From a bacterium (lineage in GTDB: Bacteria > Patescibacteriota > Minisyncoccia > Phycocordibacterales > JBBTRF01), in NCBI GenBank assembly GCA_037130265.1, contig JBAXTI010000001.1, forward strand, positions 32,418 to 96,417: a stretch of DNA of 64,000 nucleotides, written 5' to 3'. The translations under genes were made by a program, and so were the position numbers. Below, in pieces: positions 1-64,000 of this stretch. How positions within the stretch are numbered: position 1 is the stretch's first letter; the number at the start of each line of letters is the position of its first letter. A model generated the notes under the pieces. The model was given only the letters and a program-made list of their open reading frames with translations, did not search any database and was not told where the DNA came from.

Positions 1-487
1 CTTCACCTCCTCGAACGCCTCGCTCTTCTGTGCCGCCTCCTTCACCCTGTCTTTTTTGGCAAACAAACCAGAGGCGCTGTCCTTGTTGAGCATGGAAGAG
101 CTGTACGGCACGACCACGAAGAAGCTCTTGGTCATGATGTTGGCCGATTCGGTGAATTTCTTGATGAATTCAATGTACTCACGAGTTTGCAGGCGGAGCA
201 ACTCCCCTGTCTGCTCCTTGTATCGATTTTCGAGCAGCGCGATGTATGGGCGGATGTCGAGTCGGCGTGAGCTCACGAAGATCTGCACGGTGAAGTCGAG
301 AGAGTTGAGGAAATTTTGGAATTGGTAGATGATCGCCTCCTGACTCTCGGTGGATTTGAGAGCAAAGTTGAGAGAGGAAGTGAGAAGGAGTGCACGCATC
401 GAGCCATCTTTGAGAATGGCAATGCCATCCCTCACCTCTTTGAGAGGGACAAATTGCTGGCTCGGTGCTGATTTGGTGAGGGCCATG
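1..487 (-). CDS. VirB4/TrbE/PrgJ-like T4SS ATPase, N-terminal fragment (gene continues beyond window start)
   Basis: Manual translation of the reverse strand from the ATG at 487-485 gives MALTKSAPSQQFVPLKEVRDGIAILKDGSMRALLLTSSLNFALKSTESQEAIIYQFQNFLNSLDFTVQIFV... with no stop before position 1. This matches the N-terminus of Gram-positive-type VirB4 homologues (DUF87). It lies immediately downstream of a PrgI-family gene. It is absent from the ORF track because it is truncated at the window edge. Confidence 0.6.
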
Positions 488-507
488 TTTCGCTTTATTA
501 TACCCGA

Positions 508-957
508 TTATACTTGTTTGTTGTCCTTCGTGACGGGATTCGTAAGATCTTTCGTGGTCACATCCAGACTCCAAGTCATGTCTTTCAGCTTGCTATCGGC
601 CAAGCGCGGGACGTATAGATTGTCGAGGTCACTTGAAGATTCGCGTTCCTCGGTCGTTCTCGCCACCGGTTTTTTGTCCTGTTTCTTCCAGATATATAGC
701 TTCTCCCCAATGTAGTATTTGAAGACGTTTTCGACGAAGAGGATGAACGTTTGGCGCTCATTTGGGTGATAGAAGGCGAGAGCGAGGGCAAAGGCCCCGA
801 CAGGAAGTGCCGCCATGACGCCAAAGAGCAGGCCCAAGTATCGGATGATCACGAAACACATCCCCGCCCCACCAGCAATATAGACGAACTGCTTGATCGT
901 GAGAGGACCAATAATCTTGTCTTCCACCTCGATGAATTGTGGAACTTGAAACCGCAT
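508..957 (-). CDS. PrgI family protein (T4SS-associated small membrane protein)
   Basis: The N-terminus MRFQVPQFIEVEDKIIGPLTIKQFVYIAGGAGMCFVI followed by two TM helices is characteristic of PrgI-family proteins. ATG start. Sits directly upstream of the VirB4-like gene. Confidence 0.6.
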   Translation of the reverse strand: MRFQVPQFIEVEDKIIGPLTIKQFVYIAGGAGMCFVIIRYLGLLFGVMAALPVGAFALALAFYHPNERQTFILFVENVFKYYIGEKLYIWKKQDKKPVARTTEERESSSDLDNLYVPRLADSKLKDMTWSLDVTTKDLTNPVTKDNKQV

Positions 958-1020
958 ACGGATATTATACCGCAGGCACGCGAAATGTCGGTGGGATTAG
1001 TGGCACTGGTCGCCGACGGC

Positions 1021-1635
1021 TTAGTTGATTGCTTCTCGGTACGGGTCTGGTTCGGTGTTAGTGCGCGAGATCTGCGGCGGCAAGCTGGTTGGTCGGCTCA
1101 TCTTCTGCTCCGCGAGGGTCTTTGGAGCGAAGGTGGGTGCAAATGGTGTTGGTTGCGATGCTGCGGGTGTGGAAGGGGTTGTGGGCGTGGCGGTTGTGGC
1201 GCGGGGCGACATATCGCCGGTGAGTGCGATCTTCCCTGGCGAATGGACCTCGAGGAGATGCTCGAAATGTGTCTCTACCGCAGGAATCTCTGCCTGTTCG
1301 CTCTGTGGAATCTCGTGGATGAGGATGAGGGACTCTCGGACCGGTCGGAAGATATTTTCGTTGATCTCGTCGGCGATTTTTTGGGCTGTCGTCGTCGGAA
1401 TATTTGCCAGCTGTGCGATGCGTTGGGAAAACCCTTTTATTGGGTCGACTGCCATGAGGATGTTGCAGGTTAGAGAATTGAGTTGCCACAACAGGCTGCT
1501 GACGACTCGGTGCTCCGTTCCGATTCGTTCGGTAGTCATCCTTGTTTTTTCATCAACGATGACGTCCTGAAGATCCTCAGGGATCTGCCAGAAGCGCTCA
1601 TCCAATTCTTTTTCGGTGCTGATAGAGTATTTCAT
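1021..1635 (-). CDS. hypothetical protein (T4SS-like operon member)
   Basis: 204 aa ORF with ATG start, tightly packed in the minus-strand operon. P/T-rich C-terminus. No recognisable domain. Confidence 0.5.
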   Translation of the reverse strand: MKYSISTEKELDERFWQIPEDLQDVIVDEKTRMTTERIGTEHRVVSSLLWQLNSLTCNILMAVDPIKGFSQRIAQLANIPTTTAQKIADEINENIFRPVRESLILIHEIPQSEQAEIPAVETHFEHLLEVHSPGKIALTGDMSPRATTATPTTPSTPAASQPTPFAPTFAPKTLAEQKMSRPTSLPPQISRTNTEPDPYREAIN

Positions 1636-1640
1636 TGGTG

Positions 1641-4175
1641 CTATTTTTTATCTCCGACTTTCGCTTCACCCCCACCCCCCTCCTTTTCCTTACCCTCCTT
1701 CTCCTTTTTATCAGACTCCTTTTCTTCACGTTTTTCACGACTCTCTTCTATTTTTTCAAGCTTCTTGTGAAGTTCGTTACGAGTTTTCTGTGATTTTAAT
1801 ATACGGCGCTTCTGGATCTGCAGCGAGTGTCTTGATTCTGGGGACAGTTTAGGGTCTGCAAGGTCATCTGCGATTTCTTCCAGAGTGACGACTTCTTCCT
1901 CGGCAAGCTTCTCACGTGCCTCCTTGTATCTCTTAAACATCTTTTCGAGCTGTTCGGCCTTCTTTTCCTTGTCAGCCATTGCCTCGATCTTCGACAATTC
2001 ATCAGCAGCTCCTGCGGATATATCGGCCTGAAGCGTTTTCCACTTCCTCCCCTCCTCAGTGCTCTCGTCATGTGCCTCAGGAAGCGCAGGGCTTAGTGCA
2101 GAATTTCTTGAGCTCTTGATCTCGGCACCAATGTTCTGCATATACGCGAGTATTCCCTTCTCCCAAGCCGCACCTTCTTCTGTCTTCTTCGCGTCCTTCT
2201 TCGTGTCCTCCTTGATTTGTTTATTAACAGCAGCAACTGCAGCAACATTCTCTTTGAAGCTTTCGCCAACACGGTATGGTTGGAAGTTCACCTTGGTGTT
2301 TTTGATGTTTTCCTTGGTCCAGGTTTTAGGATCAAGCGCCTTCAAATTAGTTGCGACATTCAAGGCTGGGGCGACAGGAGTGCCCGTCTTAATTGCCTCA
2401 ACATATCCCTGTTGTCGCTTTGGCTTTGCGTCGCCCTCCTTTTTCTCGAAGTCTTTCTTCTCACTTTCATATTGAGCCTCCCGCATTGCAAATGCCTCGG
2501 CACTTTCAAATGTTTTTCTGTACGGCTTCGGCTGGTTCCATTCAACAACCTTAGACATTCGTCCGTATCCTTCCTTGGCATTTTTCTCCGACTGTTTTAC
2601 GGCCCCATCAAACCCACCTTTTGCGCCACCAAAATCGGCACCAGCGACATTTTTAAGACTACTGTTCATGAGGCGACCAGCCAAAGGACTGACTGATTCG
2701 ATGTTCTTGGCAAAACCACTGTCCCGCGCTGCTGCGGCAGCTCTTCCGAGGGTATTCCTGCCAACCACGCCTTGCAGCTGCCCCTTCTTCTTTTTGAGGT
2801 AGTCGGTGAATACCTCCCCTCCTTCGATACCCACTTTACTTGCGCTCTTCAGAGCGTAGACCATCATTGCAATAACGATGATGAAGCGGAAAACGATGTT
2901 CACGGTCGTGCCGCTCAATGTTGAAAACAAACCAGAAAACCCGTCTGCCCCAGGTGCAACTGTCTGAAAACCAGGACTCTGCAGGATTTTGAAGGTGATC
3001 CACATCATGGCCATGTAGACGGGAGGAAATACGACATTTGCTTGAAGTTCTTTCCACCAATTGCTTTGATACTCGCCCAACTGTGGGAGGACAAAGCCAG
3101 CAAAAGCAATCGGTGAGCGAATCATGAGGAAAATGATGTCAATGAATCGCTTGAGGAAGAGCCAGCACGCCGCGACCATCACCACGATAGTGACACAGAT
3201 GAAAATGCTGCCCATGACAGTGGAAAGGATGTAGGCGAAGGTAGTCACTGGACTGTTAGCTATGTCGGTAACCACTCCACCGTATTTTGGCTTGTAAATA
3301 GTTTCAAGCTTCAGCGATTGCATAATACTGTTTGAGATGCCACCCGCACCGGATGTGCCGGTTGCAATCGAGCCGGGATTAATAGCCCCGGCCCCAACTC
3401 CAGGAAGCTGACTGTAGAATCCAATAGTGACAATGTTTGAAAGATCGAGCGCGACCTTGGTGATGAAAAGACTGAAGTTGATGAGTAGTGCCGCGAGTAC
3501 CAAGTTCCCTACCGTCTTTTTCCAATCGACTTTTTCCAAACCAAGAATAGTGCCTACTGCGGCATAGAGCAATGCAAAAATAAAGAAGAGGTTGATGAAG
3601 TCGCGGATCACTTTCCAGATGTCGGTGATGACGCCGAGACTGTCGATGGTGGTTTTGAGATTGACAATTGTCTTGTCGATGATGAAGTTGAAAACCAGGC
3701 CGACCAAGCCAAGTACCCAGCCGAACATCATCAGGATGGTGTTGCCAATGATTTTCATCGCGACAGGAATCCAGTTGTACGGATTGAGCATTCTCAAAGA
3801 AAAAACCGTGTCCTGATTTCCACTCCCCCCAGCCTGCTTCGGGTCGGTGTTATTCTGGCTCTGCGTGTTTGCTGAGGTGTTGCCGGAGCTCTGTTCAAGG
3901 GCGTCGGTGGCCGCATTTGGGTTGGCAGCCTGATTGATATTTGAAGTCTGCTCGAATGAATTGGTGTCCGCGTTTGGATCGGCTGGCGCTGTAGGCGGTG
4001 CGGTCTCGTTGGTACCCTCTTCCGGTGCGACATTTTGTGCCGGCGGAGTTACGGGAGGTGGCGCTGTCTCACTGCTACCTTCCTCAGCCGAAACGACATT
4101 TGCAAAGATTGAGCAAGTCAAAACCAGTACCATGAGTCCGGCCGCTATGTATTTGTACACAGAGTTGGTTTTCAT
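1641..4175 (-). CDS. large polytopic membrane protein, VirB6/TrbL-like candidate
   Basis: 844 aa. N-terminal signal peptide, then a low-complexity P/T/N-rich region, then about 8 hydrophobic helices, then a long K/E-rich hydrophilic C-terminal tail. This architecture and its operon position match VirB6/TrbL-type channel subunits. Domain call is by composition and topology only. Confidence 0.5.
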   Translation of the reverse strand: MKTNSVYKYIAAGLMVLVLTCSIFANVVSAEEGSSETAPPPVTPPAQNVAPEEGTNETAPPTAPADPNADTNSFEQTSNINQAANPNAATDALEQSSGNTSANTQSQNNTDPKQAGGSGNQDTVFSLRMLNPYNWIPVAMKIIGNTILMMFGWVLGLVGLVFNFIIDKTIVNLKTTIDSLGVITDIWKVIRDFINLFFIFALLYAAVGTILGLEKVDWKKTVGNLVLAALLINFSLFITKVALDLSNIVTIGFYSQLPGVGAGAINPGSIATGTSGAGGISNSIMQSLKLETIYKPKYGGVVTDIANSPVTTFAYILSTVMGSIFICVTIVVMVAACWLFLKRFIDIIFLMIRSPIAFAGFVLPQLGEYQSNWWKELQANVVFPPVYMAMMWITFKILQSPGFQTVAPGADGFSGLFSTLSGTTVNIVFRFIIVIAMMVYALKSASKVGIEGGEVFTDYLKKKKGQLQGVVGRNTLGRAAAAARDSGFAKNIESVSPLAGRLMNSSLKNVAGADFGGAKGGFDGAVKQSEKNAKEGYGRMSKVVEWNQPKPYRKTFESAEAFAMREAQYESEKKDFEKKEGDAKPKRQQGYVEAIKTGTPVAPALNVATNLKALDPKTWTKENIKNTKVNFQPYRVGESFKENVAAVAAVNKQIKEDTKKDAKKTEEGAAWEKGILAYMQNIGAEIKSSRNSALSPALPEAHDESTEEGRKWKTLQADISAGAADELSKIEAMADKEKKAEQLEKMFKRYKEAREKLAEEEVVTLEEIADDLADPKLSPESRHSLQIQKRRILKSQKTRNELHKKLEKIEESREKREEKESDKKEKEGKEKEGGGGEAKVGDKK

Positions 4176-4176
4176 G

Positions 4177-5082
4177 TTATTTCAGCCCACTACTCATGAT
4201 CTTGCTAATGCCCAAGTTGGCCAAAGCGATCACGATATCGTCGAATTCTCGGGCGAGGTTCAGGTAGTCGAGCTCGTTTCCCGTCGCTTTGCTGAGCTGA
4301 TCATTGATAAGGTTTCCGGGGGTCTTGATTGTGCCGTCGCTTGAAAGAAGCGACTTGAAGCCCTTGCCCCAATCAAGCGTGACCTTCGCCGTGTTCTGTC
4401 GACTCGTCACTCGAGCAGCGACGATCTCCTCGCCCATGAGCTGCGAGCCGAATGGGTTGTTCTGCGCCTGGCTTGTCATGGAGATCCAGCCCGGCCAACC
4501 ACCCTGACTGAAATCACCACCCACGAAACCTTGGAGATTTTTTACGATGCCGGTGATACTACATCGAGATGGTGCAGTGTAGCGATCGCGTTCCCGCAGG
4601 AATGAAAGTTGGAGTTGAAGGCGGAATGGGTCGCAGACGAAACCAAGCCCCGACCCGTCAATCATACGACCGATTTCTTGATCGGCGATCTTCCCGAAGA
4701 AGCCGGCTGGATCGGTGACGAAAGTTGGCCCTCCCTCAAAACCGCGATTGATCCAGTCAATGATCGATGATACGAGGGCGTGTACGACGGCCCTTGAGAG
4801 TGTTTTTACAATGAAGTCGAGGAAGCATTTTCGGTCGGTGATCTGATTTTGCGCAAGACCGATCTGCGTAGTTATCGTAATGACCCCGAGGTCGAGTACC
4901 GGTACAGCGATCGGAATAACTGCAGGGACAGGTGGTCTTGGAATACAACCAAAGAACGCCTCAGCTTTTTGTGGCGCAACAAGGGGTAGATCACTCGGTA
5001 CAAGGGTAACGAGGAGAATGGCAGTCACAAGAAAAAAGCATATCGCGTTTTTTCCTGCATTAGCAATGCGAAATCGCTTCAC
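4177..5082 (-). CDS. hypothetical secreted/membrane-anchored protein (T4SS-like operon)
   Basis: 301 aa with an N-terminal hydrophobic anchor. GTG start. The 2 nt gap to the 844 aa gene suggests translational coupling. Confidence 0.5.
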   Translation of the reverse strand: MKRFRIANAGKNAICFFLVTAILLVTLVPSDLPLVAPQKAEAFFGCIPRPPVPAVIPIAVPVLDLGVITITTQIGLAQNQITDRKCFLDFIVKTLSRAVVHALVSSIIDWINRGFEGGPTFVTDPAGFFGKIADQEIGRMIDGSGLGFVCDPFRLQLQLSFLRERDRYTAPSRCSITGIVKNLQGFVGGDFSQGGWPGWISMTSQAQNNPFGSQLMGEEIVAARVTSRQNTAKVTLDWGKGFKSLLSSDGTIKTPGNLINDQLSKATGNELDYLNLAREFDDIVIALANLGISKIMSSGLK

Positions 5083-5096
5083 CTCACAATTTTATC

Positions 5097-6014
5097 TCAC
5101 TGCCCTATAAGGGTAAAGGCATAACCCGGATCTTTTGTGGAGAATACAATGCCTTTTTTGGTGAAGTACTGCCCGACTGATTTCAGTGCGGCATTAAGTG
5201 CTGTGACATTTTGATCATAGGCCGAAAGGTGCGAGATGGCGGTGGCCGGATCGCTCTCGAATACCGCGAAGTGTGCGATGTTGACGCCGATCCGGCCAGT
5301 GACATTGGCGAGGACCACCTGGAGGGGTTTTGCATCACTCGGGATAGTCATTTGTACGAGCTTTTGGCCAATCTTCTCATATGCATCAGCCAATGCTCTC
5401 AGATTGTCGAGATCTTCTGAATTAGCGCCGCCCTCGGCCATTTTGGCGAGCAACGAAAGCTCGTTACCAGCAAGGTTTTTGGGAGAATTTTCCACAATCA
5501 GAGTAGCTAGGGCGTTGCCGTAGGTGCGAATTTGATCTGGGGTGGGGCTGGAAATAAGCCCAAGATTGGCCCCTGTGTAGGTAATGTACTCGATTTTCTT
5601 GGTATTTTCCTCGATAACGTTGTTCACGAGATTCGCTTGGAGTTCTGGGGTGATTTCCTGGCCGTTATTCTTCAAAATCAAGTATTTGGCGAAAAGATCA
5701 ATGGAAATGCGCTCAGTGAGGTTGCGTTGATCGAAGCTCTTTTCAGCATCAGAAACCTTGGATTCGGTCGTTGAAACGCCAGTTTCGCTGCCAGAAGTGT
5801 TAAAAGTGTCTCTGAAAAGGCCGGAATTGCTGCCGGAGACTGCCTGAATCTGTGCGCCACTGCCCACTTCCCCATTTTCAGGGCTGTTCCCAAGCTCGAT
5901 ACTCTTACCGGTCCGGCCAAGCAACACTATCCCCGCCACGGCAGCGAGTACGACGATTCCGAAAGCAATTTTTTTATAAAGAGGTTCCATAAAAGAGTAC
6001 GATCGGTCCGCCAT
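5097..6014 (-). CDS. hypothetical membrane-anchored protein (T4SS-like operon)
   Basis: The ORF track gives 5097..6038 with a GTG start. In-frame ATGs at 6014 and 5990 are more likely starts. Has an N-terminal TM helix. Confidence 0.45.
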   Translation of the reverse strand: MADRSYSFMEPLYKKIAFGIVVLAAVAGIVLLGRTGKSIELGNSPENGEVGSGAQIQAVSGSNSGLFRDTFNTSGSETGVSTTESKVSDAEKSFDQRNLTERISIDLFAKYLILKNNGQEITPELQANLVNNVIEENTKKIEYITYTGANLGLISSPTPDQIRTYGNALATLIVENSPKNLAGNELSLLAKMAEGGANSEDLDNLRALADAYEKIGQKLVQMTIPSDAKPLQVVLANVTGRIGVNIAHFAVFESDPATAISHLSAYDQNVTALNAALKSVGQYFTKKGIVFSTKDPGYAFTLIGQ

Positions 6015-6357
6015 AAGTGACACAAATATGAGTACCACAGTAGAAGTAGCAGTTCATGTACCCCGAAGCTTCGCCGAGGATAAACTGCCCCTCAGATATC
6101 AGCGGTCCGACAGCAAATGGCACAGATACATAGGTCACGAAATAGTAGGTGGTAAGAGATGGCGGTCCAGGTGGTCCGATGATGAATCGTTCGCCCCCAA
6201 GACAGACACCGGGTGGTTCGAGATAGAGTACCGGTCCACCAAAAGGGATCACTTGTGCATCCACTGGCGCTGGCGAGACGGAAGTAACAAATAAAAGACT
6301 AAAGACCAGCAATGCGGGAATATAGCGTAGCACTTTTTGTTTTATTTGAAACCTCAT
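5974..6357 (-). CDS. small secreted Cys-containing protein (T4SS-like operon)
   Basis: The ATG at 6357-6355 overlaps the stop of the upstream gene (ATGA coupling). Signal peptide present. Five Cys in the C-terminal half. Confidence 0.45.
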   Translation of the reverse strand: MRFQIKQKVLRYIPALLVFSLLFVTSVSPAPVDAQVIPFGGPVLYLEPPGVCLGGERFIIGPPGPPSLTTYYFVTYVSVPFAVGPLISEGQFILGEASGYMNCYFYCGTHICVTYGGPIVLFYGTSL

Positions 6358-7256
6358 CACGGTCGATTGAAAATAACCCCGGCCTCCCCAGCCCCGAATC
6401 GGATCCCTTTGTCTTTAAAAAATTGCATCAGAGCAATAAGCACCTTTGCATTTTCTATCACGGTATCATTATATCGCATCATGGACTCCGCGGTGATTGT
6501 CGTGCCAGATCGTCCGCTCCAAATGCTGTTCAGAGTATCCGCCTGTGTCGCGTAACTCTCTGAAATTTTCTTGTGAATTTCTGTTACTGAAGAGGCCTCT
6601 TGTTCGAGTGATATGCTGGAAACTTTCTTCGCAAACGAGTCAACTGTTTTTGCGAACGCCCCCAGTGAGTCGATCTTCTCTTGGCTCGGACTGTTTATCG
6701 TATCTACCAAAAGGTGGCCTATTTTATAGGTTTCTATGCTTTTGGTGTATGCGAGAATCGCTGTTGCGAGATCGTTGCCGTATTTTCTCAAGGCCTGTTC
6801 CGTGCTGACTGTAGCACTTTTTTGGGTGGTCGTTGCGACACCTTTGTTTTTCGTGGTCGTTGGTTCAGGCGCACTAGCTTCAATGTTCACCGTGCGAATC
6901 CTAAGAAGTTTTTCTCGTGTGAGTTTTCCAACAAAACCGGTTCCTGCGTTTAGACCGGCGGGCACGAGAACTTCCACGGGGTATTTTTCCTGGAAACGGA
7001 TGACCGCAGCAAGTGTCGCCTTTCCAAAGAAATCTGTTTCAAAACCAGCTGACCCTGCCCCACTCTCGGACACGATAGTATCGGCGTCGACATTCAAGAG
7101 TTGTTGAAGTGAGCGGACTTCTGGGTCGTGCATGCCAATGAATAGATTTTTTGACAGCATGCCTGCCTCAGCTTGCGCGACGGACGAGCGGGTCGTCGTA
7201 AAAAAAAGAAAAAACAGACAAAAAAATATGAAAATGGTCGAGGATCGGAAATCCAT
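6357..7256 (-). CDS. peptidoglycan-binding domain (PG_binding_1-like) protein with signal peptide
   Basis: The motif LQQLLN...FGKATLAAVIRFQEKY matches the putative PG-binding domain. N-terminal hydrophobic signal. Start taken at the ATG encoding MDFRSS (7256), just below the rsmA stop. Confidence 0.6.
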   Translation of the reverse strand: MDFRSSTIFIFFCLFFLFFTTTRSSVAQAEAGMLSKNLFIGMHDPEVRSLQQLLNVDADTIVSESGAGSAGFETDFFGKATLAAVIRFQEKYPVEVLVPAGLNAGTGFVGKLTREKLLRIRTVNIEASAPEPTTTKNKGVATTTQKSATVSTEQALRKYGNDLATAILAYTKSIETYKIGHLLVDTINSPSQEKIDSLGAFAKTVDSFAKKVSSISLEQEASSVTEIHKKISESYATQADTLNSIWSGRSGTTITAESMMRYNDTVIENAKVLIALMQFFKDKGIRFGAGEAGVIFNRP

Positions 7257-7258
7257 CC

Positions 7259-8065
7259 CTAAATCATAGCACACAGCTTCCCCCAATGTTCGAGCGTCAC
7301 CTCTTCCGCGCGCACTTTTTCGCCTAGGCCGAGCGTGGCGAGAGTTTCCGCACGTTTTTCAGCAGGAATTTCCAGGTTGCTCGCGAGGATTTTGCGTTTA
7401 TGTGAGAACCCCTTCTTCACGACTTCAAAAAATGCGGTTTCTGTAAGCAAACGGTCGAGGAAAAACTGTTTCGAGATCTTGTCGATGAGCAAAATCGCCG
7501 AATCCACTTTCGGTTCCGGAGAAAAATACTTGGCCGGCACCTTTGCGATGTATTTTGGCGTGCCGTACGCCTTCACACTGATTGAAAGAATGCTTTCCTT
7601 GCCGTCGCGGGCCACGATACGCTGTGCCACTTCTTTTTGGAGCATCAACACCATTTTGCTTGGCTGGTATGCCGACTCGAGGAACATGCGGAGGAGTTGG
7701 CCGGTGATGTAGTAGGGGATATTGGCGATGATCTTGTACTGCCCTTCGCGCAGGCCGCACTCCGCGAGCTTTTCGAGGGTCATTTCCAAGATGTCGCCGT
7801 GGATGAGGATGAGCTTGCCCGAGGCGAGCGAACCGGCAAACGCCTCTCGCAGCAGAGGGATCATGCGGTCGTCTTTTTCGATGGCGATGAGGCGGCCACC
7901 GGAGGAGAGTTTTGCGAGCAGTGCTTCGGTCAAAACCCCTTTTCCTGGGCCAATTTCAAGGATATTGTCGCCCGGCTGGATGTCTGCTGCAGACACGATA
8001 TCTCGCACTGCCTCTTTTGACTTGAGGAAGTTCTGGCCGAGCGATTTTTTGGCAGGGAGATGCAT
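7259..8065 (-). CDS. rsmA: 16S rRNA (adenine1518/1519-N6)-dimethyltransferase RsmA/KsgA
   Basis: Begins KKSLGQNFLKSKEAVRDIV...ILEIGPGKGVLTEALL. The full length matches KsgA. Confidence 0.9.
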   Translation of the reverse strand: MHLPAKKSLGQNFLKSKEAVRDIVSAADIQPGDNILEIGPGKGVLTEALLAKLSSGGRLIAIEKDDRMIPLLREAFAGSLASGKLILIHGDILEMTLEKLAECGLREGQYKIIANIPYYITGQLLRMFLESAYQPSKMVLMLQKEVAQRIVARDGKESILSISVKAYGTPKYIAKVPAKYFSPEPKVDSAILLIDKISKQFFLDRLLTETAFFEVVKKGFSHKRKILASNLEIPAEKRAETLATLGLGEKVRAEEVTLEHWGKLCAMI

Positions 8066-8092
8066 TGTTTTGTTCCTCTACCCTACCCGAAA

Positions 8093-10102
8093 TTAGTCGA
8101 AATAGAAAGAGCGGCCGGTGCGCGCGGGCCGCTGGTATTCGTACGAGGCCGCTTCAACATTGTGGTCGGCGATGTCGCCGAGAAATTCCGAAGGCACGTT
8201 CATGCGTTTGCTGCCGAAGATCGTGCGCACGCCAGCGAATGTGAGGTAGAGGCGCTTCTTCGCGCGAGTGAGGGCGACGTAGAAAAGTCGGCGCTCTTCT
8301 TCAGATTCGGACTCGCTCATACGTTCCTCGCTGAGTTTCAGGTGCGGGAAGAGATCTTGTTCGAGGCCGGTGATAAAAACGTGTTCAAATTCGAGACCTT
8401 TCGAGGCATGGACGGTCATGAGCTTCACGGCGTTCTTCGCTTCTTTCATTTCGTCTTGGTCAGATTGCAGCGCGGCTTCCTCGATTAGTTTTTCGAGGCC
8501 AGAAGCCGCGCTGGTTTCTGTGCCAAGCGTCACCGGCGGCAAATGATCGTACTTTGTCGAGAGTGTCACCAATTCCTGCAAGTTTTCGAGGCGCTCGAGG
8601 TCCTCATCGGTGCCTTTTTTGTATTCGGCCTCAAGACCGCTCGCTGAAACCACGAAGCGCATCACCGAAGATGGCTTCTCTCGAGTCGCGAGATCGCGGA
8701 TCTGTGTCAGTACGTTGCGGAAGCTTTGGATTTTGTCGCGCACTGCCCCACTCAGGCTCTCTTCCTGTCCGCTAAAGATCTTCAGCAAGGTCACTTTGCC
8801 AATGCCGCGCGGCGGTTCGTTGATGATGCGCTTCAAGTCGGCCAAGCCTTGCGGATTCAACGCCGCACGCAGATACGACAGTGCATCTTTGATTTCTTTG
8901 CGTTCAAAAAACTTCGTACCGAGTAGCTGGTATGGCACACTGTGCGCCAAAAAAGCTTCCTCGAGAATGCGCGATTGGAAGTTGGCACGAAACAGCACAG
9001 CGATCTCGTTTGGCTCTACTCCGCCACGGATTAGCTCATTGGATTTCTCCGCGATGTAGTGCGCCTCCTCGACTTCGTCATATCCCTCGAACATCACGAT
9101 CTTCTCCCCTGCTCCCTGACGAGTGAAGAGATTTTTCTCGCGACGCTTCTTGTTTTTCTTGATCACCGCGTTGGCCGTATCCAAAATAGTCTTGGTGGAG
9201 CGATAATTTTCTTCGAGCGTCACGACTTTCGCTTCTGGATAGTCTTTTTCGAAATCCATGATGTTCTTGATATCCGCGCCGCGCCAGCTGTAGATGTTTT
9301 GGTCGATGTCGCCGACCACGCAGAGGTTGCGGGTCTTGCTTGCGAGCAACTTGGCGATCATGTACTGCACTTTGTTGGTGTCCTGGTACTCGTCGATGTG
9401 GATATATTTCCAAATACCCTGATACCGCTCGAGCACTTCTTTGTGATCGCGCAACAGCAGCGCGCTTTTCAGGAGAAGGTCATCGAAATCGAGTGCCTGC
9501 TCTTTCTTTAGATGCTCCTCGTACTTTTTCCAGACGGTCGCGACGATGTTGGAGAAGTATTCGTTGCTGGTGAGTCGAGTAAACGCTTCGACGGTGGTGA
9601 GATTGCCCTTTTCGCGCGAGATAACACGGAGAATTTTGGCCGGCTCGAATTGTTTTGGATCAAGGCCAGCTTCAATGACCGCTGCTTTCACCGCGCTGGT
9701 AGCATCGGTCTTGTCGAAAATAGTGAAATGTCGATTGAGACCGATGAGTCGGCTGTTCTCTTTCAAAATATGTACCCCGAGCGCGTGAAAAGTGCTCACA
9801 AAGGGTTTTTCCTCAAAGCTCACCGGCATGTTGAGGCTCTCATCTTCCCGGATCAGCTTCAGCACGCGCTCGCGCATCTCCTTGGCTGCTTTGTTGGTGA
9901 ACGTGATCGCCAATACCTGGTGTGGCGCAATTCCCTGCTTTACGATGTGCAAAATACGATGGGTGACGGTCTTGGTTTTGCCTGCTCCTGCACCGGCGAG
10001 TATCAAAAGCGGTCCTTCAATCTGCAAAACCGCCGATTTTTGTTCGGAATTAAGACTCTCGAGATGTTTCACCCGAATACTATACCATGGGGACAGCGCC
10101 AT
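8093..10102 (-). CDS. pcrA: ATP-dependent DNA helicase PcrA/UvrD family
   Basis: Carries GAGAGKTKTVTHRI (Walker A), TFTNKAAKEMRERV and the later UvrD motifs. 669 aa. Confidence 0.9.
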   Translation of the reverse strand: MALSPWYSIRVKHLESLNSEQKSAVLQIEGPLLILAGAGAGKTKTVTHRILHIVKQGIAPHQVLAITFTNKAAKEMRERVLKLIREDESLNMPVSFEEKPFVSTFHALGVHILKENSRLIGLNRHFTIFDKTDATSAVKAAVIEAGLDPKQFEPAKILRVISREKGNLTTVEAFTRLTSNEYFSNIVATVWKKYEEHLKKEQALDFDDLLLKSALLLRDHKEVLERYQGIWKYIHIDEYQDTNKVQYMIAKLLASKTRNLCVVGDIDQNIYSWRGADIKNIMDFEKDYPEAKVVTLEENYRSTKTILDTANAVIKKNKKRREKNLFTRQGAGEKIVMFEGYDEVEEAHYIAEKSNELIRGGVEPNEIAVLFRANFQSRILEEAFLAHSVPYQLLGTKFFERKEIKDALSYLRAALNPQGLADLKRIINEPPRGIGKVTLLKIFSGQEESLSGAVRDKIQSFRNVLTQIRDLATREKPSSVMRFVVSASGLEAEYKKGTDEDLERLENLQELVTLSTKYDHLPPVTLGTETSAASGLEKLIEEAALQSDQDEMKEAKNAVKLMTVHASKGLEFEHVFITGLEQDLFPHLKLSEERMSESESEEERRLFYVALTRAKKRLYLTFAGVRTIFGSKRMNVPSEFLGDIADHNVEAASYEYQRPARTGRSFYFD

Positions 10103-10140
10103 TGACTTCTAGGGGGTATCCGATAGACTTTAATTGACCC

Positions 10141-11307
10141 TTGCAGGGTAGGTCTACGGGAATACAGAATGGCTCTACACAGCCATCTAATGACAGAAAC
10201 GCGTGTTTAGTCTCTAATTCGAAGCGTATTTTTAAGAACCTCAAAAAAACGGCTCTACTTAGGCTTTTTTCTACGAAAGCTAGCCTCGCCGTACCTGTAG
10301 GCGTTTTCCTAGTGGGAATCGCTGTCTTTCCACAGCCTTTACTCGCGAAGGCTTTTTCGATTTTTGCCGATCTTTTCGCCGCTGAAAAGTCATCTGCAAA
10401 AACAATAGTACTGGTCCGAAATTCCCAAAACATGGCTCTGTTGAGTGCTGAAATGAGCCCAGAGCCCGGTTTTGCTCGTGGCGGCGGGGATATTACTGTT
10501 GTGAGTGGTAATACCTTGGTGGCCGAGAGCGGTCCTTTGGGTACCATGGGAAACATCGATGACTTTCCTCTCTATCAGCGCATCAGTTTGTACACTGTTC
10601 GCGAGGGCGACACCTTGACACAGATCGCTAAAATGTATGGTATTTCGGTAAACACCATCGTGTGGGCGAACAGTTTGAGCGGAAAATCTATCCAACTTGG
10701 ACAGACACTCACCATCCTCCCTATTTCCGGCATCGCGCACACTGCAGGCAAGGGTGATACCTTGAAGAGTATCGCCAAGAAATACAAAACTGACGTCGCC
10801 GAACTCGCGCTTTTTAATGATCTTAGCGAAGACAGCGTGATCACTGAAGGTGTGGTGGTCACTATTCCCGAAGGAGAGACTGTGGTGGTGCCTGCGGCGG
10901 TCGGCAAGACTCCTGCCAAGGCCACCAAACCGAATGGCGCACATGACACGAATGGTCCAGAATACCCGGGATATTATTTGCGTCCAACCAACGGTATTAA
11001 GACTCAAGGCCTCCACGGTTACAACGGCATCGACATTGGTTCCTCTATCGGTACGCCAATTCGAGCATCTGCAGCCGGAGACGTCATTATTTCTCGCAAT
11101 AGCGGTTGGAACGGTGGGTACGGCAACTATGTGGTGATCAGTCACTCAAACGGTACTCAGACCTTGTACGCACACATGAAGCAGACTGTCGTATCTGTCG
11201 GCGAGCGAATTTCTCAGGGGGATATCATCGGTTCGGTCGGTTCCACTGGTAATTCGACCGGGCCACACATCCACTTTGAAATTCGAGGTGCACACAATCC
11301 GTTCTAA
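10141..11307 (+). CDS. LysM-domain M23 family metallopeptidase (peptidoglycan hydrolase)
   Basis: Two LysM repeats (YTVREGDTLTQIAKMYGISVNTIVWAN..., HTAGKGDTLKSIAKKYKTDVAELALFN). C-terminal M23 signature (HGYNGIDIG...GYGNYVVISHSNG...STGPHIHFEI). Start is uncertain: a TTG at 10141 gives an N-terminal TM anchor, and the next in-frame ATG is at 10432. Confidence 0.8.
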   Translation: MQGRSTGIQNGSTQPSNDRNACLVSNSKRIFKNLKKTALLRLFSTKASLAVPVGVFLVGIAVFPQPLLAKAFSIFADLFAAEKSSAKTIVLVRNSQNMALLSAEMSPEPGFARGGGDITVVSGNTLVAESGPLGTMGNIDDFPLYQRISLYTVREGDTLTQIAKMYGISVNTIVWANSLSGKSIQLGQTLTILPISGIAHTAGKGDTLKSIAKKYKTDVAELALFNDLSEDSVITEGVVVTIPEGETVVVPAAVGKTPAKATKPNGAHDTNGPEYPGYYLRPTNGIKTQGLHGYNGIDIGSSIGTPIRASAAGDVIISRNSGWNGGYGNYVVISHSNGTQTLYAHMKQTVVSVGERISQGDIIGSVGSTGNSTGPHIHFEIRGAHNPF

Positions 11308-11347
11308 ATCGTTTTTTCAGAGACGGTCTGTAGTGTAAGATATCAAT

Positions 11348-12406
11348 ATGAACGCTGATGTACGACCTAAGGAAGAATATCAAATTGAATTTTTGGCGGA
11401 CGATGTAATGTTTGATCCGCTCTCTTTGTGTACGGAGGCGTTGTTTACGCAATCGGATCTGTATTACCGCTGGCAGTTATCGGCAGGAAAAGTCGCAAAA
11501 CATTTTTTAGTGAAGGACGGCTCTCGAAATGTGGCCTATGCTCAGTGTTTCTTCACCCCCGTTAGATTTTTGGGAGGGCGTGGGTATTGGTATGCTCCCT
11601 ATGGACCGGTGTGCGCCGTTGGTGCCGACAGGGCACGAATTATCAAGGCTGTCTCGAAGGCTTTTTCAGTGCTTGTTTCGGAGCCTGCCACACGCTCTGC
11701 GTTTTTCCGATTTGATTTTTACCCGGCTATTCCTCAACAGATTGTGTCGCCTACCTTTCGATTCTTGATGGACGGTTCGCTCCAGCCGCGTTCAGAGTGG
11801 TTGTTGGCATTGCAAAAGGATGAAGCCGGGTTGCTCGAGGGTATGCACCCGAAAGCGCGTTACTCTATCCAACATGCCCAGCGCAAAGGTGTCTCCATCC
11901 AGATCATCTCGGAGAAATATAGCGACCATCTCGAGACATTTTGTGCGCTCATGCAACAGACTGCGCAACGTGACGGCTTCACTCCTCATGCTGATGCGTA
12001 CTACCAAGCACTTTTTTCTGAACTTGATCGCTCGAAACAGGGATTTTTGGTAATCGGTTCATATGTAGGAGAGCCGGTATCGGTGGCACTGATGCTTGGG
12101 TACGGGAAGACTGCAACCTACGTCTTCGGGGCATCTTCCGACGCTCATCGAAACGTTTCGGCCCCTGCATTGGTACAGTGGGCTGCAATTTTAGAGGCAA
12201 AACGCTGCGGGTACGCTGAATACAGTTTTGGCGGTGTCTCTTCTGAGCGCTTTCCTGTGAAGACTTGGGACGGTATCACTATGTTCAAGCGACGTTTCGG
12301 TGGACACGAGCAGGATCATTCTCTCATCGTTGATGCGGTGTTTCAGCCGATTTGGTACGGGGTGTTTGTGGCTCGAAAATGGGCAAAGCGCTATCTTCAT
12401 ATATAA
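11348..12406 (+). CDS. FemAB family peptidoglycan interpeptide-bridge aminoacyltransferase
   Basis: FemAB-like length and motifs (GYAEYSFGGVS, FKRRFGG). Confidence 0.75.
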   Translation: MNADVRPKEEYQIEFLADDVMFDPLSLCTEALFTQSDLYYRWQLSAGKVAKHFLVKDGSRNVAYAQCFFTPVRFLGGRGYWYAPYGPVCAVGADRARIIKAVSKAFSVLVSEPATRSAFFRFDFYPAIPQQIVSPTFRFLMDGSLQPRSEWLLALQKDEAGLLEGMHPKARYSIQHAQRKGVSIQIISEKYSDHLETFCALMQQTAQRDGFTPHADAYYQALFSELDRSKQGFLVIGSYVGEPVSVALMLGYGKTATYVFGASSDAHRNVSAPALVQWAAILEAKRCGYAEYSFGGVSSERFPVKTWDGITMFKRRFGGHEQDHSLIVDAVFQPIWYGVFVARKWAKRYLHI

Positions 12407-12413
12407 TTCGAAT

Positions 12414-13769
12414 ATGAAAACGTTTCTCAAACGCATTATTCCGCTGCAGATCTTTTCTGCGTATTATTGGCTGTTTTCCGTGTTGGGTGCATTGCTATAC
12501 GGCTTCCCTTCGCGAAAAATGATTGTCGTCGGCATCACGGGTACCAAAGGCAAGACATCGACGGCCAATTTTATCTGGTCGTGTGCTATGGCGGCAAACA
12601 TGAAGGCCGGGATCATCACTACTGCCAATATCCGTATTGGCAATGAAGAGTCGATGAATCACTACCACATGACCATGCCTGGCCGCTTCGCTATTCAGCG
12701 CACAATGCGAGAAATGGTGAAAAAGGGTTGCAAGGTCTGTGTTGTTGAAACGACCTCAGAAGGTTTGAAGCAGTGGCGGCACGCGGGTATCGACTACGAT
12801 GTGGCGATTTTCACCAATCTCACCCCTGAGCACCTTCCTTCTCATGGCGGTAGTTTTGAGGCATACAAACGGGCAAAGGGAGCACTTTTTAGCTCACTTC
12901 ATCGGTCGAAGCATAAAGTGCTCGACGGTGTGTCTGTGCAGAAAATCGTCTTGGCAAACAATGACAGTGAGCACGCACCCTATTACTTGAGTCTGGCTTC
13001 AGGTATTGCACATACTTTTTCTATACATGCAGCCTCTGATACAAAGGCGGAACGCATTCTCGAAAGTCATGAGGGTGTGACATTTGATGTGTGCGGTGCA
13101 GGGAATCATAATTGCGTTTCATATCGACTCTCGGTACTAGGTGCATTCAATGTATACAATGCACTCCCCGCTCTCGCTTTGATGAAACTTTGGAATGTTT
13201 CAGAGGAGCAAGTTCAGGCTGGATTGAAAGCACTTACTCTTATCCCAGGTCGGATGGAAGTTGTGTGTTCCCCAGTTGTTACGCACAGCGACAAAAGTGT
13301 CGTCTTCCCTGCGACCGTGATCGTGGACTATGCTCACGAGGGTCAAAGTATGGGCGTTGCAACAGATGCTTCGCGCAAGATGCTTGGCGTAGGCGGCAAA
13401 TTAATCGTCCTCCTTGGTGCTGAGGGTGGTGGACGAGACAAAGCGAAGCGAAAGGATATGGGTGAGGTGGTCGCAAAGAATGCGGATATCGTGGTGGTGA
13501 GCGATGTTGATCCCTACGAAGATGACCCTGTCGAGATTTGTGAAGATATTGCGAAGACGGTGGAGGCTGCTGGCAAAAAGCGTGGCATGAATTTGTTTGT
13601 GATCGGCGATCGTCGTGCTGGTATCGCTAAAGCTTTGTCTCTCGCCGAGACAGGAGATATTGTACTTGTTACCGGTAAGGGTGCGGAGCAGTCGATGGTG
13701 ATAAAAGGCGGTTCGATTCCCTGGGACGATCGTGTTGTGGTGCGTGAAGAATTTGCGAAGCGCGTGTAA
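12414..13769 (+). CDS. murE: Mur ligase, MurE-like (UDP-MurNAc-L-Ala-D-Glu:L-Lys/DAP ligase) with N-terminal TM helix
   Basis: Carries VGITGTKGKTST, TNLTPEHLPSHGG, GRMEVV, DYAHEG, LLGAEGGGRDKAKR and VLVTGKGAEQ. The order and spacing match MurE. Start at ATG 12414. The track's GTG at 12300 overlaps femAB. Confidence 0.65.
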   Translation: MKTFLKRIIPLQIFSAYYWLFSVLGALLYGFPSRKMIVVGITGTKGKTSTANFIWSCAMAANMKAGIITTANIRIGNEESMNHYHMTMPGRFAIQRTMREMVKKGCKVCVVETTSEGLKQWRHAGIDYDVAIFTNLTPEHLPSHGGSFEAYKRAKGALFSSLHRSKHKVLDGVSVQKIVLANNDSEHAPYYLSLASGIAHTFSIHAASDTKAERILESHEGVTFDVCGAGNHNCVSYRLSVLGAFNVYNALPALALMKLWNVSEEQVQAGLKALTLIPGRMEVVCSPVVTHSDKSVVFPATVIVDYAHEGQSMGVATDASRKMLGVGGKLIVLLGAEGGGRDKAKRKDMGEVVAKNADIVVVSDVDPYEDDPVEICEDIAKTVEAAGKKRGMNLFVIGDRRAGIAKALSLAETGDIVLVTGKGAEQSMVIKGGSIPWDDRVVVREEFAKRV

Positions 13770-13790
13770 TTTTCTGACCCCCGGCCTTTC

Positions 13791-15329
13791 TTATTTGAGG
13801 GGTGTTTGTCGATATTGTAAGGCTTCGAGAATATGCCCTTCTTCCACTTGAGTCGATCTTTCTAGGTCTGCAATGGTTCTGGCTACTCGTAACGTCCGAT
13901 GAAAACCACGTGTAGAGATGGCGAGTGAGTTTGCTTGTTTTGTCAGCAAAGCGATGGCCGTGTCGCTGGCATTGAGGTGAGTACTCTCTGTGCTTGCTTT
14001 CTGTTTGCGCTCCAGGTGCTTCACTCGGACTTCTGAGAGCGCCTTTTTGATGTCTCTGGCTAGAGCTGTTGTGTCGACAGGCTTTTTCTCAGTCATTTCT
14101 ATGTACGAATGTTTCGGCTGCTCTACGCGTACCCAGATATCGATACGATCGATGATCGGTCCTGAGACTTTCTCAGCGTATTTTCGTAGCATTGGTTGGC
14201 TACAAGTGCATGGGTGGGTGCTCGTGCCACGGTATCCGCACGGGCACGGATTCATGGCGAGGATCACGATACAGTCGGCTGGTAATTCTCTATGTTGTTC
14301 GGCTCTCGCAATCCGCACTACTCTTTCTTCCATCGGTTGGCGTAAGGCCTCCACTACTCGACGGTCGAATTCTGGAAATTCGTCCAGAAACAAAATACCT
14401 TTGTGTGCCAAGGTGATCTCGCCGATTGGCTGCTTGTTTCCCCCACCGATCACTGCTGCATACGACGCGCTATGGTGTGGTGCTCGAAAGGGCGGCCGTT
14501 GTGAATCTTTACTGAGCGAGTTTCCGAAAGAATGTATTGCAAGCACCTCGAGCTTTTCTGGGTCGGTGAGATCAGGAATGATGGAATGTGCGCTGCGAGC
14601 TAAAAGAGTCTTCCCTGTTCCTGGTGGGCCGACAAAAGCGATGGAGTGCCGGCCCGCCAATGCAATCTGCAACGCACGTTTCCCTGCCTCTTGCCCGACG
14701 ATTTTTTCAATAGAAAAATCCGACATATTATCTCCGACAGGCCCTGTCGGTACCGCTACTATCGGTGCTGGTATCGATACTGGAAGTGATGCCTTCCCTT
14801 CCAAGTGTTGCACCACCTCACGTAATGTCGCGGCTCCATGAACGGAAAGGTTGGCCACGAGACAGGCTTCGGTGGCATTGTCCTTCGATACAAATAGATG
14901 CGTGATACCCTGCTCTTTGGCTGTCTTGGCAATCGACAAAATACCGCGGATTCCTCGAATGTTGCCATCGAGTGCTAGTTCGCCAATGAATAGCATTTCT
15001 TCAGCACGAGCGCAGGCTTCGCTGCTCGGCCTCAGGTCTTGAGTGGCGATGAGGTAGCCAATGGCCATGGCGAGGTCGAAACCGGTCCCTTCTTTTGGCA
15101 ACTGGGCGGGAGCAAGGGATATTACCACCTTTTCGTTGCGGCTTTTCGGAGATTTGTACCCGGAATGCTTGATGGCCGCGGCAATTCGATCTTTCGCTTC
15201 GGCCAAAGCTTTGTCAGCCATTCCAACAATCGAAAAAGCATGCAAGCCACGAGAAATGTCCACTTCTACATGGATGATCTGTCCGTCGAGGCAATCGTTT
15301 TGTGCGCTTAGTACTTTTGCAATCTTCAT
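13791..15329 (-). CDS. comM: YifB/ComM family Mg-chelatase-like AAA+ ATPase
   Basis: N-terminal Lon-like domain, GPPGTGKT Walker A and C-terminal ChlI-like region. 512 aa. Confidence 0.85.
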   Translation of the reverse strand: MKIAKVLSAQNDCLDGQIIHVEVDISRGLHAFSIVGMADKALAEAKDRIAAAIKHSGYKSPKSRNEKVVISLAPAQLPKEGTGFDLAMAIGYLIATQDLRPSSEACARAEEMLFIGELALDGNIRGIRGILSIAKTAKEQGITHLFVSKDNATEACLVANLSVHGAATLREVVQHLEGKASLPVSIPAPIVAVPTGPVGDNMSDFSIEKIVGQEAGKRALQIALAGRHSIAFVGPPGTGKTLLARSAHSIIPDLTDPEKLEVLAIHSFGNSLSKDSQRPPFRAPHHSASYAAVIGGGNKQPIGEITLAHKGILFLDEFPEFDRRVVEALRQPMEERVVRIARAEQHRELPADCIVILAMNPCPCGYRGTSTHPCTCSQPMLRKYAEKVSGPIIDRIDIWVRVEQPKHSYIEMTEKKPVDTTALARDIKKALSEVRVKHLERKQKASTESTHLNASDTAIALLTKQANSLAISTRGFHRTLRVARTIADLERSTQVEEGHILEALQYRQTPLK

Positions 15330-15435
15330 GCAAAAAGTATCGCATAGTGACGATAGAGAAACTGCTAAGAAAGGATAAAGAAATCGCTCATTTCCGATAA
15401 GGAAATTCTAAAGAAAATGTTCGCGTAATAGAGAG

Positions 15436-15786
15436 CTACTTCATGTGCGCCACACAAGTAGTGGCGGCGACATTTGCACTCAATCGGCCGTCTTCAATCG
15501 GTCCCTGGCAGACTTCACACTTACCGTAAGAACCGTTCTCGATGTTGCCTAGTGCATGTCGAAGGTCACGAAGTCGCATCTCGAGCGTTGCGGCAATTGC
15601 CTCATGACCCTCCATCTCCTCTAGGTCTTCAGCGGTTTCAAGCTCGTCCGCCTTGTCGGTGTCGAGATTTTCGCGTTTTGCGATCCATTCCCCTGGCCTT
15701 GCAGGGTCTGGTTGAGCAACGCTATTGAGCTCGCTTTCTACCTTCTCAATCTCCGTTTCAATCAGTGTTTTTGGGTCGTTTTTCAT
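15436..15786 (-). CDS. DksA/TraR family C4-type zinc-finger protein
   Basis: Acidic coiled-coil N-terminus. C-terminal CxxC...CxxC (CEVCQGPIE...CVAH). Confidence 0.7.
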   Translation of the reverse strand: MKNDPKTLIETEIEKVESELNSVAQPDPARPGEWIAKRENLDTDKADELETAEDLEEMEGHEAIAATLEMRLRDLRHALGNIENGSYGKCEVCQGPIEDGRLSANVAATTCVAHMK

Positions 15787-15793
15787 ACGAATA

Positions 15794-17128
15794 TTATCTC
15801 ACAAATTGCGCCTTAATCAAACGAGCGGATACGTCCTTTAGTGTGGCCTCATCACTCGTGATGAGTATTGTTTTTGTATCTAGAAAAGCATATAAAAGGA
15901 CCACGTTTCCCTTTAGGTCGCGCACTGCACGGATCTCCTTGTTCTGCAGGATCGCGTCCTCGAACTTATAGGTAAGATTTCCACCACCGATAGTGTAAAG
16001 TGGTGGGGCCACACGGTCCGCTGTACGTAAAAAGATGCTCTGTAGGTCACGGATCATCATTGGTTCCCAACGGAACATGCCAGACAGGGCCACCTCAAAG
16101 GAGTTGGTCTTCACGATTAGAAATGGCTGATTGCCGTGCACAGCATTGATGCCAAAATAGAAACTTTGGTCGAGTGATCGTAGTAGGGTGTCGGGAAGAT
16201 TGGCATTGATTTGGCGAAAAAATTCTTCAGTGGTGAGGGGTACTGTTTTTTCGCTGCCATCAGCCAATGTAACGGTGTCTTTTGAGATTGGAATCAGACG
16301 TTCCACAGAACTGAGTGGTGCAGTGGAATTTTGTACAGTCGAATAGAGCTGCGTAGATAGGCCGCCTGAGCCGCCGCTCGCTACGAGTTCAGTAATCTTC
16401 TCAGCCTGTACTGGGTCACGCTGTTTCTGCTCGATAATCACTCGATTCTTCGCTTTGTACGTCGAATACGCATACCAGCTGCCGATACTGCCAATAAGGA
16501 TGAGTGAGACACTGATCGCAATGATAATGACGTTACGGGAGGTCTCGGTAATTCCGCCGGCATCGCCGGTCTGCGAGACACGGCGGGCATTTTCTGCTGC
16601 TGCGATAGAGGTGATTGACGCGCCGTTCCTTACACTCGATGCAATGTCTTCTTTGTACGTATGAATCGATTTTATTTGCGACGGCGCTGGTTTTTTATCC
16701 ACAGCGACCGGGATTGCAGGTTGTGGTGCGGCCTCGGGTATACGCGGCGCTTCAACGACTGGGTCAATTTTTCGATACACGGCCCGCTCGATCACTTCAC
16801 GGTTGCTGCCAGTATAGGGATTGATTGTTGGCCGAACTGGGGCGAATTGTTCGAGGCCCGTGATTTCCCTCGGTTCAGAGAGAATGTGCTGTTCCAGGGG
16901 GCTTTTTGCTCGTAAAACTGCTTCAAACGGCTTTCCTTGGGCACGAGCAGCGTCTTGCTGAAGTGTGCGGATTGAGTTGAAGGCATTGCCTGTTGGACGT
17001 GGAGAAGATGGAGCGGCTGCTGTCGACAACGTGGAATTTTGCGCAGAAAAAGCTGCTGAGGCGCGCTTTTCGTCGTTCGCCCTCTTGATTTCTTCGAGAT
17101 CAATGATGCCAGGGTGCGGAGCTTGCAT
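15794..17128 (-). CDS. hypothetical single-pass membrane protein
   Basis: 444 aa with one central TM helix. No recognisable catalytic motifs. Confidence 0.5.
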   Translation of the reverse strand: MQAPHPGIIDLEEIKRANDEKRASAAFSAQNSTLSTAAAPSSPRPTGNAFNSIRTLQQDAARAQGKPFEAVLRAKSPLEQHILSEPREITGLEQFAPVRPTINPYTGSNREVIERAVYRKIDPVVEAPRIPEAAPQPAIPVAVDKKPAPSQIKSIHTYKEDIASSVRNGASITSIAAAENARRVSQTGDAGGITETSRNVIIIAISVSLILIGSIGSWYAYSTYKAKNRVIIEQKQRDPVQAEKITELVASGGSGGLSTQLYSTVQNSTAPLSSVERLIPISKDTVTLADGSEKTVPLTTEEFFRQINANLPDTLLRSLDQSFYFGINAVHGNQPFLIVKTNSFEVALSGMFRWEPMMIRDLQSIFLRTADRVAPPLYTIGGGNLTYKFEDAILQNKEIRAVRDLKGNVVLLYAFLDTKTILITSDEATLKDVSARLIKAQFVR

Positions 17129-17153
17129 ATTGAGCTATTATAGCAAAGATTTT

Positions 17154-19076
17154 CTAACGCAGGACAGATAAAATGAGTGCTTTGGCTTTTTCTGTCGAGT
17201 CATTTTCGCCAACAAGCATCACTTCCCCGTTGTCTGAAACATCGATATTTTGTAAACCAGATTGTTTTTTGATGCCATTGATGGTTTTTCCGCCTGGGCC
17301 AATGAGGATGCCGATGTGTCGTTGGTCGATCAGCATTTTTTCAATGCGAGGAGCGTAAGGTGAGAGTCGTGCCCGTGGCGTGGCAATTGCCTTCTCCATT
17401 GTTTTCAGTATTTGCAACCGAGCAACTCGTGCACGCTCTAATGCTTCGACGAGTAATGCTACGGGCATCCCCTCGGTCTTAATATCCATTTGTACTGCGG
17501 TAATGCCTACTGTTGTGCCGGCCACTTTGAAATCCATGTCGCCATAGTGGTCTTCCGGCCCCTGAATGTCAGTGAGAAGAACGTATTTTAGAAATGCTTG
17601 ACCATGTTGGTCTTTTTCAATGCGTGTCATGGCGCCACAAGAGATACCCGCCACTTGTCGGGTAATAGGTACCCCACCATCCATGAGTGCCAATGTTGAG
17701 GCGCAGACCGATGCCATGGAAGTCGAACCGTTGGATGAAAATGCTTCGGAGACAAGGCGAATGGTGTATGGAAACTGTGCTTTTGTCGGGAGTACCGCTG
17801 CAAAAGATTTTTCGACGAGGGCGCCATGGCCGATCATGCGGCGATTGGTGCCGCCAAGTTTTCCTGTTTCACCCGTCGAAAATGGTGGAAAGTTGTAGTG
17901 ATGAATAAACTGCTTACCTTCATCATCGGCAGAGTGCTCGCCTTCAATGATTTGCCCTTCGTGGGGTCCGCCGAGCGTGAGTGCGGTAAAGATGTGGGTT
18001 TGTCCGCGATAGAAGAGTCCTGAGCCATGGAGCCGAGGCGAAATACCGCCAGCTTCAGCAAAAAGAGGACGAATATCGGTGAGTTTGCGTCCGTCGGTGC
18101 GTCTCCCCCGCTCGATTGCTTCTGCATGAATTGTTTCATTTACTGCTTCTTCGAAAAGGGCGCTTGCCAATAGGCGAATATTCGAGAATTTTGTGTTGCT
18201 GCCGCTGCCGACAGTATTTCCAGTGAGGATACTTTCAGCGGTCGCGAGCCATTCACTACGCAGAGCATCCATGTGTGAATCCCCTGCACTGCCAGTAAAT
18301 AGTCGCTGAACAAGCTTTGGCGCAATTTCACTCGTGAAAGTGTTGCGAAGCGTCGATGGTATTGCCATCGCTTCTATCACGCGCTTCTCTACCCCAATCT
18401 CCCGGATAATTTTTGCCTGAAATGCTTCGATTCGGCTGACCTCCTTCTGTGCGGCGGCGAGTGCGTCAGACACCTCTTTTTCACTGAGCTCGCTTGGATT
18501 TTTTGTTGCCAGGCCGGCAGCATCCGTAGACGCTACTTTTGTGGAACACTCAATCATGTTCAATGTTCCACTTTTGCCGCAGGCGACGAGTTTGAATCGA
18601 TCTGTTTCGACAAGCGAGGCCCCAACAGGACCACTCCATGGAATATTTGAAGTGCTGAGTGCGAGGGATGCGGCAATCACCGCGAGACACGGCATCCGGT
18701 CGGTGTCGGCAGGGTCTGTTGCCAAGGTGGTGATCACTACCTGTATTTCGTTGCGAATATGTTCGGCAAAAAGCGGACGAATGGTCCTGTCGACCACGCG
18801 TCCGCACAGTATTGCCGCGTCGGAAGACTTCCCTTCGCGCCGCTGATATCGATTGCCCAGGATTTTTCCAACTGCGTAGTATCGCTCTTGATACTCAACA
18901 GTGAGCGGCAGAAAATCTGCCGATTCCTTTTTGTATTCCGACATCACGGCTGTCGCGAGGAGTGCAGTGGTGCCGTACCGAAGGATAACTGAGCCATTTG
19001 CACGCTCAGCGAGCGTTGTAAATGATGCGGTAAGCGTCTTGTTTTCGATGGAAAGAGAAAAGTCTCTCTTGGTCAT
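17154..19076 (-). CDS. pnp: polyribonucleotide nucleotidyltransferase (PNPase)
   Basis: Two RNase PH domains and a KH domain (IGPGGKTINGIKKQSG). Short C-terminus after the KH. Confidence 0.9.
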   Translation of the reverse strand: MTKRDFSLSIENKTLTASFTTLAERANGSVILRYGTTALLATAVMSEYKKESADFLPLTVEYQERYYAVGKILGNRYQRREGKSSDAAILCGRVVDRTIRPLFAEHIRNEIQVVITTLATDPADTDRMPCLAVIAASLALSTSNIPWSGPVGASLVETDRFKLVACGKSGTLNMIECSTKVASTDAAGLATKNPSELSEKEVSDALAAAQKEVSRIEAFQAKIIREIGVEKRVIEAMAIPSTLRNTFTSEIAPKLVQRLFTGSAGDSHMDALRSEWLATAESILTGNTVGSGSNTKFSNIRLLASALFEEAVNETIHAEAIERGRRTDGRKLTDIRPLFAEAGGISPRLHGSGLFYRGQTHIFTALTLGGPHEGQIIEGEHSADDEGKQFIHHYNFPPFSTGETGKLGGTNRRMIGHGALVEKSFAAVLPTKAQFPYTIRLVSEAFSSNGSTSMASVCASTLALMDGGVPITRQVAGISCGAMTRIEKDQHGQAFLKYVLLTDIQGPEDHYGDMDFKVAGTTVGITAVQMDIKTEGMPVALLVEALERARVARLQILKTMEKAIATPRARLSPYAPRIEKMLIDQRHIGILIGPGGKTINGIKKQSGLQNIDVSDNGEVMLVGENDSTEKAKALILSVLR

Positions 19077-19080
19077 CCTT

Positions 19081-19776
19081 CTATTGTATCACTGGTCCGT
19101 CGTTTTCCGCTCGGGAATGTTCCGGAGACGGAGTGGTTGCTGCATTGTCCAAAATAGTATTGTTCACGTCTGAGTGGGTACGATTGAGATGTGGTCGATT
19201 GTCGCTAGCTGCCGCACCACGTCCTCTGCCGCCGCGTAGTCCGCGACCACCACCTCGTGTGGCAGTGCCGGCACCGATGAGGTACTTGCGAGCATTGGTG
19301 TCGAGGTCGATGAATTCGTCCACTGCTTCCTTCAGCTTGAGTGAGCTAGATCGGCCGAATGAGACGACTTCCACCTGACATCCTTCATTCATCTGGAGGT
19401 ATTCGACGAGTGGCACGAAGTCGCCATCACCGGTCACGAGGATCACGGTGTCGAGCTTCGGTGCCATTTTGATCGCGTCTACTGCAAGACCCACGTCCCA
19501 ATCGGCTTTCTTGCTGCCGCCAGCGAAGATCTGGAGGTCTTTGGTCTTCGCCTCGATACCCATTTTAGTGAGTGCTTCGAAAAAGGCTGACTCTTCCCCG
19601 CTCTCCGTGGTGATCACGTAGGCGATGGCGCGAATGAGGGCTCGGCCCGCGAGTGCGTCTCGCACTACCTGTCCGAAATTGACTCGAGCCTGGTAGAGAT
19701 TCTTGGCTGAGTGATAGAGATTTTGTGCATCGATAAAAATACCGACACGCTGTTCTTTGTGTTTAATGACTGTCAT
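19081..19776 (-). CDS. NYN domain (LabA-like) protein with Gly/Arg-rich tail
   Basis: Starts VGIFIDAQNLYHS...VILVTGDGDFVPLV, the NYN/LabA signature. Confidence 0.8.
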   Translation of the reverse strand: MTVIKHKEQRVGIFIDAQNLYHSAKNLYQARVNFGQVVRDALAGRALIRAIAYVITTESGEESAFFEALTKMGIEAKTKDLQIFAGGSKKADWDVGLAVDAIKMAPKLDTVILVTGDGDFVPLVEYLQMNEGCQVEVVSFGRSSSLKLKEAVDEFIDLDTNARKYLIGAGTATRGGGRGLRGGRGRGAAASDNRPHLNRTHSDVNNTILDNAATTPSPEHSRAENDGPVIQ

Positions 19777-19964
19777 AAAAATAAATTAACTGCTACTAAA
19801 GTATACCGTATATCGGCACACATGACTGCTGATGATTGCTAGAGAAAAAAGCGAAAACGAAGTGAAAGGGCACGAATGCCAAAACATATGAAAATGGTCG
19901 ATGGAGTCAAAAAGACAAAAGAGAGAAAAGAAGAACGAGGCTTTTCGCCCCGTTTCTCGCCGTA

Positions 19965-20243
19965 TTAGGCCTTCTTGGTCTGCTTGAGGTCGAGCTTCTT
20001 CATTAAACTGTTGTATCGCTTGGTGTCCTTCTTCTGGAGGTACTTCATGTGGTTCTGTCGATCAGCAACCATCTGGAGGAGACCTCGTCGAGAGTGTCGG
20101 TCCTTTGCGTGCTTCTTCAAATGGCCAGCCAATTCTTCAATTCGCTTGGTCAAAATGGAAATCTGCGCCTCAGGAGAGCCAGTATCCGTGTCGTGGAGCT
20201 GGACTGCTTTGAGTATCTTGGCTTTTTTCGTTGAAGTAATCAT
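19965..20243 (-). CDS. rpsO: 30S ribosomal protein S15
   Basis: Reads MITSTKKAKI...HLKKHAKDRHSRRGLLQMVADRQNHMKYL. Start taken at the internal ATG (20243). The track ORF extends to a spurious upstream start. Confidence 0.85.
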   Translation of the reverse strand: MITSTKKAKILKAVQLHDTDTGSPEAQISILTKRIEELAGHLKKHAKDRHSRRGLLQMVADRQNHMKYLQKKDTKRYNSLMKKLDLKQTKKA

Positions 20244-20400
20244 CCCAAATAGGATAGCATGAAAGCCTAAAAAATGCAAGGGTTGAGCGACAAAGCGGCT
20301 GTTTCAGGAGTAAATTTCGTTTTTAAACGGCCTACATAAAGGCTGGTTCCGAAAATGGGCTTGTCGGCGGGATATTGTGCGACATTGGTGGGTAGTCGCG

Positions 20401-20418
20401 TGATATAATTGAGCGATC
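20401..20418 (+). promoter_or_regulatory. extended -10 promoter (TGATATAAT) abutting the xerC start codon, implying a near-leaderless transcript
   Basis: TGATATAAT at 20401-20409. ATG at 20419. Confidence 0.35.
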
Positions 20419-21411
20419 ATGTCCGACCTCCATCAGCTCAAGCGCGAGTTTCTCGAGTACACCGAGATCGAAAAGGGTCGCAGTTTGAAAACGGTGGCCA
20501 ACTACGAGCGTTATTTGGATCGATTTTTGTCATACAGCAAGCTGAAGGATCCTGCGGGAGTGACGGACGATGTGTTGCGAGAATATCGATTGTGGCTCAA
20601 TCGACAGGCGGCAACGAAGACCCGCGACGGGCGCGTGGCCACAACGCTGAAAAAGAAGAGTCAGAACTACTATTTGATCGCGCTGAGGTCTTTTTTGAAA
20701 TATTGCGCCCGTCGCGGGGTGAAATCATTGGCTCCGGAGCGTATTGAGCTCGCCAAGGTGGCTGAACGTTCACTAGATTTGATCAGTGCCGACGAACTCA
20801 AACGATTGATGCATGCCGCCGATGATGCGGCCAACAAGGGCGACTTGAAAGGTTTGCGTGACAAGGCGATGATGGAGCTACTCTTCTCTACTGGTCTACG
20901 TGTGTCTGAGCTCTGTTCCCTCTCGCGCGATCTCGATCTCCGAGCAGACGAATTTTCTGTGCGAGGCAAGGGTGAGAAGGTGCGCGTCGTCTTTTTGTCC
21001 GAGTCGGCGCGCCAGGCGGTGAAGAAATACCTCGATAAGCGCGTCGACATGGACGACGCGCTATTTGTCCAGGCTGCAGGACCAATTGGCTTGAAAAAAT
21101 GGAAGGAAGATAAGGCTTCGAAGGACAAAAAGGCTGGCAAAAAGGATTTTGGCTCGAACACCACACGCCTCACTGCCCGCTCGGTGGAACGCATCGTCAA
21201 ACATTATGGAGTGAAGGCCGGTATTTCAAAAAAAGTTACTCCGCACGTAATTCGCCACTCCTTTGCCACCGACCTCCTCCAGAACGGTGCTGATCTTCGC
21301 TCTGTGCAGATGCTCCTCGGTCACGCCAACATCGGTACCACCCAGATCTACACACACGTCACAGACAAGCAGCTCCGCGAGGTACACAAGAAGTTTCATA
21401 ATCGGAAGTAA
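20419..21411 (+). CDS. xerC: tyrosine site-specific recombinase XerC/XerD family
   Basis: The C-terminal catalytic region (HVIRHSFATDLLQNGADLRSVQMLLGHANIGTTQIYTHV) and the N-terminal SAM-like domain are typical of Xer recombinases. Confidence 0.85.
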   Translation: MSDLHQLKREFLEYTEIEKGRSLKTVANYERYLDRFLSYSKLKDPAGVTDDVLREYRLWLNRQAATKTRDGRVATTLKKKSQNYYLIALRSFLKYCARRGVKSLAPERIELAKVAERSLDLISADELKRLMHAADDAANKGDLKGLRDKAMMELLFSTGLRVSELCSLSRDLDLRADEFSVRGKGEKVRVVFLSESARQAVKKYLDKRVDMDDALFVQAAGPIGLKKWKEDKASKDKKAGKKDFGSNTTRLTARSVERIVKHYGVKAGISKKVTPHVIRHSFATDLLQNGADLRSVQMLLGHANIGTTQIYTHVTDKQLREVHKKFHNRK

Positions 21412-21500
21412 TCTCCCGTAGCAGTGTAAATAGCGAGGAAGAGATAGGTGCGATATGCTTTGGGTACGTTATTACATTACATATATAATCCACGAACACT

Positions 21501-21983
21501 ATGGCAATTGAAGGAGAAGAAAGAAGTTTCGAACAGAGTGACGTGACGTCTCTCGATGCGGTCCGGCGAGAAGTTGCTGAAAAATTTGATAATAACCCAG
21601 AAGGCGCGTATCAAACGCTCAAGCGGTATCTTGATGCTGCGATAGATAAGCGAAGGGCTTCGCTCAAGCAAGGTCTTCTCTCAAACCCTGATATTTCCGC
21701 AGACGATTCCCTTGCCTTTGATGACTTGGTAAACGAGGCTCTGCGTCGCGCCTGTGCCGATGATGTGGAGATTGCTGGTATCACCGACGATATGCGTGCT
21801 ATTCGGAAAGCGCAGGCTGTAGAGGCTGCAAATGAGAAGCGAGCACGAAATGGTGAGGTGGAGGAGTCGAATCTGCAAGCGGCAATCGCAAAACTGCGCG
21901 ATTTTCGAGACAATCTTGAGAGGCTCGGGCTCGACACTGTTCAGGAGGATGCCGCGCTGGCTTCTTTGAAGCGGGTGAAATAA
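21501..21983 (+). CDS. hypothetical acidic helical protein
   Basis: 160 aa ORF downstream of xerC. No recognisable domain. Confidence 0.4.
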   Translation: MAIEGEERSFEQSDVTSLDAVRREVAEKFDNNPEGAYQTLKRYLDAAIDKRRASLKQGLLSNPDISADDSLAFDDLVNEALRRACADDVEIAGITDDMRAIRKAQAVEAANEKRARNGEVEESNLQAAIAKLRDFRDNLERLGLDTVQEDAALASLKRVK

Positions 21984-22007
21984 TTTCCGCAACAAAACGA
22001 TCTGCGA

Positions 22008-22037
22008 GAAAAAGGCGCACTAGTTGCGCTTTTTTCT
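22008..22037. terminator. bidirectional rho-independent terminator candidate
   Basis: AAAAAGGCGCACTAGTTGCGCTTTTTT, a GC stem flanked by an A-run and a T-run. Lies between convergent genes. Confidence 0.5.
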
Positions 22038-23357
22038 TTACTTTGCAATAACACTTCCCTCAAAAGCAGTTCCAATCATTGTCGAGCCACCGAACTTAAT
22101 TCCCCCCACAGAAGAGCTCCCTGCTGGCATCGTCACATTTATTGTGCAAGCATTACGACCAAGTCCTGTTCGGTTGACTACAGAACCTCCCCACGAGTTC
22201 ACCAAAGAACAGTCAAGGTCTTGTGCTCCATGATTGCTGGAGTTAGAAATGGTTCGTTTTGATGCAATAAAATTTGCTGAGGCTACTACCTGTGATGCAG
22301 GTGCTTTATCGAGTTTAATCCAGAAAGAATTTGAAATTATTTCCGAAGGGCGACTGCGTTGATATGTTGTACCACTCACATGTTGTTCCGTGTAATGCCC
22401 AGCTGATAAATTACCGTTCATTTGCTCAGCATCACTAGTGCCTGTATCTATCCCCACTTCTGGTTTGCTCGTGAGGAGTGTCTGTACTACTGCTCCCCCA
22501 TTGTTTACATCCATTTGATATAGTTTTCTCGTACCGCCGCTAAGAATGTCGTCCTTCACTGTTCCACCGACTGTTTCAAGGCACTGTATCTGTCTCCCGT
22601 TTGTGCGACTGACATAGGTGGTTTTGTATGATGAGGAGTAGTTGTAAGTGCCGTCATGGTCTGAATCATCAAGTTGAATTTGGACAAAAGTACTTATCGG
22701 CAAAAATGGTTTAATCACAATCCCTACACAAGTCGACGCAGGAAATGGGCCGTTTAGTCCTGGAGCAACCTTCGTGATGAGAACATTAAGTGGTCCGAAG
22801 ACGCCATTATTTGGTCCGCCGTCAAATTCTGCATAGTCGTACCTCATGTCATTTCCATAAGAAAACTTTTCCGGAAAGATCTTGCCGTTTATTATCTGGG
22901 GTAAAACGACAACACCCGTGCCTTTGTCATTGTAGCTGTAGCTCGTGAGGTTAAATGTTCCAGGACCAGTGATTGTGGGGCCAGCAGGCTGAACCTGTAC
23001 GGTGTCGGAGGTTGTCAGTTTAATACTACTCAAAGCGCAAATTGTGTTTGCTGGAGAATCAAACATCTGTGTCGGAGCACCTTTCCTCGCAGTAATAATT
23101 ACCGGAGAATTACCGCATGTTGTGCTGCCGAGTTTCCCGTCTTTTGCGTCTGAGTGATGATGCATTGTTCCAATAGGGATGTTGCCGCTAGATGCCATTG
23201 TTGACGCCTCTATTACCGCAGCCGGTTGACCCATTTCACCCACGGCCCCCTTATTGTTTGTCCACTGGAGTGTAACCAGTGTCAATATCCCAGCAACCAC
23301 AACGATGAGGCCTGTTTGCAAGAGAGACTTCCCAACCTTTTTGTTTTTTGGAATCAT
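22038..23357 (-). CDS. hypothetical membrane-anchored extracellular protein
   Basis: 439 aa with an N-terminal TM anchor and a G/T/S-rich beta-type composition. No recognisable domain. Confidence 0.5.
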   Translation of the reverse strand: MIPKNKKVGKSLLQTGLIVVVAGILTLVTLQWTNNKGAVGEMGQPAAVIEASTMASSGNIPIGTMHHHSDAKDGKLGSTTCGNSPVIITARKGAPTQMFDSPANTICALSSIKLTTSDTVQVQPAGPTITGPGTFNLTSYSYNDKGTGVVVLPQIINGKIFPEKFSYGNDMRYDYAEFDGGPNNGVFGPLNVLITKVAPGLNGPFPASTCVGIVIKPFLPISTFVQIQLDDSDHDGTYNYSSSYKTTYVSRTNGRQIQCLETVGGTVKDDILSGGTRKLYQMDVNNGGAVVQTLLTSKPEVGIDTGTSDAEQMNGNLSAGHYTEQHVSGTTYQRSRPSEIISNSFWIKLDKAPASQVVASANFIASKRTISNSSNHGAQDLDCSLVNSWGGSVVNRTGLGRNACTINVTMPAGSSSVGGIKFGGSTMIGTAFEGSVIAK

Positions 23358-23680
23358 GATGAGTATATATTAACATACAGATTAAGTGTCGACAGCTAAT
23401 GGATTAGTGGGATAATGTTCCAGACTTGTGACATCCGCTGTCTCTGCTGAGCTGAACGAAGTATGTTGTTTGGAGGTTGTCGACCTACTGTCGATGGCTG
23501 TTCGGTCCACTCCACTCCCCATCATTCGTTGAGGCTGATCGCATCGAGCATTCTTTATAGTAGATCCGCTACATCCCCACACCCCCCCCCGCCAATTTGG
23601 CCGGGGTGTTTTATATTCAAAAATCACCAGAGGCTCGGAAAGATTTTGCGTTCCTTCCTTTTTCCGCTACACTTCCCTAC

Positions 23681-24475
23681 ATGCGAATCATCTCCTGGAA
23701 TGTGAACGGTATCCGTGCGGTGCATAAAAAGGGACTATTTGTGCCGTTTATCGAAAAATATCAACCGGATATTCTTTGTTTGCAGGAAACGAAAGCACAG
23801 GAGGAGCAGTCTGATGTGGATTTGGCTGAATACAGTGAATATTGGAACTCTGCGGTGAAGAAGGGCTATTCTGGCACGGCAATTTTCACCAAGGAGAAGC
23901 CGCTGGCAGTGCTCAATGGCTTGCCCGAGGCTATTGTGAAGAAACACGGCCTCTGTGCGGATGAGTATGGCGACCCCTTGAGCGAAGGTCGTGTCATTGC
24001 TGCTGAGTATGCTGATTTTTATGTGGTCACTGTCTATACGCCGAATGCCAAGGATGATTTAAGTCGTGTGCCGTTGCGTCACAAGCAATGGGACCCCGCT
24101 TTTCTTTCATACTGCAAGCTGCTCGAGAATAAAAAGCCGGTGATCTTCTGCGGCGATCTCAACGTGGCTCATACTCCAGATGACCTCGCTCGTCCAAAGG
24201 AGAATGTTGGCCTGAAGGGTTTTACCGATGAGGAGCGCGCTGGTTTTCAGGCTTTTGTCGATGCTGGATTCGTCGACACCTTCCGCGTCTTTCACAAAGG
24301 CAACGGTTTCTATACTTGGTGGTCCCATTTTGCCAATGCCCGAGAGAGAAATGTTGGTTGGCGTATTGATTATGTGTTGATCTCCCCTGCCCTGCTGCCA
24401 CGTTTGAAAGTCGCCGAGATTCTTCCCGAAGTGATGGGGTCTGATCACTGTCCGGTGATGGTTGAGGTGGAATAG
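23681..24475 (+). CDS. xth: exodeoxyribonuclease III
   Basis: MRIISWNVNGIRA...CLQETK...GDLNVAH...WWS...SDHCPV, the ExoIII/APE family signature. Start taken at the internal ATG (23681). Confidence 0.85.
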   Translation: MRIISWNVNGIRAVHKKGLFVPFIEKYQPDILCLQETKAQEEQSDVDLAEYSEYWNSAVKKGYSGTAIFTKEKPLAVLNGLPEAIVKKHGLCADEYGDPLSEGRVIAAEYADFYVVTVYTPNAKDDLSRVPLRHKQWDPAFLSYCKLLENKKPVIFCGDLNVAHTPDDLARPKENVGLKGFTDEERAGFQAFVDAGFVDTFRVFHKGNGFYTWWSHFANARERNVGWRIDYVLISPALLPRLKVAEILPEVMGSDHCPVMVEVE

Positions 24476-24539
24476 CAAAAAGAAAAAGACGAAGTCTGCG
24501 GAGTTAGAAGGTATAAAAACAAAGCGGCGTCCGTGGGGC

Positions 24540-25145
24540 GCCGCTCTTCGTTTCGTATGGGCAAGAGGGGTCTAGTCTCTGCAGTGAATGGGTGCATGTG
24601 ATGGTTCTCGAGAACCTGCACGCAGCGCGAGTATCCACAAGGGACTTCGGGGGATGCAGGCCTTTTTTTTCGCGCCTACAGGCTTCTTTACGAGTTTTTT
24701 CGCCATAGTATCCTCCAGTGTTGACCGACTACGACTAATTGTACGCTGGATAAAGGACACAACAAGTAAGTTATCCACAGTATGTCCTTTACAGCATTTT
24801 ATAAAGGACATACAATCATCTCAGGCCAGAAATTCAATGGGACAAAACAGATTGGGAACCAAGGTCCGAATCTCACCCAGAACTGGCAAATGTTCTTCTA
24901 CAACTAACGAGTAACAACGCTCGTAATCTAGAAGACCAAACGGAACTCTAAGAGACATTTTGAAGTCGTCAATCGCAGCGCACAAGTATCCTTCTACAAC
25001 CTTTTTAAGTCCTTTAAGGACTAATTTAACCAAAGAAGGCGATCACTTTCGCAGCAGAATCAACTTCATTTTCAGTCTCAACACTGTTCGTAGCGGTCTT
25101 CGAACCGCATACAGTACTCTCGCTGTGGCGGTTTTTTTGTTTGTA
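24540..25145 (+). other. ~600 nt ORF-free structured region, candidate ncRNA locus; identity unresolved
   Basis: No convincing ORF. Nested perfect hairpin GTGCA...GGTTCTCGAGAACC...TGCAC at ~24592-24628. TAAAGGACA/TGTCCTTTA motif at 24751, 24783, 24802 and 25008. Terminator-like hairpins plus a T-run at ~25095-25145. Confidence 0.25.
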
Positions 25146-25185
25146 TAAAACACCAAAACGTTGATATTTGTACTCTCTTTTCCCT

Positions 25186-26658
25186 CTATTCAACCCAGTG
25201 TTTCTTGCGGATTTCAGCTACCACTTCTTCATCAGCCTGCATTTTGGAGTCTTTTCCGGCAGCACCGAGCTTTCGGAGGTCAGCTTCAGGCAAGAGAGCT
25301 AGCTTTTGAGCCTTTTCTTTCAGATATTCGGCTGTATTTAGCTGAGGATCCTCAAGCACTTCCTCTAGGAGGGCATGCAAAATGAAGCCGATCATTGGTC
25401 CTGGTACCAAACCGAGGTCTTTTATCAGAATTCCGCCGTTGATTTTCAACATTCCCACTGAAATTGGGTCGCGCAAGGCCTCTTCAATCATCGCGTGATA
25501 CTTTCGAAGGCGATACGGGTTCTCTTTTGGTCGTCCGGTGCCGATACGATCGCAGATTCGGACATTCATGAGGTCCCAAATATCCTCCTTCCCCACGTTA
25601 TTCACCATTCGACGCACGGCAGAAAGGCTAATCTGTTCGGTATCACTGAAAAACATGTGCCAACGCACGAGTTTAGTGACTTTTTCGATAATATTGTTGG
25701 AGTACTTGAGTCTTTCAAGGATTTTCTTGGTTACACGTGAACCAATCACCTCGTGGCCATAGAAGGTCCACTCCCCTTTTGGCCCCTTCCGGCGAGTCTC
25801 TGGCTTTGAAATGTCGTGAAACAGAGCCGCGATACGGATTTCAAGTGGCCATTTCTTGTCAGCAGCATGCTGCATTGATCGAAGAAGGTGTTCCCAGACG
25901 GTATAGGCATGGGCCTGGTTTTGCTCGATGCCGATGGCAAGCTCGAGTTCGGGGGTGATATATTTCAAAATACCCATGTTTTGAGCCATCACGATACCCT
26001 TCATTGGCTCCGCAGACATGAGGATTCGGTTGAACTCATCGCGAATTCGCTCCTGGGAGATGTTTTTCAGCATATGGACATCGGCACGGATCGCATTTTC
26101 AGTGTCCTTTACAATGCTAAAATCATGCTCAGTCGCAATTCGTACTGCGCGCAAGATACGAAGTGCATCTTCCTTGAAACGCTCGTCTGCGTTGCCTACA
26201 GCTCGAATGGTGCGAGCTTTTAGGTCGTCCTGTCCATTAAAGAGATCCACAATCTCCCCTTTTGAACTGATTGCAATCGCATTGAAGGTAAAATCACGGC
26301 GTCTGAGATCGTCTTCGATGTTTTTGCTGAAGGTCACGTGGTCCGGGCGGCGACCATCTGAATATTCTGCCTCGAGTCGGAATGGTGTCACCTCAACTAC
26401 CTTGAGCGTCTCGTCAATCCCATCTTCCTTGTTCACGACGCCCACTGTTCCAAAGGTATTTTCGTAAAAAGTGTCAGGAAAGAGTGCGATGATCTGCTCC
26501 GGAGTCGCATCAGTGGTCACGTCCCAATCCTTCGGTTTCTTTCCAATCAATAAGTCGCGCACGCAACCACCTACTAAGAAAGCCTTATAATTAGCCTTTT
26601 CTAGCGTCTCTGTGACACGTGAAACTTCTTTTGGAATCGAAAAGGAGGTGTTTTTCAT
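25186..26658 (-). CDS. cca: CCA-adding tRNA nucleotidyltransferase with HD domain
   Basis: Pol-beta nucleotidyltransferase head (GGCVRDLLIGKKPKDWD...RRDFTFNAIA) and a C-terminal HD domain (HDISKP). Confidence 0.85.
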   Translation of the reverse strand: MKNTSFSIPKEVSRVTETLEKANYKAFLVGGCVRDLLIGKKPKDWDVTTDATPEQIIALFPDTFYENTFGTVGVVNKEDGIDETLKVVEVTPFRLEAEYSDGRRPDHVTFSKNIEDDLRRRDFTFNAIAISSKGEIVDLFNGQDDLKARTIRAVGNADERFKEDALRILRAVRIATEHDFSIVKDTENAIRADVHMLKNISQERIRDEFNRILMSAEPMKGIVMAQNMGILKYITPELELAIGIEQNQAHAYTVWEHLLRSMQHAADKKWPLEIRIAALFHDISKPETRRKGPKGEWTFYGHEVIGSRVTKKILERLKYSNNIIEKVTKLVRWHMFFSDTEQISLSAVRRMVNNVGKEDIWDLMNVRICDRIGTGRPKENPYRLRKYHAMIEEALRDPISVGMLKINGGILIKDLGLVPGPMIGFILHALLEEVLEDPQLNTAEYLKEKAQKLALLPEADLRKLGAAGKDSKMQADEEVVAEIRKKHWVE

Positions 26659-26772
26659 AATGTGTAAGAGGAAAGGCGGCGAGCAAACAGAACTGTTCCC
26701 TCTCGGATTTGTCTCTATATTTTAGTATAGCTTTTGTGTTTTAGCTAATTTTAGAGTATGATGCATTTGTTT

Positions 26773-26844
26773 GCACCTATAGTGAAACGGATATCACAAC
26801 GGTCTTCGGAACCGTTAGTTCAGGTTCGAGTCCTGATGGGTGCA
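26773..26844 (+). tRNA. tRNA-Arg (anticodon TCG)
   Basis: Manual cloverleaf: acceptor GCACCTA/TGGGTGC, anticodon stem ACGGT/ACCGT with loop CTTCGGA, T-arm TCAGG-TTCGAGT-CCTGA. Confidence 0.75.
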
Positions 26845-26942
26845 CCTGTAGCGCGTCGCCTCTATCCCCTTTGCGGGAGATATGTGCTCGACCAACACGG
26901 ACTTGTTGAATTTTTTCACAAGTGAGGTAAAATAGTCGCATT

Positions 26943-27013
26943 GCGGTCATGGTTTAGTGGTAGAACACGACCTTGCCAAGGTTGAGATGAGAGTTCGATT
27001 CTCTCTGACCGCA
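26943..27013 (+). tRNA. tRNA-Gly (anticodon GCC)
   Basis: Acceptor GCGGTCA/TGACCGC, anticodon arm CGACC-TTGCCAA-GGTTG, T-loop TTCGATT. Confidence 0.8.
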
Positions 27014-27390
27014 CAAAGTAGAAGGTCTCGATGAGATGTGTTATGTGTCCAAAAGATGCTGTTCTGTCCTATATTCATAGCACCACGAAGAATCCTCGAA
27101 GTGTTGAGTTCGGTAATGTTTCCCAAGAAATAAGCAGGCGGATCTAGGGGTATTCAATCCCCATGATTGACAGAACTGGGGATAACTATGTGTACACTGT
27201 GTATAAAGGACAGCATTTTTATGGCTCAAAATCGTCCCTTACGCACTGTCTCACGGGTCCTTTTTCATTTAAATGGCTCTAATTAGCCCCATTCTAGATT
27301 TGATCCCGAATATCTGTAAAAGACGTAAAAGCAGCGCTATTTTAGAAAAAGGTTTCACGTGAAACAACCTATCTATGTGTAACAAAACCA

Positions 27391-27762
27391 ATGAATACAA
27401 CGGAAATCGGTAAAAAGGGCGAGGAAATCGCCAAAATGTTTCTTGTGAAACGAGGTTTTTGCCGTTTCGAGGCTAATTTTCGTGAAAAGTGCGGGGAAAT
27501 AGACATTGTTGCACATGAAACATCTACCTGTACTCTCTGGTTCTTTGAGGTGAAGACCGCCTCTGTGAGATCTTTTTACGATGAATTTCGCCCAGAAGAG
27601 AAAGTTGATCGCCGAAAACTGGCAAAGATATATAAGACAATTGAGCTGTACTTGATACGGAAAAGGGTTTCACAAGAAACACCTTGGCAGGTCGGTGTCA
27701 TTTCCGTGCTTATGAATGCGGAAAAGGGGATTGCGAGGGTGTCGTTCATCCCCGTGCATTGA
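27391..27762 (+). CDS. YraN family (UPF0102) endonuclease-like protein
   Basis: GEEIA..FL...G..I...N.R...GEIDIVA...FFEVKTA, the YraN pattern. 123 aa. Confidence 0.75.
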   Translation: MNTTEIGKKGEEIAKMFLVKRGFCRFEANFREKCGEIDIVAHETSTCTLWFFEVKTASVRSFYDEFRPEEKVDRRKLAKIYKTIELYLIRKRVSQETPWQVGVISVLMNAEKGIARVSFIPVH

Positions 27763-27822
27763 AGTTGTAATACTCCTGTGCTAGTATGGTGAAACTCGGT
27801 CGCAGAAAAGTGTTGAAAATAT

Positions 27823-27895
27823 CGGGGCGTGGTGTAACGGCTAACATTCCTGTTTTGGGAACAGGCGACTCAGGGTTCGAATCCCTGCGCCCCGA
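27823..27895 (+). tRNA. tRNA-Pro (anticodon TGG)
   Basis: Acceptor CGGGGCG/CGCCCCG, anticodon arm CCTGT-TTTGGGA-ACAGG, T-arm CAGGG-TTCGAAT-CCCTG. The index was cross-checked against an overlapping spurious ORF. Confidence 0.85.
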
Positions 27896-27909
27896 CAATA
27901 GACTCAGTT

Positions 27910-28785
27910 TTGATGGTGGACACAAGAAAAAAGCTGTCTCCGAAGGAAGTATCTCTGTTTCAGAGGGATGTGTGGGCCTACTATGCCAAAAATAGGCGTT
28001 ATTTCTCGTGGCGAGAGGCAAAACACTACGATGATCCATACAAGATCGTTGTGTCGGAGGTGATGCTACAGCAAACGCAAGCGAGCCGTGTGGTGGGGAA
28101 GTACGAAGAATTTCTGCGAGCGTTTCCGGACTTTACATCGCTTAACCGTGCAACTGTCGCCCAAGTACTCGCTACGTGGCGCGGTCTTGGCTACAACCGC
28201 CGAGCCATTGCGCTGAAAAAGATCGCTGAAATAGTAGTGGAGAAATATGGACGAACGCTCCCGCAGGTCTCTATCCAGGAGCTCGACGCACTGCCTCATA
28301 TTGGGCCTGCCACTGCCTGCTCGATATCAGCCTTTGCCTGGAATACACCAGTGTCTTTTATCGAGACAAATATACGCCGCGTCATCATCCATCGATTCTT
28401 TAAAGACAAAGAAAAAGTGTCCGATAGGGAGATATTGGCCCTGGTTGAGGAAACCCTACCGACTGAGCGCTCTCGAGATTGGTACTACGCCCTTATGGAT
28501 TATGGGTCAATGCTGAAAACGACAATCGAGAATCCAAATCGAAAGAGCGTTCATTATAAAAGACAATCCGCGTTTGTGGGATCGAATCGGCAGGTGAGAG
28601 GGGCGATTCTCGCTGTGCTTGGCGGACCATCCGCAGCGCCATGCACCCAAACTGTCCTTTTGCGAAACGTGCAGAAATACATCGGTATTAAAACAATTTC
28701 TCAAAAGGACATCAATCAAAATATAAAAGTTCTTGCCAAAGAGGGGTTTCTTGCGATCTCTGGGAAACACGTCTCAATCATGTAA
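27910..28785 (+). CDS. HhH-GPD base-excision DNA glycosylase, MutY-like, apparently lacking the Fe-S cluster motif
   Basis: The N-terminus (W..Y....RR.FSWR......PYKIVVSEVMLQQTQ) and an HhH region (LPHIGPATACSI) match MutY/EndoIII. No C-x6-C-x2-C-x5-C cluster is present. Confidence 0.7.
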   Translation: MMVDTRKKLSPKEVSLFQRDVWAYYAKNRRYFSWREAKHYDDPYKIVVSEVMLQQTQASRVVGKYEEFLRAFPDFTSLNRATVAQVLATWRGLGYNRRAIALKKIAEIVVEKYGRTLPQVSIQELDALPHIGPATACSISAFAWNTPVSFIETNIRRVIIHRFFKDKEKVSDREILALVEETLPTERSRDWYYALMDYGSMLKTTIENPNRKSVHYKRQSAFVGSNRQVRGAILAVLGGPSAAPCTQTVLLRNVQKYIGIKTISQKDINQNIKVLAKEGFLAISGKHVSIM

Positions 28786-28843
28786 CCCTTGTGTGTGGTG
28801 GTAAAAAGTTGAGAAAACACGCTGATTAGGATATGCTCGCTGT

Positions 28844-29161
28844 ATGGCAAAAATCTTTATCCGAAAAATTGAGGACTTCACCTGCGAACACTGCGCCGCT
28901 GCAGTGAAGGGGAATGGCTATACCAATCATTGTCCAGCATGTTTGTGGGCCAAGCATGTCGATATTCAACCGGGGGATCGTGCGAATCCATGTCTTGGTA
29001 TGATGAAGCCCGCGCGCATCGAAACGCAAAAAAGCGAATACGTCCTCTATCACGTCTGTACTCGTTGCGGTAGCGAACGTCGAAATCGAACTTCTCCCAA
29101 CGATTCATTCGACGAAATCCTCCGCATTCAAAAGCAATTTGTAGACTCACAGAAAAAGTAG
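28844..29161 (+). CDS. RNHCP domain protein (Cys-rich zinc-ribbon-like)
   Basis: The YTNHCPACLW motif plus CEHC and CTRCG pairs fit the RNHCP domain. Confidence 0.6.
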   Translation: MAKIFIRKIEDFTCEHCAAAVKGNGYTNHCPACLWAKHVDIQPGDRANPCLGMMKPARIETQKSEYVLYHVCTRCGSERRNRTSPNDSFDEILRIQKQFVDSQKK

Positions 29162-29167
29162 TCGCCG

Positions 29168-30511
29168 CTAGTATCTCGCCGGTGTGTTGGTATTGATCGA
29201 CTGCATAAGAATGTCCACAAGTGCTGGAGCGATGAGCGAATTAAACTGCGTGGCCTTTTCCGCTAGGTCTGTGTTCAAGAAAGAGGGGACATCGGAACCG
29301 CTTTGTCTCAGGAGGCTGTCGTTGATATGTGAGAGAGCGATGCCGCCGAGCTCTCGGGTGTCTGTCTGTGCTCCAGAAGACACGGTGCCAATGATGCCCA
29401 CCAAGGCACCCTTGTTATCCACCACCGCACCGCCGGAAGAACCGCGCTGCGCGACTGCATTTCCGCTGATATTCAAATAGTCGAGCGTAACGCCGTTGTA
29501 GCTCAACATTTCTTTTACTGTAGCAATCGCCGAAATGCCGTACAGGTTTCTTTGGATTTCCTCGCCGCCGAGAAACCCTGCACCATAGCCGGCGACAAGG
29601 ACTGACTCATTGGCGCGGTCACTTTCAACGGTGTTGATGTGGAGGTAGGGGAAGGTTGCGGGAAGTTTTTGTTCTGCGTTAAGGCCGCGGTCGATGATGA
29701 GAAAGGCAAAGTCATCTTCGCCAGTGCCTTTTGCTTCCTGTCGCTTAATATTATCGGAATTGTATTTCACCCAGCGCGGTGAAATGTACAAAAGGGTGGC
29801 TTTGTATTTTGGTACGGCCGGATTACCGGTGCGGATATTGCAGGAGACGTAGTCTTTCACCCCGTAATCTTTTAGTAAAAAGTATTGAGCGATATGTGCG
29901 TTGGTGAGGATCACGCCGCGAGGGTCGATGATCACACCAGAGCCGGTGATCGGGCTGATTGGACCACTGCTTTGCGTGTAGCAGAGAACGTTCACGAGTG
30001 CGTCGCGGGTCAGAGTGTTGATGTCATCAAAGGTGAGAGGTCCGGTCTTTAGCGAGGTAGTGGCAAGTGCAGTAATGGCCGGATCCGTGAGTGCGGTGTT
30101 CTTTGGCAGGGGAGCTGTAGGGATCGAAGGAGGATTTGCAGATTTGGTCGGCACTACAGTTTTTACCGGTATCGCAATTGTAGCTGGTGCTGCGGGCGTC
30201 GCAGGTACGGAAGGTGTGGCAGGTGTAGCGACCACGATTGGCGCGACCTCGATGACCGCTTCCGATGTTGTCGAAGTGGTCATTGTGGATGTTGCTGTTG
30301 TTGTAGCCGCGGTTGTACTCGCAGTTCGTGCCATTTCTTTTACCGCTATCGCCGGTGTCTTTATTGTCGGCGCACTAGATGTACTTGAAGCGTGGGGAAG
30401 TGTATTCGGCAGACCAGTTGTCGCGATCGGTAGTGCAGAGTGCACGAAAGCGGCCACGGCCAAAACAAGAGATACGAGCGCTCGGCCAGCTTGATCGATA
30501 AAGCCTTCCAT
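29168..30511 (-). CDS. trypsin-like serine protease (S1C/HtrA-like, no PDZ) with low-complexity T/A/P-rich N-terminal region
   Basis: GSGVIIDPRGVILTNAHI (His region), an Asp region and GSSGGAVVDNKGALVGI (the Ser motif). Confidence 0.75.
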   Translation of the reverse strand: MEGFIDQAGRALVSLVLAVAAFVHSALPIATTGLPNTLPHASSTSSAPTIKTPAIAVKEMARTASTTAATTTATSTMTTSTTSEAVIEVAPIVVATPATPSVPATPAAPATIAIPVKTVVPTKSANPPSIPTAPLPKNTALTDPAITALATTSLKTGPLTFDDINTLTRDALVNVLCYTQSSGPISPITGSGVIIDPRGVILTNAHIAQYFLLKDYGVKDYVSCNIRTGNPAVPKYKATLLYISPRWVKYNSDNIKRQEAKGTGEDDFAFLIIDRGLNAEQKLPATFPYLHINTVESDRANESVLVAGYGAGFLGGEEIQRNLYGISAIATVKEMLSYNGVTLDYLNISGNAVAQRGSSGGAVVDNKGALVGIIGTVSSGAQTDTRELGGIALSHINDSLLRQSGSDVPSFLNTDLAEKATQFNSLIAPALVDILMQSINTNTPARY

Positions 30512-30615
30512 TCATCCATTATATCCTACCTCCTTTTCATGCGCCTCTTTTTTTGCTAGTATCAGGGTCAGTTCTTCGAAATCAGTCTTAAATAGTATTC
30601 GAACAGGCATATGGT

Positions 30616-31314
30616 ATGTGCTATGCTGTATATCTAATGAGTCACAAAGAGGCACACGACTTAGCTGTTGAGCTCAGAAGAAAGGGCTATTCGTATAGCT
30701 ATATTTCTGAGAAGACCAAAAAGAGTAAAGGCACACTGAATTATTGGCTGTCCGATGTTCCGTATGTGCCAAACCACGAGACAGTCGAGAAGATTGGTAG
30801 GGCTCGTGTGGCTTCCACACTCACAAAAAGCCGAATTAGAAAGGCTTCACTTGAGGATGCGAAAAGCTATGCTGAGACGGCTGTGGGTACGATGTATCGT
30901 CGAGATGTCTTCATGCTTGGTCTCGGGCTATACCTCGGTGAGGGTACAAAGACTCACAACATTGTGAGAATGATCAATTCGAACCCAGACATTATCCGGT
31001 TCTCGATCAAGTGGTTTCGGGAGGTGTTCGGGATCACCCGAGATCATTTTAGAATCCGTCTTCACCTGTACCCTGACTCGGATGTCGATGCGTCAATACA
31101 ATTTTGGTCATCTCAAGTTGGTCTCTCGAAAAAGCACTTCTATCCGGTACATGTCGATCGGCGAAAAGACAAAAAGGCGTCAAAGAGAGGAAAGACTCCG
31201 TATGGGACCGCCCACCTCAGTGTGATTTCTCATGGGAAAAGAACCTTGGGTGTGACGCTTTTCAGAAGGATAAATGCGATGATCGAAACTGTTTTGATGA
31301 AAGAGAAAAAGTAG
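30616..31314 (+). CDS. hypothetical HTH-containing protein, possible LAGLIDADG-like endonuclease
   Basis: N-terminal resolvase-like HTH (YSYISEKTKKSKGTLNYWL). MLGLGLYLGEGTKT loosely resembles a LAGLIDADG block. Ends 5 nt before tRNA-Gly(TCC). Confidence 0.4.
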   Translation: MCYAVYLMSHKEAHDLAVELRRKGYSYSYISEKTKKSKGTLNYWLSDVPYVPNHETVEKIGRARVASTLTKSRIRKASLEDAKSYAETAVGTMYRRDVFMLGLGLYLGEGTKTHNIVRMINSNPDIIRFSIKWFREVFGITRDHFRIRLHLYPDSDVDASIQFWSSQVGLSKKHFYPVHVDRRKDKKASKRGKTPYGTAHLSVISHGKRTLGVTLFRRINAMIETVLMKEKK

Positions 31315-31319
31315 TAAAT

Positions 31320-31390
31320 GCGGGCATGGTATAGTGGTAGAACAACACACTTCCAATGTGTAGACGAGAGTTCGATTCTCTCTGCCCGCA
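31320..31390 (+). tRNA. tRNA-Gly (anticodon TCC)
   Basis: Acceptor GCGGGCA/TGCCCGC, anticodon arm ACACA-CTTCCAA-TGTGT, T-arm GAGAG-TTCGATT-CTCTC. Confidence 0.8.
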
Positions 31391-31415
31391 CAAACAACAA
31401 AGTATTCATACAAAG

Positions 31416-31441
31416 CAAAAACCGCCCTTGGGCGGTTTTTG
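31416..31441. terminator. rho-independent terminator (bidirectional)
   Basis: AAAAACCGCCCTTGGGCGGTTTTTG. Confidence 0.55.
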
Positions 31442-31534
31442 CTTCTCGAGAAGAGATGTCGGTGCTTGTGGAGGGCTCCGACGAATTTGGCTGAGGCGGA
31501 ATTATCAGCTGGGCTGATAAGAGCTTGTTGCTCT

Positions 31535-31807
31535 TTATTTTACCGCATCCTTCAGCGCCTTTGCTGCTCGGAACTTTGGAACGTTCATCGCTGGAACCTT
31601 GATAGTCTCACCGGTTCGAGGATTTCTTGCGTCTCGCGCTGCTCGCGCCTTCACTGAGAATATACCGATTCCTGCGATAGATACTTCGTTGCCACCCTTC
31701 ATGGTGTTGACGATAGATTCCACCACTACGTCCATAGCTTGCTCAGCCTGAACCTTGGTGCCTCCGATCTTCGCGTGGATTGCGTCGACGATAGATGCTT
31801 TATTCAT
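31535..31807 (-). CDS. hup: HU family DNA-binding protein
   Basis: MNKASIVDAIHAK...GFGKF...RNPRTGE, the HU signature. 90 aa. Confidence 0.85.
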   Translation of the reverse strand: MNKASIVDAIHAKIGGTKVQAEQAMDVVVESIVNTMKGGNEVSIAGIGIFSVKARAARDARNPRTGETIKVPAMNVPKFRAAKALKDAVK

Positions 31808-31968
31808 ATGAATGAAAATTACGAAATAAAATACATTCTCCGAACTTTTGCTGTCGCTGCTTTTTTATTCTCGACTTATTTTCCAACTCACTTTCACAAG
31901 GAATTGGTTTAACCCAGGATAATTATATAGTAGGCCATTTTTTACGCAACTAGCATCTGTTTACAACT

Positions 31969-32004
31969 AAAAAGCGCCGTGATGTCAAATTCAGCGCTTT
32001 TTAC
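31969..32004. terminator. terminator candidate downstream of rny
   Basis: AAAAAGCGCC...GCGCTTTTT. Confidence 0.4.
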
Positions 32005-32041
32005 CCACTTTTTCTGTCGGTTTTGCCGATCGTTTTTGTGC

Positions 32042-33571
32042 CTACCGCGCCACTTCGATCACTCGGGTCTCACGAATAACGGTAATTTTAATCTCGCCAG
32101 GGTACCGAAGCTCCTTTTCGATACGCAAAGCGATCTCGCGTGCAATTCGCTTGGCCTCGAGGTCATTGATATCGGCTGGAGTCACAAAAACCCTTATTTC
32201 TCGGCCTGCTTGGAGAGCGTAGGCTTTCTCGACACCCTTAAATGACGTCGCAATGGCCTCCAAATCACCCAAGCGTTTCAAATAGTTCTCAATGCTGTCG
32301 CGTCGAGCACCTGGTCGGCCACCGGAAATAGCGTCTGCTGTCTGCACAATACGCGATTCCACGGTTTCGTACGGATATTCCTCATGATGCGCCTCCATCG
32401 CCTTCACGATCTGATCACTTACCCCGAATTTCTGCAAAATACGTCGGCCAATCTCCACATGGGTGCCTTCCACCTCGTGGTCGAGGGCCTTGCCAATGTC
32501 GTGGAGGAGCGCTCCGGCCTTCGCTACAGCCACATTGGCGCCGATCTCCTCTGCGATCATGCCTGCAATGTGCGCCATTTCCACTGAGTGAGCCAACACA
32601 TTCTGGCCGTAGCTGGTGCGGAAGTGCAAACGGCCCAATATCTGCAACACGCGAGGGTCGATATTGATCACACCCACCTCCTGAGCAGCCTCGACGCCCT
32701 TATCCTTGATAATCTTGTTCAATTCGCTCTGCACCTGTTCGACCTCCTTTTCGATCTTGGCTGGCTGAATACGGCCGTCTGCCACGAGGCGCTCGAGGGC
32801 GATCTTGGCCACTTGGCGGCGTACTGGGTCGAAAGAGGATACTACAATGATGCCTGGTGCATCATCCACGATGAGCTCTACACCAGTGATGCGCTCAAAA
32901 GCCTTGATATTTCGACCTTCTTTACCAATAATCTTGCCCTTCACCTCGTCCGACGGAATAGTGACGCTGGTGGACATCATGTCGGCAGGTACTGCTCCTG
33001 CGAGACGCTGAATACAAGCACCGAGGATCTCCTTTGCCTTATCCTCAAGCTTTTCCTCACCAAACTGCTCGAGTTTGCGCATGCGGCTCATGATATCGTC
33101 CTCATTGGCCTTCTCTACGCTTGAAATGATCTGGTTTCGCGCATCCTCGCTGGTCAATTTCGCAATTTTTTCCAATTCCGAGAGCTTTTGTTTCTCCATG
33201 ACCTCAACCTTGTCCTTCATAATGCGAACTTCGTTGATTTTCTGCTTGATACTCTCGACTTCCTTGTCGAGATCGCTCTGGCGGCGGTCGAGCAAGTCCT
33301 CCTTCTTATTGAGGCGCTCTTCCGTCTTCTTGAGAGACTCCTCCTTGTCCTTCGAAGACGCGCGAATATCACGGAGAATGTCAGCGGCCTTAGTCTCGGC
33401 GTCACTGAGCACTTTCTGCGACTTCTCCTCGGCTTCGAGGTGGAGTTGCTTAAGCTGGAGCTCAACAGAGCCCTTTTTCCCAAGCGAAATGAGCACTCGG
33501 AGATAATATCCAAGTGCAATACTGATCAAGCTGGCCATACTAGCGGCCAGGGCAGCGAGTTTTAATGACAT
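32042..33571 (-). CDS. rny: ribonuclease Y
   Basis: N-terminal TM helix, coiled-coil, KH domain (GKIIGKEGRNIKAFE) and HD domain (LHDIGKA). Confidence 0.9.
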   Translation of the reverse strand: MSLKLAALAASMASLISIALGYYLRVLISLGKKGSVELQLKQLHLEAEEKSQKVLSDAETKAADILRDIRASSKDKEESLKKTEERLNKKEDLLDRRQSDLDKEVESIKQKINEVRIMKDKVEVMEKQKLSELEKIAKLTSEDARNQIISSVEKANEDDIMSRMRKLEQFGEEKLEDKAKEILGACIQRLAGAVPADMMSTSVTIPSDEVKGKIIGKEGRNIKAFERITGVELIVDDAPGIIVVSSFDPVRRQVAKIALERLVADGRIQPAKIEKEVEQVQSELNKIIKDKGVEAAQEVGVINIDPRVLQILGRLHFRTSYGQNVLAHSVEMAHIAGMIAEEIGANVAVAKAGALLHDIGKALDHEVEGTHVEIGRRILQKFGVSDQIVKAMEAHHEEYPYETVESRIVQTADAISGGRPGARRDSIENYLKRLGDLEAIATSFKGVEKAYALQAGREIRVFVTPADINDLEAKRIAREIALRIEKELRYPGEIKITVIRETRVIEVAR

Positions 33572-33772
33572 ATTTTAGCGGCTTTTCCGAACAGAGTCTG
33601 CGATGGAAAGGGAATGACTTTATTGAATGGGGCCGTATTGGAAATTCAGAAGTGCGAAGTGTTTCAGGGGTTCAGGAAGTCGGTCGTGTCTATCGTGTCG
33701 GCTGTCCGAAGGAAGCGATTAACAATTAAAAGGGAACGAGGTCATAGTATAACGGATCGAGAGGTTTGTAAA

Positions 33773-33805
33773 GAAAAACAGCGACCGTTGCTGGCCGCTG
33801 TTTTT
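33773..33805 (-). terminator. rho-independent terminator downstream of clpP
   Basis: AAAAACAGCGACC-GTTGCT-GGCCGCTGTTTTT. Confidence 0.5.
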
Positions 33806-33812
33806 CTTGTCA

Positions 33813-34394
33813 CTACTCCTTCGCTGGCAACACTTTGTCGACGATTCCGTACTTTTTTGCTTCCTCAGCAGACATGAAGAAGTCTCGGTCAACGTCTTTT
33901 TCGATCTGAGCGAGCGATTGTCCGGTATTCTTGGCGAGCATTTTGTTGAGATTTTCGCGAGTCTTCAAAATGTGCTTTGCAGAAATCTCAATATCAGAGG
34001 CCATGCCCTCGGTGCCGCCCGATGGCTGATGGATCATCACTTCGGCGTTTGGCAGAATCATACGCTTGCCTTTTTTGCCGCAAGAGAGGATCATCGCGCC
34101 CATGGACGCAGCGATACCGACGCCCACGGTCGAAATGTCCGGCTTGATATGTCGCATGGTGTCGATAATGGCGAGACCAGCGGTGACAGAGCCGCCCGGA
34201 GAGTTTACATAGAGGAAAATATCCTTCTTCGCATCCTCAGATTCGAGGAAGAGGAGCTGGGCGATGATGATGTTGGCCATGTGGTCGTCTACTGGGCCGC
34301 CGAGGAAGATAATGCGATCACGAAGCAGGCGTGAGTAGATATCATACGCTCGCTCGCCAAACTGCGACTTTTCGATAACGGTTGGGATTAACAT
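33813..34394 (-). CDS. clpP: ATP-dependent Clp protease proteolytic subunit
   Basis: MLIPTVIE...[18 protein letters not shown]...[12 protein letters not shown]. Ser/His/Asp triad context. Confidence 0.9.
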
Positions 34395-34502
34395 GCGCTT
34401 ACTATAATGAAATTGTGGCAATTTCGCAACTTTTGGTCACCGTTCGCCACCTTTCTTTTTCGTGCCATTTGCCATACACTAAACACGAAACATACAACAT
34501 CT

Positions 34503-35255
34503 ATGAAACTCCAGCGTTTTTTCGTTCATAAGTCACTAAACGAGCCAATCGGCGACCGTCGCGAGCTACACATCCACGACGAAGCTCTTGTTCACCAGCT
34601 CAAGCGTGTTTTTCGTTTGCATGCAGGTGATTCAGTGATTTTGCTCGACAATACCGGCTTCCAATACACGGCGGAGATTGTTTCTCTCGAGAAGACTGAG
34701 GGGGTGTTCCATGTGCTTGAGAGACACGAGGCTCCCTCCGCACGGGCTGGTTCAGGTTTGTCGCAGGTGATTCTGTTCCAATCACTCCCAAAGAAGGACA
34801 AATTCGAATATGTACTCGAAAAGGGGACCGAAATCGGCCTAAGTGGTTTTGTGCCAGTACTTTCGGACCGTTCGGAGAAGCTGGCGATCAATGAAGAGCG
34901 CTGTCAAAGGATCCTTGTTGAAGCTTCCGAGCAATCCGAGCGTGCTAGGGTGCCAACGCTCGCGCCAATTTGCCCAATTGATGAATTGTTTGCGAAGTAC
35001 GGCGCCGATACTGAATTCGTCGCTTTTCACCTCACTGGCAAACAGTGGTCAGTGGAGTTGCGTGGCGAGATTTTTGGCCAGGCGACAAAAGCAGGGAGGG
35101 GCCTCGGCATTCTCGTTGGCCCAGAAGGTGGCTGGACCGATCGCGAGCTCACTCTCTTTAAAGGCCGCGGTGTACAGATCGTGACTGTCGGCTCGCAGGT
35201 GCTCCGAACTGAAACGGCGGCCATTGTTGCGGCGGCGTTGGTGGTGATGGGGTAG
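34503..35255 (+). CDS. rsmE: 16S rRNA (uracil1498-N3)-methyltransferase RsmE
   Basis: MKLQRFFV...HLRDVLRL-like N-terminus (HIHDEALVHQLKRVFRL). C-terminal SPOUT motif GPEGGWTDREL. Confidence 0.8.
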   Translation: MKLQRFFVHKSLNEPIGDRRELHIHDEALVHQLKRVFRLHAGDSVILLDNTGFQYTAEIVSLEKTEGVFHVLERHEAPSARAGSGLSQVILFQSLPKKDKFEYVLEKGTEIGLSGFVPVLSDRSEKLAINEERCQRILVEASEQSERARVPTLAPICPIDELFAKYGADTEFVAFHLTGKQWSVELRGEIFGQATKAGRGLGILVGPEGGWTDRELTLFKGRGVQIVTVGSQVLRTETAAIVAAALVVMG

Positions 35256-35302
35256 ATATTTTGAGTTTGCTCCGTGATTGTCTTTGGTGCTAGTATGGAC
35301 AA

Positions 35303-35764
35303 ATGAAGAAGAAATTTTTTATAATGACGGTATTAGCTCTAACCTCGATTTTCATTGTTGTAGGTATTCTTCAAAAAATTACGAAAGAGGAGGAATCACT
35401 GGACCTTGGCTGTGCCAAGTTGGGGATGTTAGCAAGGAGTGATTTTGAATCAAAACACACAAGAGAAGAAGGATTTCTCAATAATGTTTCTTATCACTAC
35501 AATGCTCGTCTGAAGAAATGTCTTTTTGGTAGGGAAATTCACTCAGGTGGCGGTAAGGGCGAGTCGTTTAATGTATGGAAGGGTATAACAGATCTATCTT
35601 CGAATAAAGAGATCCTGTACTCCCTGAGGTTTTATTCGTCCGACACCCCACCAAAAATGATAGGAGAGTTTTCGGCCATTAATTATTTAGATAGCCAGAG
35701 CGGCGTTGTTATTAAGGGTGAGGCAGAATTCGAATCTCTCTATAATCGAGCTTTGGAAGAATAA
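35303..35764 (+). CDS. hypothetical membrane-anchored protein
   Basis: 153 aa with an N-terminal TM helix. Confidence 0.4.
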   Translation: MKKKFFIMTVLALTSIFIVVGILQKITKEEESLDLGCAKLGMLARSDFESKHTREEGFLNNVSYHYNARLKKCLFGREIHSGGGKGESFNVWKGITDLSSNKEILYSLRFYSSDTPPKMIGEFSAINYLDSQSGVVIKGEAEFESLYNRALEE

Positions 35765-35825
35765 CAAGACATGTTGAAATCATCTACGCTCGAGACTAAA
35801 AAGACTAGCTATTTTATTTGAGTCG

Positions 35826-36893
35826 CTACTTCTGCTCCTCCAAGAAACGAAAGGCTTTTTCGTTGCCAAGTACCATTTCTACATATGCTCGAGCACGTTC
35901 AGCGTCGGCATCCTTGTGTTCTGCGAGAATTTTCTCAACTTCCGCCGTCACTTCTGCGTCACTTGGCAGGAGCTTTTCCTCACTGACAATACGATTGAGG
36001 GCAATCTGCAGGCTGACGCGCTTTTCGGCATCTTTTCGCCACTCTTTGCTGAGCTCTTCGCGGGTCTTTTTGATATGCTTCAAGTAATCTTCAATCTTGA
36101 GGCCCATGCGAGAGATGTTGTGCTCGAATTCGCCCCACATCTTTGCGAGTTCGCTTGAGACGAGTACTTCTGGAAGGTCAGCCGTCATTTCCGCGACGAT
36201 ATTTTCACCGATTTGGAGTCGCTTCTTCTCTTTTGCACGATACTCCTTCTCCTTGAGCATGTTTTCCTTCAGCTTTGTCTTGAACTCAGCAAGATTCTTG
36301 AAATCGCCAAGAGTCTGTATGAGTGCGTCATCAAGCGGGGCGAGAGGGGCGTCCGCCGTTGCCCCCTCCTTCTTCCCGTACGTCTTGTGAATTTCGTCGA
36401 TGGCACCGTCGAATTCCTTGTCGGTGATCTCGATCTTCTCCTCCTTTTTCATCTCGGTCTTTGCGATCTTCTTGTAGTCGGGCATCTTCACCTCGGGAAA
36501 GACGGCAACAGTGATCTTAAACTCAAGCGGTGCATCCTTCGCAATCTTGGTGAGCTCAATCTGCGGACGGCTGATCGCTTCGATCTTGTGGTCCACCACA
36601 ATGTGCATGTATTCGTGCGACAGCACACCCTCTGCAGCGTGCTCAAGCACGGCCATCTCACCCATTTTATTCAAAATAACATCCGCTGGTACATGACCCT
36701 TTCGGAATCCTGGCACAGAAGCCTGCTCAGAAAACGCCTTCAAAGATTCCTTGAATGCACGCTTCATCTCCGCAGCGCTAATCTCGCCAGTGATCTCTAC
36801 TTGAGAACCAACGACCTTCTTGGTCTTGATATTTGAATAGTGTCGCGGATGCTCCCCGTGGCTGTGGCCATGGGTGTGGGTGGTGTTGCTCAT
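35826..36893 (-). CDS. tig: trigger factor (short form) with His-rich N-terminal extension
   Basis: The GFRKGHVP signature of the trigger-factor ribosome-binding domain, plus a PPIase-like/C-terminal arm. The N-terminus reads MSNTTHTHGHSHGEHPRH. clpP lies downstream (conserved neighbourhood). Confidence 0.75.
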   Translation of the reverse strand: MSNTTHTHGHSHGEHPRHYSNIKTKKVVGSQVEITGEISAAEMKRAFKESLKAFSEQASVPGFRKGHVPADVILNKMGEMAVLEHAAEGVLSHEYMHIVVDHKIEAISRPQIELTKIAKDAPLEFKITVAVFPEVKMPDYKKIAKTEMKKEEKIEITDKEFDGAIDEIHKTYGKKEGATADAPLAPLDDALIQTLGDFKNLAEFKTKLKENMLKEKEYRAKEKKRLQIGENIVAEMTADLPEVLVSSELAKMWGEFEHNISRMGLKIEDYLKHIKKTREELSKEWRKDAEKRVSLQIALNRIVSEEKLLPSDAEVTAEVEKILAEHKDADAERARAYVEMVLGNEKAFRFLEEQK

Positions 36894-36950
36894 TGAAAAA
36901 AGTAAATATAGTAAATTCCGACTGCTGTTTCGCGACTGTTCTGTCGTCGC

Positions 36951-37595
36951 TTATCTGCTCTCCTTGCGAACCTTCATTGCGAAGTCGCGAACCTTGGTCT
37001 TCGCTGTCGCTACTGACTGGCTGGCAGTACGGACGCTCTCATCCGCAGCCTTTAGGGTGATTCGGATGTCTTCGTTGGTAGACTGTTCGTCCTCAGCGAT
37101 TGTCACCATGGCCGATGCAGCGAGTTTGATATCGTACCCAGCTACTGCCAATTTGTCCTGAGCGAGGTCAGTAAACACCTTTACCTTCGAAGTGTCAAAG
37201 CCTCGTGCGGTAAAGTCGTCTACCTGCTTGCTGAGCTGGCCCACCACATTACTTAGATCGTCGTGTTTATCGTTGAGTCGATTGAGGACGTTCTGGCCGT
37301 GGCGGATGTTTTTGAGAGGATCCTCATCTGACTCTGGTGTTGTAGCTGCAGGTGTCGGAGCCACAAATACACTTTGAGCAGGGGTTGGGGCCGGAGAAAG
37401 GCTATTTTTGAACTGAGTGAACCATGAAGAAAATCCTTCAAACATGGCCAATTGTGGTCGAAAAGCCTGATTTTGAGCCGTCGTAGCAGATGCCGAGGCT
37501 GTCTGCGCAAAAACAGGGCTTGCGGAAAGGAGAAGGGTGAGCGCAATTCCGGCGGTAACTACTTTTGCGGCAGTTATTGTTGGTTTTGTGTTCAT
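36951..37595 (-). CDS. hypothetical secreted protein
   Basis: 214 aa with a signal peptide and a helical acidic C-terminal region. Confidence 0.5.
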   Translation of the reverse strand: MNTKPTITAAKVVTAGIALTLLLSASPVFAQTASASATTAQNQAFRPQLAMFEGFSSWFTQFKNSLSPAPTPAQSVFVAPTPAATTPESDEDPLKNIRHGQNVLNRLNDKHDDLSNVVGQLSKQVDDFTARGFDTSKVKVFTDLAQDKLAVAGYDIKLAASAMVTIAEDEQSTNEDIRITLKAADESVRTASQSVATAKTKVRDFAMKVRKESR

Positions 37596-37671
37596 GTGGG
37601 TAGGCAGATACTATAGCATATTTGTGCAATAAAATCGAGCTTTTGGAGGGGTTTTGCGACTAAAATGTAAG

Positions 37672-37695
37672 AAAAAAGCCCTAAACAGGGCCGTT
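37672..37695 (-). terminator. rho-independent terminator downstream of ppa
   Basis: The minus strand reads GGCCCTGTTTAGGGCTTTTTTC. Confidence 0.5.
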
Positions 37696-37764
37696 TTCGT
37701 CAAAAGTACAATTTTGGACAAAAGGGGGATAAGTGAGATAGACGACACTATGTCGTCCTGCGCA

Positions 37765-38310
37765 CTATTTCGTACCTTTCGGGGCGCCAAACTTGGCGTT
37801 GTAGATCTCAATGCCTCGAGCAAATGCCTTCTCGGCATCGCTTCGGCCCTTGAAACCGAGAACTTTCACCTCTTTCTTCTGAATCTGCTTGTAGGTTGAG
37901 TAGAAATGCTCGATTTCTTTGAGGGTGTGAGGGTTAACATCCTGCAAATCCTTCACATTGGCCCATCGAGGGTCATCTACTGGCACTGCGATAAGCTTCG
38001 CGTCTGAATCGCCGCTGTCAATCATCTCCATCACGGCTACCGGTCGCACACGGACCAGAAGCCCAGGGAACAATGGGTAGGTGGTGAGGACGATCACGTC
38101 GAGCGCGTCGCCATCTTCCCAGAGGGTGCGAGGGACGAAGCCGTAGTCGAAGGGGAAGTCTTGTGCAGTATGAGACACTCGGTCGAGGGCGATAAGGCCG
38201 GTCGATTTGTCGATTTCGTACTTATTCTTTGAACCACGGTTTATCTCGACGATTGTATTGATCGACTCGATGCTGCCTGGTTCGATGTCATGCCACAAAT
38301 TCATGCTCAT
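37765..38310 (-). CDS. ppa: inorganic pyrophosphatase
   Basis: Family I PPase motifs (DGDALDVIV, EMIDSGDSDAKLIAV). Confidence 0.9.
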   Translation of the reverse strand: MSMNLWHDIEPGSIESINTIVEINRGSKNKYEIDKSTGLIALDRVSHTAQDFPFDYGFVPRTLWEDGDALDVIVLTTYPLFPGLLVRVRPVAVMEMIDSGDSDAKLIAVPVDDPRWANVKDLQDVNPHTLKEIEHFYSTYKQIQKKEVKVLGFKGRSDAEKAFARGIEIYNAKFGAPKGTK

Positions 38311-38375
38311 GGGTTTGTGATTATTATTTTGAATAATTGCGCGCGGGCCAATCGCCCTTGCACTGCTCGCTTCGA

Positions 38376-39551
38376 TTACTTCTCCTCCGCTACCGCTTCG
38401 CTCTCTGCTCCCTCCGCTACCTTCGCTGGTCCATCAGACTGAATGTCGATCTTCCAACCAGTGAGCTTTGCGGCGAGTCGAACATTCTGTCCGCCTTTGC
38501 CGATCGCCAAAGACTGCTGATCCTCCGCCACCTTCACGGTCGCCTTGGTATCTCGTTCATCAAGAGAGACACTCACCACCTTCGCAGGAGAGAGGGCGTC
38601 CTCGATGAACTTCTTTGGTTCAGCTGACCACTCAATAATATCAATTTTCTCACCGCCGAGCTCGCTAGATACAGTGTTCACACGCACACCTCGCTGGCCA
38701 ACCATAGAGCCGATAGGGTCGATGTGGCTGTCGTGAGAGGTGACCGCAACCTTTGAACGAGATCCGGCTTCACGGGCAATCGCCTTGATTTCTACAGTGC
38801 CAGAAGCGATTTCAGGTGCTTCCACCGCAAACAACTTCTCGAGAAACTTTGGATGCGCTCGAGACATTCGCAAAAAGACACCCTTTGCGCCGTCTTCTAC
38901 CGAGGCGAGGTAGCCTCGCACACGCTCTCCCTGCTTGTATCGCTCTCCCGGAATCTGCTCTTCGTATGGCAAGATTGCCACCGTTCGTCCCAAATCAACA
39001 AAGATATTTCCGCGTTCAATACGCTGTACGGTGCCGGAGATCACTTCTCCCTGGCGCTTGCCGTATTCTCGGAGTACAGACTCCTTTTCTGCTTCGCGGA
39101 TCTTCTGGATGATCACTTGCTTTGCTGTTTGTGCAGCAATGCGTCCGTAATCGTCCTTTGCATCGAGAGGGAAGACCACTTCGTCATCGAGGGCGACGCC
39201 TTTACGCATCTTCTGTGCGTCTTCGATCATGATGTGATGCTCCGGGTTGAATCGGGCACGCTCATCCACCACGCCGTCGGTGGTCTCGTCGATGTCTGCG
39301 GCATTTTCGGTCGTCGCAGGATCTTCAATGATGACACGAGAGTCGTCCACTACCACCTTCACCTGAGAGAACTCAGTTTTGCCGGTGTTGAGGTCGAATT
39401 TCGCTCGGACGATTTGACCTTTCTTGCCGTACTCTTTTTTGTACGCAGTCGCGAGAGCCATTTCAATGGCCTCGATGATCTTTTCCTTTGGAATACCGCG
39501 CTCCTCTTCGAGCTGCGCGAGGACCGAGTTGATTACTTTTAAGTCGAACAT
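38376..39551 (-). CDS. nusA: transcription termination/antitermination factor NusA
   Basis: An S1 domain plus two KH domains. MFDLKVINSVLAQLEEERGIPKEKIIEAIE is the canonical NusA N-terminus. Start taken at the internal ATG (39551). Confidence 0.85.
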   Translation of the reverse strand: MFDLKVINSVLAQLEEERGIPKEKIIEAIEMALATAYKKEYGKKGQIVRAKFDLNTGKTEFSQVKVVVDDSRVIIEDPATTENAADIDETTDGVVDERARFNPEHHIMIEDAQKMRKGVALDDEVVFPLDAKDDYGRIAAQTAKQVIIQKIREAEKESVLREYGKRQGEVISGTVQRIERGNIFVDLGRTVAILPYEEQIPGERYKQGERVRGYLASVEDGAKGVFLRMSRAHPKFLEKLFAVEAPEIASGTVEIKAIAREAGSRSKVAVTSHDSHIDPIGSMVGQRGVRVNTVSSELGGEKIDIIEWSAEPKKFIEDALSPAKVVSVSLDERDTKATVKVAEDQQSLAIGKGGQNVRLAAKLTGWKIDIQSDGPAKVAEGAESEAVAEEK

Positions 39552-39747
39552 ATCTTTGTTGTTGGGCGAATAATGTTGCGGACGAGCCGATGTCTTGCCG
39601 GCGTTGTCCACGCTTTTAAAAAATAAAGCCCGCCGGGAGGCGAACTTGGACCTACATACTATAGCGGAAATGGGGAGGGACGTCAACAGAGTGTCGATGG
39701 GGATGAAAAAAGCCGAGCCACCTAGTGGCGCGGCTCTGATGTGCGAG

Positions 39748-40266
39748 TCACTCTTTCGTGATCAATTCGTCCATTAAATGTGGCGGGAGTAGAAGTTGGC
39801 CCACATGAGGCCAGGAAGCGACGATTTTGATGTTGCCAAGCTTGCTCTCCCACTTAGCCATGTCGCCGCTGTCGGGATTGAAAAGAAGGCGATTGGGGAC
39901 GAATGGAAGGTGATACATCACTTCGGGCCGGTCGTCGATCATGTGAGTGGCACCGAGCCGCTGGCAGATCGGTGCTTGCCCCTCGCGTTCGCGGCAGAAG
40001 TGCACATTTTCACGGCGCAGGTCGGTGAGCTTGTAGATACCGTTTTCGCTGAACCAATCCTTTGTCCGCTTCTCTTGGTCGGCGTCGACCCTGGAGACAA
40101 GATGGACATTTTCCGGCCCGAAAATGCCGTGGATGAGGAACCGGACCACGATGGCTGCGCTAGGTTGGATGTAGGGAATGCCGCCGTGTTTCACCATGAA
40201 GGTGTTGCCGAGGTCGATGCAGAGCACTCCTGGATCGGGCGCTGGGGACGGTACGATGACATTCAT
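39748..40266 (-). CDS. hypothetical protein
   Basis: 172 aa ORF with an ATG start. No secure domain call. Confidence 0.45.
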   Translation of the reverse strand: MNVIVPSPAPDPGVLCIDLGNTFMVKHGGIPYIQPSAAIVVRFLIHGIFGPENVHLVSRVDADQEKRTKDWFSENGIYKLTDLRRENVHFCREREGQAPICQRLGATHMIDDRPEVMYHLPFVPNRLLFNPDSGDMAKWESKLGNIKIVASWPHVGQLLLPPHLMDELITKE

Positions 40267-40394
40267 AGGTTTTTAGGAGGACTAACTAAGTATTTTTTAA
40301 CACATCAAAGTTTAAAAGTCGACAAGGTGAGGGGTCTGTGTATAAGATCGCTTGTGCTAAGGCAGGTCAGTGTTACAATACTATGTAAGCGTAA

Positions 40395-40430
40395 ACGAGA
40401 GCTGCGGTCATTTTTGACCGCAGCTCTCGT
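40395..40430. promoter_or_regulatory. perfect 16 bp stem / 4 nt loop hairpin in a divergent intergenic region
   Basis: ACGAGAGCTGCGGTCA-TTTT-TGACCGCAGCTCTCGT. Lies downstream of an extended -10 (TGTTACAAT, ~40370). Confidence 0.4.
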
Positions 40431-40483
40431 ACTTTATGCGCTGAATTATTTATTCGTCAATTATTATGTATCATTCCCACCCC

Positions 40484-42622
40484 ATGTCATCACTCTTCAG
40501 CAAAAAAATCCTCAGCTTTTTTATGGCAGCAGCAATGCTTCCGTTTTTTGCTCATGGGACGACGACTATATTGGCCAATGCATACTATGCGACAGGTGTT
40601 CAGCCTCATGCTGATGCAAGTATTTCTCAGATTGCATCGGCACAGGCTGCGGCTGTCTCATCTTCTCTCGCAGTTTGCCCAATCGGGACCATGCCTACAG
40701 GCTCTGCAGTCGTCACTTCGACGAATGAAGATTTCGCCGGCGTGTGGGGTGTGTTTGCTCCGGGTCGCGGCAATGTAAACGCTGCATCCAAAGGAGGCTC
40801 GAATGATTGGGGGATCACTCTCAGTGTTATTGCGCCGGGCACAAAAAATGTTAGCGCCGTGCGCCTCGACCATAGTTATGGCAATGAACGTTGGTCGACC
40901 AATAATCCGAGCGAATACCCACTTGTTGTGTACGAGGCTGACAAAAAGTTGGTGAATAAGAGCGCTGACACGTTCCTTCTTTGGGCAGGAACCCACACGT
41001 TTAAGATCTATGCTCAGTCCGAAAGTCAAAGTTTTGCCGGAGCGAAATTGACATTCATTTTTGATGACAATTCCACAGTGGCGTTTGATGTACCAGCTGT
41101 CCCAGTTGCTCCAGTTAAGCCTGTTGTGGAAATAAGCGTCGCTTCTTCCTCATCACGAACGGTGACTGGGGGCAGTGTCCAGGCGTTGATTTCTTCATAC
41201 ACAGTAGACACCTCAAAGTCGACATCGCCAGAAGGTGTTCGAATGAGTAATCTCGCTATAAACTACAAAACAAATTCAATTGCTCGGCCGAGTGACCTCA
41301 CAAGTTGTGGTCTCTATGACGGCAGTGTTGCTCTCAATAACGGTGCAAATATTCTCAATCCTATAAGCGCAAACGGTGCTTCCACGACAATCTCATTTAA
41401 TCAACCCATCGTGATTCCACGCGGTGTCATTAAGACATTTGCACTTAAATGTAATGTATCATCGAGTGCGCAAGCTGGCGCTACCTATGCATTCGATTTG
41501 GCGAGTCCCGCAACCACAGGTCTCACCAGTGTAACTTCTTCACAGAACGTGTTTCCTGCTCAGCCAAATAACACCAGCCAGCCTGTGGCTGTTGGCGTAA
41601 CCACCCTCTCTGTCTCATCCGATGCTTCAGCCCCAGCACTTAAGAATGTCTCAGCTGGTTCTGCTGGTGTAGTCCTCAATGCTTTGAAGGTTTCAGCTGT
41701 CGGTGAAGCTATTCGCCTCGACAGAATCGGACTAAAGCTCACATCCGGCAACTCAGGCAACCTCTCTGCTGTGACTATTTGGGACGGCGCCACTCAGGTG
41801 GGGCAAATGATGTTTGTTGGTTCCAATACCACAGGTACAACATCTCTATCCACCCCTGTGATTATTCCTAAAAATAGCGACAAGGTTCTTGTTGTGAAGG
41901 CGGATATTTCATCTGTTCTCGTTCCTGCAAACACAAGTGATTTGGTGCGAGTGGATTACAACGGTGCCGATGGTGCCCGTGGTGTCGGTGTAGATTCTGG
42001 CGTAACTCTCTACACTATCGGAACATTTACGAATTCCACAGGAATTCGCGTGTTTCAGTCGTTGCCTTCGGTGACTATTGATTCACTTAGTTCATCAGGT
42101 GTTTCAGATGGCAAGTTGCTGCGATTTAAGGTCACCGCAAGTGCAGGTGGTCCAATCAGCTTGGCCAAGGTCGGCCTTGTCGTAAGCGCTACTTCAGGTG
42201 TCACGGTCTATGGCATGAATATCTACGGATATCAGGATGCGTCCTACACTCAGCCTGTTTCCACAGCATCGGGCAATGGAGCTCTCGCACTCAGCACTAC
42301 TACGGTGAGTGGCAGTAGTCCTGTGAGCGTCATTGTCGCTGCGACCGGCACATCAACGGCGCTACTTATTCCGGCGGGAACTACCCGATACTTTGAGGTG
42401 CGTGCACTCGCTATTCTTGGTATAACAACCGGATCTTCGATAACGACCACTTTGGTAGGTGATTCCACCTATACCGTAGGTTTGAGCAGCGGAGCTTTTG
42501 TATGGTCACCATTCGGACGTGTCTCACAGGTACCTCTCAATGCAAATGATTGGGTGAACGGCGTCGGTGTCGTCGTTGGTCAAAATGGCAGCAATCAATT
42601 GGTTCAGATGAGGGCAATGTAA
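40484..42622 (+). CDS. large secreted S/T-rich beta-type protein (possible pilus-associated or surface adhesin)
   Basis: Signal peptide (MSSLFSKKILSFFMAAAMLPFFAHG). ~700 aa of repetitive S/T/G/V-rich sequence. Immediately upstream of pilB-pilC. Confidence 0.55.
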   Translation: MSSLFSKKILSFFMAAAMLPFFAHGTTTILANAYYATGVQPHADASISQIASAQAAAVSSSLAVCPIGTMPTGSAVVTSTNEDFAGVWGVFAPGRGNVNAASKGGSNDWGITLSVIAPGTKNVSAVRLDHSYGNERWSTNNPSEYPLVVYEADKKLVNKSADTFLLWAGTHTFKIYAQSESQSFAGAKLTFIFDDNSTVAFDVPAVPVAPVKPVVEISVASSSSRTVTGGSVQALISSYTVDTSKSTSPEGVRMSNLAINYKTNSIARPSDLTSCGLYDGSVALNNGANILNPISANGASTTISFNQPIVIPRGVIKTFALKCNVSSSAQAGATYAFDLASPATTGLTSVTSSQNVFPAQPNNTSQPVAVGVTTLSVSSDASAPALKNVSAGSAGVVLNALKVSAVGEAIRLDRIGLKLTSGNSGNLSAVTIWDGATQVGQMMFVGSNTTGTTSLSTPVIIPKNSDKVLVVKADISSVLVPANTSDLVRVDYNGADGARGVGVDSGVTLYTIGTFTNSTGIRVFQSLPSVTIDSLSSSGVSDGKLLRFKVTASAGGPISLAKVGLVVSATSGVTVYGMNIYGYQDASYTQPVSTASGNGALALSTTTVSGSSPVSVIVAATGTSTALLIPAGTTRYFEVRALAILGITTGSSITTTLVGDSTYTVGLSSGAFVWSPFGRVSQVPLNANDWVNGVGVVVGQNGSNQLVQMRAM

Positions 42623-42648
42623 AGATACTGGTAAAAACAAGACAAAAC

Positions 42649-42677
42649 AAAAAACCCGGGCATGCCCGGGTTTTTTG
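42649..42677. terminator. rho-independent terminator
   Basis: AAAAAACCCGGGCATGCCCGGGTTTTTTG. Confidence 0.6.
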
Positions 42678-42731
42678 TTTTCACACAACAGTGGATACTC
42701 CACCGTTCTGTTGGTGATATAATACACAGCA

Positions 42732-44486
42732 ATGTTCATCGAACCGAAACAGCTGAAGGAGCTCATTCTCGACTCCGGATTGGTGTCTAAGAAGGATTTC
42801 GAGGTGGCTGAGACCGAGGGTGCTGAGAAAGGCGTCGGTGTCGGACAGCTTTTGGTGACTGCTGGAAAGCTTTCAGAAGACGACCTGCGTCGTATGCAGG
42901 CATATGTGCTCGGTATTCCGTTTGTGGACCTAAAGGGACAGAAGATTGATTTTGATGTGTTGTCGATGATTCCTGAGCCAATCGCACGCAATCACAATGT
43001 GATCGCGTTCAATAAGAGCGAGGAATCTCTTGAGGTGGCAATGACCGACATCGATGACCTCGCGGCTATCGATTTCATTAAAAAGAAGACGAAGTTGAAG
43101 ATTTTGGCGCGTCTCACTGATGCCGATTCCATAAAGTCAGGTGTTTTGCAGTACCAGAAGAGTCTCAAGGCGGAATTCGGCGATATTATTCAGAAAGACA
43201 CCGCAAGTCTGAAGACTTTGGCTGACCAAGTGGGTGGAGATGCTGCTTCTGAGGGTGATTTGAAGAAAATGGCGGAGGAATTGCCGGTGATTCGTATCGT
43301 AGAGACCCTTTTGAAGCACGCGATCCTACAAAATGCGTCCGATATCCATATTGAACCGATGGAAGAGCAGATGCTGGTGCGATATCGTATCGACGGCATG
43401 CTCCACGATGCCATGGTATTGCCCAAAAACGCTATTAGCAGCGTGACCGCACGTCTCAAGGTGCTTGCCAACCTCAAGCTCGACGAGAAGCGTCTGCCGC
43501 AAGACGGCCGTTTCAAGGTGGATGTCAACAACGAGCGGGTTTCCTTCCGTGTTTCGATGCTTCCGACATATTACGGTGAAAAAACGGTAATGCGACTCCT
43601 CCGCGAGAGCGTTTCAGGCTTCACCCTCGAGGGAATGGGCTTCCATGGTCGTGGCTTGGAGTTTGTGCATCAGGCGCTCAAGCAGACTACCGGCATGATC
43701 CTCACTTCTGGTCCTACAGGCTCCGGAAAGACCACCACGCTCTACACAATGCTTGATATTGTGAATACGGCGGATGTGAATATTTCGACTATTGAAGATC
43801 CGATTGAATACCAGATGAAGCGTATCAATCAGACTCAGGTGCGTCCGGAAATTGGCTTCACTTTTTCGAGCGGTCTGCGTACCTTGGTGCGACAAGACCC
43901 GGATATCATCATGGTCGGTGAAATTCGCGACAATGAGACGGCATCTCTGGCGATCAATGCTTCGCTCACCGGACACTTGGTGCTTTCAACGCTCCACACC
44001 AACAGTGCGGCTGGTGCGATCCCTCGATTGCTTGATATGAAGGTTGAACCGTTTCTCGTGGTGTCGACGGTAAATGTCATTATCGGCCAACGTCTCATCC
44101 GCAAGCTCACCGAGAGCAAGGAGAAATACCTTTTGACGAAGGCTCAGCTTGAGTCTCTTGGCAAGAAAGTGGATCTCGACCATGTTCTTGCTCTGTTGAA
44201 GGAAGAAAAGATTATTGACCAGGCAGCTACATGGGAAAAGATTCCGTTCTACAAGCCAAAAGCCTCGAAGGATTCCGAAGATGGTTTCCATGGTCGTCTC
44301 GGTATTCATGAAGTGTTGAAAGTGACCAATACGATTCGTGAATTGGTGATGCAGGAGAAAAGTGCGTCGGAAATCGAGGCACAGGCTCGCAAGGAAGGGA
44401 TGATGACAATGCTCGAGGATGGTATTTTCAAAGCGGTAGAGGGCAGGACAACGATCGAGGAAGTGCTTCGAGTGATTTCCGAGTAG
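42732..44486 (+). CDS. pilB: type IV pilus assembly ATPase PilB (GspE family)
   Basis: N-terminal GspII_E domain, Walker A GPTGSGKTTT, Asp/His boxes. 584 aa. Confidence 0.9.
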   Translation: MFIEPKQLKELILDSGLVSKKDFEVAETEGAEKGVGVGQLLVTAGKLSEDDLRRMQAYVLGIPFVDLKGQKIDFDVLSMIPEPIARNHNVIAFNKSEESLEVAMTDIDDLAAIDFIKKKTKLKILARLTDADSIKSGVLQYQKSLKAEFGDIIQKDTASLKTLADQVGGDAASEGDLKKMAEELPVIRIVETLLKHAILQNASDIHIEPMEEQMLVRYRIDGMLHDAMVLPKNAISSVTARLKVLANLKLDEKRLPQDGRFKVDVNNERVSFRVSMLPTYYGEKTVMRLLRESVSGFTLEGMGFHGRGLEFVHQALKQTTGMILTSGPTGSGKTTTLYTMLDIVNTADVNISTIEDPIEYQMKRINQTQVRPEIGFTFSSGLRTLVRQDPDIIMVGEIRDNETASLAINASLTGHLVLSTLHTNSAAGAIPRLLDMKVEPFLVVSTVNVIIGQRLIRKLTESKEKYLLTKAQLESLGKKVDLDHVLALLKEEKIIDQAATWEKIPFYKPKASKDSEDGFHGRLGIHEVLKVTNTIRELVMQEKSASEIEAQARKEGMMTMLEDGIFKAVEGRTTIEEVLRVISE

Positions 44487-44516
44487 ATATGGAGGGAGCT
44501 TCGGCCAAAAAATATC

Positions 44517-45734
44517 ATGCCACTATTTTCATACAAAGCAGTCGATCCAAATGGCGTTTCCAGAGAGGGAACGGCTGATGCTGCGGATCGCTTTGCAGTG
44601 GCCCGTGAGCTGAAAGAGAAGGGGCTCATGCTCGTGAGTGCCGAGGAGACTCTCGAGAAGCATTCTGTGCTCGATGAGAAAATTCGTCAGCTTTTTGGTC
44701 GCATTAGCATGCGCGAGAAGATAATGTTTGCCCGTAATACGAGCGCGATGCTCGAGGCGGGCCTCACTTTGTCTCGCATCCTCTCTGTAATCGAGCGTCA
44801 ATCGAGAAATCAGAAATTCAAAGAGGTCGTATCGACGATCAACAATGAGATTCGCGGCGGCAAGACGCTGAACGAGGCCATGGTGGGCTTTCCGAAGGTA
44901 TTTTCGCCACTTTTCGTCTCCATGGTCCGCTCCGGCGAGGAATCGGGTAATCTTTCTGGTGCACTAAAGACTTTGAGTGGGCAGATGGAGAAGAGCTATT
45001 TGCTCCAGAAGCGCTTGCGGGGCGCACTTATCTATCCAGTGATCGTGATGTGTCTGATTGCTGTTATCGGTGTGCTTATGTTTATCTATGTAGTGCCGAC
45101 TCTTACGAACACATTCAAAGAGTTGCATGTGAAATTGCCATGGAGCACGCAACTCATCGTTTCGACGAGTGATTTTCTTCGATACCATACGATCGCTTTC
45201 ATTTTGGCCGTTGCCGCAGTTATTTTTGGCATCATTTTCTTCAAGCGCAGCGCTTTTGGTGGTAAGCTTATCGACAAAGTCATGCTCCGCCTACCGATTG
45301 TTGGTGTCTTGGTGAAAGAGTCCAATTCGGCTCGTACGGCCCGCACCTTATCTTCATTGCTTTCAGCCGGTGTGTCCTTTTTGGCAGCCATGGAGATCAC
45401 TCGTGATGTTGTGCAAAATATTTTTTACAAAGAAGTACTTGAAAAGGCGCGGCTGAATGTGCAGAAAGGCGACCCGATTTCAAGTGTGTTCATCGAAAAT
45501 GAGCATTTGTATCCGGCTTTTGTCGGCGAAATGACCAGTGTGGGCGAGGAAACAGGCCAATTGGCCGAAATGATGCTCGGTATTGCGACTTTTTATGAAG
45601 GAGAAGTGGAACAGAAGACGAAAGACATGTCCACAATCATTGAGCCGTTGCTCATGGTACTTATCGGTTCCGCAGTAGGATTCTTTGCCGTCTCCATGAT
45701 TAGTCCGACGTATTCACTTCTCGACAATATCTAG
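44517..45734 (+). CDS. pilC: type IV pilus inner-membrane platform protein PilC (GspF family)
   Basis: Two T2SSF repeats and three TM helices. 405 aa. Confidence 0.85.
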   Translation: MPLFSYKAVDPNGVSREGTADAADRFAVARELKEKGLMLVSAEETLEKHSVLDEKIRQLFGRISMREKIMFARNTSAMLEAGLTLSRILSVIERQSRNQKFKEVVSTINNEIRGGKTLNEAMVGFPKVFSPLFVSMVRSGEESGNLSGALKTLSGQMEKSYLLQKRLRGALIYPVIVMCLIAVIGVLMFIYVVPTLTNTFKELHVKLPWSTQLIVSTSDFLRYHTIAFILAVAAVIFGIIFFKRSAFGGKLIDKVMLRLPIVGVLVKESNSARTARTLSSLLSAGVSFLAAMEITRDVVQNIFYKEVLEKARLNVQKGDPISSVFIENEHLYPAFVGEMTSVGEETGQLAEMMLGIATFYEGEVEQKTKDMSTIIEPLLMVLIGSAVGFFAVSMISPTYSLLDNI

Positions 45735-45842
45735 AACAAGAGGGTGTGAGTAAGTGGGAACTGCGGAGGCCGACGGGCCGAGCCCGAGCGAAAAGCCTCC
45801 AGGCTTTTGCGTGTGTCCCACTTACTCGCACTCTCTTGTTCT
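45733..45842. repeat. structured intergenic element, copy A: 27 nt inverted-repeat arms around a 56 nt GC-rich core with internal hairpins
   Basis: Arms AGAACAAGAGGGTGTGAGTAAGTGGGA (45733-45759) and TCCCACTTACTCGCACTCTCTTGTTCT (45816-45842). The core is homologous to the reverse complement of 56849-56904. Confidence 0.5.
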
Positions 45843-45861
45843 GAGGTGCTATACTATCGAA

Positions 45862-46635
45862 ATGAAAAAGAAGCGAATGCAATCATTAATCGTCGGAAAC
45901 TGGAAGATGAATCCAGGAAGTGTATTGGAAGCAAAGGATATTGTGGCGAAAGTGAAGCGTGGAACCAAGAGTTTTTTGAAGGCGAAAGTGGTGCTTTGTC
46001 CGCCCTCCTTGTATTTGTCGGAGGTGCAAAAGGCCCTGAATGGGACACGTCTGGCTGCTGGAGTGCAGAATGTGTTTACGGAAGAAGGGGGTTCGTATAC
46101 CGGAGAGGTTTCAGCAAAGCAGGCGGCTTCGTGCGGGGCGACTTACGCTATTATTGGTCATTCTGAGCGCCGAAAGATGGCTGAAACAGATGCTGTTGTC
46201 ACCAAGAAGGCACTTTTGGCGATTCGCAATGGTCTCACGGCGATTGTTTGCATTGGTGAAGCAGAGCGTGACACTCAGGGGAAGTACTTGGCGTTCTTGA
46301 AAGAGCAGATCACGCAGTCGCTCGCTACTTTGTCTGTCGGCGAGTTGAAAAAGCTTGTGATTGCATATGAGCCTGTCTGGACAATTGGCGCGAGTGCCGC
46401 AATGTCACCTGGACAGGTGCATGAGACCGGTATTTATGTCCGCAAGGTACTTTCCGATCTCTATGACCCTGTGTCTGCTTCAAAAGTACCAGTTTTGTAT
46501 GGCGGCTCAGTGAATGCGGAGAATTGTGAGGCGATTCTCAAGGAGGGGGAAGTGGACGGTCTTTTGATTGGCCGAGAAAGCCTTGTTCCTGCCGACTTTA
46601 TTGCTATCGCCAAGATTGCCAATGAGCTCAAATAG
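45862..46635 (+). CDS. tpiA: triosephosphate isomerase
   Basis: NWKMN, IGHSERR, VIAYEPVWAIG-like motifs. Start at the internal ATG (45862). Confidence 0.9.
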   Translation: MKKKRMQSLIVGNWKMNPGSVLEAKDIVAKVKRGTKSFLKAKVVLCPPSLYLSEVQKALNGTRLAAGVQNVFTEEGGSYTGEVSAKQAASCGATYAIIGHSERRKMAETDAVVTKKALLAIRNGLTAIVCIGEAERDTQGKYLAFLKEQITQSLATLSVGELKKLVIAYEPVWTIGASAAMSPGQVHETGIYVRKVLSDLYDPVSASKVPVLYGGSVNAENCEAILKEGEVDGLLIGRESLVPADFIAIAKIANELK

Positions 46636-47776
46636 CTACAAAACACTCGACCAAGCTGGTTCGCTCGCTGGGAAGCGAGTTCTTTTGCGTGCGGATTTAA
46701 ATGTGCCGATTGTAAAAGGGAAGGGTGGTCAATTGGAGGTGCGAGACGATTTTCGAATTCAAAAGTTGCTGCCCACCATCGAATGGTTGAAAAAAGCAGG
46801 TGCGAAAACGGTGGTATTGGCACATATTGAGAGTGTTGAGACTGTGTCGCTTCGGCTCGTGGCTGAGTATGTGAATGAAAAGACCATGGTGACTTTTGTC
46901 GAATCCTTCGACGCACTTTCTGCTCATGCGACGCAGATGAAGAATGGAGACGTCACAATATTGGAAAATCTTCGCATGCTTGATGCAGGTGAGAAGGAAA
47001 ATTCTGTCGATTTCGCCAAAAAGCTCGCACAGTTTGGCGATGTATATGTAAACGAGGCTTTTTCCGTGTCACATCGGCCGCATGCCTCTATTGTTGGACT
47101 GCCGAAGCTCCTCCCGCACTTTGCTGGCCCGCTGCTTGATAGCGAGGTGATGCATTTGTCGCAGGCCTTTCAACCGTTGCGCCCGTTTATTTTCATCCTT
47201 GGTGGTGCGAAATTTGAGACCAAGCTGCCATTGGTCCAGAAATTCCTCACCAAAGCAGATCTTGTGTTTGTCGGTGGTGCCTTGGCGAATGACCTTTTTG
47301 CTCAACGTGGTCTCGAAGTGGGGCAGTCTCTCCGTGCGAAGGGTGCTATCGACCTATCGGCCATCGCTGCGCACCCACGCTGCGCTACACCCGTTGATGT
47401 GTTGGTGAATACACCTGATACATACCCAAAGCTCCCGACCGAGGTGTCTGCGACTGACCGCATTCTCGACTGCGGTCCTGAAACAGTGGATTATTTGAGC
47501 CGCATGCTTCGCACGGCAAAGCTCGTGCTGTGGAATGGTCCACTCGGCGACTATGAAAAAGGTTTTGAACAATCGACCATCGACCTCGCGAAGGCGGTGA
47601 TGAAAAGTTCAGCGCGCGCAGTGCTTGGTGGGGGAGATACGATCGCTGTGCTCTCGAAGGCGGGTCTACTTGAGGCCTGTCTCAGTAACGAACAGATTTT
47701 TGTGTCTACTGGCGGTGGTGCAATGCTCGACTTTTTGGCGAACGGCACGTTGGTGGGCGTTGAGGCGCTTGCGTAG
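46622..47776 (+). CDS. pgk: phosphoglycerate kinase
   Basis: KRVLLRADLNVP, NLRMLDAGEK-like and GGGA...GG motifs. Start ATG 46622 overlaps the tpiA stop. Confidence 0.9.
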   Translation: MSSNSYKTLDQAGSLAGKRVLLRADLNVPIVKGKGGQLEVRDDFRIQKLLPTIEWLKKAGAKTVVLAHIESVETVSLRLVAEYVNEKTMVTFVESFDALSAHATQMKNGDVTILENLRMLDAGEKENSVDFAKKLAQFGDVYVNEAFSVSHRPHASIVGLPKLLPHFAGPLLDSEVMHLSQAFQPLRPFIFILGGAKFETKLPLVQKFLTKADLVFVGGALANDLFAQRGLEVGQSLRAKGAIDLSAIAAHPRCATPVDVLVNTPDTYPKLPTEVSATDRILDCGPETVDYLSRMLRTAKLVLWNGPLGDYEKGFEQSTIDLAKAVMKSSARAVLGGGDTIAVLSKAGLLEACLSNEQIFVSTGGGAMLDFLANGTLVGVEALA

Positions 47777-47784
47777 TAGCCGTA

Positions 47785-48156
47785 CTATTTTCCCATAACT
47801 TCTCGAATCTTTCTTGCGTTTCCTGCGATGTCACTCTTTTCAAATTTCGCACTTGCAACATTGTCTGGAAATACCCAAATATGTGCGTGTGGCACTTCTT
47901 CGCCTACGATCTTCGAAAGCACCATTTCCACGCCAAAGGCTTTTTTCTGGGCCTCAGCTACCTTTTTTACCACTTCAAAATATGCACCAGCATTCGGTAC
48001 GTCCCACACCCATCGGTAGTGTTGCTTTGGGATGACCAGTGTGTGGCCTGGAGATAGAGGACGGATATCGAGAAAGGCGAGAAAGTCCACGTCTTCGTAG
48101 ACAATCTCGGCTGGCACCTCTTTGGCGACAATCTTGCAGAAAATACAGGCATTCAT
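47785..48156 (-). CDS. HIT family (histidine triad) protein
   Basis: CIFCKIV...HTLVIPK...HAHIWVFP. Start at the internal ATG (48156). Confidence 0.8.
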   Translation of the reverse strand: MNACIFCKIVAKEVPAEIVYEDVDFLAFLDIRPLSPGHTLVIPKQHYRWVWDVPNAGAYFEVVKKVAEAQKKAFGVEMVLSKIVGEEVPHAHIWVFPDNVASAKFEKSDIAGNARKIREVMGK

Positions 48157-48238
48157 GGGCAAAAGTATACCATTTTTGGCGACGCTCTGTGGTGGCCGAT
48201 GGTCAATTCGCCAAATCCTGCGTGATATACTTTCCATT

Positions 48239-50080
48239 ATGACTGCTACGGCTGCTAAGGCGAAATACACTGTCCGTCCACCTGTTCCTGCGAAGGTAAA
48301 GAGCGAGCTTGCGGCGTATCCAGACTTTCTTCAACACCTTTTATTTCATCGAGGGATCACGGAGGCAACGGCTGCCGAAGCATTTCTCAATCCCAGCTAC
48401 GAAACCCACACCCATGACCCTTTTTTGCTGAAAGACATGTCAAAATCGGTAAAGCGCGTGCTCGCAGCTATAGAAAAGGGTGAAAAGATCGTTATTTTTA
48501 GCGATTATGATGCCGACGGTATTCCGGGCGGTGTTGTCTTGCATGATTTTTTCAAAAAAATCGGCTACACCAACTTCTCCAACTACATTCCACACCGTCA
48601 CAACGAGGGTTTCGGGCTCAATACTGAAGCCGTTGAAGGTTTTGCGAAGGATAGGGCGAAATTGGTGATCACGATCGACTGCGGTATTGCCGATATTGCC
48701 GAGGTGAAGCGTGGACAGGAGCTGGGAATGGACATGATCGTCACTGACCATCATTTGCCGCTCACGGAAATGAACAAAAAGGGCCAAGAAGTGCCAATGT
48801 TGCCGCCCGCCTTCGCAATTTTGAATCCAAAACAGGACGACTGTGCCTACCCGGAGAAAATGCTCTGTGGTTCAGGGGTGATTTTCAAGTTGGTACAGGC
48901 ATTGGTGAAGGAGTGGCAGAAAAAGGCCAAAAAGGCTGGAAAAGGGGTATCTGATGAGGTTGAAATTGTCGATGGTTGGGAGAAGTGGCTGCTCGACATG
49001 GTCGGAATGGCCACGCTTTCGGATATGGTGCCGCTGACCGGAGAAAACCGTGTATTCGCCTACTATGGCCTCAAGGTGCTGCGAAAGTCACCTCGCGTCG
49101 GTTTGATGAAATTGTTGAGGAAGATCAAGACCGACCAGCGAAATCTCACCGAAGATGATATTGGCTTTACGATCTCCCCACGCATTAACGCAGCTTCTCG
49201 TATGGGCGTGCCGCACGACGCCTTCCGCTTGCTCTCCACGACCGATGAAACGGAGGCAGACCAGCTCAGCGATCACCTGAACCGCATAAATGACGAACGA
49301 AAGGGGATTGTGGCCGCTATGGTGAAGGAAATGAAACATGCTCTCGAGGCTCGGTGGGCGAATGAGGGTGGTGTGGAGCGTCCGAAACCCAAGCTTATTG
49401 TCCTCGGTAATCCAAAATGGAAGCCTGCACTGCTTGGTCTGGCGGCTAATACGCTCATGGAGGCATATTCTTGTCCAGTATTTCTTTGGGGTCGCGATGG
49501 TGAGAATGTTTTGAAAGGTTCCTGTCGGTCCAATGGGGTGAGCCTGCAGGCGTTGATGTGCAAAGTGCCCGGAGCTACCTTGTCTGCCTATGGTGGACAT
49601 GCGTTGGCCGGAGGTTTTGCGGTGACGAATGAAGAAGTGCACAAGCTCGAAGCGGATCTATTGGCAGCGTACGAGATGGTGGATGGTGCAGGCGAGGCGG
49701 ATGGTGCGGAAGATGGTTCTTGTGTAGACGCTTTGATCGCGTTTGATGATGTGAACTGGCAGACTTACGGTATTCTCGAAAAATTAGCGCCATTCGGTAC
49801 GGGCAATCCGAAGCCACTCTTTCTGTTTGAAAATGCGTTGCTACGCGAAGTGAAAGCGTTTGGGAAAGAACGAAACCATATCGAGCTTGGGTTCAGCAAG
49901 ACAAATGGCAACAAAGTTTCGGCAATTGGTTTTTTTAGCACGCCAGAAGATTGGCAGGCCCAATTGGGTGTTGGCCGGAAATTGGCGGTGGGCGAAAGGG
50001 TGCATCTGGTGGCGACTTTGGAAAAATCAACATTCCGTAATTTCCCAGAACTACGTTTGAGGATTGTGGATATATTTTGA
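48239..50080 (+). CDS. recJ: single-stranded-DNA-specific exonuclease RecJ
   Basis: DHH motifs (IFSDYDADG, TDHH) and a DHHA1 domain. Start at ATG 48239, since the track start would overlap the HIT gene. Confidence 0.85.
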   Translation: MTATAAKAKYTVRPPVPAKVKSELAAYPDFLQHLLFHRGITEATAAEAFLNPSYETHTHDPFLLKDMSKSVKRVLAAIEKGEKIVIFSDYDADGIPGGVVLHDFFKKIGYTNFSNYIPHRHNEGFGLNTEAVEGFAKDRAKLVITIDCGIADIAEVKRGQELGMDMIVTDHHLPLTEMNKKGQEVPMLPPAFAILNPKQDDCAYPEKMLCGSGVIFKLVQALVKEWQKKAKKAGKGVSDEVEIVDGWEKWLLDMVGMATLSDMVPLTGENRVFAYYGLKVLRKSPRVGLMKLLRKIKTDQRNLTEDDIGFTISPRINAASRMGVPHDAFRLLSTTDETEADQLSDHLNRINDERKGIVAAMVKEMKHALEARWANEGGVERPKPKLIVLGNPKWKPALLGLAANTLMEAYSCPVFLWGRDGENVLKGSCRSNGVSLQALMCKVPGATLSAYGGHALAGGFAVTNEEVHKLEADLLAAYEMVDGAGEADGAEDGSCVDALIAFDDVNWQTYGILEKLAPFGTGNPKPLFLFENALLREVKAFGKERNHIELGFSKTNGNKVSAIGFFSTPEDWQAQLGVGRKLAVGERVHLVATLEKSTFRNFPELRLRIVDIF

Positions 50081-50892
50081 AACAGTATAATCATTTGAAT
50101 ACAACATCATCACGACCCATGATTATCACTATTTTTACCGATGGCGCATCGCGAGGGAATCCAGGTCCTGGAGGGTGGGGGTTTGTGTCGGTGTATGAGA
50201 AGGCAGATGCGTCGGGTGTTGTTGGACGCTGTGTGAAAGAGGGGGGTGGCGCGGAGCGTGTTGCAACAAACAATCAGATGGAATTGCTCGCTGCGTTGCG
50301 CGCGCTGGAGTATGTATCGACGCAAAAAAAGTCGGGCGCTGTTGTCGCGGACGATGTTGTTGTTCACTCGGATTCAAGCTACATGATCAACGGTATCACC
50401 AAGTGGGTGGCAGGCTGGAAGCGAAAGGGTTGGATCACTTCTACAAAAACTCCCGTAGAAAATCGTGAATTGTGGGAGGGTTTAGACGCAGTCACTGCAC
50501 ACCTAAATGCAGATGGAATACAAGTTCGTTGGCAGTATGTTGGCGGACATATTGGTGTGAAGGGGAATGAACGATGCGATGTGATCGCGACTGCTTTGGC
50601 GACCGGAAAGGAGGTAGTCCCCGCACTTTATAACGGACATTTTTCTGCATACCCAATCGCCGATGTCCTTGATATTTCGCACAGCATGGAAAAGAAAAAA
50701 GATAAGGGTGCTGATCGGTCGCGCAGCAAGGCCACGGCGTACTCATATGTGAGTGCGGTGAATGGAGATGTGCAAACCCATAGGACATGGAAGGAGTGCG
50801 AGGCTCGCGTCAAAGGGGTGCGTGGCGCCCGGTTCAAGAAGGCATTATCGGCAACCGAAGAATCGATTATTTCAACGGAATTTTCAGCATAA
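50077..50892 (+). CDS. rnhA: ribonuclease HI with C-terminal hybrid-binding-like (RNase H1 N-terminal-type) domain
   Basis: RNase H fold (FTDGASRGNPG...NNQMEL...DSSYMINGI). The C-terminus (YSYVSAVNGDVQTHRTWKECEARVKGVRGARFKKALSATEE) resembles the dsRNA/hybrid-binding domain. Confidence 0.75.
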   Translation: MKQYNHLNTTSSRPMIITIFTDGASRGNPGPGGWGFVSVYEKADASGVVGRCVKEGGGAERVATNNQMELLAALRALEYVSTQKKSGAVVADDVVVHSDSSYMINGITKWVAGWKRKGWITSTKTPVENRELWEGLDAVTAHLNADGIQVRWQYVGGHIGVKGNERCDVIATALATGKEVVPALYNGHFSAYPIADVLDISHSMEKKKDKGADRSRSKATAYSYVSAVNGDVQTHRTWKECEARVKGVRGARFKKALSATEESIISTEFSA

Positions 50893-50904
50893 AAGCTCCG
50901 ATTT

Positions 50905-51075
50905 TTGGGCACGTTTTTCCTTTAGAATTTCTTCATAATTTCTTCATAATTTCTTTAGAACTTTTTCATTTTTTCTTCATTTTAATTTTATTCTTTCTTT
51001 AGAATTTCTTTATCTGAAATGAGCGATTTCTTTATCGTTTCTTAGCAGTTTCTCTATCGCCATTTTTGTATACTA
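50905..51075. repeat. AT-rich direct-repeat tract upstream of comEC
   Basis: TTTCTTCATAA x2, CTTTAGAATTTCTT x2, TTTCTTTAGAA variants. Confidence 0.3.
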
Positions 51076-51081
51076 TTTGTC

Positions 51082-52539
51082 ATGGAGTTGGATCCACGAC
51101 TTTGCCTCTTCGGCTTCTTTCTTGGGGTGGCGATTCACTCGCTGACACCGACTCCGTGGTGGCTCGGCATACTCGGTCTATTTGTCTTTGGATGCGTTAC
51201 TCTGGTTATTCAATTCGGTCGAACACGTTGGTCTGGGCGAGTCGTGCACGTGACCGCAGCGTTATTCATCGGTGTTTCACTTGGTGTCATTCGTTACGAT
51301 CTCGCCCGCATGTATGCTCCGAAGAGCGAACTAGACCAGTATCTTGGCCATTCTATACAGCTCACCGGTACGGTGGTCCAGCCTCCTGAAGAGCGCGGTC
51401 AGGTCTGGCGTACCCTGTTTCATCCGGACGGGGCGCGGACCAATATCAGTGTTTCAGTTCCGCTCTATCCGCCGATCAGGTATGGTGACCGTCTTCGACT
51501 TTCTGGAACACTTGTGAAACCAGAAGCCTTTCTTTCTGAAAACGGACGCACTTTCAACTATCCTGAGTACCTCGCGCTCAGTGGGACGTACTACCAAATG
51601 AAGAGAGTTAAGGTGACACATATTGGACATGGAAAAGGGAGTTGGGTGAAAGAAAAATTGTTCTCAATTCGCGAGACTTTTCTTCGACGGATCAGCTCTC
51701 GATTTGCTGAACCGGAGAGTGCTCTTTTGGCAGGTCTTTTAATTGGCGAAAAAAGTTCGCTAGGAAAAGCCCTTGAGGAAGCTTTTCGCAAGGCTGGCGT
51801 GATTCACATTGTCGTATTGTCGGGATTCAATATCACCATCATCGGACAAGCGGTGATGTACCTGCTATCCGGTCTACCGCGTCGGCTCGGTATCGTTTCC
51901 GGCATCGGTTTCATTGTGTTGTTTTCGGTGATGACTGGGGCGACGGCGACCGTGATGCGGTCGACCATTATGGCAGTCATTGCACTGCTTGCTGCCTTTT
52001 TCTATCGAACATACGATGTGCCGCGAGCGCTTTTCTTGGCCGCATTTCTGATGGTGTTATTTGAACCACAAACACTTATGTTTGACCCTTCGTTTCAGTT
52101 GTCCTTTTTGTCGACTATCGGTCTTGTCTATCTATCGCCGATGATCGAGCGGCGTCTCATGTGGTGCAACAAAACGCTACGTGCAATCCTTGTTGCGACA
52201 CTCTCCACACAACTCTTCGTGCTGCCGTATTTGTTGTACTCGATGGGGGACATATCGCTCGTGTCGGTCTTCACCAATCTTGCGATCCTACCAACCATTC
52301 CGTTTGCGATGCTGTTTGGTTTCATTGCGACACTGCTGCCGTTCTCGATTGGTTTATTGCCGACTTCAATCGCCCACGTGTTGCTCGCATACATCTTCGT
52401 GGTTGTTCGATTATTTTCTGATCTGCCACTTTCCACTGTTTCCATACCGTACTTCCCAGGCTGGCTGGTGATAGTATGGTATGGCGTCACTGGCGGATTC
52501 TTGTGGTGGAAATATGGAAGACAACATGAGACAGACTGA
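51082..52539 (+). CDS. comEC: ComEC/Rec2 DNA internalisation channel, membrane (competence) domain
   Basis: Multi-TM protein with the Competence domain (VLSGFNITIIGQAV...MTGATATVMRS). Confidence 0.8.
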   Translation: MELDPRLCLFGFFLGVAIHSLTPTPWWLGILGLFVFGCVTLVIQFGRTRWSGRVVHVTAALFIGVSLGVIRYDLARMYAPKSELDQYLGHSIQLTGTVVQPPEERGQVWRTLFHPDGARTNISVSVPLYPPIRYGDRLRLSGTLVKPEAFLSENGRTFNYPEYLALSGTYYQMKRVKVTHIGHGKGSWVKEKLFSIRETFLRRISSRFAEPESALLAGLLIGEKSSLGKALEEAFRKAGVIHIVVLSGFNITIIGQAVMYLLSGLPRRLGIVSGIGFIVLFSVMTGATATVMRSTIMAVIALLAAFFYRTYDVPRALFLAAFLMVLFEPQTLMFDPSFQLSFLSTIGLVYLSPMIERRLMWCNKTLRAILVATLSTQLFVLPYLLYSMGDISLVSVFTNLAILPTIPFAMLFGFIATLLPFSIGLLPTSIAHVLLAYIFVVVRLFSDLPLSTVSIPYFPGWLVIVWYGVTGGFLWWKYGRQHETD

Positions 52540-53482
52540 ATGGAAAAAATGGGCAGCAAGTTTTCTTGGTATTGCAACGATACTGGCACTTGTGTTAATT
52601 GTTTGGTTTTTTCTTTTCTACACACGCGGTCCAGAGAAGCAGATTACTCGTGATGTTGGAGTTGAAAATATTGCTGCGCCGACAGGCATACTTAAGATTG
52701 CGTTTCTCGACGTTGGGCAAGGGGATGCGATTTTGGTGATTGGTCCAGACGGTACAACCGTACTGTTTGATGGTGGGCCCGATCGTACTTTACTTGCACG
52801 TCTGGGTGAAGTACTCCCATTTTGGCAACATTCAATCGACATGATCGTGATCACTAATCCCGACAAGGATCACATTGCTGGATTCGTCCCGCTGTTGCAA
52901 ACAATGAATGTTGGGGCCGTGCTTGAGCCGGGCACATCGTCTGTTTCCGCGACATATCACACGTTGAAAGACGACATCGTGCTCGCCCAAAAAGAAAATG
53001 GCACGAAGACGCTTATTGCGCGAAAGGGAACTCGTTTCCCGATCGGTGATGGTGCCGAGATCGATATTTTGTTTCCTGATAGAGATGTGTCTGGTTGGAA
53101 AACAAACGATGGTTCGATCATTGCCCGGGTGGTGTATGCGAGTACCTCGGTGTTGCTCACCGGCGACGCTACAAAAAAGACTGAGTCACTTCTCGGTGCG
53201 CTCGATCCCGTCGATATCCTCAAGGTCGGCCACCACGGCTCGCGCACCTCAACCGGTGAGTCGTTTGTCTCTCAACTCACGCCAAAATGGGCCGTCATTT
53301 CTGCCGGATTCCAAAACAAATATGGTCATCCGCATCAGGAGACGCTGAATACGCTCAAGAAATTCGACGTCACTCCGCTCATCACCTCCGAAAAAGGTAC
53401 GATCATCTTTACCTCAGACGGCCGCACCTTCTCTGAGCCGACATTTATTCGTACCAATATTCCGATAAGCAAAAACCGCTGA
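52514..53482 (+). CDS. ComEC C-terminal metallo-beta-lactamase-fold domain encoded as a separate overlapping ORF
   Basis: TM helix then MBL motifs (LDVGQGDAIL, HHGSRTS). Overlaps the end of the preceding ORF by ~26 nt in a different frame. Confidence 0.7.
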   Translation: MEDNMRQTEWKKWAASFLGIATILALVLIVWFFLFYTRGPEKQITRDVGVENIAAPTGILKIAFLDVGQGDAILVIGPDGTTVLFDGGPDRTLLARLGEVLPFWQHSIDMIVITNPDKDHIAGFVPLLQTMNVGAVLEPGTSSVSATYHTLKDDIVLAQKENGTKTLIARKGTRFPIGDGAEIDILFPDRDVSGWKTNDGSIIARVVYASTSVLLTGDATKKTESLLGALDPVDILKVGHHGSRTSTGESFVSQLTPKWAVISAGFQNKYGHPHQETLNTLKKFDVTPLITSEKGTIIFTSDGRTFSEPTFIRTNIPISKNR

Positions 53483-53520
53483 CGAAGCGGTCTTGCATGA
53501 GTAGCGGTCGCGCGTGTATC

Positions 53521-54126
53521 TTATTTAGCCGCTTTCTTAAAATTCTCCTCGATCACTTGCCAATTGAGGTTGGCAAAGAAATCCTCGACGTACTGCTTCT
53601 TGCCGCTCGGCTGATAGTCGGCGACAAAGGAGTGTTCCCACATGTCGAGCGCGAGAACAGGGGAGAGGCCGGTGAGGTGGCCGAGATGTTGCTCGTCCAC
53701 CCAGGCGTTCAAAAGTCGCTTGGTGACAGGGTCGTAGTACATCATTGCCCAACCGATACCTCGAGTGAGGGCGATCGCTTTGAAACGCGCGATCCAGCCG
53801 TCCCATGAACCCCACTCCTCCTCAACGGCTTTCTTCAATGCACTTGCGCCAGCTGTCTCGTCGAGACCCTTCGCACCACCCTCAAATGATCGGAAATAAT
53901 ATTCGTGGTTACGCATACCATCGAATTCAAAGCCAAAGCGGCGCTGCAATTCGCCCAAGGCGTACGCATGCTTTTCACTGTCAGCGCCATACTCTGCAAT
54001 CTTTTCGAGGATAAGGTTCGCGTGCTTTACGTAGCCCGCGTAGAGCTTCAAATGCTCCTCGATAGTTTTTGCCGATATGCCCTTGAGGGCAGGGATGTTG
54101 AATTTTGCTTCTTCAAATTTTTTCAT
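53521..54126 (-). CDS. Fe/Mn superoxide dismutase
   Basis: Spacing of HLKLYAG...NHEYYF...DMWEHSFVADY, the Fe/Mn-SOD signature. Confidence 0.9.
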   Translation of the reverse strand: MKKFEEAKFNIPALKGISAKTIEEHLKLYAGYVKHANLILEKIAEYGADSEKHAYALGELQRRFGFEFDGMRNHEYYFRSFEGGAKGLDETAGASALKKAVEEEWGSWDGWIARFKAIALTRGIGWAMMYYDPVTKRLLNAWVDEQHLGHLTGLSPVLALDMWEHSFVADYQPSGKKQYVEDFFANLNWQVIEENFKKAAK

Positions 54127-54232
54127 ACGGTGATTGTATCATTGTTGAGGAGAGAAATAAAAAAGATGGCACGCGCTGCGCGGGCCACCTGGTTTGCTGG
54201 GAAATCCCTGAACGTGAAAAAGGACGGGCGGA

Positions 54233-54688
54233 TCAGTTTTGATTTCGACGAATCTCGTTGGCGTAGGCAATCCACTGCTGCACCTCGAATTGTTCCCACT
54301 CCCTTTGAAATGTGTCGGTGTGTTCGTCGAGTGCATCGGAGAATCGGTTGAAAATCTGGACGGCTTCAACATGATCCCAACTCGCGTAAGGGTTCTCCTG
54401 CTTCCAGGTTTTGACCTCTTGGTAGAGCGATCGGCACAAATTGCGGGAGTGTTCGGTAGCGTCTGATGCGCTCTTTGTAGTCGAGGGCTTGGGACTGTTG
54501 AGATACACCTCCCGCTTCCGTGTCTTCGGTAGCTTCGGTTCCGTCGGAAACGCGAGCATGGTGAAGCAAAATACCACTGCTATCCGAAGTAGGCTGTTGA
54601 CCCAGCTGGGAAGGAGCTGTCCGCTGTCAGCGAACACCATCAACATTGCCATGCAAACATAACCGCCTACCACGTAGTTGGTTCTCAT
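54233..54688 (-). CDS. hypothetical membrane protein
   Basis: 151 aa with two N-terminal TM helices. Confidence 0.45.
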   Translation of the reverse strand: MRTNYVVGGYVCMAMLMVFADSGQLLPSWVNSLLRIAVVFCFTMLAFPTEPKLPKTRKREVYLNSPKPSTTKSASDATEHSRNLCRSLYQEVKTWKQENPYASWDHVEAVQIFNRFSDALDEHTDTFQREWEQFEVQQWIAYANEIRRNQN

Positions 54689-54756
54689 GATTTGTGGGCT
54701 GTATGGAGTTTTTCCGTCGTTGACCGTCTGAGGTCTATCCTAAACCTGTGTGGAGA

Positions 54757-54999
54757 TTAAATCAACCCCGCTTTCTTCAATGTTGCGTACGCGCCGTTCT
54801 TGTTGATGGTCTTGATCGCCTTGGTAGAAATAGTGAGTCGAATAGACTTCTTCAATTCAGGGATGTAAATAGTCTTCTTCTGGAGGTTCGGATACTTTCG
54901 CACCATTCCGGTAGGGTTGTACTGGGTGGCTCGAGTACGGTTTGAATAACCGCCAGCAACGATTGAGGTCTTTTTAGTGATTGGGCAGATTTTTGCCAT
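54757..54999 (-). CDS. rpmB: 50S ribosomal protein L28
   Basis: MAKICPITKK...GYSNRTRATQYNP. bL28 family. Confidence 0.85.
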   Translation of the reverse strand: MAKICPITKKTSIVAGGYSNRTRATQYNPTGMVRKYPNLQKKTIYIPELKKSIRLTISTKAIKTINKNGAYATLKKAGLI

Positions 55000-55086
55000 G
55001 GGGTTGATTTAGTTCAGCTATGCTATCATATATTGACAAAAGCGCAAGTTTTCACGGCTCTGTGCGATAAATCCGCTCAAACCAAT

Positions 55087-55698
55087 ATGCTAAACCTCTT
55101 TTCTTTAGCCGTTCTTATCCTGTCTGTCGTGATCCATGAGGTGTCTCATGGCTATATGGCGTTGCGCCTGGGTGATCCGACTGCTAAATACGCCGGCCGC
55201 CTCACACTCAACCCGTTGAAACATCTCGACCCGATCGGTTCCGTGATCGTGCCGATTATCACGACCTTCTTGGGGGTGTCTTTTGGTTGGGCTAAACCAG
55301 TGCCATTTAACCCTGATAATTTCCGCAAAAGCACCCTCAATCTCCGTTGGGGAGAAGCGCTCGTTGCGGCGGCCGGTCCAGCCTCCAACTTCATCGTTGC
55401 CATCGTTTTTGGCACCGCAGCGCATTTTGTGACCAATGAGACAGTGTTCTCCCTCTTCGGGCTTATCGTATTGGTGAATATTACTCTCGCTATTTTCAAC
55501 CTCGCCCCGATTCCGCCGATGGATGGTTCAAAGATCTTGTTTGCCTGTATCCCGGCTCGGTACAGCCATATTCGAGCACAATTGGAGCGCAATCAGCTCA
55601 TTTTGGCGATCATTTTCATCTTCTTCCTGTGGCAATTCTTTGAGCCAATCATTTTCAAGTTGTTTGCCTTGCTGATGGGGGTGCCGTTGGGGATGTAG
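55087..55698 (+). CDS. site-2 protease family (M50) membrane metalloprotease
   Basis: HEVSHGY (HExxH) in a TM helix and a downstream LDG motif. Start at ATG 55087. The track start 55033 leaves only 33 bp to the divergent rpmB. Confidence 0.7.
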   Translation: MLNLFSLAVLILSVVIHEVSHGYMALRLGDPTAKYAGRLTLNPLKHLDPIGSVIVPIITTFLGVSFGWAKPVPFNPDNFRKSTLNLRWGEALVAAAGPASNFIVAIVFGTAAHFVTNETVFSLFGLIVLVNITLAIFNLAPIPPMDGSKILFACIPARYSHIRAQLERNQLILAIIFIFFLWQFFEPIIFKLFALLMGVPLGM

Positions 55699-55923
55699 AG
55701 GCATTCTTGCGCAAAACGATTCTCTATAGTAGAGTACGGGAACGCTTTTTCTCGAGGTGGGGCGCGGTCAAAAGCCTGCTCGACCTCAAAAAGCTTCATA
55801 ATTCAGCCACAACCATCAGGAATCTGTGAGTAATCCTCGGAAGCAAAGGGTGAAGCAACACAGACCTCCGCGCGGCCAAGCAGAATTTTATTATTCAATC
55901 GGTTTATTTATTTGCATTTCACT

Positions 55924-56340
55924 ATGCCAACCATCAATCAATTGGTGCGCCGCAAGCGAGTCAAGCTCTACCGAAAGTCAAAGGCGATTGCCTTGACCAA
56001 GAGCTTCAACACACTCAAGAACAAGCCTCGATTCTTCTACTCGCCATTTAAACGAGGAGTATGCGTTAAGGTTACGACCAAGACTCCAAAGAAGCCAAAC
56101 TCAGCAATCCGAAAGATTGCCCGAGTGCGACTTACCAACGGAATGGAAGTTACCGCATACATCCCAGGTATTGGTCACAATCTCCAGGAGCACTCAGTGG
56201 TGCTTCTCCGAGGCGGACGAGTAAAGGATGTCGGTCTCCGATACACTATCGTGCGAGGCGTGCTCGACTCAGGTGGTGTAGAAACACGACGAAAGGGTCG
56301 AAGCCAATACGGTATGAAGAAGCCAAAAGCAGCTAAATAA
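55924..56340 (+). CDS. rpsL: 30S ribosomal protein S12
   Basis: [12 protein letters not shown]...[58 protein letters not shown]. Confidence 0.9.
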
Positions 56341-56351
56341 TCCATACTCCA

Positions 56352-56822
56352 ATGAGACGAAAAGCAAAAAATCGTAATATCGTATCTCCAGACAGCGTGT
56401 ACAGCTCCCAGAAAGTAGGGAAGCTTATCAACTATTGTATGGAGCGAGGCAAGAAGAACGCCGCTCGAAAGATTGTGTACGGAGCATTCGACACTATCAA
56501 GGAGACTGCCAAGATAGAAAATCCTTTGGAGTACTTTGAGAACGCTCTCAAGAACACCGCCCCTATGGTGGAGGTGAAGTCTCGACGAGTGGGAGGTGCC
56601 AACTATCAGGTGCCAATCGAAGTCCGACCAGATCGACGACAGGCACTTTCTATCAAATGGATTGTTGATGCTGCTCGAGCAAAGAAGGGCAAGCCAATGC
56701 ATTTGAAGCTCGCAGAAGAGATCATGCTCGCTGTGAAGAACGAAGGTGAGGCCGTAAAGAAGCGTGAGAACACTCACAAGATGGCAGAGGCAAACAAGGC
56801 GTTTGCACACTTTGCTTGGTAA
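56352..56822 (+). CDS. rpsG: 30S ribosomal protein S7
   Basis: uS7 motifs. Confidence 0.9.
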   Translation: MRRKAKNRNIVSPDSVYSSQKVGKLINYCMERGKKNAARKIVYGAFDTIKETAKIENPLEYFENALKNTAPMVEVKSRRVGGANYQVPIEVRPDRRQALSIKWIVDAARAKKGKPMHLKLAEEIMLAVKNEGEAVKKRENTHKMAEANKAFAHFAW

Positions 56823-56829
56823 AGCGCTC

Positions 56830-56923
56830 AGAGAATTTTTTGGAAGGATACGCGTAAAAGTCTGGCGACTTTTCGCTCCGGCTCGGCCCGTCGGCCTGCG
56901 CAGTTCCTTCCAAAAAATTCTCT
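56830..56923. repeat. structured intergenic element, copy B: 19 nt perfect inverted-repeat arms around a 56 nt core homologous (inverted) to copy A
   Basis: Arms AGAGAATTTTTTGGAAGGA (56830-56848) and TCCTTCCAAAAAATTCTCT (56905-56923). The reverse complement of the core aligns with 45760-45815, with compensatory stem changes. Confidence 0.5.
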
Positions 56924-56933
56924 TCGCTTAGTG

Positions 56934-56960
56934 AAAAAACCGCTCAGGGAGCGGTTTTTT
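56934..56960 (+). terminator. rho-independent terminator after rpsG
   Basis: AAAAAACCGCTCAGGGAGCGGTTTTTTCTTG. Confidence 0.65.
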
Positions 56961-56999
56961 CTTGTTAAAACTAAATTTACCACGTACAATGTTCCTATC

Positions 57000-57521
57000 A
57001 TGAAAACAATTCAAAATGTTGCCTCAGGGATTTTTATCGGCGCGGTGAGTATCCTCTCTCTTATTTCGATTCTCGGGGTCTGGGACATTTTCAACAAAGA
57101 CGTTATCTCGAAGTCATTTGCAACACTTGGAATTTTGGCTGCGGTAGCCGTGGTGGTGATGGTCGCGGGAAAATTTGTTGGTGGCGGCGAAGCTGTTGAT
57201 CCAAGCGTGCCAAACGTTCCTGCTCTACCAAATCCAGCCTTCAGAATTATCCGCATTGCCACCCTCGGAGCACTTATTGTGTCGGCGGTCCTCCTCGCTT
57301 TTCTCGGGGTGTGTAGTATTTGGGAGATTATTACCGATAAGGCGATTCTCTATAAGTCACTCAGCTCCCTTGCAATCATTGCATTTTCTTCGTTCGTCAT
57401 TGTTCTCAGTTGTTTGGAGCGCGAAGACAGTCCTCTTTTGAAGCGCGGTGGCCGACTTTCTCCGGGTCTTATCCTCGTTCTCATCATTATCTTTGTCTGG
57501 ATGTTGGCTGCTCTTCTCTAA
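57000..57521 (+). CDS. hypothetical polytopic membrane protein
   Basis: About 6 TM helices. Start at ATG 57000, because the track start would read through the rpsG terminator. Confidence 0.5.
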   Translation: MKTIQNVASGIFIGAVSILSLISILGVWDIFNKDVISKSFATLGILAAVAVVVMVAGKFVGGGEAVDPSVPNVPALPNPAFRIIRIATLGALIVSAVLLAFLGVCSIWEIITDKAILYKSLSSLAIIAFSSFVIVLSCLEREDSPLLKRGGRLSPGLILVLIIIFVWMLAALL

Positions 57522-57597
57522 TCGCACCGTCTTCTCGTCTGGTGATGTCGTAGATGTCCGTTCCGCATTTTGCTGTGGCGCGGTAGAATAGGGAAGT

Positions 57598-59454
57598 ATG
57601 TGGAAGGCATTTCTTTTTGTCGCACTCGTTGCTTTTTCTGTGCTCACTCCGCACTCTCTTTTGGCTTCGGCAACTGACGGTACGATTGATGGAACAAATA
57701 AGTATGCTAAGGCTGTCGATGCCAATTTTGGTACGTTTAATTTCGGCACAACCCAAGGTGCGGTGCATGTTACGGACACCCAGCTTTCTGGCTATGCATG
57801 GAGCGACTACTACGGTTGGGTAAACTTGCGCCCGACCGGCTACGGGGTGATAAACGATGGTTCCGGTAATCTATCTGGCTACGCTTGGGGTCAAAACACT
57901 GGCTGGATCAATTTTCATCCAAGCTCGAGTAGTGTGCGCGTAGTGATCGACTCATCTGGGGATTTTTCTGGCTATGCTTGGGGGCAGAATATTGGTTGGA
58001 TCGTCTTCAATTGCACTACCAATAGTTCGTGCGGCGGTGGGTCATTCAAAGTGTCCACCGATTGGCGCCCAGCCAGCGTACGTAACGTATCTTCCGGCGG
58101 CGGTGGGGGAGGTGGTAGTGGCAGCGGCGCGCCTTCTGGGGGGACTCCACCAAGTACGCCGGCACCGACCCCTGCACCAACCCCTACGCCGACAGAGCCA
58201 CCAGCTCCGCCGCCAGAGTCTGTGCCTGAACCAACGCCTCCTCCCCCAGTCACTCCACCAGAAGTAACCCCTCCGGCACCACCGGTACAGACGCCTCAGA
58301 CAGCGCCGCCGACGCCGAGTGTTCTTAATTCAATTGCTAATTTCTTCTCTGGCTCCGGTTCTACTGGCGGAGGTTCGTCTGCAGTTGTTGATGTGGTGAG
58401 CGGTGCGGTTCAGCAGGTGAAGCAAAGTTACGAATTTGCTCAAGAGATTGCGAAAGTGGCTGCCAAAGAGACCAAGGCAGCCGTCCAAAGTCCTACTGGT
58501 TCCGTAATTACTAAAACAGTTTCAACTGTAGGTGTCATCGGTGGAGGCATTGCCTCGGCTTCTTCGCTGTTTCTTAATCCACTTTCGTTTTCAGAACTCT
58601 TTCTCATCCCGTTTCGATTGTGGGGCTTGCTCCTTGCAGCTTTCGGCTTGAAGAAGCGCTCGCGACCGTGGGGAACGGTGTATGATAGCGTCACTAAACA
58701 GCCACTCGACCCTGCCTATGTCGTGCTTCAGAATGAGAAAGGGGAGGAGGTAAACACTTCGATTACTGACCTTGATGGTCGTTATGGCTTCTTGTTGGCG
58801 CCAGGCACCTATACGATGGTGGCGAATAAGACCAACTACACCTTCCCGTCGAAGAAGCTCGCCGGACAGACTTCCGACGTCCTTTATTCTGATTTGTATT
58901 TTGGCGAGCCGATCGCAGCTTTGGAGGCCGGTGTTGTGCTCACGAAGAATATTCCGCTTGATCCGGTGAATTTCGACTGGAATGAATTCGCAAAATCGCA
59001 GCAGCAGATCTCGCGTTTCTACTCGAAACGTGATTTGATCAAGAAGCGAATTACTGACGGTGCTTTCTCAGCTGGTTTCGTGGTGGCAATCATCGCTTTC
59101 TGGGCTGCGCCGGCGCCGTACAACATTGCGATCTTCGCTTTGTATATTGCAATGCTCCTTTTGCGCATTTTTGGGGCCAAAAAGAAGGCTTTTTCAAGTA
59201 TTGTTGATGGAACAACACAGATGCCGCTCGCTTTCGCGATTGTCCGTGTCTACCTCGCTGGATTGGCTGGAGAACCACAGGAGTTGTTGCATAAGGTGAC
59301 GGATCATTTGGGTCGATTCTATGCCTTGGTGCCACCTGGCGACTACTACCTCACTGTTGAAAAGAAGAATCCTGATGAAACGTACACTTTAGTCCATAAA
59401 TCGGAGGTGTTTTCAGCGAAAAATGGAGTCATCGAAAATCATATCGTTTTGTAG
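57598..59454 (+). CDS. membrane protein with triplicated SGYAWGxNxGWIxF extracellular repeats, Pro-rich linker, TM region and two CarboxypepD_reg-like beta-sandwich modules
   Basis: Signal peptide. Repeats LSGYAWSDYYGWVNL, LSGYAWGQNTGWINF and FSGYAWGQNIGWIVF. PT-rich linker. TM helices. TDLDGRYGFLLAPGTYTM and TDHLGRFYALVPPGDYYL motifs. Confidence 0.55.
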   Translation: MWKAFLFVALVAFSVLTPHSLLASATDGTIDGTNKYAKAVDANFGTFNFGTTQGAVHVTDTQLSGYAWSDYYGWVNLRPTGYGVINDGSGNLSGYAWGQNTGWINFHPSSSSVRVVIDSSGDFSGYAWGQNIGWIVFNCTTNSSCGGGSFKVSTDWRPASVRNVSSGGGGGGGSGSGAPSGGTPPSTPAPTPAPTPTPTEPPAPPPESVPEPTPPPPVTPPEVTPPAPPVQTPQTAPPTPSVLNSIANFFSGSGSTGGGSSAVVDVVSGAVQQVKQSYEFAQEIAKVAAKETKAAVQSPTGSVITKTVSTVGVIGGGIASASSLFLNPLSFSELFLIPFRLWGLLLAAFGLKKRSRPWGTVYDSVTKQPLDPAYVVLQNEKGEEVNTSITDLDGRYGFLLAPGTYTMVANKTNYTFPSKKLAGQTSDVLYSDLYFGEPIAALEAGVVLTKNIPLDPVNFDWNEFAKSQQQISRFYSKRDLIKKRITDGAFSAGFVVAIIAFWAAPAPYNIAIFALYIAMLLLRIFGAKKKAFSSIVDGTTQMPLAFAIVRVYLAGLAGEPQELLHKVTDHLGRFYALVPPGDYYLTVEKKNPDETYTLVHKSEVFSAKNGVIENHIVL

Positions 59455-59507
59455 GTTGGAAAGGGAAAAGTTATGCACATTTTAAGCCACATTTTGGCTA
59501 TTTGACA

Positions 59508-59527
59508 TGATATAATTACTCTCGTTC
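59508..59527 (+). promoter_or_regulatory. extended -10 promoter (TGATATAAT, with TTGACA 3 nt upstream) 11 nt before the ATG of the giant ORF
   Basis: TTGACA 59502-59507. TGATATAAT 59508-59516. ATG 59528. Confidence 0.35.
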
Positions 59528-62500
59528 ATGAGCCGCTTTCTTTTTACAAGCGTTTATAGTCTTTTGGCGCAGAGAAAATACATCTTTTCCGCCTTTTTTC
59601 TTCTCTCCTTTGCGTTGTTTTTTGTCTCTCCAAACACTGTATCCGCAACTTTCGCGCCGGGCGAGACGCTTGATCCAGGCTGCTCGCCGACGGATTCGAA
59701 TTGCACTGTTTTGCAAGTTACGGCTTCGCCTGCGACAGGTAATTTTGGCATCTCGACCACCACGCCTGGTACTATTTTTTCAATAGGCAATATTGCGAAC
59801 TTTGCTGTTTCTACCACGAGTATCTATTCCACCGGCGGGTTGGATATTATCGGTTCGGGTTGTTACGCGATCAACGGTTCCTGTGTACTCGGTGGACCGG
59901 GGTCATCTCAGTGGACTACTTCCGGTTCAAAAATCTACTACAACATTGGCAATGTCGGTATCGGCACCACCACTCCAGGTCAGAAGCTGAGCGTGGCAGG
60001 AGATATCTTGGGTAACAACATCATCGGCTCATATTTCACTGGTACTACTACAGCCACTTCCACTCTCGTCGGTGGATTGGCGACCAATCTTCTCAATGTC
60101 ACTTCGACAACAGCTTCTTCTACTTTCGCTAATGGCATCAATATCACCGCTGGTTGTTTCTCTGTAAACGGTAGCTGTCTCTCTAGTGGCGGCTCCGGCA
60201 CCGTCACCTCCGTCGCTCTCTCGGGCGGCACAACTGGCCTCACTACTAGTGGGGGACCGATCACTGGTTCAGGCACCATCACGCTTTCTGGAACTCTCGC
60301 CCTCGCGAACGGCGGTACGAACGCAACCTCCTTCACCACCTCCGGAAATGCCGTCTACTACAACGGCACATCGCTTGTGACTGCGCCGACCAATAGTGCG
60401 GTCACCACGCCGTACGCTTCGTCGACCGCAATCACTTCTAGTGGGTCAGCGTATTTCGCCGGCAGCACTGGTGGCGTGGGTATCGGCACAACGGCAATCG
60501 ACACCGACACCATCCTTTCACTCAACAGGACAAGCGGCACCGCAGGTATTTCATTCATGAATAACGGCTCAACAAAGAGCTATATCGGTACAGATATCAC
60601 TGCTGGAAATCTCATCACCGGCGATTCTGCCAACGATATGGTGCTTCGAACTGCTGCTTCAACAAACATGCTCTTCGGCATCGCTTCTGTTGAAAAGTTC
60701 CGTATCAACAGCACTGGCAAGGTAGGTGTTTCCTCGAGCACCCCTTGGGGTCTCTTCTCAGTGAATCCGGACTCGCTCGGCAATGGAGTGCCTGAATTTG
60801 TCGTCGGCTCATCGACAGCTACTCATCTCGTGGTGACTGGTGGCGGCAATGTCGGCCTCGGCACCGCTAGCCCAAGCTCGATGCTTACTCTCAATCCAAA
60901 CAGCAATAGTGCAAACGGCATCCTTATCAAGCAGCTTTCAAACACTGGCTCTGCACAATCCGTCGTCCGCATTCAGAATAGCGATGCTTCAGTAGACGCC
61001 TCACTCACAGCGACCGCAGCTAGCTTCACTCCAGTGGGGATCATTGCGGCAAGCTCATTCAGCTTCACTGGCACGGCGCCGGGTGGTTTAAATATTATCA
61101 ATGAGTCGGCGGCAAATGTGACGATCTCCGCCGGCGGCACAGCAGCTTCCAATGTTGTTGCTACCTTCAAGAATGGTGGCAACGTCGGTATCGGCACCAC
61201 CACTCCAGGTCAGAAGCTGAGTGTTGCAGGGGATATTCTTGGTAACAACCATATCGGTTCGTACTTTACCGGAACTACCACAGCCACTTCCACTCTCGTC
61301 GGCGGACTGTCGGCAAACATCCTCTATGTCAGTTCGACCACTGCTTCTTCTACCTTCGCCAATGGAATCAATCTCACCGCAGGTTGCTTCTCGGTGAATG
61401 GTTCGTGTATTTCATCTAGCGGTTCTGGTACAGTCACCTCTGTCGCTCTCTCTGGTGGCACCACTGGTCTCACTACGAGCGGCGGTCCTATTACGAGCTC
61501 GGGTACACTTACGCTCGCCGGCACGCTCGCCCTCGCGAACGGTGGTACCAATGCGACTTCTTTCACCACGTCAGGCAACTCCGTGTATTACAACGGTACG
61601 GCCCTGGTGACGGCGCCAGCTTCGACGGCAGTGGTCACTCCATATGCTTCGAGTACGGTAATGAGTGCTTCGGCTTCTGCTTACTTTGCAACAGCGAGTG
61701 GTAGTGTTGGTATCGGTACCACTACACCACAGTGGTTGCTCAACTTGCAGTCCTCAACCGCTTCGCAGCTCGCGCTTTCGGCTGGAGCAGGTGTTGCACA
61801 GTGGGCATTTAGAAACGCCGGTGGCAACCTCTACTTCTCGACCACCACTACAGCTGGCACTGCCACCACTTCGACCGCAGCTTTCTCAATTTCTGGTTCT
61901 GGTTTCGGCACCACAACACTCCGCGGTTTGACTATTAGTGGCCAGGCAACTTCGACTTCGAATGTTGGCTTCAACCTCACTGCCGGCTGCTTTGCGGTGA
62001 ACGGCACCTGTGTTGGCGGTAGTGGCGGTTCGTCTCAGTGGACGACTTCCGGCTCAAATATTTACTACACCACCGGCAAGGTCGGCATTGGTACTACTTC
62101 ACCATATGCAGCACTCTCTGTACTTGGAGAGGGTGTATTCACCAATCTTTCAGCAACCTCTACCACCGCCACTTCGACCTTCGCGGGTGGATTGAATGTT
62201 GGATCAGGTGCGCTCACGTATGACTTTTCGAGCGGTGTGACCTCAATCTCAAATCTTGAGCTCGGTGCCATGTCCTTCGATACCAACGCCGGAGCAGTTT
62301 CTTGGGCCGACATGCCAGTCACTTCAGCCGCTTCTGCAGGTACTGTTCAGAGCTACGGCGCTGCTCTCGATGGCAACGAGCTTCTCACCGTGTACGGCGA
62401 GTCTGACGGTGCTGGTGGTGTGCAGAACACCGCAGTCGGTATCGCTACGACCACTCCTGGTAGTCTCTTTGCGATCGGCGGAGTTGCCAACTTCACTACG

Positions 62501-64000
62501 GGCACTACCACTTTCTCAAGCACCGGCGGCCTCGAACTCACTGGCGGTTGCTTCTCTATAAATGGCACCTGTGTTGGCGGCGGCGGGGGAGGTGGCGGGA
62601 TTTCAGCGATCGGTGACCCGGTCGGTAGTGGCACTGCCGGCTCGGCCCTCTTTGTCGACGGCAGTGGTAATCTCGGTCAAGACAACGACAACTTCTATTG
62701 GGATGCTACAAATCATCGCCTTGGAATTGCGATGGGTCCTTCGCCAAGCCTGACACATTCATTGGAGGTCGGCGGTGATTACTACAGCTCAGCTGGCAAT
62801 ATTACGCTTTCTACAGGAACCGTTTCGGCTAGTGCCGGTACATTTACTGGGACTGTGGGCGCTGGCACCCTCACGGACAACACTCTCACAATTACTGGAG
62901 GCGCCATTACTGGGGCTAGTAGTATTACCTCAAGTACGTTTACCGACGGCAGTGCTTCGTGGGCTGGCGGGACATTGAGTGGACTCATGTCGATCAGTGG
63001 TACAACCCTCACAGATGGCTTCTTTTCGGTAAGTGGAGGTACGATTAGTGGGGCTACTTGGAATGGAAACGCTATTGCAAGTCAATACGGTGGAACGGGT
63101 GCGGACACGAGCGGCGCAAGCGGCATTGCGCACGTCTCGGCCGGCTCATGGTCTTTCGGTGCCGTTGATTTGAGCTCGAGTGATGTTACCGGTACATTAT
63201 CAGTGTCAAAAGGCGGTACAGGATTGACGACGTTTGGTGGCACTAACACTATTTTGTACACTTCATCGGCTGATTCTCTCTCTTATCTTGCCTCAGCCGC
63301 TGACAGTGTTTTGGTCACCGATGGTGCCGGGACGCCTTCCTTGTCGTCTACTCTTCCAAGCGCAGTACAGGGGAACATCACGGCGCTTGGGGCGGTTTCA
63401 ACTCTCACCTCACTCTCTGACGGTGTTGCGACGTGGAGTGGTTTCACGAACGCTCTCACCGGTTTTTCATCAGTCTCTGCTACAACGCTTACAGATGGTA
63501 CATTCTCCGTGTCTGGCGGTACGATAACTGGAGCGACCGGTATCACATCTAGCGGTACAATCACTTTCTCAGGCCTTGGGGGTGTTTCCGGCGGAGAGAC
63601 GGCTGTGTGTATTGCGGGAGGTGTATTGTATGACGGTGGCGGCACGGATTGTACGTCATCGTCTCGTCGTTTCAAGCACGACATCGAAAGCCTTACTGCC
63701 GCTGACGGTCTCGCTTTGGTAAAGGCGCTTCGCCCGGTAAGCTTCAAGTTCAATAATGACAATTCAGAGCACGTCGGCTTTATTGCTGAAGAAGTTTCAG
63801 AGCTTGAGCCACGTCTCACCGTATACGAACCAGCATCAACGACTCCTCATGGTGTTCGATATGCTGAAATGACCGCTGTTCTTGCCAAGGCGATTCAAGA
63901 GCAGCAGGTGCAGATCGACTCGTTGCAGGCTCGAGTGGGTTCTACTACCGACGCCGGGGTGGGTAGTGTAGCGAGCGTTATTTCGGCGCTGCAGTCCTTC
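59528..64000 (+). CDS. giant secreted tail-fiber-like repeat protein with C-terminal S74-type (intramolecular chaperone) domain; runs off the window end
   Basis: Manual translation from the ATG at 59528 has no stop through 63999 (>1490 aa). Signal peptide. Repeated W..SGS.IYY..G.VGIGTT.P...L.V.G modules. C-terminal SSRRFKHDIESL...LRPVSFKFNNDN...GFIAEEV...P motif as in Peptidase_S74 tail-fiber domains. Not in the ORF track because it has no stop within the window. Confidence 0.7.
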   Translation, partial: MSRFLFTSVYSLLAQRKYIFSAFFLLSFALFFVSPNTVSATFAPGETLDPGCSPTDSNCTVLQVTASPATGNFGISTTTPGTIFSIGNIANFAVSTTSIYSTGGLDIIGSGCYAINGSCVLGGPGSSQWTTSGSKIYYNIGNVGIGTTTPGQKLSVAGDILGNNIIGSYFTGTTTATSTLVGGLATNLLNVTSTTASSTFANGINITAGCFSVNGSCLSSGGSGTVTSVALSGGTTGLTTSGGPITGSGTITLSGTLALANGGTNATSFTTSGNAVYYNGTSLVTAPTNSAVTTPYASSTAITSSGSAYFAGSTGGVGIGTTAIDTDTILSLNRTSGTAGISFMNNGSTKSYIGTDITAGNLITGDSANDMVLRTAASTNMLFGIASVEKFRINSTGKVGVSSSTPWGLFSVNPDSLGNGVPEFVVGSSTATHLVVTGGGNVGLGTASPSSMLTLNPNSNSANGILIKQLSNTGSAQSVVRIQNSDASVDASLTATAASFTPVGIIAASSFSFTGTAPGGLNIINESAANVTISAGGTAASNVVATFKNGGNVGIGTTTPGQKLSVAGDILGNNHIGSYFTGTTTATSTLVGGLSANILYVSSTTASSTFANGINLTAGCFSVNGSCISSSGSGTVTSVALSGGTTGLTTSGGPITSSGTLTLAGTLALANGGTNATSFTTSGNSVYYNGTALVTAPASTAVVTPYASSTVMSASASAYFATASGSVGIGTTTPQWLLNLQSSTASQLALSAGAGVAQWAFRNAGGNLYFSTTTTAGTATTSTAAFSISGSGFGTTTLRGLTISGQATSTSNVGFNLTAGCFAVNGTCVGGSGGSSQWTTSGSNIYYTTGKVGIGTTSPYAALSVLGEGVFTNLSATSTTATSTFAGGLNVGSGALTYDFSSGVTSISNLELGAMSFDTNAGAVSWADMPVTSAASAGTVQSYGAALDGNELLTVYGESDGAGGVQNTAVGIATTTPGSLFAIGGVANFTTGTTTFSSTGGLELTGGCFSINGTCVGGGGGGGGISAIGDPVGSGTAGSALFVDGSGNLGQDNDNFYWDATNHRLGIAMGPSPSLTHSLEVGGDYYSSAGNITLSTGTVSASAGTFTGTVGAGTLTDNTLTITGGAITGASSITSSTFTDGSASWAGGTLSGLMSISGTTLTDGFFSVSGGTISGATWNGNAIASQYGGTGADTSGASGIAHVSAGSWSFGAVDLSSSDVTGTLSVSKGGTGLTTFGGTNTILYTSSADSLSYLASAADSVLVTDGAGTPSLSSTLPSAVQGNITALGAVSTLTSLSDGVATWSGFTNALTGFSSVSATTLTDGTFSVSGGTITGATGITSSGTITFSGLGGVSGGETAVCIAGGVLYDGGGTDCTSSSRRFKHDIESLTAADGLALVKALRPVSFKFNNDNSEHVGFIAEEVSELEPRLTVYEPASTTPHGVRYAEMTAVLAKAIQEQQVQIDSLQARVGSTTDAGVGSVASVISALQSF

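Follow-up and report, generated by a model that had tools for sequence, protein, structure and literature searches.

Part of a chromosomal, origin-proximal type IV secretion system of the Patescibacteria type probably lies in a Paceibacteria/Parcubacteria genome

A type IV secretion system (T4SS) has already been described for the ultrasmall Patescibacteria (Quinonero-Coronel et al. 2025, PMC12102498; Wang et al. 2023, PMC10633639), and the copy analyzed here is an ordinary further example, its architecture and genomic context having been reported (PMC12102498). In the Patescibacteria clade, as at the present locus, a separate TrsD-like protein accompanies VirB4, genes for PrgI/VirB3, a VirB6-like protein and a VirB2-like pilin all lie near virB4, no relaxase or type IV coupling protein (T4CP) is encoded nearby, and the genes are chromosomal, beside dnaA, rpmH, rnpA and ksgA. 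In Southlakia epibionticum (SEML1_0006-0019), genes 0011/0013, 0010, 0009 and 0008 encode the VirB6-like protein, PrgI, the TrsD-like protein and VirB4, the same order as here. The present locus differs in its pilins, with a single 376-aa gene bearing a C-terminal extension of ~220 aa where Southlakia has a six-pilin array. In addition, virB4 is not directly followed by a lysozyme or peptidase gene, the locus has no identified NTF2-like protein, and its accessory set (g297, g283, a DPYRE-tail protein, g169, g407 and g443) is specific to Paceibacteria. We consider it likely that the region studied is the upstream two-thirds of a chromosomal, origin-proximal T4SS typical of Patescibacteria, here in a Paceibacteria/Parcubacteria genome, and that the system most likely moves macromolecules between an epibiont and its host.

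Eight co-oriented open reading frames (ORFs) were confirmed on the minus strand at positions 1-7286 of the window, the whole 64-kb stretch of DNA that was analyzed. Their in-window order is PG-binding-like protein, small Cys-rich protein, g297, g283, extended VirB6-like protein, DPYRE-tail protein, PrgI/VirB3-like protein and TrsD-like protein, and gene order was conserved across 80 Paceibacteria loci. The ORFs agreed with independent gene calls on two public contigs of identical DNA, and for six of the eight tblastn detected orthologues that occupy the corresponding position in related genomes. The 127-aa ORF has recognizable homologues, and the family of the 204-aa ORF can be traced by its C-terminal tail; the genes proposed in the first-pass annotation are thus real. 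The tight packing described there was also evident, but not the uniform spacing of 0-20 nt, as successive intervals measured -1, -17, 14 to 68 (depending on the start codon), 1, 5, 63 and 21 nt. GC content was even (0.49-0.53), with no anomaly. Continuation of the operon past the window start, as had been predicted, was seen at locus L001.

The gene truncated at position 1 (1-489, minus strand; first 163 codons) had been read as the start of a VirB4-like ATPase. The whole gene, at 13690-14322 of L001, encodes a TrsD-like protein of 210 aa with NCBIfam matches to the VirB4_plasma N-terminal region (E 6.9e-10), conju_CD1110 (positions 2-120, E 4.8e-7) and TrsD/TraD (E 2e-6), and hhalign aligned its family with residues 27-198 of a clostridial plasmid VirB4 (E 3.3e-4). 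Judged by these alignments, it is a separate, stand-alone homologue of the VirB4 N-terminal domain. A stand-alone ORF of this kind (median, 213 aa) was found in 78 of the 80 loci. A true VirB4 ATPase of 625 aa was found just outside the window on the full contig; it belongs to the CD1110 family of NCBIfam (383.6 bits; cutoff, 325), matched the solved VirB4 domain PDB 4AG5 (E 3.5e-42), and displays Walker A (GSGKS) and Walker B (VIDEAW) motifs. The expectation of a VirB4-like ATPase was therefore borne out one gene further on, where the annotation had allowed that an unrelated ATPase might be found, but not for the truncated gene itself, the split being kept throughout those 78 loci.

The PrgI/VirB3-like protein (508-957, minus strand; 149 aa) was assigned as originally proposed, scoring 33.9 bits against Pfam PF12666 (gathering score, 27). 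Two hydrophobic segments at residues 33-62 form a two-helix membrane hairpin, and the gene was present in 78 of 80 loci. Immediately upstream lies the DPYRE-tail protein (1021-1635, minus strand; 204 aa), which had no Pfam or NCBIfam match and, on hydropathy, no transmembrane segment, and is soluble. It begins with a helical domain, which a linker rich in Pro and Thr connects to a conserved DPYRE tail at the C-terminus. An ORF ending DP[YF][RKH]E-x(0-6)-stop directly preceded prgI in 50 of 65 loci, and the tail motif occurred once in the 64-kb window.

The protein encoded next (1641-4175, minus strand; 844 aa) had been proposed to be a VirB6/TrbL-like channel. Hydropathy indicated a signal peptide, a low-complexity ectodomain, approximately six transmembrane helices and a charged C-terminal tail of ~400 aa. 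The protein was present in 50 of 51 loci, its family comprises 24,692 representative clusters at E<=1e-3, and it sits upstream of prgI, as does VirB6 of clostridial and enterococcal plasmids. When residues 120-520 were modeled with AlphaFold2 (pLDDT 80.4) and compared with the PDB by Foldseek, the five best matches were all R388 TrwI/VirB6 (PDB 8RT9, 7O3V), with probabilities of 0.82-0.99 and target-normalised TM-scores of 0.40-0.47. TrbL (PF04610) was the sole recurrent Pfam family among relatives, in 6 of 69 and below threshold (best E 2.8e-5). These fold matches and the recurrence of TrbL favor the channel proposal; against it stand the Foldseek E values of 0.1-0.7 and the absence of a Pfam match to the 844-aa protein itself. 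Alignment by hhalign with PrgH and with a CD1112-family VirB6 was non-significant. The protein may be a remote "extended" VirB6, an assignment that the modeled fold supports only remotely. R388, a Trw/VirB-type Gram-negative T4SS, has in common with the present system a VirB2/TrbC-like pilin domain and a VirB4 alignable with TrwK (E 8e-9). It differs in that the outer-membrane core complex, a recognizable VirB5, VirB8 and VirB11, and the T4CP are absent here, and the VirB6 relationship is sub-threshold at the sequence level.

Two further proteins are encoded upstream of the VirB6-like gene. g283 (4177-5028, minus strand; 283 aa, or 301 aa from a GTG start at 5082) is membrane-anchored or secreted, with orthologues in 50 of 51 loci at ~31% identity. 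Most orthologues are longer, at 520-840 aa, and have F5/8 type C, Ig-like, fn3 or Big_7 domains. The other family members bear adhesin-like C-terminal domains, and g283 is the short form. Its AlphaFold2 model (pLDDT 52) was too weak for use. g297 (5097-5990, minus strand, 297 aa; longer form to 6038, 313 aa) is a single-pass membrane protein with an N-terminal transmembrane segment and a conserved C-terminal domain of ~200 aa, and has orthologues in 31 of 51 loci at ~24% identity.

Beyond the window, virB4 is followed by four genes, whose products are a membrane protein (169 aa), a secreted protein (407 aa), a protein with a VirB2-like pilin domain (376 aa; PF18895 in 44 of 50 orthologues) and an anchored protein (443 aa). 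The T4SS genes then run convergently into yidC-rnpA-rpmH, with dnaA next. At the other border lie rsmA/ksgA (7259-8065, minus strand), a 16S rRNA dimethyltransferase gene (TIGR00755, 208 bits against a cutoff of 171) that lies upstream of the T4SS genes at 45 of 51 loci, and a pcrA/uvrD-type helicase gene (8093-10102, minus strand; UvrD-helicase and UvrD_C domains) found in its position in 36 of 51. Both are housekeeping neighbors, and rsmA is not part of the T4SS. Identity fell from 80% for VirB4 through 61% for TrsD and 49% for PrgI to 24-32% for the membrane and secreted parts; at the same loci, PcrA, RsmA and YidC stood at 55%, 50% and 47%. The ~80% identity of VirB4, the conserved DPYRE-tailed protein upstream of prgI and the adhesin-like g283 family are small additions to the known picture.

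Outside Patescibacteria, the CD1110-family VirB4 and the PrgI family are shared with the MPF-FATA conjugative T4SSs of Firmicutes plasmids and integrative and conjugative elements (ICEs), such as pCF10 (Prg/Pcf), the CD1110/CD1112/CD1115 systems (e.g., C. botulinum pCDC3875) and pGO1/pIP501 (TrsD-TrsE). Both are monoderm architectures without VirB7, VirB9 or VirB10, and pGO1 also has the TrsD-type split of the VirB4 N-terminal domain (PMC12102498). Since the families of VirB4, TrsD and PrgI were typed on such plasmids and ICEs, and the order VirB6, PrgI, VirB4 is that of pCF10 and pCDC3875, the locus might be a conjugative element (an ICE or chromosomal transfer system) that moves DNA between cells with a relaxase and coupling protein encoded elsewhere; many Patescibacteria genomes are reported to have VirD4-like genes at a distance from virB4 (PMC12102498). 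However, no relaxase or T4CP domain was found among window ORFs of >=330 aa or L001 genes (~72 kb in all, of a genome contig of ~464 kb), in agreement with the first-pass annotation, and no integrase adjoins the cluster or its borders, nor is there a GC shift. Of 3,035 Patescibacteria genomes, just 103 yielded relaxases, and in Southlakia the T4CP, which is distant, is non-essential (PMC12102498). Unlike a mobile element, the locus is fixed beside dnaA and rsmA in dozens of species, and its VirB4 shares no more than 35.5% identity with that of any plasmid, versus 77-96% among Paceibacteria. The cluster yielded no VirB8-like or VirB1-like component; relative to MPF-FATA systems it lacks PrgL/TraM-type VirB8 and SLT/CHAP VirB1, as well as an LPXTG adhesin, while it has a VirB2-like pilin, absent from the Gram-positive systems, and a VirB6 of 844 rather than ~260 aa. 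A conjugative role is accordingly very improbable. The core of the first-pass annotation, that a patescibacterium here carries a minimal T4SS gene set of Gram-positive type, held. A XerC/D-type tyrosine recombinase gene ~13 kb away looks like a housekeeping gene.

The annotation had also suggested DNA uptake or host interaction rather than conjugation. A T4SS of the competence type, analogous to ComB of Helicobacter or to archaeal Ced, would take in DNA or nucleotides from the host or the environment; Patescibacteria are unable to make nucleotides (PMC10633639). The lack of a nearby relaxase or T4CP resembles ComB, pcrA is a conserved helicase neighbor, and VirB4 gave weak partial NCBIfam matches to CedD and CedB (E 1.4e-9), although the latter spans only ~70 residues of the P-loop region. 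However, the window encodes a canonical uptake route of its own, with ComEC (51082-53482) and type IV pilus PilB/PilC (42732-45734). In Southlakia, loss of comEC ends transformation but leaves cells viable, whereas the homologous T4SS cluster is essential for epibiotic growth (PMC10633639; review PMC12857230); these essentiality data come from Saccharimonadia, a class other than Paceibacteria (PMC10633639). Uptake is therefore the less likely of the two roles, and we regard it as improbable. For the T4SS acting between epibiont and host, PrgI would anchor the TrsD and VirB4 energizing complex to a VirB6 membrane platform, which would in turn build a VirB2-like pilus or conduit across the cell wall. 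Four secreted proteins that evolve fast (g283, g407, g443 and g297) may form or decorate the host-contacting extracellular part. Such a machine would most likely transfer protein or other macromolecules between epibiont and host bacterium, not conjugate.

Membership of the two outermost genes in the T4SS operon is doubtful and not stable, because most relatives carry them on the other strand. The PG-binding-like protein (6357-7256, minus strand, 299 aa; longer form to 7286, 309 aa) is secreted; translation must begin at 7256 or farther upstream for the signal peptide to be included. The similarity of its N-terminal domain to PG_binding_1 is below threshold (E 0.086, 13.5 bits; gathering score, 23), so that the PG-binding protein named in the annotation is a tentative match. 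Its partner (5974-6357, minus strand, 127 aa; longer form to 6360, 128 aa) is small and secreted. Three Cys are invariant among its homologues, which also share an FGG motif and terminate in G[TS]SL, here GTSL. The pair (5974-7256) could be an independent cell-wall module beside a six-gene in-window T4SS block, a possibility that we rate at slightly below even. In 15 of 18 loci with a match, the genes ~50% identical to the N-terminal domain were on the opposite strand, with the pair divergent from the T4SS genes, and in L052, L068 and L043 the Cys-rich domain was joined to the C-terminal end of the PG-binding protein, not to T4SS parts. The C-terminal domain of the PG-binding-like protein differs even from that of the closest relative, L003, being TIG-like there and g297-like here. 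On the other hand, the pair adjoins the T4SS block in either orientation and is here co-oriented, overlapping its neighbors by 1-17 nt. A PG-binding-like N-domain was also found on g443 orthologues within the block (L057, L026), and the C-terminal domain of the PG-binding-like protein is paralogous to that of the block protein g297 (BLASTP E 3e-6).

The first-pass annotation had described a type IV secretion system (T4SS)-like operon at the start of the window, and this reading proved to be real and correct in outline. Eight co-oriented minus-strand ORFs occupy the first 7.3 kb and are followed by rsmA and pcrA; two public contigs of identical DNA carry independently called genes that agree with these ORFs. 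From the window edge they encode a TrsD-like protein, cut by that edge (1-489, 163 codons in the window); PrgI (508-957, 149 aa); g204, named like the other g genes by protein length (1021-1635, 204 aa); a VirB6-like protein (1641-4175, 844 aa); g283 (4177-5028/5082, 283/301 aa); g297 (5097-5990/6038, 297/313 aa); g127 (5974-6357, 127 aa); and a PG-binding-like protein (6357-7256/7286, 299/309 aa). The genes are tightly packed as had been claimed, but the proposed spacing of 0-20 nt does not hold throughout, with 63 nt before prgI and 21 nt after it; the gap between g297 and g283 is 14-68 nt, depending on the choice of start.

Searching for exact matches to the 844-aa protein retrieved a 99.7-kb metagenome contig, L001, which extends the sequence by ~8 kb beyond window position 1; subtracting a position on L001 from 14176 gives the window coordinate. 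As had been anticipated, the operon continues past the window start. The contig carries the remainder of the TrsD-like gene, virB4 and four more genes, which encode, in order, a two-transmembrane protein of 169 aa (g169), a secreted protein of 407 aa (g407), a VirB2-like pilin-domain protein of 376 aa and an anchored protein of 443 aa (g443). Beyond g443 lie yidC, rnpA and rpmH on the other strand and then dnaA, ~6-8 kb outside the window start. With rsmA immediately upstream, the cluster is located near dnaA, rpmH, rnpA and ksgA. The T4SS genes, rsmA and pcrA (window 1-10102) aim at dnaA/rpmH and are convergent with yidC-rnpA-rpmH (L001 20457-22535), and cumulative GC skew climbs along the window plus strand. 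Given this gene direction and the rise in GC skew, transcription of the cluster appears to run head-on to replication, an apparent orientation that is kept in relatives. A promoter/terminator scan found no enrichment over shuffles.

The gene at the window edge had been taken for the start of a VirB4-like ATPase. On L001, the complete protein is only 210 aa long and ends 8 nt short of a separate virB4 ORF, and its NCBIfam matches are confined to VirB4 N-terminal parts and the TrsD/TraD family. Because of these matches and the separate 625-aa VirB4 ORF, the gene is read as a stand-alone TrsD-like gene, with the ATPase encoded by the next ORF. Alignment of the TrsD-like family profile with a clostridial plasmid VirB4 covered residues 27-198 (hhalign E 3.3e-4). 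The 625-aa protein (L001 14331-16208, just outside the window) scored 383.6 bits (cutoff 325) with the NCBIfam model conju_CD1110 ("VirB4-like conjugal transfer ATPase, CD1110 family"; model positions 180-733), and matched P-loop_TraG (E 2.4e-28) and the solved VirB4 C-terminal domain, PDB 4AG5 (E 3.5e-42). Both Walker motifs, A and B, are intact. Thus, rather than an unrelated ATPase, the gene past the window start is, as judged from its sequence, a genuine VirB4 that descends from MPF-FATA and retains an intact P-loop.

The PrgI assignment was upheld by a PF12666 match above the gathering score (33.9 versus 27 bits) and by the expected two-helix hairpin. Assignment of the 844-aa protein to VirB6/TrbL was backed remotely, by fold and context, but not by any match of the protein itself in Pfam or NCBIfam. 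Its layout is that of an "extended VirB6" (PMC12857230), with a signal peptide, an ectodomain of low complexity, approximately six transmembrane helices and a tail that is long and charged. An AlphaFold2 model of residues 120-520, built from a 46-sequence alignment, reached a pLDDT of 80.4. When this model was searched against 350,542 PDB chains, the best five matches were all TrwI/VirB6 of the plasmid R388 T4SS, with probabilities of 0.82-0.99 and target-normalised TM-scores of 0.40-0.47, at E values of only 0.1-0.7. TrbL/VirB6 (PF04610) was the only Pfam family that recurred among relatives of the protein (6/69, best E 2.8e-5, sub-threshold). By hhalign, the family profile gave no significant match to PrgH of the Firmicutes conjugative plasmid pCF10 (E 0.015-0.047) or to a clostridial CD1112-family VirB6 (E 0.72), and hmmsearch of PDB sequences with the same profile returned nothing relevant. 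Precomputed PF19590 tags on six relatives were not reproduced with Pfam and were set aside as evidence. A representative-library search put the family at 24,692 members; it listed close members only, with no bridge to canonical TrbL. We therefore class the 844-aa protein, from its predicted fold and its context, as a putative and remote VirB6-like protein.

A predicted VirB2-like pilin gene lies near virB4 (L001 18023-19153, outside the window). This copy scored 25.6 bits with PF18895, against a gathering score of 26.6, while PF18895 was detected in 44 of 50 orthologues (best E 4.7e-10) and TrbC in two. The protein has a signal peptide and two transmembrane segments. Its pilin domain spans residues 91-151 of 376 and is followed by a C-terminal extension of ~220 aa, making it far longer than canonical VirB2; orthologues are 200-500 aa long. 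Neither a VirB1-like hydrolase nor a VirB8-like protein (NTF2-fold) was detected by Pfam, NCBIfam or low-sensitivity hhalign against proteins of pCF10 and a second Firmicutes conjugative plasmid, pCDC3875. Proteins of the LysM/Peptidase_M23 type are regarded in the literature as possible VirB1 substitutes. A gene encoding two LysM domains and Peptidase_M23 lies at window 10141-11307 (+), divergent from pcrA, and only 7 of 51 loci have it there.

No relaxase had been visible in the window, nor any coupling protein (T4CP). This observation extends over ~72 kb, the window plus the L001 sequence beyond its start, where neither a Pfam relaxase domain nor a VirD4/TcpA-type T4CP was found among the L001 genes and the window ORFs of at least 330 aa. 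Those window ORFs otherwise comprise housekeeping genes, a PilB/PilC pair, ComEC and a Xer-like recombinase. The type IV pilus genes (window 42732-45734, +) encode a PilB-like T2SSE ATPase with MshEN (E 4e-122) and then a PilC-like T2SSF protein (E 2.5e-54); they are preceded by a 718-aa ORF without a Pfam match (40466-42622). ComEC is encoded by two overlapping ORFs (51082-53482, +), one with DUF4131 and Competence domains (485 aa) and one with a metallo-beta-lactamase domain (333 aa), which may represent a gene split in two or a frameshift. RecJ is encoded shortly before them, at 48122-50080. The only recombinase, a tyrosine recombinase ~13 kb from the cluster (20419-21411, +; Phage_integrase E 1.9e-45, SAM-like N-domain), is most likely XerC/D. 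Four tRNA genes (Rfam) lie within 26773-31390 (+), at 26773, 26943, 27823 and 31320.

An origin of the cluster as the remnant of an ICE was also considered. GC content was flat and the hallmarks of a mobile element were lacking, and the location of the cluster between rsmA and yidC was fixed across species; for these reasons, this explanation was rejected. Conjugation is likewise disfavored by the lack of mobility and, within these ~72 kb, of a relaxase and a T4CP, and DNA uptake is disfavored by the presence of a ComEC/type IV pilus route. Exchange of protein or other macromolecules with a host is favored over both. On established T4SS architecture, PrgI would tether the TrsD/VirB4 motor to the VirB6 platform, the platform would assemble a VirB2-like filament or conduit that crosses the wall, and the rapidly evolving secreted proteins would mediate host contact.

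Patescibacteria account for a large share of bacterial diversity and apparently live on other cells, and to our knowledge theirs is the first T4SS shown to be essential for its bearer. In Southlakia, the T4SS cluster is essential for epibiotic growth, while comEC is dispensable yet needed for transformation (Wang et al. 2023, PMC10633639); the order of VirB6-like, PrgI, TrsD-like and VirB4 genes in that cluster is the order found here. Across Patescibacteria, VirB4 is monophyletic and nested in MPF-FATA, TrsD is its commonest partner, and PrgI/VirB3, VirB6 and VirB2-like pilins are found near virB4 (Quinonero-Coronel et al. 2025, PMC12102498). The same study reported relaxases in only 103 of 3,035 Patescibacteria genomes and a Paceibacteria T4SS cluster close to dnaA, dnaN, rnpA, rpmH and ksgA. 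The analysis showed the component identities of the present cluster, with that of VirB6 putative, its gene order and its chromosomal context. The cluster corresponds to the system described there (PMC12102498); it is of a kind already described and not a new one. Plasmids of Firmicutes have the order VirB6-PrgI-VirB4 as well, together with VirD4, a relaxase and a VirB1 hydrolase; in pCF10 and pCDC3875 the T4CP lies inside the cluster, whereas none was found in the ~72 kb here. As a clean Paceibacteria example, the cluster confirms the published picture: TrsD is split from VirB4, PrgI and a pilin are present, VirB6 is remote, no relaxase was found and the position is next to the origin. It also supplies the accessory genes specific to the class and their levels of conservation, two candidates for recruitment and host contact (a conserved DPYRE-tailed protein and an adhesin-like g283 family), and a VirB4 more conserved than adjoining housekeeping genes. 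The leads that are new, if only mildly, are the tailed protein, the modular g283 family and the exceptionally conserved VirB4.

A VirB4 scan of one genome per species identified 523 relatives, of which the best 80 loci were kept. These were MAGs labeled Parcubacteria, Paceibacterota, Taylor-, Zambryski- or Campbellbacteria, "uncultured Candidatus Saccharibacteria" or simply "bacterium". VirB4 was 77-96% identical to these best 80 of 523 genome matches, all Patescibacteria or unclassified bacterial MAGs, with identity serving as a proxy for placement in the Patescibacteria VirB4 clade; identity to any plasmid VirB4 was at most 35.5%. Gene order was conserved, as determined by tblastn of every L001 protein against the 80 loci. 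Orthologues of VirB4 were present in 80/80 loci (median identity about 80%), and those of the TrsD-like protein and PrgI each in 78/80 (61% and 49%). The VirB6-like protein and g283 were each recovered in 50/51 loci (30% and 31%) and g297 in 31/51 (24%), and median identity was about 32% for g407 (52/52), the pilin (47/52) and g443 (52/52). The flanking genes rsmA (45/51) and, on the opposite strand, yidC (51/52) had medians of 50% and 47%. VirB4 was thus above PcrA (55%), RsmA (50%) and YidC (47%) in the same loci, a contrast somewhat inflated by the ranking of loci on VirB4 similarity. Within the one cluster, conservation follows a very steep gradient, from about 80% for VirB4 to 24-32% for the T4SS membrane and secreted parts.

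Orthologues of g204 were found by tblastn in 17 of 51 loci, an apparently poor conservation. Nevertheless, in 50 of 65 loci the ORF that directly precedes prgI encodes a C-terminal DP[YF][RKH]E tail, a motif with a single occurrence in the 64-kb window. The protein is soluble and consists of an N-terminal helical domain, a variable linker and the near-invariant DPYRE tail. The helical domain and linker had no database annotation, and a homologue search returned 14 close relatives only, none of them annotated. Orthologues of g283, of which the copy here is a short form, are mostly 520-840 aa long and bear C-terminal F5/8 type C, Ig-like, fn3 or Big_7 domains. An AlphaFold2 model of g283 from a 26-sequence alignment (pLDDT 52, pTM 0.20) was too weak for use. 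When the g297, g283, g204, g169, g407 and g443 families were compared by hhalign with all T4SS-region proteins of pCF10 and pCDC3875, no match was better than E 0.016, at a sensitivity that was low with single-sequence templates. We consider it improbable that g204 is a dedicated cytoplasmic adaptor or substrate of a coupling-protein-less T4SS and the g283 family, whose lectin or Ig modules are interchangeable among relatives, a host-specific tip adhesin. Under such an arrangement, the DPYRE tail would dock on the TrsD/VirB4/PrgI complex, and g204 would stand in for VirD4, which does the recruiting in conjugative systems.

At the far end of the cluster, the proposed PG-binding protein did match PG_binding_1, but below threshold (E 0.086), and its place in the operon is in doubt. 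The PG-binding-like N-domain of this 299-aa protein is ~50% identical to opposite-strand genes in 15 of the 18 loci with a match. A gene homologous to that of the 127-aa Cys-rich protein comes after these opposite-strand genes, and in three loci the two genes are fused. The pair thus appears to be a conserved neighboring module of doubtful operon membership. By BLASTP (E 3e-6), the 299-aa protein has a C-terminal domain paralogous to g297; even in the closest relative, locus L003, the PG-binding protein has a TIG-like C-terminus instead. That locus also carries an extra gene, absent from the window, between rsmA and the PG-binding gene (L003 977-2434, -); it encodes a 485-aa polytopic protein that, by eye, resembles an Lnt/CN-hydrolase. 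Orthologues of g443 in two other related loci, L057 (13854-15383) and L026 (14240-15790), bear the PG-binding-like N-domain of the 299-aa protein. Domain comparisons of this kind suggest shuffling among the accessory proteins.

Follow-up and report, generated by a model that had tools for sequence, protein, structure and literature searches.

We analysed a 64-kb window of a Paceibacteria (CPR) genome and, within it, the 710 bases between xth and cca (positions 24476-25185). Gene callers placed zero genes in this gap, which had initially been annotated as an ORF-free region holding a candidate ncRNA or an operator array. The gene for NusA is present in the window, rpmH-rnpA-yidC and dnaA are located outside it, about 7-9 kb to the left of its start, and the distance from the gap to dnaA is ~32 kb. 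A 3.8-kb "ORF-free" stretch at 59.5-63.3 kb was discarded as a larger gap, as it appears to be one giant ORF that exits the window end. Four elements were found between xth and cca, namely a bidirectional terminator, a small ORF on the minus strand, a divergent promoter block and a predicted ncRNA on the plus strand. The gap is best read as a small, dense transcription hub with the following features:

24523-24545, both strands: bidirectional terminator-like hairpin AGCGGCGTCC-GTG-GGGCGCCGCT (terminator scan)
24572-24706, minus strand: 44-codon frame, probably a small protein gene, MAKKLVKKPVGAKKKACIPRSPLWILALRAGSREPSHAPIHCRD (listed ORF)
24592-24621: nested hairpin GTGCA..GGTTCTCGAGAACC..TGCAC inside the small ORF, also inverted repeat I2
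24738-24765, minus strand: putative leftward promoter of the small ORF, -35 TTGTTG (24765-24760), 16-nt spacer, -10 TACAAT (24743-24738)
24738-24816, both strands: divergent promoter block, a sigma-70-type promoter among three TGTCCTTTA half-sites with a perfect DnaA-box sequence 5' of it
24751-24759, plus strand: half-site A, TAAAGGACA (motif search, inverted-repeat scan)
24771-24779, plus strand: TTATCCACA, identical to the DnaA-box consensus and placed 17 bp 5' of the -35 hexamer
24783-24791, minus strand: half-site B, reading TGTCCTTTA on the plus strand and overlapping the -35 hexamer
24788-24816, plus strand: sigma-70-type promoter TTTACA-17 nt-TACAAT (promoter scan, 10 of 12 matches)
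24802-24810, plus strand: half-site C, TAAAGGACA, abutting the -10 hexamer
~24823-25138, plus strand: predicted ncRNA gene of ~316 nt (fold, conservation, own terminator)
24826-24887, plus strand: P1, 5' hairpin GCCAG...CUGGC with nested helices, in the boxB position (fold)
24892-24904, plus strand: boxA-like element, GUUCUUCUACAAC / GTTCTTCTACAAC, predicted unpaired (MFE and consensus folds)
24907-24924, plus strand: P2, small hairpin ACGAG-UAACAACG-CUCGU (consensus fold)
24928-24937, plus strand: 5' strand of the long-range helix P3, CUAGAAGACC (fold)
25008-25022, plus strand: palindrome AGTCCTTTAAGGACT, apical hairpin of a rod (fold; conserved in the related loci L001 and L122)
25095-25103, plus strand: 3' strand of P3, GGUCUUCGA (fold)
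25102-25138, plus strand: intrinsic terminator, a 13-bp bulged stem GAACCGC.UACAGU / GCUGUG GCGGUUU followed by U7 (fold)

Strictly, the gap is not ORF-free, even if gene callers are silent there: the 44-codon frame on the minus strand is preceded by the Shine-Dalgarno sequence GGAGGA (24716-24711). L122 carries a homologous ORF of 42 codons at the same position (59% amino acid identity, tblastn E 2e-10), and 12 of the 28 codons that changed between the two did so synonymously. The ORF is missing from L001, and a Pfam search gave no match. Judged from this comparison, the small ORF is likely to be coding. Inside it we located the nested hairpin that had been placed at ~24592-24628; it is present, with the parts GTGCA (24592-96), tgtgat, GGTTCTCGAGAACC (24603-16) and TGCAC (24617-21), and ends at 24621. 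Its arms GGTTC/GAACC are kept in L122 as GGTTCAAAGGAACC, whereas the corresponding region of L001 is unalignable. The terminator-like hairpin further left is followed by a T-rich tail where it would terminate xth (plus strand) and by TTTGTTTTT where it would terminate the small ORF (minus strand); it is identical in L001 and near-identical in L122. For the small ORF we infer a leftward promoter, which stayed under the scan threshold because of its weak -35. The spacer of this promoter holds half-site A, and its -10 block TAATTGTACGC is conserved in L001 and reads TACACT in L122. This weak promoter probably drives the 44-codon ORF, with transcription ending at the bidirectional terminator.

In the opposite direction, the promoter scan paired the -35 hexamer TTTACA (24788-24793) with the -10 hexamer TACAAT (24811-24816), giving an expected start at ~24823/24824. 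This pair is a better choice than TATAAAGGACA at 24800, which had been proposed as the -10. The pair is conserved among homologs at this spacing, and the homologous promoters contain a conserved CAG start region that is directed into the 320-bp stretch downstream. The half-sites described in the initial annotation, TAAAGGACA at 24751-24759 and 24802-24810 and the inverse TGTCCTTTA at 24783-24791, were all found in the sequence. Their arrangement as an inverted repeat around 10 nt was present as well, although the repeat is longer than claimed: half-sites B and C belong to the inverted repeat I1 (GTATGTCCTTTA / TAAAGGACATAC) with perfect arms of 12 nt and 10 nt between them. Motif enrichment was borne out. 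Five exact half-site copies occur in the window versus 0.36 expected from shuffles (0 of 100 shuffles reached five), with three of them inside a 60-bp stretch. Allowing up to one mismatch, none was detected in L203, a 22.5-kb section of this contig that reaches the dnaA region and whose first 12.5 kb overlap the window. Across cca loci we counted 283 copies in 617 kb (versus ~5 expected), clustered downstream of cca, ~500 bp upstream of it and inside the cca coding sequence.

Among the matches listed, comprising 120 homologous promoters, half-site B was found at its exact position (-5) in 115, a TAnnnT -10 at the same spacing in 74, and the counterpart of half-site C either as an inverted copy at +13/14 (21 promoters) or as a direct copy at +6 to +8 (72 promoters). 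Inverted half-sites upstream recur in the homologous promoters at -27 to -40 from the -35 element. Half-sites that recur at fixed positions across the core promoter support the reading of the TAAAGGACA/TGTCCTTTA sites as a conserved operator-like array within the promoter. Most homologs have two direct repeats with TGTC that overlap the -35 region at a distance of 11-12 bp from each other. This pattern recalls the Pho-box-type tandem operators of OmpR/PhoB-family regulators, a likeness that serves as a lead only. Unlike in such operators, the second copy in the window is inverted and forms a 12-nt palindrome with a 10-nt spacer. Initiation would most likely be gated by a putative sequence-specific DNA-binding protein that recognises the 9-bp half-site TGTCCTTTA, of which three copies here cover upstream sequence, the -35 element and the edge of the -10.

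A DnaA box with at most one mismatch was present in 49 of 80 cca-anchored loci. Among the matches listed, the box lay at -17/-18 in 109 of 120 homologous promoters, a count to be read with the search pattern for the metagenome loci in mind, which included the box. A second composite site of three tandem DnaA-like boxes, spaced roughly 10-11 bp, is situated 2.4 kb away (27165-27212) and within about 35 kb of dnaA; it is conserved, too. The perfect TTATCCACA just 5' of a promoter and the three-box cluster nearby are features shared with DnaA-regulated promoters and box clusters, but here the box is always coupled to the second motif TGTCCTTTA, and DnaA binding is a prediction only. DnaA may take part in control of the promoter by binding TTATCCACA 17 bp upstream of the -35. 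As a replication origin the gap was rejected: the cumulative GC skew makes no turn but rises overall, with small local dips and its minimum at the window's left end. No dnaA gene exists in the 64-kb window, dnaA was located ~32 kb from the gap and is not adjacent, and one perfect and one 8-of-9 DnaA box do not make a multi-box cluster.

Downstream of the promoter lies a conserved and structured unit of ~316 nt with its own terminator, in keeping with the ~320-nt plus-strand RNA that had been suggested. From promoter, fold and terminator we infer its transcription, its strand and its ends. The predicted folding energy is -88.8 kcal/mol (z = -4.8), where all folding z-scores count in the terminator hairpin and the antisense strand scores well too. 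Identity of the RNA to L001 and L122 amounts to 75-78%, next to 79% for the DNA of cca and 37% for the neighbouring spacer, which is unalignable. In the alignment of the window with both loci, 6 of 84 pairs are compensatory. One pair of P1 is swapped from C-G to G-C, and the P2 stem is retained in L122 via double changes (CAGGC/GCCUG). P3 (24928-24937 with 25095-25103) is predicted to close a rod of ~175 nt, at the apex of which sits the previously noted palindrome at 25008-25022, now confirmed as AGTCCTTTAAGGACT. The 5' strand of P3 is also complementary to the boxA segment (inverted repeat I6), and a second boxA-like sequence, GUUCGUA (25086-25092), is found just before the 3' strand. The 3' hairpin and T-run noticed earlier at ~25095-25145 are real, with the stem at 25102-25134 and T7 at 25132-25138; a simple terminator scan missed them because of a 1-nt bulge. 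From the RNA end to the convergent cca gene it is 48 bp.

The same promoter and a similarly built RNA were found beside cca in 49 of 80 related genomes, the loci of which had been retrieved via the cca protein alone. In addition, the promoter block, again with an RNA of this kind, was detected in most of at least 120 metagenome contigs among the matches listed. Orientation of the unit relative to cca varies among genomes, and terminators were called in 128 of 154 homologous units. Family members fold far more stably than shuffled sequence: z-scores averaged -4.65 for 28 of them (86% below -2; antisense strand -3.2), and within a subfamily of 13, 13 of 25 consensus pairs covary. The motif GYTCYTT, with an A-rich stretch after it, occurs on the sense strand of 104 of 128 family RNAs versus 11 of 128 on the antisense strand. 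In some cases GTTCTTT is repeated in tandem at a distance of 10-11 nt, an arrangement that would be compatible with an operator in the DNA, too. Among 7-mer motifs, GCGGTTT, part of the terminator stem in the window, ranks second by recurrence in the family (42 of 128 RNAs). Leader and trailer of the same RNA pair at -22.5 kcal/mol versus -18.0 for swapped partners (Wilcoxon p = 5e-8). CCGAGG was considered as a general 5'-hairpin motif and dropped, being present in just ~15% of the members.

Family RNAs range from ~130 to 865 nt, with a median of 279 nt and a 10th-90th percentile of 215-466 nt as determined by automated terminator call. The internal fold differs among subfamilies: others possess multi-hairpin cores without rods, and one subfamily has no 5' hairpin but two tandem boxA-like copies instead. 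Since length and internal fold vary greatly, a single conserved molecular function is not guaranteed. When nhmmer was run with the window RNA and with a three-sequence profile, the only matches were L001 and L122; with the other subfamilies, homology is accordingly based on promoter, synteny and architecture in common and not on an alignment. We read the unit as belonging to a family that is distributed across the Paceibacteria and syntenic with cca and nearby tRNA genes.

An element that acts at the DNA level only would consist of the array of TGTCCTTTA sites and DnaA box, followed by 320 bp without RNA function. Variants of this explanation are an operator of the small ORF, a DnaA titration or reactivation site, or another chromosomal landmark near the origin. 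Across distant genomes, conservation is indeed strongest in the promoter/operator block, which no other non-coding sequence of the locus equals, and not in the transcript. The conserved three-box site 2.4 kb off and the mere ~32 kb to dnaA point in the same direction. However, the canonical -35/-10 and the conserved CAG start region face the 320 bp, and these are as conserved as a coding gene while the spacer on the other side is unalignable. Compensatory changes, a strand-specific boxA-like motif and a terminator in nearly every homolog likewise argue for a transcript, and we consider a purely DNA-level element unlikely.

No known RNA family matched the RNA when Infernal/Rfam was run. Rfam covered the window at the gathering threshold, 24300-25400 with lax filters and E up to 10, and homologous loci at E up to 1 (16 loci) or at the gathering threshold (17 more). 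Taken together with ARAGORN, which detected no tmRNA in the window, these runs yielded tRNAs and chance hits only. Literature searches on the half-site motif, on the RNA, on CPR ncRNAs and on CPR RNase P returned nothing relevant. We rejected tmRNA on the negative ARAGORN and Rfam results in the window, and RNase P RNA and SRP RNA since their covariance models were unmatched in the window and 33 loci and their universal motifs were not seen in the sequence. With 6S RNA, the present RNA shares a stand-alone gene of the abundant-RNA type and a core rod of ~175 nt. But again, the covariance model was unmatched; in the window's subfamily the consensus fold consists largely of helices, with loops that are small and a single 12/12 apical internal loop, and shows no large central bubble, and the other subfamilies are not rods.

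A highly divergent 6S, SRP, RNase P RNA or tmRNA was weighed as an alternative. The rod has about the length of 6S RNA, a family with poorly conserved sequence, and the contig encodes RnpA outside the gap, so RNase P RNA must exist somewhere in the genome; a canonical one is to be expected at another site. Given the negative searches, the missing bubble, the multi-hairpin cores of the other subfamilies and the lack of universal RNase P and SRP motifs, this explanation appears distinctly improbable. Absence of tmRNA and RNase P RNA from the 64-kb window is uninformative. The divergent tmRNA, RNase P RNA or SRP RNA once considered for this gap finds no support in Rfam or ARAGORN, and a novel RNA is the surviving reading. 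Both halves of the original description hold, with an operator-like array in the promoter and a predicted structured RNA downstream of it.

The layout of the unit resembles an rRNA operon leader. Its boxA-like element matches the published boxA consensus GYTCTTTAANA (PMC5725501), which may not be this lineage's own rRNA-leader boxA, in 6 of 7 core positions, the seventh deviating (GUUCUUC vs GYUCUUU). A boxB/boxA leader combined with leader-trailer pairing is the design of pre-rRNA (PMC10250234). In the present unit, the boxA-like sequence lies on the transcribed strand soon after the promoter, a 5' hairpin leaves it unpaired in the predicted folds, and a leader-trailer helix is predicted. Shared with rRNA leaders are a strong promoter, a hairpin, a single-stranded boxA of the GYUCUUU type, a long-range closing strand and then a terminator. 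However, an rRNA leader encloses 16S/23S rRNA, whereas the present family encloses a lineage-specific RNA of 100-300 nt. BoxC could not be established, and the second boxA-like sequence of the window lies inside a helix, adjoining the trailer strand. No rRNA was found in the window (Rfam; probe search) or in 200 related loci (probe search). The latter result gives no backing to the idea that the promoter belongs to the rRNA operon, an idea that may still apply given the rarity of rRNA-bearing contigs in assemblies. Outside rRNA, boxA occurs in the suhB 5' UTR and other Nus targets (PMC5725501). As in our unit, it sits close to the 5' end there, in transcripts that either lack translation or have to be shielded from Rho. 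CRISPR array leaders carry boxA, too, and share this placement. In suhB and CRISPR leaders boxA acts in cis on downstream genes or arrays, whereas the present unit stops at its own terminator and serves none.

An rRNA operon that was lost or relocated could have left a decaying relic, of which promoter, leader and trailer remain without present function. This would account for the rRNA-leader layout of hairpin, boxA and leader-trailer helix and for the fact that no rRNA gene is enclosed. Yet the unit is kept in well over 100 genomes and contigs among the matches listed, although their cca proteins are merely 55-67% identical, and its stems stay paired through double substitutions; a relic would not be so preserved. 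Between the closest relatives, alignment already fails for the neutral spacer of this locus. The case for purifying selection on the unit is already strong, and we regard a relic as very unlikely. Small proteins, one or several, as the product of the right half in place of an RNA are hardly credible: mechanical ORF listing gives three frames, of 70 aa (24821-25033, minus strand), 62 aa (24960-25148, plus strand) and 55 aa (25026-25193, minus strand), but all begin with TTG and are without Pfam match, they were rejected because several frameshifting indels of 1 and 2 nt in the three-way alignment break every reading frame, and the sole ATG-initiated short frame of the window loses its ATG in L001 and L122.

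On balance, we think that the gap probably combines a tightly controlled promoter with an ncRNA of ~316 nt that is built like an rRNA leader and belongs to a new structured RNA family. The sigma-70-type promoter TTTACA-17-TACAAT would drive this RNA as a stand-alone structured transcript. In the nascent RNA the 5' hairpin would form first and the boxA-like sequence would then be exposed, which is the order in rRNA operon leaders. NusB/NusE (S10), together with NusA and NusG, would load at the boxA-like sequence, confer Rho resistance on RNA polymerase along the untranslated transcript and hold the leader near the exit channel. About 160 nt later, the leader strand (24928-24937) would pair with the trailer (25095-25103) to complete the ~175-nt rod, and the intrinsic terminator would end the RNA 48 bp before the convergent cca. 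Binding by a putative transcription factor, by DnaA and by Nus factors is proposed here from motifs and architecture, as is the cellular role. Our guess is a stable housekeeping RNA that is made and folded in the manner of rRNA and co-regulated with growth or replication.

More tentatively, Paceibacteria might possess an undescribed class of RNA that employs the rRNA machinery (boxA/Nus, leader-trailer) and acts as a "mini pre-rRNA", with a promoter that integrates DnaA and a dedicated TGTCCTTTA-binding regulator. If true, such an RNA would connect replication status with ribosome or RNA-processing capacity in these reduced genomes; Nus factors, RNase III or ribosome-assembly factors, for instance, might use it as a scaffold or be captured by it as a decoy. 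Transcription assisted by boxA/Nus and leader-trailer folding would then reach beyond rRNA to a further stable RNA. The genomes of CPR/Patescibacteria are tiny, few of their regulators are known, most of these bacteria are uncultured, and we found almost no CPR ncRNAs described beyond the universal ones. A structured RNA of 200-480 nt beside cca and tRNA genes throughout the class would provide a testable handle on their gene regulation. The new DNA motif TGTCCTTTA is coupled to a DnaA box, and its binding protein could be fished out directly. A new family would be gained for Rfam-type annotation, and seemingly "empty" intergenic gaps in metagenome-assembled genomes could be read better.

Between the stop codon of an xth-like Exo_endo_phos gene (24475) and that of the convergent gene for the CCA-adding enzyme, cca (25186), independent gene callers placed no genes. 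The motifs that the initial annotation had listed for this gap are all present in the sequence (24000-25700): TAAAGGACA at 24751-24759 and 24802-24810 with its inverse at 24783-24791, the palindrome AGTCCTTTAAGGACT at 25008-25022, a nested hairpin at 24592-24621, and a hairpin with a T-run near the 3' end of the gap (25102-25138). TAAAGGACA, hereafter the half-site, occurs five times in the 64-kb window, where 0.36 copies would be expected; in 100 shuffles the count never rose to five. The inverted repeat has perfect 12-nt arms (GTATGTCCTTTA / TAAAGGACATAC), 10 nt apart. The neighbourhood of the gap is rich in RNA metabolism genes, with four tRNA genes, PNPase-like, NYN-domain, RNase Y and YraN genes, and genes for an RNA methyltransferase-domain protein and NusA. 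The mechanical xth ORF (23597-24475) comprises 292 aa from a TTG start; since the gene callers give 264 aa, the true start probably lies downstream of 23597.

Relatives of the cca protein (55-86% identity) were found in 80 genomes, mostly labelled Parcubacteria, Paceibacterota or Patescibacteria, and many TPA records among them carry the label "uncultured Candidatus Saccharibacteria"; this places the window in a Paceibacteria (CPR) genome. When the gap was compared with these 80 cca loci by BLAST, conservation past the closest relative was limited to ~24750-24825, a block that, judged by its sequence, is a promoter with an operator array. The aligned matches share a fixed order of elements.

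Elements of the promoter block, in order
First: TAAAGGACA, optional
Second and third: aGTTATCCACAg, then 2-5 nt
Fourth: TGTCCTTTACA
Fifth: direct TGTCYTTTA, or inverted TAAAGGACA 10 nt on
Sixth to eighth: TAnAAT, 5-8 nt, CAG

This architecture was found in 49 of the 80 loci, which had been picked via the cca protein only. A pattern scan of metagenomes recovered at least 120 contigs, and nearly all matches listed had the full architecture. An independent promoter scan of the window returned TTTACA(24788)-17-TACAAT(24816), with 10/12 matches. The block is a sigma-70-type promoter that is conserved and densely covered by a DnaA-box sequence and copies of one specific 9-bp half-site. The half-site overlapping the -35 element lies at -5 in 115 of 120 promoters; in 72 a second copy stands in direct orientation at +6 to +8, and in 21 it is inverted and lies at +13/14, as in the window promoter. 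In 109 of the 120 the DnaA-box sequence is found at -17/-18, its presence having been part of the search pattern for the metagenome loci.

Its distribution shows that the half-site is no element of promoters in general. Within the window it is limited to the gap, one copy inside cca and one at a composite site (27204), and it was not found, allowing one mismatch, in a 22.5-kb piece of the same contig that extends to dnaA and overlaps the first 12.5 kb of the window. It is ~60-fold enriched in cca loci, where copies concentrate downstream of cca, ~500 bp upstream and inside the coding sequence. The exact TAAAGGACA within cca (26103-26111, minus strand) covers codons for L-K-D-K, and related cca genes hold two to three copies at the equivalent place, ~400 nt into the gene; these may reflect a coincidence of conserved peptide motif and codon usage, or may be binding sites of the same putative regulator.

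Because the promoter element TTATCCACA has the textbook DnaA-box sequence, we considered the gap locus as a replication origin. From a minimum at the left end of the window, cumulative GC skew climbs overall and makes no turn at the gap locus; dnaA was not found in the window, and both rpmH-rnpA-yidC and dnaA are situated 7-9 kb beyond the left edge of the window, ~32 kb from the gap locus. The origin reading was rejected on these grounds. The region upstream of dnaA holds only two imperfect tandem DnaA boxes, so DnaA, if it binds the perfect box in the gap promoter, would do so with high affinity. In the dnaA region (21186-22300 of the contig piece), the yidC-rnpA-rpmH cluster is divergent from dnaA, and the intergenic region carries the imperfect boxes TTGTCCACA and TTATCAACA just upstream of a TATAAT, and a long perfect inverted repeat, CAGACACACAAATGGAGGAG...CTCCTCCATTTGTGTGTCTG. 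The second composite site (27165-27212, minus strand; TGTCCTTTA-TACACAGTGTACACA-TAGTTATCCCCAG) consists of a single half-site and, after it, three DnaA-box-like 9-mers in tandem at ~10-11-bp spacing. Such sites are kept ~500 bp upstream of cca in many related loci, where they face the 3' end of a tRNA gene, are followed by AT-rich sequence and are flanked by RGCCAT(A/T)(A/T)(A/T) repeats. Judged by GC skew this site is not the origin; a cluster of DnaA boxes or a further regulated promoter are possible readings.

Some large ORFs were also observed on the 99.7-kb source contig. The plus strand from ~59527 to beyond 64000 (GC 52-58%) seemingly lacks ORFs, and appears to be one very large ORF, missing from the ORF listing because it extends off the window end; its N-terminus is signal-peptide-like and it probably encodes a giant surface protein. 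Three large ORFs have no Pfam match (1641-4175, minus strand, 844 aa; 40466-42622, plus strand, 718 aa; 22038-23357, minus strand, 439 aa). The first lies in a run with PrgI-like, TraC-like and TraG/VirB4-like ATPase genes, which points to a cluster for type IV secretion or a conjugation-like process adjoining the origin.

To the left of the promoter, a 44-codon ORF (24706-24572, minus strand) is preceded by a GGAGGA Shine-Dalgarno sequence, contains the nested hairpin of the initial annotation and stops before another hairpin (24545-24523), which is followed by TTTGTTTTT on the minus strand. Two related loci, L001 and L122, carry this latter hairpin in identical and near-identical form, respectively. 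L122 has a homologous 42-codon ORF (59% amino acid identity; 12 of 28 changed codons synonymous), and L001 an unrelated ORF at this position. By this comparison, the ORF is likely a small, lineage-restricted gene. Since its putative promoter (TTGTTG-16-TACAAT) holds the half-site copy at 24751-24759 in the spacer, both divergent units may share a putative regulator.

3' of the promoter, a conserved, structured transcript unit of ~316 nt is predicted, ending at a terminator with a 13-bp hairpin and a U7 tract. Its predicted fold (-88.8 kcal/mol, z = -4.8) was not equalled in stability by any of 100 shuffles.

Features of the predicted fold
24826-24887, plus strand: P1, 5' hairpin
24892-24904, plus strand: GUUCUUCUACAAC, unpaired
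24907-24924, plus strand: P2, small hairpin
24928-24937 with 25095-25103, plus strand: P3, long-range helix closing a ~175-nt rod
Apex of the rod: the palindrome AGTCCTTTAAGGACT
25102-25138: terminator

At the sequence level only L001 and L122 align to this RNA, with 75-78% identity, versus 79% for cca DNA and 37% (unalignable) for the spacer at the opposite flank of the promoter. In the three-way alignment 84 predicted pairs are kept, six of them via double changes. The RNA also contains an 18-nt direct repeat (CAAATGTTCTTCTACAAC, 24887-24904; CAAGTATCCTTCTACAAC, 24983-25000; 83% identical), so a diverged second copy of its boxA-like segment (GUUCUUCUACAAC) lies on the 5' strand of the rod.

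We extracted 128 promoter-to-terminator units (median length 279 nt), a set in which related sequences inflate some counts and to which the window RNA is tied, for distant subfamilies, by promoter, synteny and architecture rather than alignment. Among 28 sampled members the mean folding z-score was -4.65 versus -3.2 for the antisense strand, and the largest subfamily that could be aligned has 13 sequences; among its 25 consensus pairs 13 covary, and it keeps long single-stranded stretches unchanged. Internal architecture varies between subfamilies (rods, two-hairpin cores, nested terminal domains). An element acting as DNA only, as the conserved promoter block could by itself be read, is less likely, given that the RNA half is conserved to the level of cca and keeps pairs via double changes. 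In about a quarter of loci (among them L064, L058, L049, L073, L078 and L036) the entire module of promoter, RNA and terminator is inverted relative to cca, beginning 10-60 bp past its stop and directed away from cca. At 370-480 nt, the RNAs of these loci exceed all others in length, and they have a CCGAGG motif in common in their 5' hairpins.

The most recurrent 7-mer of the family is GTTCTTT (87/128), followed by the terminator motif GCGGTTT (42/128). The RNAs carry a strand-specific boxA-like element 3' of the 5' hairpin: of the 128 RNAs, 104 have GYTCYTT in sense orientation and 11 in antisense, usually after the hairpin at a distance that varies (15-119 nt), with A-rich sequence following. 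In sequence it agrees with GYTCTTTAANA, the boxA core obtained for Nus-factor targets (PMC5725501), a core that may not be the rRNA boxA of this lineage. The segment after boxA is predicted to form a leader-trailer-type helix with the pre-terminator segment, native pairing being predicted at -22.5 versus -18.0 kcal/mol for partners exchanged among RNAs (p = 5e-8); the native partner was better than at least 90% of swaps in 40% of RNAs. Both features recall rRNA operons. A dead relic of one is less likely, since the unit persists in more than a hundred genomes and contigs and its stems stay paired via double changes. A search for rRNA signatures in the window and in 200 loci found none.

Of the two options in the initial annotation, a divergent essential ncRNA or a novel one, the former was not supported: Rfam 15 at the gathering threshold matched only tRNAs in the window, and likewise in 17 loci, lax thresholds gave chance matches only for the gap and 16 more loci, and ARAGORN found no tmRNA. 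It is accordingly less likely that the RNA is a diverged form of 6S, SRP or RNase P RNA; RnpA and L34 are encoded on the contig adjoining dnaA, and with RnpA present the genome should have a canonical RNase P RNA at another place. Small proteins encoded in the RNA half are also less likely, since several 1-2-nt indels in the three-way alignment rule out a conserved reading frame. Our literature search found nothing on this motif or RNA.

We propose that a dedicated regulator, possibly also DnaA, gates initiation, and that NusB/NusE would load on boxA. The modified polymerase could then resist Rho on the untranslated RNA and retain the leader close to its exit channel until the trailer has been made, promoting P3. 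For the antitermination complex of rRNA and for leader-trailer helices, such functions have been put forward (PMC4807359; PMC10250234). As the P3 leader strand is complementary to the boxA segment of the window RNA as well, factor binding at boxA could steer folding away from a local trap.

Follow-up and report, generated by a model that had tools for sequence, protein, structure and literature searches.

Bacterial MITEs, such as the Correia elements of Neisseria and the RUP elements of pneumococcus, are small non-coding units flanked by inverted repeats, which lie dispersed between genes, are bordered by a target-site duplication and appear as filled and empty sites when relatives are compared. 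When transcribed they form long hairpins, some of which are cut by RNase III. Their terminal repeats are conserved and shared with the family and with a parent insertion sequence, and the middle is free. The REP, BIME and REPIN elements that occur with RAYT (IS200-like) transposases are interspersed palindromes at 3' ends and between convergent genes, found in both orientations and occasionally as adjacent inverted pairs, and they are long-lived and vertically inherited. REPs are short (20-40 nt), usually present in hundreds of copies, with a conserved stem sequence and a GTAG-type tetranucleotide, and in REPINs the loops are the variable part. In the rRNA-mimic operators (the L1, L10, L20 and S8 leaders), an mRNA carries a copy of an rRNA site that is thought to bind the rRNA's own protein; these stand once per genome, in sense, in the 5' leader of the operon of the binding protein. 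The RNase III stems of pre-rRNA and the 23S intervening sequences place a long duplex of free sequence around a conserved RNA, which can be cleaved by RNase III for release, and are located inside rRNA operons. Finally, integron attC sites conserve structure while their sequence varies, and one folded strand is recognized with specificity provided by unpaired bases; they have conserved ends (R''/R', RYYYAAC...GTTRRRY), a free middle, and lie in cassette arrays beside an integrase.

The two elements analyzed here, in a window of 64,000 nt (the whole stretch of DNA under study), are real members of a dispersed and undescribed family of small, non-coding, palindromic insertion elements in Patescibacteria; our literature search found the family described nowhere. 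With MITEs they share the non-coding unit bounded by inverted repeats, the target duplication and the filled and empty sites, but here a 56-nt middle is conserved and the arms are free, no terminal repeat is common to the family, no parent element was found, and orthologous copies stay intact for very long periods. They resemble REPs and REPINs in location, orientation and longevity, but it is the junction and loops that are conserved and not a short outer palindrome, and neither a three-way junction nor an rRNA resemblance belongs to those elements. Like the rRNA-mimic operators they resemble an rRNA site, in this case helices 86-87 of 23S rRNA, but they are carried at many unrelated junctions and in either orientation instead of in a sense-strand leader. 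The long, free duplex around a conserved head recalls the pre-rRNA stems, except that it lies between protein-coding genes. The conserved structure and variable sequence are also those of attC, yet the ends (AGAACAAG...CTTGTTCT and AGAGAA...TTCTCT) lack the attC signature and the neighbors are housekeeping genes.

An earlier note on this DNA had described a two-copy family of structured intergenic elements in the pilC-tpiA gap and in the gap between rpsG and its terminator, and both copies are present there (Table 1). As claimed, the cores are mutually reverse-complementary, with 48 of 56 positions identical (86%, slightly above the 80% first given), and the outer arms (27 bp in A, 19 bp in B) are unrelated between the copies and self-complementary within each pair. 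The compensatory changes that it pointed out are real; AAAAGCC/GGCUUUU versus AAAAGUC/GACUUUU lies in P3, and GGGA/UCCC versus AGGA/UCCU constitutes the inner end of P1. A further candidate, a G-C to C-G exchange from A to B linking the loop of P2 with the junction, was rejected as a covarying pair because locus L171 has G and G. P1 of copy A is Watson-Crick paired throughout apart from two G.U pairs, as read on the + strand. The first 38 nt of the two cores are almost identical, and a single local conversion event is therefore possible.

Table 1. Positions of the two elements, their structural parts and adjacent signals in the window.
Feature	Position	Strand	Remarks
Copy A	45733-45842	+	between T2SSF/pilC stop and tpiA start
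Copy A, P1 5' arm	45733-45759	+	27 nt, purine-rich; pairs with 45816-45842
Copy A, conserved core	45760-45815	+	56 nt, three-way-junction head; rRNA-like strand on +
Copy A, hairpin P2	45761-45785	+	CUGC-GGA-GGCC-GACG-GGCC-GA-GCCC; resembles 23S helix 86
Copy A, P2b	45768-45779	+	part of P2
Copy A, hairpin P3	45788-45812	+	GCG-AAAAGCC-UCCA-GGCUUUU-G(bulge)-CGU; in helix 87 position
Copy A, P1 3' arm	45816-45842	+	27 nt
Extended -10-like box for tpiA	45847-45855	+	TGCTATACT; context, just after copy A
Copy B	56830-56923	core on -	between rpsG stop (56822) and T-run hairpin at 56934-56960
Copy B, P1 3' arm on rRNA-like strand	56830-56848	-	pairs with 56905-56923, 19 bp, perfect
Copy B, conserved core	56849-56904	-	antisense to rpsG
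Copy B, P3	56852-56876	-
Copy B, P2	56879-56903	-	P2b 56885-56896
Copy B, P1 5' arm on rRNA-like strand	56905-56923	-	perfect 19-bp inverted repeat
Two-way intrinsic-terminator-like hairpin	56934-56960		AAAAAACCGCUCAGGGAGCGGUUUUUU; context, outside the element, 10 nt from copy B

Copy A fits tightly between its neighbors, whose identities are given by Pfam T2SSF and TIM. The TAG stop codon of the T2SSF/pilC gene (45732-45734) contains the start of the 5' arm, and the tpiA ATG (45862) stands 19 nt past the end of the 3' arm. The -10-like box of tpiA is kept in all relatives whether the element is present or absent, and its position right after copy A puts the element where the pilB-pilC transcription unit ends. 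The gene before copy B is rpsG (Pfam Ribosomal_S7), and the terminator portions of several Rfam models align on both strands of the hairpin that follows.

The description of a two-copy family holds within the window but not beyond it, as many members occur in other Patescibacteria. Pattern scans and a covariance model, extending the search to related genomes that had been advised at the outset, recovered 30 copies in approximately 262 kb of Patescibacteria DNA, all fitting one model, at a density of about one copy per 20-30 kb; copies A and B score 90 and 97 bits (R1) and 76 and 84 bits (R2), respectively. The units are 80-140 nt long with arms of 14-34 bp and no ORF, and share a three-way junction in which the stem P1 is variable, the hairpin P2 is conserved and the hairpin P3 covaries. 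Across the 30 copies, 93.3% of the cells assigned to pairs are paired, in comparison to 66.6% in shuffles and 34-50% with the partners slid, and 24 of 26 pairs change on both sides (9 of 10 in P3, helix 4). P2b and P3 are 100% paired, with G.U pairs present and zero unpaired cells, and both P2 and P3 were independently recovered by RNAalifold on a plain MAFFT alignment. All four strands of copies A and B also fold far better than their shuffles (z = -6.6 to -8.6). The head is far better conserved than the stem, including its unpaired positions (GC-GNA...GACG...GA-GC, the AAA/UUU base and a bulged A), and the arms of different copies are unrelated, as are largely those of orthologs; a loose purine-rich AGRRA end, common to one clade, is all that they have in common. 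Structure is kept while sequence varies, covariation is strong, and the pattern is not one of neutral decay, as the earlier note had argued.

That note had also recognized no known ncRNA family here, which our searches bear out. Rfam gave zero matches on either copy at E <= 10, and nothing reached a gathering score in the window or in 14 loci; the families covered in this way include hammerhead, twister, Y RNA, 5S, 6S and ribosomal protein leaders. A hammerhead-like junction was rejected, as CUGCGGA (CUGCGCA in B) compared with CUGANGA lacks the essential A6 and G8. By inspection of the sequence a kink-turn was discarded as well, since the internal loop of P2 has 3 nt on its 5' side and 2 nt on its 3' side and lacks the bulge-plus-tandem-GA layout.

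The likeness of the head to rRNA, which the earlier note had not noticed, falls at one place. A pattern derived from the core matches the 23S genes of many phyla there, where those genes carry CUGCGAGGCCGACGGGCCGAGCAG, and the match runs past the pattern itself into ACUGCG upstream. The element model scores this place in 10 of 10 23S loci (E = 7.5e-5 to 0.18), and the Rfam LSU model has two hairpins at it; P2 matches helix 86, and P3 is located where helix 87 is. Diverged copies alter the P2b stem and sometimes the loop (GUCG, GGGUA), so that one common subfamily resembles helix 86 most strongly. This resemblance of the 56-nt head suggests a folded single strand that probably binds a ribosome-related factor. 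We know of no mimic of helices 86-87, and our literature search on binders of these helices found nothing usable. For the 23S rRNA of CPR bacteria, PMC9297842 names helices 9, 63 and 78 among four CPR-wide gap regions and makes no mention of helices 86 and 87, and so gives no sign that the element replaces a missing piece of rRNA. A link to CPR rRNA introns or homing endonucleases was rejected, as the named positions of LAGLIDADG-encoding insertions (1917, 1931, 1952, 2593, 2604 and 2657) are not near helix 86. Two connections to viruses were likewise set aside: the core pattern matched viral contigs 49 times, each time by chance in a GC-rich phage and with the hairpin absent, and arm 24-mers from copy A and locus L193, considered as phage-derived spacer-like guides, had no exact IMG/VR match, which is a weak negative.

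It is highly improbable, and largely refuted, that the elements are neutral relics (23S rDNA fragments or decaying repeats), chance similarities or artefacts of assembly. The core does resemble a 23S segment, and L198, a metagenome copy, has mismatched arms of the kind expected from a chimeric assembly or a recombinant. However, the same copies turn up in assemblies made independently (NCBI, ENA and Logan), the controls fall far short of the elements in covariation and in paired fraction, and the core 17-mer occurs exactly twice in the window where 0.11 occurrences are expected by chance. Moreover, the core is conserved at orthologous sites whose third codon positions are at least 21-27% diverged.

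Comparison of orthologous sites provides direct evidence for the MITE-like origin that had been listed as one option among several. Site B is empty in the close relative L212 (RpsG 96% identical), with a weaker repeat, AGCGCTT, present at this site. At site A the element is missing from L225, which by its TpiA (89%) is the closest of the relatives, and in L222, L224 and L226 the element at this site has TATCTAA, a 7-bp target duplication, on both sides; at most other copies a target duplication is invisible. Further sites are occupied in some relatives only. The core at site A lies on the + strand in the window and on the - strand in L222, L224 and L226, and antisense copies are found at site B in the window and at site A in GCA_974945995.1 and GCA_038065315.1, the second of which derives, like ERZ1292625, from Hainich groundwater. 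Based on the empty sites, the 7-bp duplication and the opposite core orientations, the elements are old insertions of a MITE-like kind, located where transcription units end and able to flip. Neither arm is present at the empty sites, which rules out a local origin of the arms as well as the idea that only the core was inserted, into a palindrome or terminator already present. Orthologous cores remain intact even where TpiA identity is down to 72-82% and nothing recognizable is left of the arms; the outer arms of orthologous copies drift at approximately the neutral rate, which the earlier note had also not noticed. Concerted evolution was rejected as the source of core likeness, because orthologs have features peculiar to their site, GCGGA for A and GCGCA for B, and the two copies in GCA_974945995.1 differ from each other.

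A purely DNA-level selfish element, in which a transposase or recombinase acting in trans (e.g., HUH-type or otherwise structure-specific) recognizes the head of a folded strand or cruciform and RNA has no role, would account for much of this: the dispersed copies in both orientations, the presence and absence differences between close relatives, the target duplication, and locus L189, where three copies occur inside 1.2 kb and an inverted pair lies side by side. The copies are split about evenly in their orientation to the flanking genes (roughly 11 sense and 11 antisense), and antisense copies are conserved over long periods; a function independent of orientation fits DNA better than co-transcribed RNA, and with random orientation a DNA-level role may still apply. 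Mismatches in P1, read on the rRNA-like strand, comprise 26 G.U and 5 A.C (p = 2e-4), a bias which identifies the rRNA-like strand as the folding strand, and this strand usually gives a more stable fold than its complement. G.T is, however, the best-tolerated mismatch in folded single-stranded DNA too, so that the bias is equally expected for a folded DNA strand and is no proof of RNA. Template switching can also keep the arms of a long DNA palindrome matched without selection on RNA. Against this reading, the arms would have to be the terminal inverted repeats but differ from copy to copy, the opposite of MITEs and REPINs; old orthologous copies with an intact head are unpredicted by selection for mobility alone; and at the DNA level there is no rationale for resembling an rRNA hairpin with G-A loops. 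No transposase domain was found among the called genes next to any copy in the genome fragments available. A role tied to the replication strand fails too, as GC skew is mostly positive with no clear switch between A and B, yet their orientations are opposite. We consider a solely DNA-level element somewhat unlikely. The choice between RNA and DNA posed by the earlier note is only narrowed; the folding strand is the rRNA-like one.

The genomic setting invites another explanation, in which the elements punctuate operon mRNA in cis and only the long stem matters, as a 3'-end protector, RNase III site or two-way terminator, with the head as a passenger. Copies follow a stop codon by 0-15 nt, separate convergent genes, or stand immediately ahead of the next promoter (pilC-tpiA; after rpsG (antisense), ftsZ, pgk, map and lysS; before rpoB, tuf and dnaA), the palindromic stem forms in transcripts of either direction, as fits the random orientation, and in roughly half of all copies the stem is bordered at its outer ends by A-runs and U-runs, like that of a two-way terminator. 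This explanation is distinctly unlikely in light of a head that is conserved beyond its stem, down to the unpaired positions. Both window copies lack the U-tract of an intrinsic terminator, a separate canonical terminator follows copy B, and L212, which has the same terminator hairpin directly 3' of rpsG at its empty site, manages with that alone; the element is also absent from the same junctions in other close relatives. A plain 3'UTR stabilizer, another of the functions first suggested, fails to explain a core that is conserved in either orientation to its host genes, though an RNase III target is plausible for the long stem. Counting against RNA read from the rRNA-like strand, no promoter common to the copies was found upstream of it, and in copy B a terminator-like hairpin lies directly upstream of this strand, where a promoter-like site was not found. 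Some antisense copies adjoin symmetric -10 boxes of downstream genes, which could fire divergently.

The explanation that we tentatively favor, at somewhat less than an even chance, is that of an RNA head that would bind a 50S-related protein and be presented or released by a stem of the kind cut by RNase III. The element arrives as a unit, arms and core together, creating a target duplication of about 7 bp, and usually lands close behind a stop codon, where a transcription unit ends. It then persists for a long time, the core can flip by recombination between the arms, and the arms drift at a near-neutral rate yet remain complementary; this history is either seen directly or follows closely from the data. 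The proposed action of the element is that of a folded single strand, most likely RNA from the rRNA-like strand, which is predicted to adopt the three-way junction. P1, a duplex of 14-34 bp of free sequence, may be an RNase III-type substrate and would thus present or release the 56-nt head, in which P2 seems to copy helix 86 in shape and in much of its sequence and P3 to take the place of helix 87. Since the head resembles helices 86-87, it may serve as a landing pad or decoy for the 50S protein normally bound in that region, either a ribosomal protein or an assembly factor. A bolder proposal, which we regard as unlikely, is that the elements are portable small-RNA genes. RNase III would cut P1 in transcripts that cross the element in the right direction, as in a primary microRNA hairpin, freeing a helix 86-87 mimic of 60-100 nt; with tens of copies per genome, these would amount to an abundant rRNA decoy that binds a 50S protein or assembly factor and couples ribosome assembly to the expression of growth genes, while the elements spread by transposition.

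The genomes of Patescibacteria are tiny and streamlined, their ribosomes are unusual, few of their regulators are known, and their non-coding RNA is almost uncharted. The family described here inverts the usual anatomy of bacterial repeats, with a conserved middle and free ends. If it is a DNA-level parasite, it would represent a new kind of structure-recognized mobile element. Whichever reading holds, the covariance model makes it possible to annotate a recurrent feature left blank so far in thousands of metagenome-assembled genomes, and whether a site is filled, empty or flipped is a useful marker of recent change in a genome. If the head does bind a ribosomal protein or assembly factor, this would be the first dispersed, mobile rRNA mimic and would offer a handle on the ribosome biology of unculturable organisms.

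The earlier note had placed copies A and B, the two structured intergenic elements of this stretch, between pilC and tpiA and after rpsG; both were re-found at its positions, and the neighbouring genes it named were borne out (see table). Its description of the 56-nt cores as mutual reverse complements also holds, with 48/56 positions identical, and a 17-mer taken from the core is present at exactly two places in the window, where chance predicts 0.11. The two-copy family that it proposed stands inside the window, where a model search with filters off returned just A and B, and falls elsewhere, as we found 30 copies in ~262 kb of Patescibacteria DNA. Two weak matches to the element models in the window (11-12 bits, E about 1) are probably chance. 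Checked against Rfam, neither copy gave a match even at E = 10, and no Rfam family matched the wider family; the sole Rfam matches in the window were four tRNA genes. Literature searches aimed at the family found no published description of it. The closest named relatives of RpsG and TpiA come from Parcubacteria, Paceibacterota and 'Patescibacteria group' genomes.

Coordinates and sequence features of the elements, their surroundings and comparison loci (L-numbers, from other genomes or metagenomes)
Feature	Position	Strand	Remarks
Copy A	45733-45842	+ (rRNA-like)	neighbours T2SSE, T2SSF (pilB, pilC), then TIM, PGK
Copy A P1 arms	45733-45759 and 45816-45842		27 nt each
Copy A core	45760-45815		56 nt
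Copy B	56830-56923	- (rRNA-like)	neighbours S12, S7
Copy B P1 arms	56830-56848 and 56905-56923		19 nt, perfect pairing
Copy B core	56849-56904		56 nt
P2			5'-CUGC-GNA-GGCC-GACG-GGCC-GA-GCNN-3'
Junction strands			A before P2; GA between P2 and P3; GUR after P3
Region with the tpiA extended -10-like box	45843-45864		TGNTATACT; same place in L222, L224, L225, L226
Weak model match	5243-5298		G+C-rich 11-bp hairpin within apparent coding sequence
Weak model match	48530-48596		
tRNA genes	26773-27895 and 31320-31390		four, three clustered
rpsG-fusA comparison	56823-57000; L212:1280-1654; L216:10471-11370; L219:10471-11366		
DnaA-box-like site	L171:4477-4520		
DnaA-box-like site	L187:~1990-2010		
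DnaA-box-like site	L107, just 3' of copy 2738-2839	-	
DnaA-box-like site	L194, just 3' of copy 488-577	-	
Three copies within 1.2 kb	L189:308-545 and 1379-1451		
Broken-stem copy	L198:865-1024		compared with L197:1404-1530 and L195
Diverged copy by tRNA gene	L106:3826-3990		

On the rRNA-like strand (that whose P2 hairpin resembles 23S rRNA; + for A, - for B), the variable outer stem P1 meets the core hairpins P2 and P3 in a three-way junction in each copy. P2 has a short helix at its base, then an internal loop rich in purines, and at its apex a helix of 4-5 bp capped by a GACG loop. P3 is a 10-bp hairpin in which AAA/UUU separates two runs of 3-4 variable pairs; its loop of 4 nt mostly reads AGCA, and a purine is bulged out on the 3' side. 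Two G.U pairs (+ strand) are the sole non-Watson-Crick positions in the arms of A. The conserved structure claimed in the earlier note is upheld by this junction, by folding of all strands that is much stronger than in shuffles (z = -6.6 to -8.6) and by covariation. In the 30-copy alignment, which was fitted to the covariance model, standard pairs occupy 93.3% of cells against 66.6% with shuffled partners, and 0/500 shuffles reached the observed pairing; sliding partners by 1-3 columns lowers it to 34-50%, both sides have changed in 24 of 26 pairs, and every copy pairs throughout P2b and P3. RNAalifold, given a plain MAFFT alignment as an independent check, also recovered P2 and P3 with double changes. 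A caveat is that template switching in long DNA palindromes can keep arms complementary without RNA selection. The P1 5' arm is purine-rich across all copies (mean 65%, often about 80%), and its inner end, opposite a 3' arm that is CCUCC-like, is often Shine-Dalgarno-like (GGAGGA, AAGGAG). Given the palindromic arms, the same applies to transcripts of either direction.

The wider family extends from close orthologs to much diverged copies. In GCA_974945995.1 (L001), a diverged ortholog of copy B lies downstream of a gene for an identical RpsG; it has P2b GGCGC/GCGCC, a P3 that differs in sequence yet still pairs, and four double, pair-preserving changes in P1. Scans of species-representative genomes and of metagenomes gave six and about thirteen more members, respectively, all on AT-rich Patescibacteria contigs, and the covariance models R1 (from five copies) and R2 (broader) each found further, more diverged copies within the same loci, with P2b stems that include GUGC/GCAC, GUGU/ACAC and ACGC/GCGU. 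Density is ~1 copy per 20-30 kb in DNA chosen via RpsG or TpiA rather than via the element. Of the three L189 copies, two form an adjacent inverted pair in the manner of a BIME; between copies 3 and 2, which are oppositely oriented, lies a gene that is ExoIII-type exonuclease/endonuclease-like by its N-terminal sequence alone. L198 joins the left arm of L197 to an unrelated right arm, which breaks the stem; either two copies have truly recombined here, or the assembly is chimeric at the repeated core. The diverged copy in L106 begins 17 nt past the 3' end of a tRNA gene. A DnaA-box-like TTGTCCACA directly follows the element in four loci; in L171 it is the first of four such boxes clustered between dnaA and rnpA/yidC, probably the origin region. 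L187 and L194 have in common a longer block, GGAGAGTTGTCCACAG, and a conserved block upstream of P1, so that in this lineage the hairpin is only part of what is repeated.

Comparison of filled and empty sites identifies the elements as insertions. Site B, the position of copy B, is empty in the close relative L212 (RpsG 96% and third codon positions 73% identical), where the stop codon is followed directly by the terminator, GGTAGCGCTTAG-AAAAAACCGC, against GGTAAAGCGCTC-element-TCGCTTAGTG-AAAAAACCGC in the window; the element is also missing in more distant relatives. Site A, the position of copy A, is empty (AATATCTAACAACCGATATGCTGAGGTGGTATACT) in L225, the closest relative by TpiA (89%), and filled in L222 (the L001 genome), L224 (GCA_038065315.1) and L226. 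In these three the DNA right of the element aligns gap-free to the empty site from TATCTAA onward, and since TATCTAA, the final seven bases of pilC, is present to the left as well, it is a 7-bp target-site duplication. The distribution over the phylogeny implies that the element inserted once, long ago, and was precisely lost in the L225 line; slippage between the direct repeats around a hairpin-forming element would be expected to cause such a loss. In L219 and L220 the site after pgk is filled, and in L216 that between rpsJ and rplC; neither is filled in the window. The window genome has rpsG without the fusA that follows it in relatives, and the spacer between the two genes is a hot spot of gene insertion, with a HigB-like toxin pair in L216 and an ORF6N-domain gene in L219.

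The core at site A, on + in the window, is on - in 3/3 filled relatives. A relationship can still be recognised in the outermost dozen arm bases (TAGAACAAGAGGG, TAAAGAAGAGAGC, TAGAGGACGAGGC, TAAAGGAAAGGAC), which points to one insertion, with a putative later inversion between the arms. At the site after ftsZ, L106 has the element in sense and L193 and L178 have it in antisense orientation. Relative to flanking genes, ~11 copies are sense, ~11 antisense and several lie between convergent genes; antisense copies retain a fully intact core (76-84 bits with R2) while TpiA is only 72-82% identical. Copies are placed 0-15 nt past stop codons, often directly before the -10 box of the next gene, and the tpiA -10 box is kept with or without the element. 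It lies only about 7 nt before the ATG, so the tpiA mRNA would be leaderless or nearly so; it is also nearly symmetric (TAGTATA on the opposite strand) and could drive divergent transcription toward the element. That P1 serves simply as punctuation or a terminator, irrespective of the head (the core with P2 and P3), we consider improbable: about half of the copies elsewhere carry A-runs and U-runs where the stem ends, whereas neither copy in the window has them.

Which strand folds can be read from the substitutions. Across 545 bp of P1 in 29 copies, departures from Watson-Crick pairing, read on the rRNA-like strand, comprise 26 G.U and 5 A.C (two-sided binomial p = 2e-4), P2b and P3 contain G.U pairs and no unpaired cells, and folding energy is usually lower on this strand than on its complement (-75 vs -62 kcal/mol for copy A, -82 vs -63 for L179 and -52 vs -39 for L142). 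A single strand therefore folds, namely the rRNA-like one. This bias is typical of RNA; a folded DNA strand, recognised by a mobile-element enzyme, would give the same bias, though we regard such a DNA-level role as rather unlikely. Between the window and L001, rpsG third codon positions and copy B arms are each 79% identical and the core about 70-75%, so the element changes at an approximately neutral rate, but only in ways that preserve pairs and the unpaired consensus. Orthologs have site-specific traits in common (GCGGA at site A, GCGCA at site B). In the window A and B are nearly identical over their first 38 nt, possibly through a single local conversion event; wholesale homogenisation as the cause of core likeness was ruled out, as the two copies of GCA_974945995.1 differ from one another.

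A genome-scan pattern derived solely from the element matched mostly 23S rRNA genes (Alphaproteobacteria, Chloroflexota, Bacillota, Acidobacteriota and others), all at one place, ...GCUUGACUGCGAGGCCGACGGGCCGAGCAGGGACGAAAGUCGGGCUUAGUGAUCC... The likeness exceeds the pattern, with ACUGCG upstream and a U-A-U-C-C-like stretch downstream. R1 scored this place at E = 7.5e-5 to 0.18 in 10/10 loci (<=0.034 in eight), values that flatter the match because the loci were pre-selected by pattern. The Rfam bacterial LSU model has a 9-pair hairpin here and then a 3-pair GAAA hairpin, which we take to be helix 86 (about 2347-2370, E. coli count) and helix 87. The element differs in having one extra nucleotide on the 5' side of the internal loop, a longer P3 in place of helix 87, and a junction closed by P1. 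Of four gap regions in CPR 23S rRNA, the relevant passages of PMC9297842 name helices 9, 63 and 78, leave one unnamed and make no mention of helices 86 and 87. Because the gaps named there are these, a mimic or derivative is the better reading of the element, rather than an absent rRNA piece provided in trans. In its genomic context the element is unlike rRNA-mimic operators.

As to mechanism, we tentatively favour an RNA role, because the head resembles an RNA-specific 50S motif and is conserved at unpaired bases too, and because the strand bias agrees with RNA. The random orientation relative to genes is a difficulty for this role. On the rRNA-like strand of copy B a terminator-like hairpin lies directly upstream, and no promoter-like site was found for that strand; some antisense copies adjoin symmetric -10 boxes, which might fire divergently. 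P1 is a long, sequence-free duplex of the sort that RNase III cuts, and in an RNA role it could release or present the head from any transcript crossing the element. The family and its insertion stand more firmly than this mechanism. Filed among interspersed palindromic repeats, the element finds its closest known kinds in MITEs and REP/REPIN, whose conserved terminal or stem sequence it lacks. Its anatomy is inverted with respect to known repeats, with the middle conserved and the ends free, and copies A and B are a pair of members of an undescribed, structured, MITE-like family of insertion elements in Patescibacteria.
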